From: Macrostomum lignano
Taxonomy: Eukaryota
Direction: 5' to 3'
Length of the DNA stretch: 64,000 bases
Assembly (NCBI GenBank): GCA_002269645.1
Contig: NIVC01003181.1
Coordinates: 49,653 to 113,652 of the forward strand
Of the stretch, positions 1 through 64,000 are shown piece after piece (the stretch's first letter is position 1; every line of letters begins with the position of its first letter). A program made the translations under genes and the position numbers. Below the pieces are notes generated by a model, which saw nothing but the letters and a program-made list of their open reading frames with translations, did not search any database and had not been told where the DNA came from.

Positions 1-529
1 GACACTACTGCATCAGATGCCAAATCTATCAGACTGGACAGGCAGACACTACTGCATCAGAGGCCACATCTATCAGACTGGACAGGCAGACACTACTGCA
101 TCAGATGCCACATCTATCAGACTGGACAGGCAGACACTACTGCATCAGATGCCACATCTATCAGACTGGACAGGCAGACACTACTGCATCAGATGCCACA
201 TCTATCAGACTGGACAGGCAGACACTACTGCATCAGGTGCCACATCTATCAGACTGGACAGGCAGACACTACTGCATCAGATGCCACATCTATCAGACTG
301 GACAGACAGACACTACTGCATCAGGTGCCACATCTATCAGACTGGACAGGCAGACACTACTGCATCAGATGCCACATCTATCAGACTGGACAGACAGACA
401 CTACTGCATCAGGTGCCACATGCCCACATCTATCAGACTGGACAGACAGACACTACTGCATCAGATGCCACATCTATCAGACTGGACAGGCAGACACTAC
501 TGCATCAGATGCCACATCTATCAGACTGA
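1..529. repeat. 44-bp minisatellite (~12 copies) in VPS33A intron 4
   Basis: Unit gacactactgcatcagatgccacatctatcagactggacaggca in tandem; the overlapping ORFs are repeat artefacts. Confidence 0.95.
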
Positions 530-549
530 GCACTCTCAGAACTCCTTAC

Positions 550-1868
550 CTTAGCAGCTTCGCCTTTGCAGGCAATATTAGGAATGATGCCAAACACAGT
601 CTGAATTTTCATGATCGCGCGAGACAGATAGTGCAGAGAGGAGATGTCGCTTTTCAAATGATAGTCCTGTAAAATGCGACAGACAGGTGGCAGAGCTCAA
701 ACTATCATAACGAAAATAACAATGAAAAAACGTTGTCTAACCCGAAAGGCATTTGGCCAATCGCAGAGCAGCAGGTCATTGTCAAACGGCAGCAAGTCGA
801 GTTGAAATTCGGTCAGTTGGACTCGATTTAAATCGACTTTAAGCTCGCGAAGCAGGTTCTCGCACGGAATAGTCTTGTTTGGCACGAAAACGATTGCTGC
901 GGACTTGCTGGTGGGTAGCTTGGACCTTTAAGGAGTGCAAAGTACAATTGTTAACGCAATTAGAAGCTAGCTGGGATCTTGATTGCACTTTTAGCGAGTC
1001 ACAATGGCCTTTAGGATCTAGCTGGGATCTTAATTGCACTTTAGCGAGTCACAATGGCCTGGATCTAGCTGGGATCATGACTACACTTTAGCGAGTCACA
1101 ATGGCCTTTAGGATCTAGCTGGGATCTTAATTGCACTTTAGCGAGTCACAATGGCCTGGATCTAGCTGTGATCTTAATTGCACTTTAGCGAGTCACAATG
1201 CCCTGGATCTGGCTGGGATCTTAATTGCACTTTAGCGAGTCAAAATGGCCTGGATTTAGCTGGGATCTTAATTGCACTTTAGCGAGTCACAATGCCCTGG
1301 ATCTGGCTGGGATCTTGATTACACTTTAGCGAGTCACAATGGCCTGGATCTAGCTGGGATCTTAATTGCACTTTTAGCGAGTCACAATAGTCTGAATCTA
1401 ACTGGGATCTTAATTGCAGTTCAGCGGGATTCAGCTTAGAAATAATGGACGCAGTGTAAGTTTCAAACAAAACTTGAAAGACTCACTTGTCATTGACATA
1501 TGTGGCGACATATTTGATAATAGTTGGGTCTGGTCGCACAAGGAATACAGCCATATCACATTCGGCTGGCACAGTGCCAATGCTGCCTGTAGCCTCTATT
1601 GAGTACATTGTGTGCACTTTATGCTGCTTGAGCGAATTGGTATCAACAACCATGTTCACTGGCGTCATTAGTGGCTTGTCCCAAACCAGAAGAAGCTAGG
1701 AGTTTATAAAAAAGAATATATATGTAGCATAGTTTCTATTTAAGATAGATAAAAATTAAAGTAGATAATTTGATCACTTACATTTTTTCCTTTCAAAGAG
1801 TCGAGCAGTGCCAGAAGCTCATTGCAAAGCAGGTCCTTTAGCCTGCCAACATTGCCTAGATGGCTCAT
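550..1868 (-). CDS. VPS33A: Vacuolar protein sorting 33A (Sec1/Munc18 family, HOPS/CORVET), first four exons; gene continues off the left edge
   Basis: Exons 1782-1868, 1487-1695, 742-925 and 550-666 have GT-AG ends and matching phases. Joined translation MSHLGNVGRLKDLLCNELLALLDSLKGKN/LLLVWDKPLMTPVNMVV...FLVRPDP.../..IVFVPNKTIPCENLLRELKV..EFQLDLLPFDNDLL../DYHLKSDISSLHYLSRAIMKIQTVFGIIPNIACKGEAAK matches my recall of VPS33A motifs (IVWD, FVRP, FVPRRSLLCE, LDLIPFDGDLLS, YGTIPQIFGKG). Confidence 0.88.
965..1420. repeat. ~47-bp minisatellite in VPS33A intron 2
   Basis: Unit tgcactttagcgagtcacaatggcctggatctagctgggatcttaat, about 9-10 copies. Confidence 0.93.
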
Positions 1869-3104
1869 GCTTGTATTATTAGCTGAAAGGAAAATTGAAT
1901 AAAGAAACATACATAGGAATGTACTAGTAAAATTTGGGATAAATGCAAACAGTTTAAAAAACACAATTTTCCATATTTGCAAATCTATAAATGCCATATT
2001 TAGAAGATTTTCTAATATACATAAGCTTAAAAATGGTATACATTTTGGTATGAATATAGTGACCATACAAAGGCCATACAATGCTATACTTTTGGCATGC
2101 TATAACTTTATATATATACATGTAATAAAGACAAGCAAATAGTGAGTGACATATATACAAAGTCTAGTAGTATGCATATAAATGTGAAATTTGTATTTAA
2201 TTTGAATAACCAAAACAAAAAGATTATGTGCATGCATGAATACAACACAAATGTATAACCTACCATATGCACAATGATATAAAATTAATTATAACAATAT
2301 AAATGGCAATGTTATAGTATTTAACAAGCACTATTGCTCATATATTTTTTAAAATTATTTCATAGATAAAAAGTTTTAATACTTTATTTAATTCTTTTAT
2401 TTAGTATACATAAAAAGATATATATTTAAAAAATCTATGATAGTGTACTAATATACACTTTAATAATAGGGATTCCAGTGAGATTTTGAAAGTTATTTTT
2501 TATATTTTTAGATTTGATAAATCTTATTTGCCCAAGCAAAAAGACATTTCAATTTTGAAAAAAAATTAGTCAAGTAATAAAAAAGTTACAAAACTTTTTG
2601 TATTTTAAATTTTCAATATTTTCAAATTGAAAATAAAAAATTGAAATTGAAAAATTGAAATTGAATAAAAAATTCAAATTGAAAATTGAAATCGAAATTT
2701 TCAAATTTTCAAAATACATTATAAATTTATATAATGTATTTTGCTAATGAAGCATTCCATACCATACATGCCCAACCTCAAAATTTCACCCATCCAATGC
2801 AACTTAGTTTTGTCCAGATTTGCGACTTAGTTCCTCCTAATTGCAAATTAGTTCCTCTCTATTGCAACTTAGTTCCCCTGATTGCAACTTAATTTTCACT
2901 TTGTATATGACTTTTCTTGTCTTTTTCTCTTTTCTTCTCTTTCTCTTCCTCTCTCTCTCTTCTCCTTCCTTTCTTTTTCTTTTCTCTTTATCTCCTTTCT
3001 TTCTTCCCCAATTTTTTTGTTTTTTTGCATTTTCAATTTTGCAACTTACCTTGGCTGGTGGCCCTTTTACCCATCTAGTTTGGATGGGTTGGATGGGTGT
3101 TAGG

Positions 3105-3290
3105 CATGTATGAACATGCTTGGGCGCAACCGAGGGATTTACCTGGCCATTTCTATTGACAACACACACATGTAAGTTGCTATTCGATAGAATAGTAGTC
3201 ACGTGACTATTCTTAGCCAATAGTGACTTACATGTATGTGTTGCCAATAGAAATGGCCAAGTGATTCCCAAGGCTGCACATGTATATGTA
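3105..3290. mobile_element. Palindromic (hairpin) MITE-like element, CpG-decayed copy
   Basis: Inverted arms around a central GTCACGTGAC (3198-3207); co-linear with the copy at 9034-9207. Confidence 0.7.
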
Positions 3291-5139
3291 TGAAGCATTG
3301 TGATAATTATTGCTCAAAAACATTTTTATTAAATATTTTTATCACTTTTGTATATAACTAGTCTTTATATCCAATATATCATTTTAGCTATTTTATCTTA
3401 AGAACCTAAAAAAGGACAATATATCGAAATAGCAATAGTCAATAGGGTGACAGTATATTATGATTATATGATTATGTGAACTTGTAATTCTAATAAATAT
3501 AATGCAATCATCACGCTTTTGAGCTATAGCTTTTTATGTTTATTTATGAATGAGAATAATTCTAATAATAGGCCTGCAACAAAAATAGCCAAAACCTTTG
3601 CAACAATATATACAAAAGCCAGCCTAAATTGCATAGAAAAATATTCAGATTTATAGAAAAGCAAAAATCAATACTAAATTTATTTAACAATGCATTTTGC
3701 ATAATATTATGCATCTTTAGGTTTATTTTGAGCAAAAGAAGCAAATGATATTAAAAGTAAATAAATACAAAGTTTGGGGTATAAATTTAATCAATATTTT
3801 AAGTACATGTTTGTTGGTCTATAAGTTAAGAGGCAAAGTCTAGGGATAGATTGATAGTTATGTAGTTAAAATTATAGAATGTATAACCAGTGCCTTCTCC
3901 CTCAAAACACACGGAGAACATGGCCTGCGCCACTGTTTATACCCCAAAACTATATTTATTTACTTCCAATCTCACTCATTACTTTTGCTCAAAATAAACC
4001 TGAAGATGCACAATATCAAGCAAAATGCATAGTTAAATTATTTTAATATTGATTGTCACTTTTCTATTCATCTTACTTGCCAAGTGGGCAACTTTACCTG
4101 AATTACTGAATATTCAGATTTAGTTACATAGATTGTATTAAAACTACACAGCTTAAACAAAATGATAAATTAATTTTCACTTTTTCAGATTGCCTGTCTC
4201 TAGGGGGCTTGAGAAGACTGCTTGCAACTGGCAGCTGATGGAGCTAAAAATAAAAGAAAAGGATAATTGGTTGATTTTTTGCAAACTAGAAAAAAATCAA
4301 CTACCCAAATCCAAGCATTTTTAAACATGTAATTAAGTTTATTTCCCATTCTCAATATTTCTTCTTTAAAAATAGTCCAGTCTAGATCTTGTAGAGAGCT
4401 TATGCCAGGACGAGATCCTCTTTCCAAATACAATTACAAGGCTTTACCTGCCAGGTAAAAATAGCACCACTGTATCTGTTTTATTAATATTATTTCGATC
4501 AGACTCGGTCTTATTAAGCTAGTTGTTAGACTAGTGCTAGCCGCTACCAGATCAGAGTCATCAGACTAATAGTTCAGTTTAGTTCAGCTTGAGCTAATGA
4601 TTTTCGCTCATCAACCGACGTTAGTTTGACTCAGTTGATGCTGAGTTAAATTAAGCTAAGCAAAAGCTGAGATAACTATACCAGCATATTAAATGCAAAT
4701 CGGTCAAAAACAAAATAAAATATTAATTCTAACAATTAGGCAGAGTCGGGCCAAAAAGCTTATATCACTTCTCAGAAAAAATTAGGTTTAAAAATTCACA
4801 GACACTTGTACAATGCAATTTAAACTATCTGAACCATAAAAAATAATAAATAAATAAGTTTCAAATGTTAATTGCTTTGCTACAAAGTTTTATGTTTTAC
4901 TATGGTATATTAATATGTTTTTTGTTTATATGCAAAGTTTTAAATATTGCAAAGTAAAGTTTCTGAGAATACTTTTTTCCTTGCAGACAACATAAGTATC
5001 ATCTTTTTGACCCAAATTGTAATTATAGTTATTAATATTACCGGTGACAAAGATAGAAATAGTAAACAGGTTAAGAAGAAAGGTTAATTTACTAGACCAA
5101 TAATTAATAATCTGTATCAACTTTTTTCTAAATTAAACT

Positions 5140-8100
5140 ATGCCTCTGGAAGACTTTGAAGAAGAAGGGTTAGAGAAGATTCCTGATCTTAAATTGGCCC
5201 AGAAAGTGTTTTTGGCTTCACTACCTGATTTCAAGAATAATGCTGAATTGCAGAACCAGATTTTGTCTGTTGTCAAGGCATCAAGTAAGTTGTACATTAT
5301 TTATTAGAGCATATATTATTTTATATTTGTATATTTTAGTAATTTGGCAGTTATTAAATGAAATTATGAGGGTGGTTCAAAATTTTTAGTCATTCAGCCA
5401 TTTTTTAGGCTTTTTTGTGATTTTTTGCATTATTATTTAGCATTTTATGAAATATGTAGAGTATAGACATAGTATTTTCTTTTTATCTTCTTTCAACTAT
5501 ATCTTTTCTATATAAACTCTTGGATTTTTAGCAAAATAGACAAGCAAGAATAGCCTTGCTTGTTCATATTATTATTTTCACTTGTTACTGAAGTGGCTAT
5601 TGCCAAAGTGGCTACTACCAAAATGGACTATTACCTCAATTTGAAATCATACTTGGTCATTAGTATATATAAAATTCTAATCAAGAAATAATCTAGTTAA
5701 GAACCAATTTAACCAAACCCAATTTAGAAAAGTTAATGTACAAAATTTGATGGATACTGTAAAAATTATATTCTATATACATTGATTATTCTAGTTTAGT
5801 TTATATTGCAAATTGTATTATATATACTGGAAAGTATCTGGCTTTCTAGTTAAGTGTATACTAATAAAGTATGCCATTTAATTCATTCTAGTAAATTGTA
5901 TGCCAATAAAAAATGCATGGTTAACAAGCATTGAAACAATGCCACAAGTAATAGGTGCAACAAATAATTGTTACATAGAATAACAAAACCTACAACCTAC
6001 TTTTCGCTTTGAAAGGGCTAAGGCTGATATAAATTGAAGAAAAGATTAAGGTATAATAAGATTAGTTCCCAATAGATATCCTAAATGCTTTTATGGGACT
6101 ATAAGCAGAATTGGCTCCACTTTTGCTGGCTTATGCTTGACCTTTACAATGAGAACCCAGATAGATTTGAGCAATAAATCATAACTAGGGACAAATATTA
6201 GATCTACCACTATGATCCTAAGTTTAAGTGAGATTCTATAGAGTAGTGGTGCCCTAAGAAAAGGGCTCTCTGCAAGTTTAAGCAAGCAGAGTCAGCTGGC
6301 AAGATCTTGGGCTATTTCTTTTAGGACTATCAAGGGATCTTGCTTGCCAAGTACCTGTCTATAGGACATACTGTCACAGGTGTCTAGTATATTGAATAGC
6401 TAGGCTGGCTACAAGCAGTTATCTAGAAAAGATAGGGGAAGCTAAGTGCTAGCCCTTTGCTACTTTATGACAATGCCCCAGCTCATAACTACCCAGGTTA
6501 TGGTGAATATTACCAGCATTACAAGGTTCAAAGTCCTTCCTTATCTAGCTTATTCACCAGATCTAACACCTTCCAATTTATTTCTATTCTATTGGCTCAA
6601 GTGGCCACTCTGTGGCTACCATTTTTAAGTCCAACAAAGGACATTTCCATTAAGCATAATAATAATATATAATATAATATATATAATATCTAGATCATGC
6701 AGGTAGATGCCTTAGCCAATTATTATAATTTTATTTTAGATAGATCCCTTTGGAAACACTATGTAGTAAAAAAGAGAAAAGGAATACTCATAGTTTATAA
6801 GAGTATCTCATAGCCATGAAAAGCTTCAAAAAAGATTCATAGCCTATGATAGAGATATAAAATATGCCTATGACTAGGACATAAGATAGGTCCTTGCATA
6901 ACTAAGTGTGCAAGTGGCAAGTGTTAATTTTTCATGAATACAAGAATAAAACATGCAATGCAGTATAATACCTTTGCTTTTATGCCTGCTTGCTCCCTTA
7001 CCCCCCACTGCTGCTTGGTTAGCAAGATTTGCCTGATTTGATAGCCTTTGCAGACCTACTAAATATAAAAGCTAAACAAATATTCCTCAATAAAACGCAA
7101 TGCAGTATAAATAGCTAAGATATTTATATATCTTGGCTAATTAATGCATTTAAAAACCTTGTATGCTAAAAATGATGTTGCCATTTGTTATGTCTAATTA
7201 AATTAGCAAAATAAAACTAATAAGCATCAAATAAACAGACAATAAACAATAATAATAGTCATTTTCAAGTTGGTATTTTATTTATTATATAAGGGCAATG
7301 CTTTGGTTATCAAATTGATTAGTTCCATAGCTAAGATAACAACTAATTTAATAATGTACAATAAAGCAGCAGGGTATATAAGCCATATAGCTTTTTGCTT
7401 AATTAGCTTGATGCACTTTTAATAAGTCACTTATATTAGATATTTGTAGCTTTGTAGCTGAAGAACTAAGAAAGAGAAACATTTATTTTAAATAATTTCC
7501 TTTAGTTTTGGCCATAGACAATTAACAACTTGACTAGTTTAAAAGTTTAAAATTTAAACCATAGGCTATATGCTATGCTATGTAGACACAAATTTAAACC
7601 CAGAATAAATATTGTAAAACAAATGATGATATGTCTATATCTCTACCTATAAAAATGAAAACTCTGTGTGTCTTAACTTCTAAGTATAAGTTTTATTTTA
7701 AATTGAATAGCCCTATAAGTGTTTTTGACTTTTTCAATTTCAATTTAAGCTTTTTCAATTGGCTATATTATTCAGCTTAGCCCACAAAACAATGTATAGG
7801 CCTGGAGCTAGTAAAGACTTTTTAATAGGGTATAGTTAATTTTTAAAAATTAATAATGAGAAAACATTTTTTATTTAAATGTGCAATCTTTTAATCATTT
7901 GGTCACTTCAATAAACATATGATCAGTTGTTACAAGCACTGAAAGAAATTTAAACATCAATCTAGCTTCTACATAGCATCAACCAAATCTAAGTGAATTG
8001 CCAGTACTCTCTGAATATACAAGCAGGATTAGCATTATGTTAATGAAATAAGACAGTGACTGGAACATACAAATTACCAATGCACAGACATGGCCCCATA

Positions 8101-10365
8101 CTACGAGCACATCTGCCAGCACCTGGGCTGGCGCACCGACCAGGCCCTGCTAGGCGAGATGCGCCAAGCCAATAAAACTCGCTTAGCCGAATTAGACGCT
8201 AAAATACGCGAAGCCGAGGAGACCCAAGGCGAAGCCGAGGTTCGCAATAGTATGCGCGACAAAGCCTACTATTTTAGTAGTATCGGCGACAAAGCTGACT
8301 CACTGGCTATGCTCAGGCAGGTGTTCGAGAAGACGGCCATGTCTGGTTACCGGCTCGATCTGATCTTCCACCAGATTCGTCTGGGCTTCTTTTTCAACGA
8401 TCACGACCTGATCACTAGGAACATCGACAGGGCGGCCACTCTGGTTGAGGAGGGCGGCGATTGGACAGGCGGAATCGGCTTCGCGTGTACAAAGGCTTGC
8501 ACTGCATGAGCGTTCGAGATTTCAGCACCGCCGCCGGCTTGTTCCTGGAAACTGTGGCCACCTTCACTAGCTACGAGCTGATGGACTACAAGGACTTTAT
8601 TACCTACACGGTGATGTGCGCTATGATTGCTCTGGATCGGCCAGATTTGCGCGACAAAGTTGTACGCGGCTCCGAGATATTGCAGATTCTGCACAGCCTG
8701 CCAGAGGTTAAAGCGTATTTAGATTCACTCTATCAGTGTCACTATGCTGAGTTCTTTCGCTATCTGGCCGGCGTTGAGATCTTTCTGCAGAGGGATAGAT
8801 ACCTGCATCAGCACGCTACGTGAGTTTTCTTGTTTTTTGTTTTTGTCACCTTTGAGAATCGCCTCAGTCCCTCTCCAGGTTAGACATAAAATCAGCCTTG
8901 AGAATCACCTCAGTCCCTCTCCAGGTTAGACATAAAATCAGCCTTGATAATCGCCTCAGTCCCTCTCCAGGTTAGACAGAAAATCGCTCTCAAGAATGAC
9001 CAATGCACAATAGCGAAGCATCGCACACCACCGCACATGCTTGGGCGCAACCTTGGGATTCGCCCGGCCGTTTCTATTGGCAACACACGCATGTAAGTCG
9101 CTATTGGCTGAGAGCAGTCACGTGACTACTGTTCTGTCCAATAGCGACTTACATGCGTGTGTTGCCAATAGAAACGGCCGAGTGAATCCCAAAGTTGCGC
9201 ATGTATGCCACCGCAGGTACTACGTGAAGGAGATGCGCATCAAGGCTTACACGCAGCAGCTGGAGTCCTACCGCAGCCTGACCCTGGACTACATGGCTAA
9301 ATCGTTCGGCGTGTCGGTGGAATTCATCGACAAAGAGCTGTCCCGCTTTATTGCCGCCGGCCGACTTACCTGTAAAATTGATCAGGTTAGCCGTATTATC
9401 GAGACGACCCGACCTGACAGCAAAAATCATCAGTACCAGGTGAGCCTTTTTGAATATTATCTAATGTTATTTAGTTACCAATTTGTGATTTCGTAATTAC
9501 CGAATTGTAATTTCTAAGAGATCCCACTCCGAGAGATCCCACTCCAAGAGATCCCACTCCAAGACATCACCCAAAGAGATCCCAACCCAAGAGATCCCAC
9601 TCCGAGAGATCCCACTCCAAGAGATCCCACTCCAAGACATCACCCAAAGAGATCCCAACCCAAGAGATCCCACTCCGAGAGATCCCACTCCAAGACATCA
9701 CCCAAAGAGATCCCAACCCAAGAGATCCCACTCCGAGAGATCCCACTCCAAGAGATCCCACTCCAAGACATCACCCAAAGAGATCCCAACCCAAGAGATC
9801 CCACTCCGAGAGATCCCATTCCAAGAGATCCCACTACAAGAGATCTCACTACAAGAGATCCCACTACTAGAGATCCCACTCCAAGAGATCCCACTCCAAG
9901 AGATCCCACTCCAAGACATCACCCAAAGAGATCCCAACCCAAGAGATCCCACTCCGAGAGATCCCATTCCAAAAGATCCCACTACTAGATATCCCACTCC
10001 GAGAGATCCCATTCCAAGAGATCCCACTACAAGAGATCTCACTACAAGAGATCCCACTACTAGAGATCCCACTCCTAAAGAACCCACTCCGAAAGATCCC
10101 ATTTAAAAATCCCAACCCAAAAGATCCCACTCCGTGAGATCCTCAATCCCAGTTAAATGGCATCCCTCGGGAAATTGCTCTTAGCAGATAAGGCCTAGGG
10201 GGTGAAATCCCGGTCAGTTGAATCGAAGTCTCGTGCTCCTTTTGCTTTCGCTTATTTATCTATGCTATATTCTACCCTTAACACCTGCTCTTCCAGCTGG
10301 TCATCAAGCATGGGGACACCCTGTTAAACCGTCTGCAAAAGCTTAGCCGCGTGATCAACATCTGA
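5140..10365 (+). CDS. PSMD6: 26S proteasome non-ATPase regulatory subunit 6 (Rpn7), 4 exons, one apparent 1-nt deletion at ~8462-8464
   Basis: Exons 5140-5284, 8088-8819, 9217-9439 and 10297-10365. [34 protein letters not shown](D)[55 protein letters not shown] is recognisably PSMD6. Restoring one G gives 389 aa. Confidence 0.95.
6046..6645 (+). mobile_element. Decayed Tc1/mariner transposase relic in PSMD6 intron 1
   Basis: Stop-riddled translation [69 protein letters not shown] matches mariner motifs (ARWVP, TGDETW, FWD, HDNAxxH, YSPDLAPSD). Confidence 0.88.
8852..8990. repeat. ~46-bp tandem repeat x3 in PSMD6 intron 2
   Basis: tgagaatcgcctcagtccctctccaggttagacataaaatcagcct repeated. Confidence 0.85.
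9034..9207. mobile_element. Palindromic (hairpin) MITE-like element, CpG-intact copy, in PSMD6 intron 2
   Basis: Near-perfect inverted arms (gcaaccttgggattc..ctattgg / ccaatag..gaatcccaaagttgc) around GTCACGTGAC at 9117-9126. Confidence 0.75.
9515..10125. repeat. ~15-bp minisatellite (aagagatcccactcc) in PSMD6 intron 3
   Basis: Direct reading of tandem units and variants. Confidence 0.93.
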
Positions 10366-11414
10366 GTCCCTTTTCTTTTTTGCTAAGCCATGGCTAAGGC
10401 TTATCTGAATAAGTGCGGACTTGATAAACACACTCCTCCCTTAAACTTGTTACTAAGCTGCGTTATGTCCACAATTTATTTACTTTTAATCTACTACTAT
10501 GAGTAGTGCAAGCTCCCCATGAAAAAATGAATGCTAAATGCGTATTGATTGCTAGCCTATGCTGTCTTTATTCTCTGTCCTAATATTGCTCTTGTGCATC
10601 GCTTGTAGGTGTCACTTACCTGACAACTAAATGCTCAACCAGTTCGAGTAGCAACATAACCTGAAGGCACCGTTTCTATCTCTGTTATTAATCAGTTAAT
10701 CCATAATAAAATAATATACACAGCAACGTGCACGCCTATGCTGCTGCGCATTTTGTCTCTCTTCAACTGTCTGAATTTTGAGCCCCAATTCTTTTTCAAA
10801 ACAGTCTTTGTTGTTCACTTGGTCAAATTGATGCGGTGTGTTTCCGGTTTGGAATCAATTATTAGATATAGTCACATGTGTCATTTTTATCATTTTGGTA
10901 TATAGGACTACGCTTAACAGACTACTAGCATGAGTAGCCAAAAAAGTTTTTAAATAGGTTGTGTTTAGAGTGTAGCTCGTATTGCTCGGATCTATCTAGC
11001 TAAAGAAATATTCCAAATAGCCCAGCCTTTAGCGAAGGTGTTGGAAAACTTTTTAACTCGAGAGCCAGATAGGGAACCCAGCGCTTGGCTGCGGGCCAAA
11101 GGTGGGGAGAGAGGAAAGATAAGAAAAAGGAGAGGCAATGGGATAAAGGCGAAGTTAGAAGAGAAATGAAATAGGAGATGAGATGAGAGAAGGGAGAAGG
11201 GAGAGGAGAGTAGATTGAGAGAAGAGAGCTGAGAAGAGACAGAAACCTCGAGCGGACCCTTAGGGCCTTATAGGGAAGCTCTGTGGGCCGCATGTGGCAC
11301 GCGGGTTGGAGTTTGCCGACACCTGCTTTAGTCAGTAGTCCCGACTCTTCTATAATCTTATTTTAAAATATGATTATTTAATATTTCAGCGCGGCGCCCG
11401 CTGCCCCAGCCCGC

Positions 11415-14400
11415 ATGTACCCCACCTCGGCGCCAAATTATGCTCAGCAGATGCAGCAGCAGCGCCCGCAGGCGCCGCAACCGGGGGCGCAGCATCCAGC
11501 CGCATCGGTTGCTATGCACGCTCCCCAGCTGGTGTTCTACCAGGCTGGCCCGGCTGCTCCTCCTCAGTCGGGCAGCGCCGCAGCGGCCGCCGCCGCCGCA
11601 GCCGAACGGGAATGGCAGGCGCAAGAGCAGCGGCGCCGATTAGAGGATCAGCAGCGCCGGCAGCGCGAGGCAACTCGGCGCCAATTTCAGAATGCCACCA
11701 AAAATCCGGCGCCATCGGTTGACGCCCTAATTAGCAGTATTGTGTTTCCCGTTGGCTCTCAGCAGCAGCAAAAGCAGCAGCAGCCGAAGTTGTATCCGGT
11801 TGCAAAGTCTGCAACAGCTGATGACGACGAATTTGACTCGTTCGTTTCGTCGCCAGTGAAATCGGTGCAGCAGTCGCAGCCGCAGCGGCCGATTCAGCAG
11901 CCTCAGCCACAGTACCAGCCGTCTGTTGCTGCTACAAAAAAGCAACCGGAGAAGCAGAAGAAAATATCTATAGAGGACTTTATATCTGCAAATCTTATGG
12001 CTACTACCTCGGGAGCGACCTCCACTAGTAGGCCGCAGCAACAGCAACCAAGAACTCAGCCCAATACTCAGCACCATCAATCAATAATGCAAATGCAACA
12101 GCAGACTCAGCACATGACACAGCAGACTCAGCAATTACAACAGCAGACTCAGCACATGCCACAGCAGCATCAGCAAGTGCAACAGCAGCCTCAGCACATG
12201 CCACAGCAGCATCAGCAAGTGCAACAGCAGCCTCAGCACATGCCACAGCAGACTCAGCACATGCCACAGCAGCATCAGCAAGTGCAACAGCAGCCTCAGC
12301 ACATGCCACAGCAGACTCAGCACATGCCACAGCAGCATCAGCAAGTGCAACAGCAGCCTCAGCACATGCCACAGCAGACTCAGCACATGCCGCAGCAGCA
12401 TCAGCAAATGCAACAGCAGACTCAGCACATGCCGCAGCAGCATCAGCAAGTGCAACAGCAGACTCAGCACATGCCACAGCAGCATCAGCAAGTGCAACAG
12501 CAGCCTCAGCACATGCCACAGCAGCATCAGCAAGTGCAACAGCAGACTCAGCACATGCCACAGCAGACTCATCACATGCCACAGCAGACTCAGCACATGC
12601 CACAGCAGACTCAGCACATGCCGCAGCCGACTCCGCAGTCCTTCCCCCGCTGGCTCGCAGGCGGCCCGCTGCCCCAGCTGTATTTGCACGCACTGCAAGC
12701 GTGCCACGATCCCTCCACTAACCAGTTGGACACTGGCCGAATCTACGAGATCTTCTTACGTTCTGGCCTGCCCAGGCCAGTCCTAGGCCAGGTTTGGGAT
12801 CGGGTTAATCGAACAGTTCGCGGCCGTCTGACGGAGCCGGAGCTGTGCCAGGCGCTGGCTCTGATTGCTCTGTGCCAGCAGCTTGTTGCTAGGCAGGGCC
12901 AGGCCGAATCGCTTGTATGCCCGCCCTTGGAGTCCTTGCTGCAGCTGGCTGAGGCTCCCCTGCCGGATTTCGGCGTTCAGACTGGCGGCTGTGCTCCAAG
13001 TGCGGCCGTTTCAACGCCTTCATCAACGTCGAATCCGCCAGCAGTTTCCGTTGCTCGTCAAAATTCGATAACAACAACAGATGACGATGGCTTTGGTGAT
13101 TTTGTATCCACTGAACCGTCGGCCGCCTCGGCGTCACCTGCTGGCAACGGTGGCGTTGGCAGCGGAGGCGGCGTCAGCAGCGAAGAATCCAATTGGGCAG
13201 ATTTCTCCGCCTCTAGCGGGATCAGCAGCCCGGCCGCTGTTCCGCCGTACACGTTCGCCGCTTCGGCTGGCGAATCTGCCAGCGGCGGCAAAACTAAAGT
13301 AGATAGCTTGAAGAACACCATAGCCAGTCTGTACAAGCAGCAGCCGCAGTCTCAAAAGCAGCAGCAGCAGCAGCCGCAGCCGCGCGATCTAGACCTGCCA
13401 ATTAGCGTTGAAAAGCACGAATTGGCTGATAAAATGTTGGAAGATTCGTTCAACGATTTTGTTGACACATCCGGCTCGTCTAGCGATGGATCGCGGAGCG
13501 AGCAGCACACGACAGGTTGCTCATCTCCGACCAGCTCAGAGCAGCAGTCTAATTATGAGCCCCAGCCACAGGCTCACGAGCAGCAGCAGCAGAGACATAA
13601 CCAGCATCACCAGCGTCATCATCAGACAGTTGGACATTTTAATATCGCGTCTGCACAGGCGGAGCAGCGAAACAACTTCTCTGCTCCGGTTGAGGATAAT
13701 TCAGCTTCTCAAAATCAGCAGGATGAGGCTGCTGAGGATGATGCAGAATTTGCCGACTTTGAATCCGCGCCAGCTGCTCATTTTGCTGAGCCTGCAGTTG
13801 GTGCTGCAGAACTGGACACCCTGCAGTCCGGCGTCTCTGTGTCTGTTGTCAATGACGACGATATGCGCCAGGCTTCCGGTGGATCGCAGAACCAGTTTGC
13901 CGTGTTTCGGTGCGCTTAATGAGCTTTGGGTCTGCGTGTTTTTGTGGTGGAATTTCCGATCCTCAGGAGCATTTAGAGCGCATCTTCAGTTGCTTGGTCA
14001 CTGTCAGCCTCCCAGATCCTCAGTTGCTTGGTCACTGTCAGCCTCCCAGATCCTCAGTTGCTTGGTCACTGTCAGCCTCCCAGATCCTCAGTTGCTTGGT
14101 CACTGTCAGCCTCCCAGATCCTCAGTTGCTTGGTCACTGTCAGCCTCCCAGATCCTCAGTTGCTTGGTCACTGTCACCCTCCCAGATCCTCAGTTGCTTG
14201 GGCACTGTCACCCTCCCAGATCCTCAGTTGCTTGGTCACTGTCAGCCTCCCAGATCCTCAGTTGCTTGGTCACTGTCACCCTCCCAGATCCTCAGTTGCT
14301 TGGTCACTGTCAGCCTCCCAGATCCTCAGTTGCTTGGTCACTGTCACCCTCCCAGATCCTCAGTTGCTTGGGCACTGTCACCCTCCCAGATCCTCAGTTG

Positions 14401-15428
14401 CTTGGTCACTGTCAGCCTCCCAGATCCTCAGTTGCTTGGTCACTGTTACCCTCCCAGATCCTCAGTTGCTTGGTCACTGTCAGCCTCCCAGATCCTCAGT
14501 TGCTTGGTCACTGTCACCCTCCCAGATCCTCAGTTGCTTGGTCACTGTCAGCCTCCCAGATCCTCAGTTGCTTGGTCACTGTCACCCTCCCAGATCCTCA
14601 GTTGCTTGGTCACTGTCACCCTCCCAGATCCTCAGTTGCTTGGTCACTGTCAGCCTCCCAGATCCTCAGTTGCTTGGTCACTGTCACCCTCCCAGATCCT
14701 CAGTTGCTTGGTCACTGTCACTCTCCTAGATCCTCAGTTGCTTGGTCACTGTCACTCTCCTAGATCCTCAATTGCTGAGCCAACGCCACCCTCCCAGACC
14801 CTCAGTTGCTAAGCCAGCCTCCCAGATCCTCAGTTGCTGGGCCAGCCTCCCCGATCCTCAGTTGCTGGGCCAGCTTCCCAAATCCTTAGTTACTGAACCA
14901 GCCTCCCAGGTCCCCAGATCTTCAAGTTGTCTTTCTTGCCCTTTTTGAATGACCTGCGCACTGGATTGTTAACGCACCAATCGAACCGCCAAACTCTGCA
15001 CAGACCTCAGCAGCCAATCAGCATAGAGGAGGCCATGGCCCAGGCTTTGAGCTCTTTGCCCAGCAGACTGCAGCCGCGCACCGGAGGCGGCAGCGTCGGC
15101 GGCGACACGGGCTCAGTCCGCAGCCTGGAGCTGTCGAAACCAGCTGACGCAGTCTCGGACACCGCGTCCACAGGAGTCCCGTCAACTGCTGGAGGCGCTG
15201 GCGTGGCGGATTCGAGCGCCGATTCAGCGCCAAACGAAGACGATGGCGGACGCGACCGATACGAGGTGCTGAAGCAGCTGGAGCGGCCAGATGAGGGCGG
15301 CTTCGACAAACTGCTGGCTGGGTGCCTGGATGCGGCCCTGGACAGGATTCAAGAGGGCAGCAACCTGTTCTCCGAGTCTGAGGACTGCCAAGAGGTAGGG
15401 GTGCGTGTGTCTTCTGACAGACAGACCG

Positions 15429-15517
<89 letters not shown>

Positions 15518-16087
15518 TAGACAGACAGACAGATAGATGGATAGATACTAAGACAGACAGGCAAAAAGATGCGGGCAGACAGACACCGACAAGCAGAAAG
15601 ACAATGCGGACAGACACAGGCGGACAAGGGTAGAAACCGCGTCACTTGCAACCGCGTCCAGGTGCTGGACAGTGGCCCCGGCTCGGACTATGTGCAATGC
15701 CTGTCCGAAATCCGCCGCATGGCCGGGCGCCTGCTGGGCGCGGCCGAGCTCCACCGCCTGCTACCTGTCGAGCAACTGTCCGAGCGGCGGCAGCGGCTCC
15801 GCCTGGCCTGGGCGAATTTCATCGGCTTCTTCACCACCCCGTCCGGTTTGCTGCCGTCCGAGTCCGAGCTGGCCGATTCGATTCGCCTGCGGCCGGACAC
15901 ATCAAACGGTGATGATGCTGAAAACGGAACTCGTCCGGAGTGCCGCTGCTGCATTTGCCTGAACTATTTGGCCTCCAGCTCGGCGATATTGTACGCTGGC
16001 CGGATGTACCACTGCCCATGCGCCAACTTTTGGATTAACGAGATCGACTCTGTGCTGCCGGATCTGACTGCCCAGCTGCCTGCTTGA
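11415..16087 (+). CDS. SYNRG: Synergin-gamma (AP-1 gamma-ear partner), 3 exons, ~1103 aa
   Basis: Exons 11415-13909, 15004-15394 and 15662-16087 with consistent phases. EH-like domain (LDTGRIYEIFLRSGLPRPVLGQVWDRVNRTVRGRLT), several D/E-F-x-D/S-F ear-binding motifs, DRYEVLKQLE, and C-terminal CCICL..YAGRMYHCPCANFWIN..VLPDL typical of synergin-gamma. Confidence 0.9.
12090..12625 (+). repeat. Coding tandem repeat (21/42-bp units, QQTQHMP / QQHQQVQQQPQHMP) in SYNRG exon 1
   Basis: In-frame repeats within the 834-aa ORF. Confidence 0.9.
13985..14900. repeat. 34-bp minisatellite in SYNRG intron 1
   Basis: Unit tgcttggtcactgtcagcctcccagatcctcagt, about 23 good copies, then degenerate. Confidence 0.95.
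15415..15560. repeat. (GACA)n microsatellite in SYNRG intron 2
   Basis: Direct reading. Confidence 0.95.
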
Positions 16088-16249
16088 CCATGGAACGAAT
16101 TCGCTAATCAAACATCTGAAGGGTAGGTCGGGCTTGTTCTGTTTTCCTGTTATTTACATTTTGGTTAAATTTTAGTAAGCGTTGCTAACGTTGTCAGTTG
16201 CTGCGCTAGCTATGGTACAGGCTTAGCCAGGAGCTTAATTTTAATTTGA

Positions 16250-16735
16250 AAGGGTGCCATTTCCTTTTTGTGAGGGCGCCATTTCATTTGTGTGAGGGCG
16301 CCATTTATTTGTTCGGGGCGCCATTTATTTGTGTGAGGGCGCCATTTCATTTGTGTGAGGGCGCCATTTCATTTGTGTGAGGGCGCCATTTCATTTGTGT
16401 GAGGTCGCCATTTCATTTGTATGAGGGCGCCATTTCATTTGTATGAGGGTGCCATTTCATTTGTATGAGGGCGCCATTTCATTTGTGTGAGGACGCCATT
16501 TTATTTGTGTGAGGGCGCCATTTCATTTGTGTGAGGTCGCCATTTTATTTGTGTGAGGGCGCCATTTTATTTGTGTGAGGGCGCCATGTTATTTGTGTGA
16601 GGACGCCATTTCATTTGTGTGAGGACGCCATTTCATTTGTGAGGGCGCCTTTTCATTTGTGTGAGGGCGCCATTTATTTGTTCGGGGGCACCATTTCATT
16701 TGTGTGAGGGCGCCATTTCACTTGAGAGGGCGCCC
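16250..16735. repeat. 22-bp minisatellite (gagggcgccatttcatttgtgt)
   Basis: About 21 tandem copies downstream of SYNRG, preceded by caggcttagccagga (16218). Confidence 0.92.
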
Positions 16736-18077
16736 CTGTTATGGTATGCAACGCACTGCTTGTACCATCACTATATATTCAGTTTAAATTATTAAATCAA
16801 ACAAAAAGAAAAGTAAAGTTTCATAATTAAAACCGCAACCACCCGTGCAGGCTCGGAGCTGCTACAAAACCAGCAGGCAGGTTTGGGGTCACGTGATCAT
16901 TGCGCTTATCATCGGCGTGCTCGATGGAATTTGTTTGTAAACTTATACAATTTGAACTGTAATTAATGTTGTGTGCAAAAGCTATTCATTAATTAGTTGC
17001 TGTGTTAATTTTTGTCAAATAAAACCCATTTGTCTTCCGTGTTGTCAATCATTTTAAAGTCCATGCCGCACTTGTTGACCACCCTGTTCGCCCACGTCAC
17101 TGTCTGTCTCGCTCCGATCAAGAATTCCGATCAAAGAGCTATTTGATTCCATTACTGTAGCTGTTATTACTCGGATTGCACATAAATACTTGGATTCATA
17201 TTCACTTGTCTTTGTCGTGTACTTTCAGTGAGTAGTGTATACGGGTTTTATTTTCAAACTGTCTGTATTATTGTATTCCCTGTTTCTATTTTTGACACCT
17301 CCGTGTGGAACGGGCTCAAGTTTTTTTCGTCGCATTGTTATTATTCTTAATTTTGTTAATGTTATTGTTATTATAAATATTATTATTAAGATTTTTGACT
17401 GTTGTTTTTTATTACCAAGCCGCACATTTTTGTCCCCTCTGTCAAAATCTTACTTTGCAAGGCTGGTCGCTTTCTTAATTACATATATACTGATATAATA
17501 AATGTATTGCACACATTCCACAGTGGAAAGTATATTCATTTTGATTTTACTGATGAAAAAAATCATGAAAAAAGCTAGCGATACTTTTTATTTACTTGTT
17601 TACTGTTACTTTTTTTCCGTGTCTGCAAGTACATCTGTACTATAAAGGTACACCTGTACTTATAAAAGTGCACCTGTACTTTATCAGGTCGTATAAAAGT
17701 GCAAAAAGAAGAAACGAGCTCCGCATAAGTTTAGGAATTAGCAGTACACGAAATTGCAATAACCGTCTGGAAAAAGTACATTGCGACGGATAAGTCTTAC
17801 CCAATGTTGAAATTATCGCTTGGAGAAGGGAGGCTGGGAATCTTCGCAGTTTTTACACTTTTATTTAAAAACAGTTTTTATAAATATGGAACTTCTTATC
17901 CTTAAAGACTTGAATATTAGCTGTATATGTATAGCATTCTATGCGGAAATTTCCACTGCTAAAGTGCATATCGACATTGCCTCTTGGATACAGGAAATAG
18001 AATAAAATACAAAGACAAGAATCCAGTTAGTGGGTGATATGTTGAATTGCCATCAAAATTTTTTAGCTTGATCGTGT

Positions 18078-21000
18078 TCAAGGCTGCTGCTTCAGTCGGC
18101 GAATATGCCGACGCCGTCGCCGCCGCTGCTGTCTGGGGCTCGGGCAGCTGCCCTTGGAGGCCACTCGAATGTCCAGCTTATTGTTGCACGCGTACGAGTG
18201 CAGGTCGCACTCCAGCGTGTAGGTGAGGCCGTCGGTGCCGCAGACGGGGTCGTTGACGTACAGGCAGCTGTTGGGGCACTGGCAGACTGGCTCGCCTCGG
18301 ACGTTAATGGTGCACACTCCGTAGTATGGGCAGGTGACTCTGCGGAGCGAAGGGATGAGAATTGGTTGAATAAACTTGCCGATCCATAACACTTAATTGA
18401 GAGAAGGTTCTATAGACAGGAAGTGAAGGTTGAAGCACATCTATATAGCTGGGGAAGAAGGTTCCTGTGGCAGCTTAGAGGGGACACAAGGAAACCGTTG
18501 CATCACCGTTACTTCTAGTGGTCCTTAAGGGGACACTGGTGCCAGGGGAGAGATACTGGTGACACGGGGGAACACTGGAGACAGGGAGACACCGGTTACA
18601 GGGGAGACACTGGAGACAGGGAGACACCAGTTAGAGGGGAGGCACTGGTTACAGGGGAGACACTAATTTCCGGGGAGACACCGGTTACAGAGGAGACACC
18701 GGCTACAGAGGAGACACCGCGGTTATTGGGAAGACACCGGTTACAGGGGAGACACCGGTTACTGGTGAGATACCGGTTACAGGGGAGACCACCAATTTCC
18801 GAGGAGACACCGGTTACAGGGGAGACACCGGTTACTGGGGAGATACCAATGACTGACTACACGACAGAAGACTCACCCCTGGCACGGGTTGCAGCTGCCC
18901 CGACCGGCCACTGTCAGGCTGCTGTTCCGAGTGTCGAAGGCCCTCTGCCGCAGGTGGCAGTCGGACCGGTAGGTGACGCCATCGCTGCCGCAGACCCGCC
19001 TGGACTCGGCCTCCCCTGCCGCCGCTGCCGCCCCAGGCAGCCACATCAGCGTCAGCGGCTCCACGCACTCTGGCCGCTCGCAACCGGCCCGCACCGACCA
19101 GGTGGGGGCGGCAGCGACCGAGGTCTCCACGATGCCAACCCGACAGATGCCACCGTGCGGGCACCGGCCGCCCGGACGCTGGCGGATGCACCACAGCGGC
19201 TGGTCGCACTCGCCCCTGTAGGCTGGCCGGACTCCCCGCCGGCCAGACAGGCAGGCGCTCCTGCGCAGGTGGCAGTCGGATTCGTAGGTGACCTCGTCGG
19301 TGCCGCACACCGGGCTGAACACTGGCGGACAGTCGGCCGGGCACCTGCAGGCTGATAGGCTGCTACCGGGGTCCACCCGGCACTCCATGTACTCGTGCGG
19401 ACACCAAGTCTGGCAGTGGACGCCGAACGGGCACTGCCCGTCGCTCAGCCTGCTGATATTCAACCGCGAGTAGCAGCTCTCGTAGTCCAGGCTGCACTGG
19501 TCCGGGTAGGTGCGACCGTCCGTGCCGCACACCGGCCGCTGCGGGGACTGGCCTGAGCGGGATTGCCTGCTGCTTGCATGCTACTATCAGTAGGAATACC
19601 AAGCCTTTTTTGCACCCGTAAAACTAACCGAGAGGAAATTCCGCCTTAAACAATTTTTCTTGCTGCGCGGGAGCGGAGCAGCAGGCAACACGAAATTCAA
19701 ACACAGGAAAAAAATTTTTGAGCACCTTCTCAAACAAGAAACGTGTCGCCAGCCCTATAGACCGTCGAGATATTCAACAATTCTACCAGGTCGGATCCTT
19801 CATACAAGCGCCAGTTCCATTGTTCTCTTGTCTCCACTTCCCTCTCTTTGTCTCTCCTCCACCACACTCTCCCCTCCTGTCTCTCTCCCCCGCCTCACTC
19901 TCCCTCCTGTCACCCTCCCCCGTCTCACTCTCCCCTCCTGTCACCCTCCCCCGCCTCACTCTCCCCTCCTGTCTCTCTCCCCCGACTCACTCTCCCCTCC
20001 TGTCTCTCTCCCCCGACTCACTCTCCCCTCCTGTCTCTCTCCCCCGCCTCACTCTCCCCACCTGTCTCTCTCCCCCGCCTCACTCTCCCCTCCTGTCTCT
20101 CTCCCCCGACTCACTCTCCCCTCCTGTCTCTCTCCCCGCCTCACTCTCCCCTCCTGTCACCCTCCCCCGTCTCACTCTCCCCTCCTGTCACCCTCCCCGC
20201 CTCACTCTCCCCTCCTGTCTCTCTCCCCCGACTCACTCTCCCCTCCTGTCTCTCTCCCCCGACTCACTCTCCCCTCCTGTCTCTCTCCCCCGCCTCACTC
20301 TCCCCACCTGTCTCTCTCCCCCGCCTCACTCTCCCCTCCTGTCTCTCTCCCCCGACTCACTCTCCCCTCCTGTCTCTCTCCCCCGACTCACTCTCCCCTC
20401 CTGTCTCTCTCCCCCGCCTCACTCTCCCCACCTGTCTCTCTCCCCCGCCTCACTCTCCCCTCCTGTCTCTCTCCCCCGACTCACTCTCCCCTCCTGTCTC
20501 CCTCCCCTGCCTCACTCTCCCCTCCTGTCTCTCTCCCCGCCTCACTCTCCCCTCCTGTCTCCCTCCCCGCCTCACTCTCCCCTCCTGTCTTTCTCTCCCG
20601 CCTCACTCTCCCCTCCTGTCTTTCTCTCCCGCCTCACTCTCCCCTCCTGTCTTTCTCTCCCGCCTCACTCTCCCCTCCTGTCTTTCTCTCCCGCCTCACT
20701 CTCCCCTCCTGTCTTTCTCTCCCGCCTCACTCTCCCCTCCTGTCTTTCTCTCCCGCCTCACTCTCCCCTCCTGTCTTTCTCTCCCGCCTCACTCTCCCCT
20801 CCTGTCTTTCTCTCCCGCCTCACTCTCCCCTCCTGTCTTTCTCTCCCGCCTCACTCTCCCCTCCTGTCTTTCTCTCCCGCCTCACTCTCCCCTCCTGTCT
20901 TTCTCTCCCGCCTCACTCTCCCCTCCTGTCTTTCTCTCCCGCCTCACTCTCCCCTCCTGTCTTTCTCTCCCGCCTCACTCTCCCCTCCTGTCTTTCTCTC

Positions 21001-24000
21001 CCGCCTCACTCTCCCCTCCTGTCTTTCTCTCCCGCCTCACTCTCCCCTCCTGTCTTTCTCTCCCGCCTCACTCTCCCCTCCTGTCTCTCTCCCCCGCCTC
21101 ACTCTCTCCTCTGTCTCTCTTCTGCGCCTCACCCTCTCCAGCCTCCCTAATTTTTCCTCTCCGCGCCAAAATCCGCCCTCATCAGTTCTGTCATCATTTT
21201 CCAATCAGCAAAATAATTCCCAGAGCGCAAATCCTCTATCAGCAGGAATCGAGTAGAATTGGTTTTTGAATAAATCAGGCATTAATCTGCATCCCGCTGA
21301 GGCTGTCAACTTCAGCTGGGCGCCGAAGACCAGCGTTTCATGGAATCCCATGAGGATTAGGGGTTGAGGGCCGCAGCAGGCATACGCTCCGATGCAAAGG
21401 CCAATCTGAAGGATGCCCAAGTTTTAACAAAAATTATTGGGAAAAAAGCTAAAGATAGCAGCCGGCTTTTTGAGGAGCCATTCTTTCCCAGGAGAGCTGA
21501 AACCGGAATGCTGAGTGGCCGCCAGCTCCCGAAACCTTCATCTCCCTCTCCTCCACTCTCTCCTCTCCTCCTGTCTCCTCTCCTCCTGTCTCCTCTCCTC
21601 CTGTCTCCTCTCCCCATGTCTCCTCTCCCCCTGTCTCCTCTCGCCTGTCTCCTCTCCCCCTGTCTCCTCTCCCCATGTCTCCTCTCCTCCTGTCTCCTCT
21701 CCCCATGTCTCCTCTCGCCTGTCTCCTCTCCCCCTGTCTCCTCTCCCCATGTCTCCTCTCCTCCTGTCTCCTCTCCCCATGTCTCCTCTCCTCCTGTCTC
21801 CTCTCCCCCTGTCTCCTCTCCCCCTGTCTCCTCTCCCCATGTCTCCTCTCCTCCTGTCTCCTCTCCCCCTGTCTCCTCTCCCCCTGTCTCCTCTCCCCCC
21901 CATGTCTCCTCTCCTCCTGTCTCCTCTCCCCATGTCTCCTCTCGCCTGTCTCCTCTCCCCCTGTCTCCTCTCCCCATGTCTCCTCTCCTCCTGTCTCCTC
22001 TCCCCCTGTCTCCTCTCCCCCTGTCTCCTCTCCCCATGTCTCCTCTCCTCCTGTCTCCTCTCCCCCTGTCTCCTCTCCCCCTGTCTCCTCTCCCCATGTC
22101 TCCTCTCCTCCTGTCTCCTCTCCTCCTGTCTCCTCTCGCCTGTCTCCTCTCCCCCTGTCTCCTCTCCCCATGTCTCCTCTCCTCCTGTCTCCTCTCCTCC
22201 TGTCTCCTCTCCCCATGTCCCCTCTCCCCATGTCTCCTCTCCCCCTGTCTCCTCTCGCCTGTCTCCTCTCGCCTGTCTCCTCTCCCCCTGTCTCCTCTCC
22301 CCATGTCTCCGGCCTCTTCCCTGTCTCCTCTCCCCCTGTCTCCTCTCCCCCTCCCCCTGTCTCCTCTCCCCCTGTCTCCTCTCCCCCTGTCTCTTCTCCC
22401 CATGTCTCCTCTCCCCATGTCTCCTCTCCCCCTGTCTCCTCTCCCCCTGTCTCCTCTCCCCCTGTCTCCTCTCCCCATGTCTCCTCTTCCTTGTCTCCTC
22501 TCCCCCTGTCTCCTCTCCCCCTCCCCCTGTCTCCTCTCCCCCTGTCTCCTCTCCCCCTGTCTCCTCTCCCCATGTCTCCTCTTCTCCTGTCTCCTCTCCC
22601 CCTGTCTCCTCTCCCCCTGTCTCCTCTCCCCCTGTCTCCTCTCCCCATGTCTCCTCTCCCCCTGTCTCCTCTCCCCCTGTCTCCTCTCCCCATGTCTCCT
22701 CTCCTCCTGTCTCCTCTCCCCCTGTCTCCTCTCCCCCTGTCTCCTCTCCCCATGTCTCCTCTCCTCCTGTCTCCTCTCCCCATGTCTCCTCTCGCCTGTC
22801 TCCTCTCCCCCTGTCTCCTCTCCCCATGTCTCCTCTCCTCCTGTCTCCTCTCCCCCTGTCTCCTCTCCCCCTGTCTCCTCTCCCCATGTCTCCTCTCCTC
22901 CTGTCTCCTCTCCCCCTGTCTCCTCTCCCCATGTCTCCTCTCCCCATGTCTCCTCTCCTCCTGTCTCCTCTCCCCCTGTCTCCTCTCGCCTGTCTCCTCT
23001 CCCCATGTCTCCTCTCCCCCTGTCTCCTCTCGCCTGTCTCCTCTCCCCTTGTCTCCTTTCCCACTCCTGTCTCCATCACCACAAGCTCATATTTTGATTG
23101 AACTGGACTAGCTTATGCTCTAGTTGCTTTAGAAAGAGATTTTACTCGCATTCAGACTAAGTTTACTAAAACTTCGAATCGAATTCAACTAAACAGAATT
23201 GGCCTAACTTCAGCTGTATGAGTAGCCAAGATAACGCAGAAATGCGCCTCACCTGCCCCGTATAAATTGAAGAGGTTGTTTAGAGGAATACTATTGTATT
23301 TAGCTACTCCTAATTCTGCAGGTCTCCTGGACATTTCAATGGGCATTCAAAGCCTAATGAATAATTAATTAGGCGCTGGTTTACAGTCTCTCTCTTTCTC
23401 CGAGCCCAGCACCCAGCTTTTGAATTGATTGAAACGGTTATGGATTTACCTGATTATAAAGGGTTGGGCTATGAGTCACTAACAATCAACTATCCATAAT
23501 TCTCATGATTCAGTATCAGTGCCTATCTTGGGGGTGGAGGCTTTGCATGAGTAGTAGTGGGAGGCTCAAAGATTAGTTTATCAGACTCGTCACATGACAG
23601 ATATAAGCTGAAATGTCGCTAGTTATTAATGTTGTTGGCGTTGTACTGTTGATAAAGTAGAGTGGAGTAGAGTAGAGTAGAGTAGAACGGAGTAGAGTAG
23701 ACTAGATTAATTTAGAGTAGAGTGGATTGGGTTAGAGTAGAGTAAAGAGGAGCAGAGTGGAGTAAAGTATAATGAAGTAGAGTGGAGTAGAGTAGAGCAG
23801 AATAGATCCGTAGAGTAGAGTAGAGTAGATTGGAGTAGAGTAGATTAGAGTAGAGTAGATTTTAGCAAGGTAGAGTAGAGTAGAGAAAAGTAGAGTAGAA
23901 TAGAGTAGAGTAGATTGGAGTTAAGTAAACTAGAATTGATTTGGGTAGAGTAAGTGATCAGTGTGTGATTATGTCACAGCACAGTGCGAGGTAGCGTAGC

Positions 24001-24535
24001 GTATCGCTTAGTCCCCCCCCCCAACTCACCCACCCCAAGACTCACCGGTTCTGCACGGCTCGCACTCGCACCGCGGCTTCCGGTTGGCGTCCAAGCCGCA
24101 GCGCTGGCCACTTGGGCACCGGAAGTCCGCGCACGGATTGCAGCGGCCTCTGTACATCGCCTTGACCTGGTAGACAGCGTGACAGGAGGCCCGCATCAGG
24201 TGGCACAGGCTGGGGTAGGTTCGCCCGTCGCTGCCGCACACTTCGCCGCTGTCCTCGGAGTCGCCGACGTTCCAGCAGGTGTTCGGGCAGACGCACCTGT
24301 ACAGGTTGTCCACGTTGACAGCGGGTACGCAGAGGGCATTGTTAGGGCAGGTGGCGTTTTCGCACGGGTTCCGCCAGTTCCGATAGCGGAAGCAGCAGCC
24401 GCCGCCGCTGGCGAAGGGGCTGGCGCAGGCCAGGGCGGCCGCGGAGGACGCTGTCCACAGCAGAAGGCAGCGAATCAGTATGCTGCACTTCAATGAGCCG
24501 CCGCTGCTGTAACAGCCAACAGCAATGGACGGCAT
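18078..24535 (-). CDS. Secreted protein with five Kazal/follistatin domains (agrin N-terminal-like), 3 exons, 475 aa
   Basis: Exons 24046-24535, 18877-19552 and 18078-18339 (GT-AG, phases 1 and 2 match, total 1428 nt). Hydrophobic N-terminus, five VCG(S/T)D(G/E)xTY..C.L..C Kazal cores and a basic tail. Confidence 0.88.
18530..18850. repeat. ~19-20-bp minisatellite (ggggagacaccggttaca) in Kazal-gene intron 2
   Basis: Direct reading of degenerate tandem units. Confidence 0.85.
19850..21135. repeat. Pyrimidine-rich ~28-30-bp minisatellite (ccgcctcactctcccctcctgtctttctctc) in Kazal-gene intron 1
   Basis: Tandem units, nearly all C/T on the + strand. Confidence 0.93.
21540..23065. repeat. Pyrimidine-rich 15-bp minisatellite (ctgtctcctctcccc) in Kazal-gene intron 1
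   Basis: About 100 tandem units with cc/ca/tc variants. Confidence 0.95.
23650..23950. repeat. Degenerate (AGTAG)n microsatellite
   Basis: Direct reading. Confidence 0.9.
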
Positions 24536-27500
24536 CGGAATTCTTTTATAGTGCCGTCAGTGTAGTGGCTAACTAATGTTTGCTATGAGATTATTATCGA
24601 CAATATGACACTATTAAGGTGTCGCACCATTGCCAATGGGTTTAGAGAAGGGCTGAGAGGCTGAGTATATCCGCTGTTGAAATAGAGATTGATCAACTGG
24701 GGCTGATTGGATCTCTCGCTTGCTCACTCCTCCTGGCTTCCAAATATGGGAATAAAATCGCTCCCAACTATTTATCCCCCCTTAGGATGTGGCAGAGCTG
24801 AGGAGGGCAGAGGGGGTGGGGGTTGGGGAGCAGAGCCAAGGAGACCACAAAACCCAGAGCCTGGAGTTGCCAGCTCTTCTCCAGACCTCCTGCAGCAGAA
24901 GATTTTTGCGGCGCATTGATGAGTTCCAGTGGGTGCCAAAATGAGTGCCAGTGGGTGCCAAAATGAATGCCAGTGGGTGCCAAAATGAGTTCCAGTGGGT
25001 GCCAAAATGAATGCCAGTGGGTGCCAAAATGAATGCCAGTGGGTGCCAAAATGAATACCAGTGGGTGCCAAAATGAATGCCAGTGGGTGCCAAAATGAAT
25101 GCCAGTGGGTGCCTAAATGAATGCCAGTGGGTGCCAAAATTAATGCCAGTGGGTGCCAAAATGAGTTCCAGTGGGTGCCAAAATTTGAATGCCAGTGGGT
25201 GCCTAAATGAATGCCTGTGGGTGCCAAAATGAGTGCCAGTGGGTGCCTAAATGAATGCCAGTGGGTGCCAAAATGAGTGCCAAAATGAGTGCCAAAATGA
25301 GTGCCAAAATGAATGCCAGTGGGTGCCAAAATGAGTGCCAGTGGGTGCCAAAATGAATGCCAGTGGGTGCCAAAATGAATGCCAGTGGGTGCCTAAATGA
25401 ATGCCAGTGGGTGCCAAAATGAATGCCAGTGGATGCCAAAATGAGTTTCAGTGGGTGCCAAAATGAATGCCAGTGGGTGCCAAAATGAATGCCAGTGGGT
25501 GCCAAAATGAGTGCCAGTGGGTGCCAAAATGAATGCCTGTGGGTGCCAAAATGAGTGCCAGTGGGTGCCAAAATGAGTGCCAGTGGGTGCCAAAATGAAT
25601 GCCAGTGGGTGCCTAAATGAATGCCAGTGGGTGCCAAAATGAATGCCAGTGGGTGCCAAAATGAGTGCCAAAATGAGTGCCAAAATGAATGCCTGTGGGT
25701 GCCAAAATGAGTGCCAGTGGGTGCCAAAATGAATGCCAGTGGGTGCCAAAATGAATGCCAGTGGGTGCCTAAATGAATGCCAGTGGGTGCCTAAATGAAT
25801 GCCAGTGGGTGCCAAAATGAATGCCAGTGGGTGCCAAAATGAATGCCAGTGGGTGCCAAAATGAGTGCCAAAATGAGTGCCAAAATGAGTGCCAAAATGA
25901 GTGCCAAAATGAATGCCTGTGGGTGCCGAAATGAGTGCCAGTGGGTGCCAAAATGAATGCCAGTGGGTGCCAAAATGAATGCCTGTGGGTGCCTAAATGA
26001 ATGCCAGTGGGTGCCAAAATGAATGCCAGTGGGTGCCAAAATGAGTTTCAGTGGGTGCCAAAATGAATGCCAGTGGGTGCCAAAATGAATGCCAGTGGGT
26101 GCCAAAATGAGTGCCAGTGGGTGCCAAAATGAATGCCAGTGGGTGCCAAAATGAGTGCCAGTGGGTGCCAAAATGAATGCCAGTGGGTGCCAAAATGAAT
26201 GCCAGTGGGTGCCAAAATGAGTGCCAGTGGGTGCCAAAATGAATGCCAGTGGTGCCAAAATGAGTGCCAGTGGGTGCCAAAATGAATGCCTGTGGGTGCC
26301 AAAATGAATGCCAGTGGGTGCCAAAATGAATGCCAGTGGGTGCCAAAATTAATGCCAGTGGGTGCCAAAATGAGTTCCAGTGGGTGCCAAAATGAATGCC
26401 AGTGGGTGCCAAAATGAATGCCAGTGGGTGCCAAAATGAATACCAGTGGGTGCCAAAATGAATGCCAGTGGGTGCCAAAATGAATGCCAGTGGGTGCCAA
26501 AATGAATGCCAGTGGGTGCCAAAATTAATGCCAGTGGGTGCCAAAATGAGTTCCAGTGGGTGCCAAAATGAATGCCAGTGGGTGCCTAAATGAATGCCTG
26601 TGGGTGCCAAAATGAGTGCCAGTGGGTGCCAAAATGAATGCCAGTGGGTGCCAAAATGAGTGCCAAAATGAGTGCCAAAATGAGTGCCAAAATGAATGCC
26701 AGTGGGTGCCAAAATGAGTGCCAGTGGGTGCCAAAATGAATACCAGTGGGTGCCAAAATGAATGCCAGTGGGTGCCTAAATGAATGCCAGTGGGTGCCAA
26801 AATGAATGCCAGTGGATGCCAAAATGAGTTTCAGTGGGTGCCAAAATGAATGCCAGTGGGTGCCAAAATGAGTGCCAGTGGGTGCCAAAATGAGTGCCAG
26901 TGGGTGCCTAAATGAATGCCAGTGGGTGCCAAAATGAATGCCAGTGGGTGCCAAAATGAATGCCAGTGGGTGCCAAAATGAGTGCCAAAATGAGTGCCAA
27001 AATGAGTGCCAAAATGAGTGCCAAAATGAATGCCTGTGGGTGCCAAAATGAGTGCCAGTGGGTGCCAAAATGAATGCCAGTGGTGCCAAAATGAATGCCA
27101 GTGGGTGCCTAAATGAATGCCAGTGGTGCCAAAATGAATGCCAGTGGGTGCCAAAATGAGTTTCAGTGGGTGCCAAAATGAATGCCAGTGGGTGCCAAAA
27201 TGAATGCCAGTGGGTGCCAAAATGAGTGCCAGTGGGTGCCAAAATGAATGCCAGTGGGTGCCAAAATGAGTGCCAGTGGGTGCCAAAATGAATGCCAGTG
27301 GGTGCCAAAATGAATGCCAGTGGGTGCCAAAATGAGTGCCAGTGGGTGCCAAAATGAATGCCAGTGGGTGCCAAAATGAATGCCTGTGGGTGCCAAAATG
27401 AGTGCCAGTGGGTGCCAAAATGAATGCCAGTGGGTGCCAAAATGAGTTTCAGTGAGTGCCAAAATGAATACCAGTGGTGCCAAAATGAATGCCAGTGGGT

Positions 27501-28242
27501 GCCAAAATGAGTGCCAGTGGGTGCCAAAATGAATGCCAGTGGGTGCCAAAATGAATGCCAGTGGGTGCCAAAATGAATGCCAGTGGGTGCCAAAATGAAT
27601 GCCAGTGGGTGCCAAAATGAGTGCCAGTGGGTGCCAAAATGAATGCCAGTGGGTGCCAAAATGAGTGCCAGTGGGTGCCAAAATGAATGCCTGTGGGTGC
27701 CAAAATGAGTGCCAGTGGGTGCCAAAATGAGTGCCAGTGGGTGCCAAAATGAATGCCTGTGGGTGCCAAAATGAATGCCAGTGGGTGCCAAAATGAATGC
27801 CAGTGGGTGCCAAAATGAGTGCCAGTGGGTGCCAAAATGAGTGCCAGTGGGTGCCAAAATGAATGCCAGTGGGTGCCAAAATGAATGCCAGTGGGTGCCT
27901 AAATGAATGCCAGTGGGTGCCAAAATGAATGCCAGTGGGTGCCAAAATGAGTGCCAGTGGGTGCCAAAATGAATGCCAGTGGGTGCCAAAATGAGTGCCA
28001 GTGGGTGCCAAAATGAGTGCCAGTGGGTGCCAAAATGAATGCCTGTGGGTGCCAAAATGAGTGCCAGTGGTGCCAAAATGAGTGCCAGTGGGTGCCAAAA
28101 TGAATGCCTGTGGGTGCCAAAATGAGTGCCAGTGGTGCCAAAATGAATGCCAGTGGGTGCCAAAATGAATGCCAGTGGGTGCCAAAATGAGTGCCAGTGG
28201 TGCCAAAATGAATGCCTGTGGGTGCCAAATGAGTGCCGGTGG

Positions 28243-28618
28243 CATAGATAAAGTATACCATAGATTCCACCCTACCCCCGCGGAGTGTCTAAATTGTGAC
28301 CATCACTTTATTCACTGCGCTCCTATTGGCTGGGCCACGCTATGCACATTGAGTCCACGTGTGTACATTCCCCCAACTCCGCTTTTCTATTATCTCCGCT
28401 TTAACTGTTGAAACTGGTAAGACATCCTTTCGTTCCGCGCATTAAAGTTATAAAGCTTTCTTGTGTGGAAGGGGTGAGGGAATGAAATCGAAGGTGTTAA
28501 AAGGAAGGCTTTCGCGCCAGCCAATGAGAGCACGGTGAGTTTTATGGTGGTCAAAGTTTGGACACGAGCGTGTGTACATTCTGGGCAGGGGTGGAATCTA
28601 TGGTATACTTTATCTATG
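28243..28618. mobile_element. Fold-back MITE copy 1 (TIR CATAGATAAAGTATACCATAGATTCCACCCCT, candidate 8-bp TSD CCGGTGGG; P-superfamily-like)
   Basis: Terminal inverted repeats plus a longer imperfect internal inverted repeat; the left TSD lacks one G in this copy. Confidence 0.85.
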
Positions 28619-30037
28619 CCGGTGGGTGCCAAAATGAATGCCTGTGGGTGCCAAAATGAGTGCCAGTGGGTGCCAAAATGAATGCCAGTGGGTGCCAAAA
28701 TGAGTGCCAGTGGGTGCCAAAATGAATGCCAGTGGGTGCCAAAATGAATGCCAGTGGGTGCCAAAATGAGTGCCAGTGGGTGCCAAAATGAATGCCAGTG
28801 GGTGCCAAAATGAGTGCCAGTGGGTGCCAAAATGAATGCCTGTGGGTGCCAAAATGAATGCCAGTGGTGCCAAAATGAATGCCAGTGGGTGCCAAAATTA
28901 ATGCCAGTGGGTGCCAAAATGAGTTCCAGTGGGTGCCAAAATGAATGCCAGTGGGTGCCAAAATGAGTGCCAAAATGAGTGCCAAAATGAGTGCCAAAAT
29001 GAGTGCCAAAATGAATGCCTGTGGGTGCCAAAATGAGTGCCAGTGGGTGCCAAAATGAATGCCAGTGGGTGCCAAAATGAATGCCAGTGGGTGCCTAAAT
29101 GAATGCCAGTGGGTGCCAAAATGAATGCCAGTGGGTGCCAAAATGAGTTTCAGTGGGTGCCAAAATGAATGCCAGTGGGTGCCAAAATGAATGCCAGTGG
29201 GTGCCAAAATGAGTGCCAGTGGGTGCCAAAATGAATGCCAGTGGGTGCCAAAATGAGTGCCAGTGGGTGCCAAAATGAATGCCAGTGGGTGCCAAAATGA
29301 ATGCCAGTGGGTGCCAAAATGAATGCCAGTGGGTGCCAAAATGAATGCCAGTGGGTGCCAAAATGAGTGCCAGTGGGTGCCAAAATGAATGCCTGTGGGT
29401 GCCAAAATGAGTGCCAGTGGGTGCCAAAATGAGTTTCAGTGGGTGCCAAAATGAATGCCTGTGGGTGCCAAAATGAATGCCAGTGGGTGCCAAAATGAAT
29501 GCCAGTGGGTGCCAAAATGAGTGCCAGTGGGTGCCAAAATGAATGCCTGTGGGTGCCAAAATGAATGCCAGTGGGTGCCAAAATGAATGCCAGTGGGTGC
29601 CTAAATGAATGCCAGTGGGTGCCAAAATGAATGCCAGTGGGTGCCAAAATGAGTGCCAGTGGGTGCCAAAATGAATGCCAGTGGGTGCCAAAATGAGTGC
29701 CAGTGGGTGCCAAAATGAGTGCCAGTGGGTGCCAAAATGAATGCCTGTGGGTGCCAAAATGAGTGCCAGTGGGTGCCAAAATGAGTGCCAGTGGGTGCCA
29801 AAATGAATGCCTGTGGGTGCCAAAATGAGTGCCAGTGGGTGCCAAAATGAATGCCAGTGGGTGCCAAAATGAATGCCAGTGGGTGCCAAAATGAGTGCCA
29901 GTGGGTGCCAAAATGAATGCCAGTGGGTGCCAAAATGAGTGCCAGTGGGTGCCAAAATGAGTGCCAGTGGGTGCCAAAATGAGTGCCGGTGGGTGCCAAA
30001 ATGAATGCCTGTGGGTGCCAAAATGAGTGCCGGTGGG

Positions 30038-30413
30038 CATAGATAAAGTATACCATAGATTCCACCCCTACCCCGCGGAGTGTCTAAATTGTGACCATCA
30101 CTTTATTCACTGCGCTCCTATTGGCTGGGCCACGCTATGCACATTGAGTCCACGTGTGTACATTCCCCCAACTCCGCTTTTCTATTATCTCCGCTTTAAC
30201 TGTTGAAACTGGTAAGACATCCTTTCGTTCCGCGCATTAAAGTTATAAAGCTTTCTTGTGTGGAAGGGGTGAGGGAATGAAATCGAAGGTGTTGAAAGGA
30301 AGGCTTTCGCGCCAGCCAATGAGAGCACGGTGAGTTTTATGGTGGTCAAAGTTTGGACACGAGCGTGTGTACATTCTGGGCAGGGGTGGAATCTATGGTA
30401 TACTTTATCTATG
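30038..30413. mobile_element. Fold-back MITE copy 2
   Basis: Same sequence; flanks gagtg-CCGGTGGG|catag...ctatg|CCGGTGGG-tgcc. Confidence 0.87.
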
Positions 30414-31723
30414 CCGGTGGGTGCCAAAATGAATGCCTGTGGGTGCCAAAATGAGTGCCAGTGGGTGCCAAAATGAGTGCCAAAATGAGTGCCAAAATGA
30501 ATGCCAGTGGGTGCCAAAATGAGTGCCAGTGGGTGCCAAAATGAATGCCAGTGGGTGCCAAAATGAGTGCCAGTGGGTGCCAAAATGAATGCCTGTGGGT
30601 GCCAAAATGAGTGCCGGTGGGTGCCAAAATGAATGCCAGTGGATGCCAAAATGAATGCCTGTGGGTGCCAAAATGAGTGCCGGTGGGTGCCAAAATGAAT
30701 GCCTGTGGGTGCCAAAATGAGTGCCAGTGGGTGCCAAAATGAGTGCCAAAATGAGTGCCAAAATGAATGCCAGTGGGTGCCAAAATGAATGCCTGTGGGT
30801 GCCAAAATGAATGCCAGTGGGTGCCAAAATGAGTGCCAGTGGGTGCCAAAATGAATGCCTGTGGGTGCCAAAATGAGTGCCAGTGGGTGCCAAAATGAAT
30901 GCCAGTGGGTGCCAAAATGAGTGCCAGTGGGTGCCAAAATGAATGCCAGTGGGTGCCAAAATGAGTGCCAGTGGGTGCCAAAATGAATGCCTGTGGGTGC
31001 CAAAATGAGTGCCGGTGGGTGCCAAAATGAATGCCAGTGGATGCCAAAATGAATGCCTGTGGGTGCCAAAATGAATGCCTGTGGGTGCCAAAATGAGTGC
31101 CAGTGGGTGCCAAAATGAGTGCCAGTGGGTGCCAAAATGAATGCCAGTGGGTGCCAAAATGAATGCCAGTGGGTGCCTAAATGAATGCCAGTGGGTGCCA
31201 AAATGAGTGCCAGTGGGTGCCAAAATGAATGCCTGTGGGTGCCAAAATGAATGCCAGTGGGTGCCAAAATGAATGCCAGTGGGTGCCTAAATGAATGCCA
31301 GTGGGTGCCAAAATGAATGCCAGTGGGTGCCAAAATGAGTGCCAGTGGGTGCCAAAATGAATGCCAGTGGGTGCCAAAATGAGTGCCAGTGGGTGCCAAA
31401 ATGAGTGCCAGTGGGTGCCAAAATGAGTGCCAGTGGGTGCCAAAATGAATGCCAGTGGGTGCCAAAATGAGTGCCAGTGGGTGCCAAAATGAATGCCTGT
31501 GGGTGCCAAAATGAGTGCCAGTGGGTGCCAAAATGAATGCCAGTGGGTGCCAAAATGAATGCCAGTGGGTGCCAAAATGAGTGCCAGTGGGTGCCAAAAT
31601 GAATGCCAGTGGGTGCCAAAATGAGTGCCAGTGGGTGCCAAAATGAGTGCCAGTGGGTGCCAAAATGAGTGCCGGTGGGTGCCAAAATGAATGCCTGTGG
31701 GTGCCAAAATGAGTGCCGGTGGG

Positions 31724-32099
31724 CATAGATAAAGTATACCATAGATTCCACCCCTACCCCCGCGGAGTGTCTAAATTGTGACCATCACTTTATTCACTGC
31801 GCTCCTATTGGCTGGGCCACGCTATGCACATTGAGTCCACGTGTGTACATTCCCCAACTCCGCTTTTCTATTATCTCCGCTTTAACTGTTGAAACTGGTA
31901 AGACATCCTTTCGTTCCGCGCATTAAAGTTATAAAGCTTTCTTGTGTGGAAGGGGTGAGGGAATGAAATCGAAGGTGTTGAAAGGAAGGCTTTCGCGCCA
32001 GCCAATGAGAGCACGGTGAGTTTTATGGTGGTCAAAGTTTGGACACGAGCGTGTGTACATTCTGGGCAGGGGTGGAATCTATGGTATACTTTATCTATG
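31724..32099. mobile_element. Fold-back MITE copy 3
   Basis: Same sequence and same flanks. Confidence 0.87.
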
Positions 32100-33077
32100 C
32101 CGGTGGGTGCCAAAATGAATGCCTGTGGGTGCCAAAATGAGTGCCAGTGGGTGCCAAAATGAATGCCAGTGGGTGCCAAAATGAGTGCCAGTGGGTGCCA
32201 AAATGAATGCCAGTGGGTGCCAAAATGAATGCCAGTGGGTGCCAAAATGAGTGCCAGTGGGTGCCAAAATGAATGCCAGTGGGTGCCAAAATGAGTGCCA
32301 GTGGGTGCCAAAATGAATGCCTGTGGGTGCCAAAATGAATGCCAGTGGGTGCCAAAATGAATGCCAGTGGGTGCCAAAATTAATGCCAGTGGGTGCCAAA
32401 ATGAGTTCCAGTGGGTGCCAAAATGAATGCCAGTGGGTGCCAAAATGAGTGCCAAAATGAGTGCCAAAATGAGTGCCAAAATGAGTGCCAAAATGAATGC
32501 CTGTGGGTGCCAAAATGAGTGCCAGTGGGTGCCAAAATGAATGCCAGTGGGTGCCAAAATGAATGCCAGTGGGTGCCAAAATGAATGCCTGTGGGTGCCA
32601 AAATGAATGCCAGTGGGTGCCAAAATGAATGCCAGTGGGTGCCTAAATGAATGCCAGTGGGTGCCAAAATGAATGCCAGTGGGTGCCAAAATGAGTGCCA
32701 GTGGGTGCCAAAATGAATGCCAGTGGGTGCCAAAATGAGTACCAGTGGGTGCCAAAATGAGTGCCAGTGGGTGCCAAAATGAATGCCTGTGGGTGCCAAA
32801 ATGAGTGCCAGTGGGTGCCAAAATGAGTGCCAGTGGGTGCCAAAATGAATGCCTGTGGGTGCCAAAATGAGTGCCAGTGGGTGCCAAAATGAATGCCAGT
32901 GGGTGCCAAAATGAATGCCAGTGGGTGCCAAAATGAGTGCCAGTGGGTGCCAAAATGAATGCCAGTGGGTGCCAAAATGAGTGCCAGTGGGTGCCAAAAT
33001 GAGTGCCAGTGGGTGCCAAAATGAGTGCCGGTGGTGCCAAAATGAATGCCTGTGGGTGCCAAAATGAGTGCCGGTGG

Positions 33078-33454
33078 CATAGATAAAGTATACCATAGAT
33101 TCCACCCCTACCCCCGCGGAGTGTCTAAATTGTGACCATCACTTTATTCACTGCGCTCCTATTGGCTGGGCCACGCTATGCACATTGAGTCCACGTGTGT
33201 ACATTCCCCCAACTCCGCTTTTCTATTATCTCCGCTTTAACTGTTGAAACTGGTAAGACATCCTTTCGTTCCGCGCATTAAAGTTATAAAGCTTTCTTGT
33301 GTGGAAGGGGTGAGGGAATGAAATCGAAGGTGTTGAAAGGAAGGCTTTCGCGCCAGCCAATGAGAGCACGGTGAGTTTTATGGTGGTCAAAGTTTGGACA
33401 CGAGCGTGTGTACATTCTGGGCAGGGGTGGAATCTATGGTATACTTTATCTATG
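33078..33454. mobile_element. Fold-back MITE copy 4
   Basis: Same sequence; the left TSD lacks one G. Confidence 0.87.
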
Positions 33455-34632
33455 CCGGTGGGTGCCAAAATGAATGCCTGTGGGTGCCAAAATGAGTGCC
33501 AGTGGGTGCCAAAATGAGTGCCAAAATGAGTGCCAAAATGAATGCCAGTGGGTGCCAAAATGAGTGCCAGTGGGTGCCAAAATGAATGCCAGTGGGTGCC
33601 AAAATGAGTGCCAGTGGGTGCCAAAATGAATGCCTGTGGGTGCCAAAATGAGTGCCGGTGGGTGCCAAAATGAATGCCAGTGGATGCCAAAATGAATGCC
33701 TGTGGGTGCCAAAATGAGTGCCGGTGGGTGCCAAAATGAATGCCTGTGGGTGCCAAAATGAGTGCCAGTGGGTGCCAAAATGAGTGCCAAAATGAGTGCC
33801 AAAATGAATGCCAGTGGGTGCCAAAATGAATGCCTGTGGGTGCCAAAATGAATGCCAGTGGGTGCCAAAATGAGTGCCAGTGGGTGCCAAAATGAATGCC
33901 TGTGGGTGCCAAAATGAGTGCCGGTGGGTGCCAAAATGAATGCCAGTGGATGCCAAAATGAATGCCTGTGGGTGCCAAAATGAATGCCTGTGGGTGCCAA
34001 AATGAGTGCCAGTGGGTGCCAAAATGAGTGCCAGTGGGTGCCAAAATGAATGCCAGTGGGTGCCAAAATGAATGCCAGTGGGTGCCTAAATGAATGCCAG
34101 TGGGTGCCAAAATGAATGCCAGTGGGTGCCAAAATGAGTTTCAGTGGGTGCCAAAATGAATGCCAGTGGGTGCCAAAATGAGTGCCAGTGGGTGCCAAAA
34201 TGAATGCCAGTGGGTGCCAAAATGAGTGCCAGTGGGTGCCAAAATGAATGCCAGTGGGTGCCAAAATGAATGCCAGTGGGTGCCAAAATGAGTGCCAGTG
34301 GGTGCCAAAATGAATGCCAGTGGGTGCCAAAATGAGTGCCAGTGGGTGCCAAAATGAATGCCAGTGGGTGCCAAAATGAGTGCCAGTGGGTGCCAAAATG
34401 AATGCCTGTGGGTGCCAAAATGAGTGCCAGTGGGTGCCAAAATGAGTGCCAGTGGGTGCCAAAATGAGTGCCAGTGGGTGCCAAAATGAATGCCTGTGGG
34501 TGCCAAAATGAGTGCCAGTGGGTGCCAAAATGAATGCCAGTGGGTGCCAAAATGAATGCCAGTGGGTGCCAAAATGAGTGCCAGTGGGTGCCAAAATGAA
34601 TGCCTGTGGGTGCCAAAATGAGTGCCGGTGGG

Positions 34633-35009
34633 CATAGATAAAGTATACCATAGATTCCACCCCTACCCCCGCGGAGTGTCTAAATTGTGACCATCACTTT
34701 ATTCACTGCGCTCCTATTGGCTGGGCCACGCTATGCACATTGAGTCCACGTGTGTACATTCCCCCAACTCCGCTTTTCTATTATCTCCGCTTTAACTGTT
34801 GAAACTGGTAAGACATCCTTTCGTTCCGCGCATTAAAGTTATAAAGCTTTCTTGTGTGGAAGGGGTGAGGGAATGAAATCGAAGGTGTTAAAAGGAAGGC
34901 TTTCGCGCCAGCCAATGAGAGCACGGTGAGTTTTATGGTGGTCAAAGTTTGGACACGAGCGTGTGTACATTCTGGGCAGGGGTGGAATCTATGGTATACT
35001 TTATCTATG
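34633..35009. mobile_element. Fold-back MITE copy 5
   Basis: Same sequence and same flanks; shares the gtgttAaaagg variant with copy 1. Confidence 0.87.
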
Positions 35010-36429
35010 CCGGTGGGTGCCAAAATGAATGCCTGTGGGTGCCAAAATGAGTGCCAGTGGGTGCCAAAATGAATGCCAGTGGGTGCCAAAATGAGTGCCA
35101 GTGGGTGCCAAAATGAATGCCAGTGGGTGCCAAAATGAATGCCAGTGGGTGCCAAAATGAGTGCCAGTGGGTGCCAAAATGAATGCCAGTGGGTGCCAAA
35201 ATGAGTGCCAGTGGGTGCCAAAATGAATGCCTGTGGGTGCCAAAATGAATGCCAGTGGGTGCCAAAATGAATGCCAGTGGGTGCCAAAATTAATGCCAGT
35301 GGGTGCCAAAATGAGTTCCAGTGGGTGCCAAAATGAATGCCAGTGGGTGCCAAAATGAGTGCCAAAATGAGTGCCAAAATGAGTGCCAAAATGAGTGCCA
35401 AAATGAATGCCTGTGGGTGCCAAAATGAGTGCCAGTGGGTGCCAAAATGAATGCCAGTGGGTGCCAAAATGAATGCCAGTGGGTGCCTAAATGAATGCCA
35501 GTGGGTGCCAAAATGAATGCCAGTGGGTGCCAAAATGAGTTTCAGTGGGTGCCAAAATGAATGCCAGTGGGTGCCAAAATGAATGCCAGTGGGTGCCAAA
35601 ATGAGTGCCAGTGGGTGCCAAAATGAATGCCAGTGGGTGCCAAAATTAGTGCCAGTGGGTGCCAAAATGAATGCCAGTGGGTGCCAAAATGAATGCCAGT
35701 GGGTGCCAAAATGAATGCCAGTGGGTGCCAAAATGAATGCCAGTGGGTGCCAAAATGAGTGCCAGTGGGTGCCAAAATGAATGCCTGTGGGTGCCAAAAT
35801 GAGTGCCAGTGGGTGCCAAAATGAGTGCCAGTGGGTGCCAAAATGAATGCCTGTGGGTGCCAAAATGAATGCCAGTGGGTGCCAAAATGAATGCCAGTGG
35901 GTGCCAAAATGAGTGCCAGTGGGTGCCAAAATGAATGCCTGTGGGTGCCAAAATGAATGCCAGTGGGTGCCAAAATGAATGCCAGTGGGTGCCTAAATGA
36001 ATGCCAGTGGGTGCCAAAATGAATGCCAGTGGGTGCCAAAATGAGTGCCAGTGGGTGCCAAAATGAATGCCAGTGGGTGCCAAAATGAGTGCCAGTGGGT
36101 GCCAAAATGAGTGCCAGTGGGTGCCAAAATGAATGCCTGTGGGTGCCAAAATGAGTGCCAGTGGGTGCCAAAATGAGTGCCAGTGGGTGCCAAAATGAAT
36201 GCCTGTGGGTGCCAAAATGAGTGCCAGTGGGTGCCAAAATGAATGCCAGTGGGTGCCAAAATGAATGCCAGTGGGTGCCAAAATGAGTGCCAGTGGGTGC
36301 CAAAATGAATGCCAGTGGGTGCCAAAATGAGTGCCAGTGGGTGCCAAAATGAGTGCCAGTGGGTGCCAAAATGAGTGCCGGTGGGTGCCAAAATGAATGC
36401 CTGTGGGTGCCAAAATGAGTGCCGGTGGG

Positions 36430-36806
36430 CATAGATAAAGTATACCATAGATTCCACCCCTACCCCCGCGGAGTGTCTAAATTGTGACCATCACTTTATT
36501 CACTGCGCTCCTATTGGCTGGGCCACGCTATGCACATTGAGTCCACGTGTGTACATTCCCCCAACTCCGCTTTTCTATTATCTCCGCTTTAACTGTTGAA
36601 ACTGGTAAGACATCCTTTCGTTCCGCGCATTAAAGTTATAAAGCTTTCTTGTGTGGAAGGGGTGAGGGAATGAAATCGAAGGTGTTGAAAGGAAGGCTTT
36701 CGCGCCAGCCAATGAGAGCACGGTGAGTTTTATGGTGGTCAAAGTTTGGACACGAGCGTGTGTACATTCTGGGCAGGGGTGGAATCTATGGTATACTTTA
36801 TCTATG
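36430..36806. mobile_element. Fold-back MITE copy 6
   Basis: Same sequence and same flanks. Confidence 0.87.
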
Positions 36807-38468
36807 CCGGTGGGTGCCAAAATGAATGCCTGTGGGTGCCAAAATGAGTGCCAGTGGGTGCCAAAATGAGTGCCAAAATGAGTGCCAAAATGAATGCCAG
36901 TGGGTGCCAAAATGAATGCCTGTGGGTGCCAAAATGAATGCCAGTGGGTGCCAAAATGAGTGCCAGTGGGTGCCAAAATGAATGCCTGTGGGTGCCAAAA
37001 TGAGTGCCAGTGGGTGCCAAAATGAATGCCAGTGGGTGCCAAAATGAGTGCCAGTGGGTGCCAAAATGAATGCCAGTGGGTGCCAAAATGAGTGCCAGTG
37101 GGTGCCAAAATGAATGCCTGTGGGTGCCAAAATGAGTGCCGGTGGGTGCCAAAATGAATGCCAGTGGATGCCAAAATGAATGCCTGTGGGTGCCAAAATG
37201 AGTGCCGGTGGGTGCCAAAATGAATGCCTGTGGGTGCCAAAATGAATGCCAGTGGGTGCCAAAATGAATGCCTGTGGGTGCCAAAATGAGTGCCAGTGGG
37301 TGCCAAAATGAGTGCCAGTGGGTGCCAAAATGAATGCCAGTGGGTGCCAAAATGAATGCCTGTGGGTGCCAAAATGAGTGCCAGTGGGTGCCAAAATGAG
37401 TGCCAGTGGGTGCCAAAATGAGTTCCAGTGGGTGCCAAAATGAATGCCTGTGGGTGCCAAAATGAGTGCCAGTGGATGCCAAAATGAGTGCCAGTGGGTG
37501 CCAAAATGAGTGCCAGTGGGCGCCAGTGAGTTAATTTTTAGTTTATTGGTCAACTTTCGGTCGTTTCCCTCGCTTTGAAATCCAAGAAATTTGCGTTACT
37601 ACAAGGTTCTCAGTTCCCTTAGAGCAGAGCCTATCTATATATGGTCGTATGGGATTGGCAGCAGAGTCCCAACCGTGGGCAGATCCGCGTGACACCTTCA
37701 GTGTGCTCGTGTAGTTATAGCTAATCCACCGAAATGTGCCATGCAATATAGATAGATCACTCAGGCCTTAACTAGTTACAGTTACGGTCTGCGAGATCCA
37801 TAAACTAAGGAAGTTTGGCTAACTGGTCCCCCGTTCTACCCTGTCAGAGTTGATCCGCTCTCGCCGGCTAGCTATGCTACATTTATAATGGCCTATAGCT
37901 GTAGCGACTCCAACACTGCATGCTGCAGTAATGATGATGCGTGAGACTGTATAGGTGCACTAGTATATCTAGGCAGATGAAACTCCAGCTGCATTCCCAA
38001 CCTCCATCCGGCCCGGTGCAAGCCCGGTGCTCCTAACCTGTCCCTCCGGCTCAGCAACGCTAACGCTGCAGCGGACATCTCCCCCACCTCCCCCCCCACA
38101 CACACACAGACCCAGGGGTCAATTTAACTGAAAGCCTATACAGACTGCGTGGAACAGTCGTTTGAGCAGAGAGCCTATTTTACAGCTATTTATTATACAA
38201 CGTACATAGATACACAGTTGGGAAAATTGCAGGAACTTCAATCCCGGCCAATTCACTGGGAATTGAATAGATATATACACTCTGATCTGGGAATAGGAGG
38301 ATTTCTACAGCTTTCAATCCCTTGCTTGAATCCGCGCCGGACTTTCCTAATCCGTTCAGACTTGTAGCGCCTTGTTTCCCACTGTGTCCTTGCGATTAAT
38401 AAAGTACTTTCTTTTGAGTGCCTACAAGCTAGGTTGTCTATGACCCAAACTCCAACTTTCGGTTTCAG

Positions 38469-38723
38469 CCATGGATGAATAATATAACTGGATCGCCAGA
38501 AGCTCGATTTTTTGGTCCTAGCCATAGACAAGCACCAGCATCACAAGAAGCTCAGAATGCCGTACTTTCAAATAAATACTTATAAATAAAGGTTTGCAGC
38601 TTCTGCAGCGGCTATTTGTCTATGTGGCATTCTGAGCTTCTTGTGATGCTGGTGCTTGTCTATGGCTAGGACCAAAAAAATCGAGCTTCTGGCGATCCAG
38701 TTATATTATTTATTCATCCATGG
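38469..38723. mobile_element. 255-bp fold-back element with ~93-98-bp near-perfect inverted arms
   Basis: Arms 38469-38561 and 38626-38723 (ccatggatgaataa...ctcagaatgcc and its reverse complement); no TSD seen. Confidence 0.75.
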
Positions 38724-39134
38724 GCGCTACAGATTCAAACCTTCCCTCTGCAGTCTAGCAATGTATTAGGCTAAAAGTACACATGCACAGTGGAAAAACA
38801 AAAATAAGACAATCAGTCGATGCTGCAATGGCCCAGGTGTGCAAGCTGTGTACACCTTGTACAGTGTTTGGAACTGTGGATGGCTCTCGCAATAACCCCC
38901 CCTCAGGTGAGCTGGAGCTCTGTTTACAATTTTCAGGGACGTAGCCAGAATTTTTTATTGGAGGGGCCATAGTGGGTGCCAAAGTAGCTGTTCGGGGAAC
39001 TGCTAAAATGGGGAACAGGGACGACAAACCAGCTGTTTAGAATCGATTTTTTGCTAATTTTTGCACTCGATACTCTTAAAGCACTACTAACACGAAAGAA
39101 GTACAGTATATGGGAGCAGGACAACTGACTGCCA

Positions 39135-39295
39135 CAATTTGGAGTGCCACAATTAGAGTACCACAATTGGAGTGCCACAATTAGAGTACCACAATTGGAG
39201 TGCCTCAATTGGAGTGCCACAATTGGAGTGCCACAATTGGAGTGCCACAATTGGAGTGCCACAACTAGAGCGCCATAATTGGAGTGCCACAATTG
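39135..39295. repeat. 14-bp tandem repeat (ggagtgccacaatt)
   Basis: About 11 copies. Confidence 0.9.
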
Positions 39296-40759
39296 ACAGC
39301 CGACAAATAGACTGCCAGCTCTCGATCTTAACCCTTTTACCTATACTAAATGTCTAATATGTACCTATCTGTTAACATGTGCAACGAAGCAATATAAAAC
39401 CTGATATAAGGCAGTAGAAGTGCATGCATTGCATAACTTGTACTTTAATTATCTAATTTAGCCAAGTCTAGATCGCAGAATATGCACAGAATGGCGAATC
39501 GGCAGTCCTCTATGAAAGCAAAAATAAATGCGCTTGCACTACTAACGTTGTGAAGCTGATAAGTAGCTGCGTTTTTTAACGCAAAGTTGAATGTAAAAGT
39601 TGAGCTCAAGACAGCCTTTGAAAGCTTTGAGTCGTCGTTTTGACGCTGCAGATGAATGCTGCGCTATCCTTGTAATTAATTTGTTCATAACGGTGCGTGC
39701 GCAAAGTCCAGATAGCCAATTAGATAGACGTAAATTATAGCGGTCACGTGATGTTTACGTGATTGTTGGTCAATTCCATTTGCAATATATAAGCTTCAAT
39801 TAGCTATACTTTAGCCGTGTACTTGTGAACTAAAGTTTTACTGGACAACTGAGGTGTAAACATCACATAGTAATTACTTATTCACCATTAATATAGTACA
39901 TTCTTTATTTCTTCGTTAAAACTACTTCAGTATATAGAACTTTTAATTTACTTGGGTTGGGTTGCTCCTGATTCTGGGCTGATGCATTTCTAATCCATTT
40001 AATTGAACCGGTAGCAGAAACCGTGTCTGCTGGCGCCCCTGGTGCTGGCGCCCCTGGTGCTGGCGCCCCCAAAATGGAATGGCTCCCCCCCCCCAGTATG
40101 GAAAATCGTGGCTGCGCCCCGTCTTGACGACGTGTCAATTTGGTATGATGTAAAATTAAGGCGTTTTCCTAATAAAGCCTCGTTCACACCGCCATCAAAT
40201 GTACATCACACTTGTACATCAAAATTTGATTCCATTGTACATTGGTCGTGTGATCTGGTGGCTCATTTGATGGCAGTTGTAATTTTGAATGATCCTTAAA
40301 AGTTTGCCATTTTTCCGAAAATGGGATGATATTTATGCACATAATTCTCTACAAAATGGGATACTTATTAGCTTTGAAAACTTTCAGAACTAGCGGCTGC
40401 GACAGTTTTTTCCTGTCGACAGTTATACTAAAATGTGTTGAATCTGTCTGTTTTTTTGTTATTACGTCGCTTGTAGAAGATTGTTATTGATGTTTAATAC
40501 TCCAAATGAAAGACAATTTTTGTAGAATTTATTGAGATCAATCTGAAATTCGGGCACCATTTCATTCTGAAATAATAGGAAGTTGTCTGCGCACACTACG
40601 CCACACTTGAGAGTCAGTTTGTCAATTTTGGGCCGGCTGGGCGGGGTGGCGGCGGACACAAAGATGCGGTCCAGTTTGTTGGCTCTTATTATTCAGCTCG
40701 CGCCCGCACGGGGGGCCTCTCTTATCAATTTCGCTTCCAGGCCCCACTAAAGCTAAGAA

Positions 40760-40768
40760 TATAAAGGT
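40760..40768 (+). promoter_or_regulatory. Candidate TATA box of the H1 gene
   Basis: TATAAAG about 70 bp upstream of the H1 ATG, with GC-rich boxes at ~40630-40720. Confidence 0.45.
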
Positions 40769-40835
40769 TTTCATTCACGCGTCTTGCACAAATTACTCAT
40801 CGTATATCTATTATTAAGAATTTAGTGAGCCGAAA

Positions 40836-41603
40836 ATGAGCGCCACCGTAGCTAAAGCCGCCGGGCAGAAGAAGCCGTCGAAGCCCAAATCGCACCCGTC
40901 CTACACGGACATGATCAGCGCCGCCATTGCCGCCTTGAAAGAGCGCAAAGGATCCAGCCGGCAGGCCATCACCAAGTACCTGCTAGCCAATTACAAGTTC
41001 AACTCGGACGAGAAAATCGACTTCTACGTTAAGGCCGCTTTGAAGGCCGGCAGCAAGAGCGGCCGCTATGTGCACACCAAAGGCGTTGGCGCCACCGGGT
41101 CCTTCCAGCTGGCCAAGAAGGAGTCCGCCGCCAAGTCTAAGAAGCCGATGGCTCCCAAGTCGCCAAACAAGGCTAAATCGCCCATCGCTAGCAAGAAGCC
41201 GAAGTCGCCGGCCGCCAAGAAGGCCAAGTCACCCGCCGCCGCCAAAAAGCCGAAATCTCCGGCCGCGGCCAAGAAGCCAAAGTCGCCAGTTGCGGCCAAA
41301 AAGCCAAGTTCGCCGGTTGCCGCCAAGCGGGCCAAATCTCCAGTGGCCAAGAAGCCGAGATCTCCCAAACCTATGAAGGCCAAATCGCCGGCTGGCAAGC
41401 GGGTCGCCGCCAAGCCGAGCGAGGCTGCTGCGGCTGCTCCCGAGCCCGCCGCTGCCCCTGCGGCCCCGGCCGCTGTCGCCGCCAAGCCCAACAGCAGAGC
41501 TGGCAAAAAGGGCGCCGCCCCCGCCGCTGCCGGTGGCGCCAAGCCGAAATCGAAGACCCCGACCAAGGCCAAGAAGGCCGCGCCCGCCAAGGCTAAGAAA
41601 TAA
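40836..41603 (+). CDS. H1: Linker histone H1/H5 family, intronless, 255 aa
   Basis: Globular domain [41 protein letters not shown] followed by a K/A/P-rich tail. Confidence 0.95.
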
Positions 41604-42840
41604 TCCATGCTAAACTGTGTGTAATTAATAGTAATAGCATATTATTATTATTGACCTGAAAATAATTCAGCCCATCCTAAAAAATTAGCCAAGCTAAATA
41701 AATTTCATTTATCCAGTTTTAAACTTGTTTTTGCACATATCTGTCTGCTGATAAGAGGCAAACGAATCGGTGTAGCATTTGTTTATTCAATCATATCGCA
41801 TTTTATCTACACCTACAAATAGGCTAACTGTTAACTTCTGCTGGTTTTTATTATCCACAAACTATTTTATTACTTATTAGGCCTAACTACTTTTTATTAA
41901 TTGATTTAAGTTTGATTTTTTCCAAGTCTCCCGCATTTATGCCAAAAATAATTCTGTTTGTTATATTGTGCAGCATTAGGCCTATTTTCATTTCTAATCC
42001 AAGAATTATCTTTGTGTTCATTTTTCATCAACATTAATTAAACTTTTTCTGTATTAAATTTATTTGGATTAACGATATAAAACCAATAAGTTGGAGTTGC
42101 CTAATAAACAAATACACGCCATCGCAAAAATGATTATTAAAATCAACTTGATATATTTTCTTAATTATCCAGTCTCCAGCTCGGCTGTGTACGAGAGGTT
42201 AAACAGTTCGGCAAAAATAATTTTATTTTAATTACTTTTTTATTTTTACGAATTAACGATTGAAAATGAATGCACTGAAATCCTACTGCAAGTAGAACAG
42301 TTGAAAAAACAAGAAAATTTAACTAAGCCAGAGAATTATTATTTCTTTGCTTTCCGTGACGCCAGCTATGCAGTACTCCGTAAAGGAGTTGCCAGCAGAA
42401 TTTATGGGATTTTGTGTTTGCAAAGCGAGCTAGAAGGGTTTAGTTCGCTACGGAGAAAGCGTACAATTCGAGTGTGTTGGGTCGGAACGGACGGAACCAG
42501 CTGTACTGTACATGTCAGCACTTTCAAGAGTAGTCAATGCAATCCATGGCCCAGCCGTTTGCTGAGAAGTTTTACGTTCTCCCCAATACTAAAGTCCCAT
42601 AGCACTGTGCATGAGCAGATACAGCGCACAGGGAAGAAAGGTTCAAGCTAAGGGGGGGGGGGAGAAATCAAGATTACCGGGGGGACACATTTTCCTCGTA
42701 CCACATTCTTCATAAGGAAGAGTAACAAGCTTGCAATGGTCTGAAATTCACAACCTCATGCACCACAGAGCTCACGAAATAGAATTGCAAGCTTACAAAT
42801 TGATCAGTCAATTGCAACATCAACTACACAAAATCAATAA

Positions 42841-55900
<13,060 letters not shown>

Positions 55901-57069
55901 AAAGTACATTTAAAGCTCTTTAAAGTGTTTCTAACTTTGCCAACAACATGGTAATCGACATGTTGCTAAAATTTTGAATTTTTTCCATTCTTCTACGCTT
56001 CCTACTCATAGACAACTAAAGTAGAAGGAACTGTCACTCGCAATAAAAGTTGTGAAAAAGCAGAGCGTCTACTACTTTTTTATTGGTAGTTTGTCTGCGC
56101 AGTGTCACTTAAATTTAATGTAACAGCCAAAATTTTCATTCCCTTTTCGGGGTTTGCTGCCTCAGGAGAATGAGGTTAAGAATGTACACAAGTTAACGCA
56201 AGTCAGGCAGCCAAATCTAGCTCAACCAATGAGAGAGCAGTAAGGAGAGAGGTCAAAGTCAGACGGACGAAACTCAGCCTATGGGCAGGCACAATCTGGC
56301 TCAACCAATGAGAGAGCAGTAAGGAGAGAGGTCAAAGTCAGACACAAGCGGGCAAGAGAAAAACATGTTTATCGGCAGATACCCTATATCGGCAGAAGAA
56401 AGACAGAGTCTGCTTGTGTAGCAGCATTATAACCTTTAAAATCTTATAAATTTTATATTTTTTCACTACTAAAAAAGACTAAAGACGCAAATTCTGCTAC
56501 TGATAAAAGAGTAGACGACCGCATTTTTTGCATGATTTGCGAGTTATACGCGCACCTGTACTTACAGAATGTAAGAAATGTGATTTGTGACATGTTTAAA
56601 GATTACATCAACTTTTCTTATGCATGTTTCATTCGTTTCAGAATCATTTTGTCGATCTTTTCAAATCATTATCAAGTAATGGTAATCAACATTTTAGGCA
56701 GTTTATTTTCATATTCATAATTGATTCTGGGTTGCTGATTGTCAAAAAACAGGCGCAAAAATTATTGAATTTTAATTTCAGAAAATAAAATTTTGAGAGT
56801 AAACCCCTTTGTTTTCTGTGCAGTAGATGACATTGAAATGACTTTGGCAACTTTGTGTTTCACGAAAAATTGCCAATAAGGAGCGAGAAATAGAAAGTAC
56901 AGTTTAAACTTTAAGGGAAATACTTTCTGGAGAAGCAAACCATATCGGGCATTGTAAATTAAGATTGCAATGTAAAATAATGACCCTAATTGTAGGCATT
57001 ATGTTAGTAGTTATGAAAAAAATGAGCAGAGTTAACTTTGCAACCGTGTAAAGACTTCGTGGATCGTGG

Positions 57070-57690
57070 TTGATTAAGTCTTCGTGGTGGGGTACTGTTT
57101 CGTGGGGTGCTGTGGGGTGAGGGTGCTGTTTCGTGGGGGTGCTGTGGAGTCTGAGTGCTGTGGGGCCTGGGTGCTGTGGGTGAGGGTGCTGTTTCGTGGG
57201 GGTGCTGTGGAGTCTGAGTGCTGTGGGGCCTGGGTGCTGTGGGGTGAGGGTGCTGTGGGGCCTGGGTGCTGTGGGGTGACGGTGCTGTTTCGTGGGGTGC
57301 TATGGGGTGAGGGTGCTGTGGGGCCTGGATGCTGCTTCGTGGGGGTGCTGTGGGGCCTGGGTCCTGTGGGGCCTGGGTGCTGTGGGGCCTGGGTGCTGTG
57401 GGGCCTGGGTGCTGTGGGGTGAGGGTGCTGTGGGGCCTGGATGCTGCTTCGTGGGGGTGCTGTGCGGTGAGGGTGCTGTGGGGCCTGGGTGCTGCTTCGT
57501 GGGGGTGCTGTGCGGTGAGGGTGCTGTGGGGCCTGGGTGCTGCTTCGTGGGGGTGCTGTGGGGTGAGGGTGCTGGTTCGTGGGGTGCTGTGGGGTGAGGG
57601 TGCTGTGGGGCCTGGATGCTGCTTTGTTGGGGTGCTGTGGGGAGGGGGTACTGTGGGGTGGTGATGCTGTGGGTTAGGATGCTGTGGGTT
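57070..57690. repeat. G/T-rich degenerate minisatellite (gggtgctgtggggcct)
   Basis: Direct reading. Confidence 0.88.
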
Positions 57691-58494
57691 GTGCTTTAAA
57701 AGCAATTTATTTGGTATGCTTTTTACGGTGGCTGATTAAAATTTATATGAGATGGGTGCAGTCAATCAGAATCGGTGACATTGCGGTAAGCTTCGAACAA
57801 TAGGGGCTTATTGTCAGGTAAAGTTCTACCGTTCAAAACAAGGAAGATCTCCTTAAAGTCCAAACACCGGAAAGCATATCATTTGGGTTAAGAGAACTCA
57901 GGTACCTAAATATTCCACTCAATAAGACGTGCAGAATTGCGTGTATATTAATAATTTGCGAAGCGATTTTTCTCAACACCAGGGGGATTTTTTGATTAAA
58001 AATTACGGAATATAAACAGTTTTTTGCTGAAAATAAGTTAAACAAGAAGTTTAGCAGACAAGAGGGTCGTAAGCCAACCTGTTCCTTCCGCTCCGACTCA
58101 ATGACTCAAAACTGGTACTTCGGATTCATTTTACTGAAATAAGATTCGAGGGATGGCGTCATTGTGTAATGCTTCTGTAATTGGCTTGAGATCAGTGAAT
58201 TAGTGTTGATTTAGTCTCTGTAATAATGCTTTCAACCAATCACAGCCTAGAGAGGTGTGAGATTGGTGTCCTAAGATTTCGAGAAAAACGAGTGCGCTGG
58301 GGTCAGAGGCGCGAGAAACTATGTACATTGGCAGTGTACGTAGAATAGTCAGTAGTTTATTAGGCAAGACTGCACAACATTTTATTGATTTAAAATAATC
58401 AGTGACTGTCAAATCTGAGTTGGCTACCAGAATCCAAATTCTAATCCAAAACAATTACATTTAAATTTACACAAAAATACATTACTATTACACT

Positions 58495-59320
58495 TAGCCA
58501 CCTGTCCCATCCTAAATCCCACCTGTCCCATCCTAAATCCTCACCTGTCCCATTCTAAATCCTCAACTGTCCGATCCTAAATCCCACCTGTCCCATCCTA
58601 AATCCTCACCTGTCCCATCCTAAATCCTCACCCTGTCCCATCCTAAATCCCATGGCCACCTGTCCCATCCTAAATCCCATGGCCACCTGTCTCATTCTAA
58701 ATCCCACCTGTCCCATCCTAAACCCCCACCTGTCCCATCCTAAATCCCACCTGTCCCATCCTAAATCCCACCTGTCCCATCCTAAATCCCACCTGTCCCA
58801 TCCTAAATCCCACCTGTCCCATCCTAAATCCCACCTGTCCCATCCTAAATCCCACCTGTCCCATCCTAAATCCCACCTGTCCCATCCTAAATCCCACCTG
58901 TCCCATCCTAAATCCCACCTGTCCCATCCTAAATCCCACCTGTCCCATCCTAAATCCCATGGCCACCTGTCCCATCCTAAATCCCATGGCCACCTGTCCC
59001 ATCCTAAATCCCATGGCCACCTGTCCCATCCTAAATCCCATGGCCACCTGTCCCATCATAAATCCCATGGCCACCTGTCCCATCCTAAATCCCATGGCCA
59101 CCTGTCTCATTCTAAATCCCACCTGTCCCATCCTAAATCCCATGGCCACCTGTCTCATTCTAAATCCCACCTGTCCCATCCTAAATCCCATGGCCACCTG
59201 TCTCATTCTAAATCCTACCTGTCCCATCCTAAATCCCATGGCCACCTGTCCCATCCTAAATCCCATGGCCACCTGTCTCATCCTAAATCCCATGGCCACC
59301 TGTCTCATCCTAAATCCCTA
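58495..59320. repeat. 21/27-bp minisatellite (ccacctgtcccatcctaaatc +/- ccatgg)
   Basis: Direct reading. Confidence 0.93.
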
Positions 59321-59699
59321 CCTGTGCTTTACCAAGAAAGCTGTGGTTGCCACAACTTGTGTAAATAGTGAAAGTTGTGAAATATAAGCCAATTAAGTCA
59401 GTTAAAAAATATTAGAAAAAAGATTCAGCCAGTTAAAAAATATCTCAAAAGTGAAAAACATCTCTTGACTCTGATGTTAGTCATTAGTAGTGGGGTTCAC
59501 TTCTCTAACTAACTAACCAATACAAGTTCACAGCATGCATTGTGAACACAGCTAGCTCAGAGCGTCAAACGATGGAAGTTGTGAGTGTATCGAATCCAGA
59601 ATCGTCATTCAGTCTGCGATTGTATTGGCTCAATAGGGTTTGGATTCTGAAATGAAATGGCAATTTCTAATCGCTTTAAATTGCACACTGTCAGAGGGT

Positions 59700-60380
59700 A
59701 TTAATCTGGGAGAGGTGAGCTGGTTTGGGGAGTGGCTGGTGATATGGGTGGGTGCTCTGGGGAAAGGTGATCTGAAGAGGGATTGCTTGATCTGGGGAGG
59801 GGTGAAGGGTGAGGGGTGGGGTGGGTGATCTAGGGAGGGGTGAAGGTGAGGGGTGGGGTGGGTGATCTGGGAGGGGTGAAGGGTGAGGGGTGGGGTGGGT
59901 GATCTAGGGAGGGGTGAAAGGTGAGGGGTGGGGTGGGTGATCTGGGGAGGGGTGAAAGATGAGGGGTGGGGTGGGTGATCTAGGGAGGGGTGAAAGGTGA
60001 GGGGTGGGGTGGGTGATCTGGGAGGGGTGAAGGGTGAGGGGTGGGTGGGTGATCTAGAGAGGGGTGAAAGGTGAGGGGTGGGGTGGGTGATCTGGGAGAG
60101 CCGAAGAGTGAGGGGTGGCTGGGTGATCTGGGGAGGGCTGAAAAGGAAGGAGTGGCTGGGTGATCTAGGGAGGGGTGAAAGGTGAGGGTTGGGGTGGGTG
60201 ATCTGGGGAGGGGTGAAAGGTGAGGGGTGGGGTGGGTGATCTGGGAAGGAGTGAAGGGTGAGGGGTGGGGTGAGTGATCTGGGAGCGGTGGCTGGGTGAT
60301 CTGGGGAGGGCTGAAGAGTGAGGGGTGGGGTGGGTGATCTGGGAAGTGGTTGCTTGATCTGAGGGTGGGGTGGGTGGGAA
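59700..60380. repeat. G-rich ~38-bp minisatellite (ggggtgggtgatctggggaggggtgaagggtga), G-quadruplex-prone
   Basis: Repeated G3-G4 runs. Confidence 0.88.
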
Positions 60381-60614
60381 CTCTTGGGAATAGTATGCGA
60401 TTTTTGGAAGGGTAAGTGATCTAAGAAGAGTGTGTTTTGAAATTGAGGAGGGGTTGGGTAATCTGGAGATGAGGCAATGGTGATCTGTTAATTAACTAGA
60501 TGTCAGTTCATTTGAAGGTCATCTAATATATGATGATGAAGATAGGTTTTGAATCGATTGAACCAGCCCCGCCTCTAGTACTGTATCGAGCAATATTGGC
60601 ATGCAGAAAGCTGA

Positions 60615-63600
60615 TTATTTAATGCTGAACAAACCGCCTTGCAGCGGGGGTTTCAATAATTGGCTGATGGTCGAAATCCGATAGAACTCTCGGTAAGTTG
60701 CGTTTGAATAGTCGCTGAAAGTTGTGGGTTACTTTATAAGTGCTGGATCCAGCAACCCACCCTCTATGATCCAGCAACCCACCCTCTATGATCCAGCAAC
60801 CCACCCTCTATGATTCAGGAATCCACCCTCTGTGATTCAGGAACACAGCATGCATTCTAGATCTTCTAGGATCTAGGTAATACTTAGGATTCACAATGTA
60901 CACATTGCTCTTGACACACTAAGAGCATATGCACCCGAATAGCAAGTAGCTCACTTGTCAGAGTAATCCGCCTGGTTTTTGTGGGTCTTGCGGAACAAAT
61001 TTGCTAGCTTGAAGGCCAAAACCAGACAGGGCAGCATACAGATTAGGCACAGTCCCATGCCGGCCCAGAAACCGTTCAATGGCCGAAGAAGTTTCACGCA
61101 GGGTCCATCAATCAGACTCTTCAACTTCTGGTGCAGTTCAGCGCAGTTTGCCGCGGCACCGACCACCAGCTCGATTGTGTCCTGTAAAATTTGTCCATTG
61201 TCAAATGGAGTCTAATCATCTAATGGGGTGGTGGGTGCAATGGGGTGGTGGGTGCAATGGGTGGTGGGTGCAATGGGTCGATGGGTGCAATGGGGTGGTG
61301 GGGCATTGGGTTGGTGGGTGCAATGGGGTGATGGGTGCAATGGGGTGGTGGGTGCAATGGGGTGATGGGTGCAATGGGGTGGTGGGTGCAATGGGGTGGT
61401 GGGTGCAATGGGGTGGTGGGTGCAATGGGGTGATGGGTGCAATGGGGTGGTGGGTGCAATGGGGTGGTGGGTGCAATGGGGTGGTGGGTGCAATGGGGTG
61501 ATGGGTGCAATGGGGTGGTGGGTGCAATGGGGTGATGGGTGCAATGGGGTGGTGGGTGCAATGGGGTGATGGGTGCAATGGGGTGGTGGGTGCAATGGGG
61601 TGATGGGTGCAATGGGGTGGTGGGTGCAATGGGGTGGTTGGTGCAATTGGGTTGAAGCCTTGAAGGGATGTATCCTAGGGACTTTGTTTTAACGAGATGA
61701 AATTCGGATAAAATGGCTTTTACCTGAACTTTAAACCCAAGCTGTGCAGTTAGATTAGCCATAGCCACTTTAATCGCAATCTCGATGTTGTACAAGGTGT
61801 GCACAGAGTTATGTGCATCGCGCAGTCTATTCGTGATTTCTGACACAGTTGCGTTAAGCTGACGGAGCGAGGTGCGCAGCCCGTCCAGGCTCATAAACTG
61901 CGACTGCTGCAACATCTCCGCCTGGCGCATGTTCAAGTTCAGGTAGTTGAACAGGGCCACAAATCTGGATAGAGATGAAGGGGTTGGTGGTAATTACGGA
62001 CTAATCGGCCTCACGGCCCTAGAACCCTTCATTGCCTCAGCACCCTCACTCCCCTAGCAACCTCACTCCCCCAGCACCCTTCATTGCCCAGCACCCCTCA
62101 TTGCCCCACCATCCTCACACCGCCAGCACCCTCATTGCCCCAGTATCCCTCATTGCCCCAGCACCCTCACTCCCCGGCACCCTTCATTGCCCCAGCACCT
62201 CTCATTGCCCCAGCACAACTCATTGCCCAGCACCCCTCATTGCCCCAGCACTCTCACTACCCCAGCACCCTTCATTGCCCCAGCACCCCTCATTGCCCCA
62301 CCATCCTCACACCGCCAGCACCCTCATTGCCCCAGTATCCCTCATTGCCCCAGCACCCTCACTCCCCCGGCACCCTTCATTGCCCAGCACCTCTCATTGC
62401 CCCAGCACAACTCATTGCCCCAGCACCCCTCATTGCCCCAGCACTCTCACTACCCCAGCACCCTTCATTGCCCCAGCACCCCTCATTGCCCAGCACTCTC
62501 ACTACCCCAGCACCCTTCATTGCCCAGCACCCCTCATTGCCCCAGCACAACTCATTGCCCCAGCACCCCTCATTGCCCCAGCACCCCTCATTGCCCCAGC
62601 ACCCCTCATTGCCCCAGCACCCCTCATTGCCCCAGCACCCCTCATTGCCCAGTACCTCATTGCCTCAGCACCCCTCATTGCCCCAGCACCCCTCATTGCC
62701 CCAGCACCCCTCATTGCCCCAGCACCCCTCATTGCCCCAGTACCTCATTGCCTCAGCACTGCTCCAATTCCGCTTACCTGGCCTTGTCGGTGGCCTTAGA
62801 AGCCGTGATAGAGATATTTTGAATCGCAGCAAACACAGACTCGGAGCCTTCAATCAGGGCTTGTGCAACTCGTTCAGGAAGGGTATCAGTGGCTGAGCAG
62901 CCGCAGCCGCAGACACGGATTCGGCGTGGGTGAAATTGAGATCTAAAGCCACCTTGGCAACTAGATCGGAACGCCGTTTCATCAGCAGGTCATTGCTTTC
63001 ATTAACGAAACCGTACACTCTTTGAGAAATGTGCCTTCCTTGAACCAGATTCTGAATGTTTAATGCAGCCGTGATGGACTCGTTGCCTTTGCTGCAGCCC
63101 TCAAGGAGGCCGCTGACCAGATTTAACGAATAGACGGACAGGTCAGGCGAAGAGAATCGCATAAACTGGTTGAGGTCGGAGTCCAGCTCCTTGTAGCCGC
63201 TGGCGCCCGCCCGACCAGTGAGGTAGCGACAGACCTCAGTGTCTGCGAGATGAGGGAGAGCGGAGTTTTGCCATTTACAATCCATTCGTTAGTCCCAATT
63301 CACATTCAAGTGACTATTACGTCCACTTTCAGGCCCTGCATATTTAAATGCCTTTACAGATTCTTAAATATCCAAGATAACCACACAGATTGCCACCCAG
63401 ATCCTCACCCAAATCCACACCAGATCCCACCAAATCCACACCCAGATCCCCACCCAAATCCATACCCAGATCCCACCCAGATCCCACCCAGATTCCCATC
63501 CAGATCCTACTCAGATTCCCACCCAGATCCCACTCAGATCCCCACCAGATCCCACCCAGATTCCCATCCAGATCCTACTCAGATCCCACCCAGATCCCCA

Positions 63601-64000
63601 CCCAGATCCAGATCCCCACCCAGATCCCACCCAGATCCCCACCTAGATCCCACCGAGATCCCACCCAGATCCCCACCCAGATCCCCACCCACATCCCCAT
63701 CCACATCCCCACTCAGATTCCAAACCCAAATCCCCACCAGATCCACCCGAGCTGCCCAGACTCACCGCTGACCCCCCAGACAGGAACAGGGCCAAGTGAC
63801 AATGAACAGCAGGGCGTAGCTGATGAAGCGATGACGAGGCCTACAGTGAGGCAGTCGGCGCCAACTCCTTTGTTGCAGCAGCGGGCGTCCTCGTAAGGCG
63901 GCTCGCCGCACAGACCGTACATGACGCCGAGTACCAGAGCACGATGACCACTGAGGCCAGACTGGCGATGGCTATGAATGATCCGTAGCGAATCAGGTCG
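60615..64000 (-). CDS. PROM1: Prominin family pentaspan membrane glycoprotein, 3' half; gene continues off the right edge; several apparent 1-nt deletions
   Basis: Exons 63766-64000, 62778-63242, 61724-61964, 60955-61181 and a tentative last exon 60615-60714. GLCGEPPYEDARCCNKGVGADCL (Cys-rich loop between TM3 and TM4) and C..L...ID.PCVKLLRPLNGFWAGMGLCLICMLPCLVLAFKLANLFRK (TM5) are characteristic of prominins. Orthology to PROM1 versus PROM2 cannot be assigned. Confidence 0.85.
60745..60850. repeat. 22-bp repeat x4-5 (atccagcaacccaccctctatg) in a prominin intron
   Basis: Direct reading. Confidence 0.85.
61215..61650. repeat. 17-bp minisatellite (gggtgcaatggggtggt) in a prominin intron
   Basis: Direct reading. 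Confidence 0.93.
62030..62760. repeat. 18-bp minisatellite (cattgccccagcacccct) in a prominin intron
   Basis: Direct reading. Confidence 0.92.
63390..63750. repeat. ~11-12-bp degenerate repeat (cccagatccca) in a prominin intron
   Basis: Direct reading. Confidence 0.88.

What the first reader, a model, noticed from the sequence alone, without database searches (positions are those of the whole stretch)
24919..37526. 12.6-kb gene-flanking satellite in which one transposon insertion was amplified six times as a higher-order repeat
Seen: six near-identical 376-377-bp inserts start at 28243, 30038, 31724, 33078, 34633 and 36430 (spacings 1795, 1686, 1354, 1555, 1797). All sit at the same base of the same rare ccggtggg variant unit, while the left 3.3 kb has none. 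Inference: a single insertion followed by unequal-exchange amplification of MITE-plus-satellite blocks, a snapshot of a TE-satellite composite forming. The array starts only ~390 bp upstream of the Kazal gene ATG, so it may set that gene's chromatin state.
Basis: partly seen in the sequence, partly recalled or inferred. Interest (0 to 1): 0.7.

Follow-up and report, generated by a model that had tools for sequence, protein, structure and literature searches.

The report
Transposon copied along with its satellite
A small non-coding transposon landed once in a 12.6-kb array of 22-bp repeats next to a Kazal-type gene and was then copied six-fold with blocks of the surrounding repeats by recombination; it is a clear new example of a process already described in other genomes.

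Summary
A 22-bp tandem array (about 470 units) spans 24919-37526. Six 376-377-bp inserts start at the stated coordinates. Each has a perfect 30-bp terminal inverted repeat and an 8-bp target-site duplication, CCGGTGGG, and all six share one orientation. Removing an insert and one duplication restores an in-register repeat unit identical to two unoccupied sites in the array. The copies differ by three one-base C-run indels and one A/G substitution.

The single-insertion-plus-recombination reading is well supported but needs refining. The blocks between inserts alternate between two types (I, II, I, II, I, II). Type I blocks are 99.8-99.9% identical. Left flank, SNP and right flank occur in three combinations. 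So amplification took several rounds with different breakpoints, not one unit copied six times. The insert-free left 3.3 kb already has its own periodicity of about 1.4 kb.

Identical target-site duplications on same-strand transposon copies inside satellites have been reported for Gypsy, LINE, endogenous retrovirus and ATHILA elements, and were read there as one integration copied by host recombination. This is a new member of a known kind. The suggested effect on the Kazal gene's chromatin is untested, and copy number needs checking with spanning reads.

The parts
24919..37526 (.). 22-bp tandem array (consensus TGCCAAAATGAATGCCAGTGGG, about 470 unit equivalents) including the six inserts
   Evidence: TRF. 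Monomer census. No copy of the unit elsewhere in the window.
24919..28242 (.). Insert-free left part of the array (about 158 units). It has its own higher-order periodicity of about 1.38-1.40 kb and no CCGGTGGG unit except the last one.
28243..28618 (+). MITE copy 1 (376 bp). Left-flank class S, SNP A, followed by a type I block.
30038..30413 (+). MITE copy 2 (376 bp). Left-flank class Lg, SNP G, followed by a type II block.
31724..32099 (+). MITE copy 3 (376 bp). Left-flank class Lg and SNP G, but followed by a type I block (mixed combination).
33078..33454 (+). MITE copy 4 (377 bp). Left-flank class Lg, SNP G, followed by a type II block.
34633..35009 (+). MITE copy 5 (377 bp). Left-flank class S, SNP A, followed by a type I block. 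Near-twin of copy 1, 6390 bp away.
36430..36806 (+). MITE copy 6 (377 bp). Left-flank class Lg, SNP G, followed by a type II block.
28619..30037 (.). Type I satellite block (67 units). The other type I blocks are 32100-33077 (same with one clean 440-bp deletion) and 35010-36429.
   Evidence: for the variant strings; with the preceding MITE included, block 1 vs block 5 shows 3 mismatches in 1795 bp, and block 1 vs block 3 shows 2 mismatches plus one 440-bp gap.
30414..31723 (.). Type II satellite block (62 units). The other type II blocks are 33455-34632 (one 132-bp gap, 18 mismatches) and 36807-37526 (266-bp deletion; ends the array).
30644..30721 (.). Unoccupied paralogue of the insertion site (units T-C-T-G, uninterrupted CCGGTGGG at 30680). 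A second one starts at 33685.
   Evidence: identical to the sequence obtained by removing a MITE plus one target-site duplication.
24029..24535 (-). First coding exon of the neighbouring Kazal-domain gene. Further Kazal exons lie at 18876-19580 and 18081-18392 on the minus strand.
   Evidence: Pfam Kazal_2, E = 2e-9 to 5e-28. ATG context.

Best explanation
A non-autonomous DNA transposon (a MITE of about 376 bp) inserted once into one CCGGTGGG-variant unit of a 22-bp minisatellite. It has a 30-bp perfect terminal inverted repeat, makes an 8-bp target-site duplication, and has no coding capacity. The array already had kb-scale higher-order structure.

Out-of-register homologous recombination within the array then duplicated the MITE together with about 1-1.4 kb of adjoining repeats. 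The likely forms are unequal sister-chromatid exchange, non-allelic homologous recombination or template switching. The two resulting blocks diverged through unit-scale insertions and deletions into types I and II. Further exchanges with different breakpoints brought the count to six MITEs in the alternating order I-II-I-II-I-II. One of these probably spanned about 6.4 kb, or four blocks. Later deletions of 440, 132 and 266 bp modified individual blocks.

Shown directly: the transposon hallmarks, the identical site and orientation, the empty paralogous sites, the co-duplicated flanks, the alternation and the three flank/SNP classes. Inferred: the recombination mechanism and the order of events. 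The structure most likely has no function of its own. It is a recent, probably copy-number-variable, by-product of array turnover.
For: - **Terminal inverted repeat:** the 30-mer matches 12 times against 0 expected, and the inverted repeat extends to 36 bp with one mismatch.
- **Fold:** the element folds back strongly, z = -9.
- **No RNA family:** it has no Rfam match.
- **Coding capacity:** the longest stop-free stretch is 75 codons.
- **Insertion site:** CCGGTGGG sits on both sides of all six copies. Removing the insert plus one duplication gives an in-register unit string identical to the unoccupied sites at 30644 and 33685.
- **Near-identical copies:** they differ by three single-C indels and one SNP.
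- **Block structure:** the variant strings alternate between two block types. Type I blocks are 99.8-99.9% identical with at most one large gap. Blocks 2 and 4 of type II are 98.8% identical with one 132-bp gap. Cross-type alignments need 8 or more gaps.
- **Periodicities:** rare 66-mers recur at 1.35-1.8 kb, 2.9-3.5 kb and 6.39 kb.
- **Flank classes:** the left flanks fall into {1,5} and {2,3,4,6}, matching the SNP. The right flanks fall into {1,3,5} and {2,4,6}.
- **Published precedent:** the same signature is read the same way in the literature.
Against: - No copy of the element lies outside the array in this window. The public scans found none either: two metagenome scans gave nothing and a prokaryote-genome scan gave one chance 22-mer. 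Membership of a dispersed mobile family is therefore unproven.
- Copy number rests on a single assembly. The one-base homopolymer differences look like long-read consensus errors, and near-identical blocks are where assemblers expand or collapse repeats.
- No simple order of duplications explains all three flank/SNP combinations without an extra exchange or conversion event.
- Unequal crossing-over cannot be told apart from rolling-circle or break-induced replication using sequence alone.
Confidence: 0.82

Rival explanations
1. Six independent insertions of a site-specific MITE into equivalent CCGGTGGG sites of higher-order repeat copies that already existed.
For: The array had kb-scale higher-order repeats before or independently of the insert, so equivalent sites with similar flanks could have existed. 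The target is GC-rich and specific-looking, and all the duplications are identical.
Against: - All six copies share one orientation even though the ends are perfectly symmetric (1/32 by chance).
- Twelve CCGGTGG octamers are unoccupied, including two sites identical over 78 bp.
- The A/G SNP inside the MITE goes with the flank class, as expected if insert and flank were copied together.
- No copy lies anywhere else in the 64 kb.
- In a related published case, a mariner element sits at the same TA in five MITE copies within ant satellite DNA, and in-vitro tests found no hot spot there.
Confidence: 0.03
2. Assembly artefact: fewer MITE-bearing blocks really exist, and the assembler over-expanded a near-identical repeat or concatenated haplotypes.
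For: Blocks 1 and 5 differ by only 3 substitutions in 1.8 kb. Most differences between the MITE copies are one-base homopolymer indels typical of long-read consensus error. No reads are available.
Against: The blocks carry distinct structural marks: 440-bp, 132-bp and 266-bp unit-scale deletions, and 18 substitutions between blocks 2 and 4. There are also three flank/SNP combinations in an ordered alternating pattern. That argues for at least four or five truly different blocks rather than copies of one.
Confidence: 0.1
3. The insertion history is the same, but amplification went through a circular intermediate: an extrachromosomal circle of one two-block unit (about 3.4 kb) was replicated by rolling circle and re-integrated, rather than successive unequal exchanges.
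For: There are three tandem copies of a two-block unit. Type I blocks are almost identical.
Against: The unit lengths differ (3481, 2909 and 2894 bp). Type II blocks are about ten times more diverged than type I blocks. Copies 1 and 5 share a left flank and a SNP that copy 3 lacks, which a single rolling-circle burst does not predict.
Confidence: 0.07
4. The 376-bp segment is not a transposon. It is either an original spacer of a long composite repeat, or the satellite is the internal tandem repeat of a larger repeat-carrying MITE.
For: Tandem-repeat-containing MITEs and MITE-derived satellites are well documented in bivalves and Xenopus.
Against: Each 376-bp element has its own inverted ends and its own 8-bp duplication, and excising it restores the repeat register. 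The 22-bp units lie outside the inverted repeats, and no similarity to the unit was found inside the element. The left 3.3 kb of the same array lacks the element.
Confidence: 0.02

Closest known systems
Post-integration tandem copying of transposons inside satellite arrays: Gypsy in Anoplius nigerrimus, LINE in Porphyrio hochstetteri, retroviruses in Cervus elaphus centromeres (bioRxiv 10.64898/2026.09.17.752431), and ATHILA in Arabidopsis CEN180 (bioRxiv 10.1101/2021.05.30.446350)
   Same: Several high-identity transposon copies sit on the same strand inside one satellite array and share an identical target-site duplication. The authors read this as a single integration copied by host recombination, possibly by the same process that makes higher-order repeats.
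   Different: Those cases are kb-sized retroelements in megabase centromeric satellites. Here the element is a 376-bp class II MITE in a 12.6-kb array of 22-bp units, in a gene-rich region 383 bp from a gene start. The copies also show an alternating two-block superstructure.
Mboumar mariner / IRE-130 MITE in the satellite DNA of Messor ants (PMC2581405, citing Palomeque et al. 2006)
   Same: A class II element and a MITE are embedded in satellite DNA, with five copies inserted at the very same dinucleotide. In-vitro tests found no hot spot, which leaves copying along with the satellite as one possible explanation.
   Different: That is heterochromatic satellite with a TA target of the Tc1/mariner type. 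Here the duplication is 8 bp and GC-rich, and the surrounding blocks can be read in full.
Transposon tandem dimers as seeds of satellites (McGurk and Barbash 2018, PMC5932611), and reviews of transposon-to-satellite routes (PMC12628747, PMC9659126)
   Same: A transposon becomes part of a tandemly repeated unit through recombination (abstracts seen).
   Different: In the double-insertion model the tandem arises from two transposition events into one another. Here there is one insertion, and the tandem arises from the host array's own turnover.
Tandem-repeat-containing MITEs (bivalve elements, Xenopus miDNA4 and Xstir)
   Same: A MITE and a short tandem repeat are physically associated.
   Different: In those families the repeats lie between the MITE's inverted ends. 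Here the repeats lie outside, and the MITE interrupts them.

Membership tests
MITE (non-autonomous class II DNA transposon) | Terminal inverted repeats | tested here: met
   30 bp perfect, 36 bp with one mismatch, in all six copies.
MITE (non-autonomous class II DNA transposon) | Target-site duplication, with the empty site restored on removal | tested here: met
   8-bp CCGGTGGG on both sides. Two left copies lack one G of the G-run. The restored sequence is identical to the unoccupied sites at 30644 and 33685.
MITE (non-autonomous class II DNA transposon) | Small size and no coding capacity | tested here: met
   376-377 bp. The longest stop-free stretch is 75 codons. No Rfam family matches.
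MITE (non-autonomous class II DNA transposon) | Dispersed multicopy family with different duplications at different loci | tested here: inconclusive
   No other copy in the 64-kb window. None in metagenome or prokaryote collections beyond one chance 22-mer. The source genome is not available in the collections these tools search.
hAT or P superfamily (both make 8-bp duplications; from general knowledge, a lead only) | 8-bp target-site duplication | tested here: met
   A 9-bp reading is possible only if the ends are made asymmetric.
hAT or P superfamily (both make 8-bp duplications; from general knowledge, a lead only) | Superfamily-typical end motif, and an autonomous partner encoding the matching transposase | not testable with these tools
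   The end CATAG does not fit the recalled hAT YARNG motif at its third base. The duplication does not fit the recalled weak hAT nTnnnnAn pattern. A GC-rich 8-bp target and an inverted repeat of about 30 bp starting with CAT recall P elements. No transposon library or source genome was available to test any of this.
Higher-order repeat organisation of a satellite | Multi-monomer blocks more alike than neighbouring monomers, repeated in tandem | tested here: met
   Type I blocks are 99.8-99.9% identical and blocks 2 and 4 of type II are 98.8% identical, against 80-94% TRF matches between units. The dot plot shows periodicities of 1.35-1.8, 2.9-3.5 and 6.4 kb. The block length is not constant.
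Transposon copied after integration within a satellite (single integration plus host recombination) | Same strand, identical duplication, high identity between copies, flanks copied along | tested here: met
Transposon copied after integration within a satellite (single integration plus host recombination) | Centromeric or heterochromatic location, as in the published cases | not testable with these tools
   The context is gene-rich, with a Kazal gene 383 bp to the left and an H1 gene 3.3 kb to the right. That argues against a centromere, but no chromatin or map data exist.
Tandem-repeat-containing MITE (repeats internal to the element) | Tandem repeats located between the element's inverted ends | tested here: not met
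   The 22-bp units lie outside each element's inverted repeats and duplication. No similarity to the unit was found inside the element.

The most novel reading that the evidence does not exclude
The six-fold copying is not neutral. Each MITE carries an inverted pair of CCAAT motifs and a CACGTG E-box, so its multiplication upstream of the Kazal gene would build a repeated cis-regulatory or chromatin-organising module. The MITE would also act as the long unique homology that fixes the register of exchange. This would be a case of a class II element nucleating a new higher-order repeat in a euchromatic, gene-proximal minisatellite with an effect on expression.
Probability: 0.06. Interest if true: 0.55.

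Novelty: new member of a known kind. Interest (0 to 1): 0.3.

Why it matters
The locus is small enough to read completely, which is unusual for a transposon being absorbed into a tandem array. The insertion site, the empty paralogous sites, the two diverged block types and the individual deletions can all be seen base by base. That makes it a useful worked example for models of how composite satellite units arise. It may also be a copy-number-variable marker. It does not reveal a new mechanism. Identical duplications on same-strand transposon copies within satellites have been reported in plants, insects, birds and mammals and read in the same way. Any effect on the adjacent Kazal gene is speculative.

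Tried and rejected
- **Rfam, array and flanks:** an E-value search found nothing in the inserts. It gave only a sub-threshold mir-578 hit on an unrelated palindrome at 38523-38664.
- **Rfam and tRNA, whole window:** no Rfam match at gathering score and no tRNA genes.
- **Other MITE copies or related ends in the window:** none at up to 3 mismatches, and none by sensitive blastn.
- **Public DNA scans:** the MITE-end 22-mer and a 33-mer of the satellite gave 0 hits in metagenome contigs. The prokaryote genome scan gave one hit, in Agathobacter rectalis, that does not extend beyond 23 bases, so I rejected it as chance.
- **Identifying the source organism:**
  - An exact look-up of the H1 protein found nothing.
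  - The best database relatives of the RPN7 exon are only 52% identical.
  - That exon scores best against mammalian PSMD6 (E about 1e-37) and much lower against yeast RPN7 (E about 1e-15).
  - With a VWA_N domain and the Kazal domains, this points to an animal-like eukaryote. I did not pursue it further because the conclusion does not depend on it.
- **The array as coding sequence:** the minus strand of the unit has no stop codon in any frame (ORFs). I estimated by hand that this happens by chance for about one third of random 22-mers. Unit-length variants of 12, 21 and 22 bp show no frame constraint. I rejected this idea.
- **A single clean order of duplications:** I tried to derive one from the flank classes. 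No single simple series fits all three combinations, so the report claims only several events with different breakpoints.
Full report
**1. The observation**

Tandem Repeats Finder reports a single 22-bp-period array from 24919 to 37525. The consensus unit is TGCCAAAATGAATGCCAGTGGG. Without the inserts the array equals about 470 units. The unit occurs nowhere else in the window.

The 30-mer CATAGATAAAGTATACCATAGATTCCACCC occurs 12 times, six on each strand, against 0 expected in shuffles. The matches pair into six inserts:

| Copy | Coordinates | Length (bp) |
|---|---|---|
| 1 | 28243-28618 | 376 |
| 2 | 30038-30413 | 376 |
| 3 | 31724-32099 | 376 |
| 4 | 33078-33454 | 377 |
| 5 | 34633-35009 | 377 |
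| 6 | 36430-36806 | 377 |

The spacings are 1795, 1686, 1354, 1555 and 1797 bp.

**2. What the insert is**

- **Inverted ends:** each insert has a perfect 30-bp terminal inverted repeat, or 36 bp with one mismatch. There is also weaker inverted similarity between positions 44-92 and 286-334.
- **Fold:** as a single strand it folds into one long hairpin. The energy is -80 kcal/mol against -42 ± 4 for shuffles, z = -9.
- **Content:** it has no Rfam match and no reading frame longer than 75 codons.
- **Target-site duplication:** each copy is preceded by ...GAGTGCCGGTGGG and followed by CCGGTGGGTGCC..., an 8-bp direct duplication of CCGGTGGG. In copies 1 and 4 the left duplicate lacks one G of the G-run.
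- **Empty site:** deleting the insert plus one duplicate gives an in-register run of units (T-C-T-G in my variant code). This is letter-for-letter the sequence of two unoccupied sites in the array, at 30644 and 33685.

[quoted passage not shown] An 8-bp duplication is what hAT and P superfamily elements make. That point, and a loose resemblance of the end to P-element ends, come from general knowledge and remain leads, not tests.

One defining feature could not be shown: copies at other loci. There are none elsewhere in the window. None turned up in the public collections I could scan either, apart from one chance 22-mer in a gut bacterium that does not extend.

**3. One insertion or six?**

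- All six copies sit at the same base of the same variant unit, in the same orientation, with the same duplication.
- The six copies differ only by three one-base C-run indels and one A/G substitution at alignment column 258.
- CCGGTGG occurs 24 times in the array. Twelve are the duplicated target sites of the six inserts and 12 are unoccupied, including the two sites identical over 78 bp.
- The flanks are co-duplicated far beyond what a shared target would need.
  - Left flanks of copies 2, 3, 4 and 6 have no mismatch for about 270 bp. Those of copies 1 and 5 have none for about 198 bp. The two groups differ from about 46 bp outward.
  - To the right, blocks 1, 3 and 5 are 99.8-99.9% identical over 1.35-1.8 kb.
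- The A allele of the internal SNP is found only in copies 1 and 5, the two with the distinct left flank. Insert and flank were therefore copied together.

Independent site-specific insertion is very unlikely, at about 3%.

**4. Structure of the amplification**

I coded every unit by its variant. The stretches between inserts fall into two types that alternate.

| Type | Follows copies | Variant pattern | Length (units) |
|---|---|---|---|
| I | 1, 3, 5 | cTGAGAAGAGTAAHUAssssTGAAPAV...GAGGCTC | 67, 47, 67 |
| II | 2, 4, 6 | cTGssAGAGTCETCTGss... | 62, 56, 34 |

Alignments at the nucleotide level, each block taken with its preceding MITE, confirm this:

- **Block 1 vs block 5:** 3 mismatches and two one-base indels in 1795 bp.
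- **Block 3:** the same sequence with one clean 440-bp (20-unit) deletion.
- **Block 2 vs block 4:** 18 mismatches and one 132-bp gap.
- **Block 6:** a 266-bp deletion places its MITE next to what is the empty site in block 2. The block ends with the array.
- **Cross-type alignments:** 8 or more gaps each.

Rare 66-mers recur at 1.35-1.8 kb, at 2.9-3.5 kb (the two-block period) and at 6.39 kb. The repeated entity is therefore better described as a two-MITE superunit of about 2.9-3.5 kb, present three times.

Left flank, SNP and right flank occur in three combinations:

- S-A-I in copies 1 and 5.
- Lg-G-II in copies 2, 4 and 6.
- Lg-G-I in copy 3.

This requires several exchange or conversion events with different breakpoints. 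The near-twin pair of copies 1 and 5 suggests that a recent event spanned about 6.4 kb. I could not derive one unique order of events.

The insert-free left 3.3 kb has its own periodicity of about 1.38-1.40 kb. It shares variant order with type I blocks only through many unit-scale indels. Kb-scale out-of-register exchange therefore operates in this array regardless of the MITE.

**5. Mechanism**

- **Shown:** the insertion, with its inverted ends, duplication and empty site, and the segmental co-duplication of insert and flanks.
- **Inferred:** the duplications arose by out-of-register homologous recombination between sister chromatids or homologues, or by replication template switching. These are the standard ways such arrays expand and contract.

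A rolling-circle intermediate cannot be excluded. It fits poorly with the unequal divergence of type I and type II blocks and with the flank classes.

The very low divergence indicates recent events or ongoing homogenisation. The MITEs differ by at most one substitution in 377 bp, and type I blocks differ by about 0.15%.

**6. Assembly caveat**

Most differences between the MITE copies are homopolymer-length differences typical of long-read consensus error, and no reads are available. The block-specific deletions and substitutions argue that at least four or five distinct blocks are real. The exact count of six still needs spanning reads.

**7. Genomic context**

The Kazal gene lies to the left of the array on the minus strand. 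Its exons at 24029-24556, 18876-19580 and 18081-18392 all match Pfam Kazal_2. The first in-frame ATG is at 24535, which is 383 bp from the array.

An intronless linker-histone H1 gene lies 3.3 kb to the right, at 40836-41603 on the plus strand.

About 47% of the window is tandem repeat, in more than 30 different arrays with units of 3-63 bp. The 22-bp array is the largest by eightfold. The region is gene-rich, so this is a large euchromatic minisatellite, not obviously heterochromatic satellite. Being next to a repeat array is the norm here.

Nothing in the sequence tests the suggestion that the array sets the gene's chromatin state. Each MITE does contain an inverted pair of CCAAT motifs, at positions 84 and 280, and a CACGTG at position 115. 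That is only a lead.

The organism was not identified. The RPN7 exon scores best against mammalian PSMD6 and much lower against yeast RPN7. With a VWA_N domain and the Kazal domains, it looks animal-like.

**8. Comparison with what is known**

A 2026 survey of centromeres describes three such cases:

- five Gypsy elements in a wasp satellite, on the same strand and with identical target-site duplications;
- 11 LINE elements in a bird;
- six retroviruses in deer.

The authors read each as a single integration followed by copying through host recombination.

The Arabidopsis centromere paper reports five ATHILA or solo-LTR duplications made after integration, possibly by the process that generates CEN180 higher-order repeats.

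In Messor ants a mariner element sits at the same TA in five copies of a MITE within satellite DNA. In-vitro tests found no hot spot there.

Reviews list many other transposon-satellite links.

The present case differs in three ways. The element is a 376-bp class II MITE. The array is 12.6 kb of 22-bp units beside genes. The two-block alternating architecture is fully legible. It fails the test for the tandem-repeat-containing MITE family, because the repeats lie outside the element.

**9. Verdict**

It is a new member of a known kind. Interest is 0.3: it is a neat, fully readable example with little surprise for a specialist.

Noticed in passing
window 1-64000: About 47% of the window is tandem repeat: more than 30 different micro- and minisatellite arrays with units of 3-63 bp, many of them 0.4-1.5 kb long, interleaved with genes. 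This is an unusually repeat-dense genic region.
   Followed up: partly
window 19851-23914: A strongly strand-asymmetric CT-rich 31-bp array (19851-21136), a 15-bp array (21545-23062) and an (AGTAG)n tract (23656-23914) lie between Kazal exons on the minus strand, so apparently inside an intron of the same gene.
   Followed up: no
window 38471-38717: A second, unrelated foldback or MITE-like palindrome, with arms of 43-67 nt that are 91-95% complementary. It produces a sub-threshold, evidently spurious mir-578 Rfam hit.
   Followed up: partly
window 40836-41603 (+): An intronless linker-histone H1 gene (Pfam PF00538, E = 8e-27) with a [12 protein letters not shown]-type repeated tail, 3.3 kb to the right of the array. 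Its exact protein is not on record in the public gene-position collection.
   Followed up: partly
window 16251-16724: Another array with a 22-bp period (AGGGCGCCATTTCATTTGTGTG). Its unit shares a CATT.CATTT core with the reverse complement of the main 22-bp unit. This could be a distant relative or chance.
   Followed up: no
window 2840-3313 (-) and about 9014-9200 (+): A dispersed repeat is present twice in opposite orientations, with the same translated stretch ...ITWPFLLATHTCKSLLA.... The second copy lies among the exons of the RPN7 (PSMD6-like) gene.
   Followed up: no
window 24919-37526 (-): The reverse complement of the 22-bp unit has no stop codon in any frame, so ORF lists show 226-308-codon open frames across the array. 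A hand estimate gives this by chance for about a third of random 22-mers, and I do not regard it as coding.
   Followed up: yes
window 8060-9493 (+), 45019-46494 (+), 11382-13916 (+): Neighbouring genes are a proteasome lid subunit RPN7/PSMD6-like gene, a calcium-channel alpha2delta-like gene with VWA_N and VWA domains, and a long low-complexity exon with an EH domain. They point to an animal-like eukaryote that is poorly represented in the searchable collections.
   Followed up: partly
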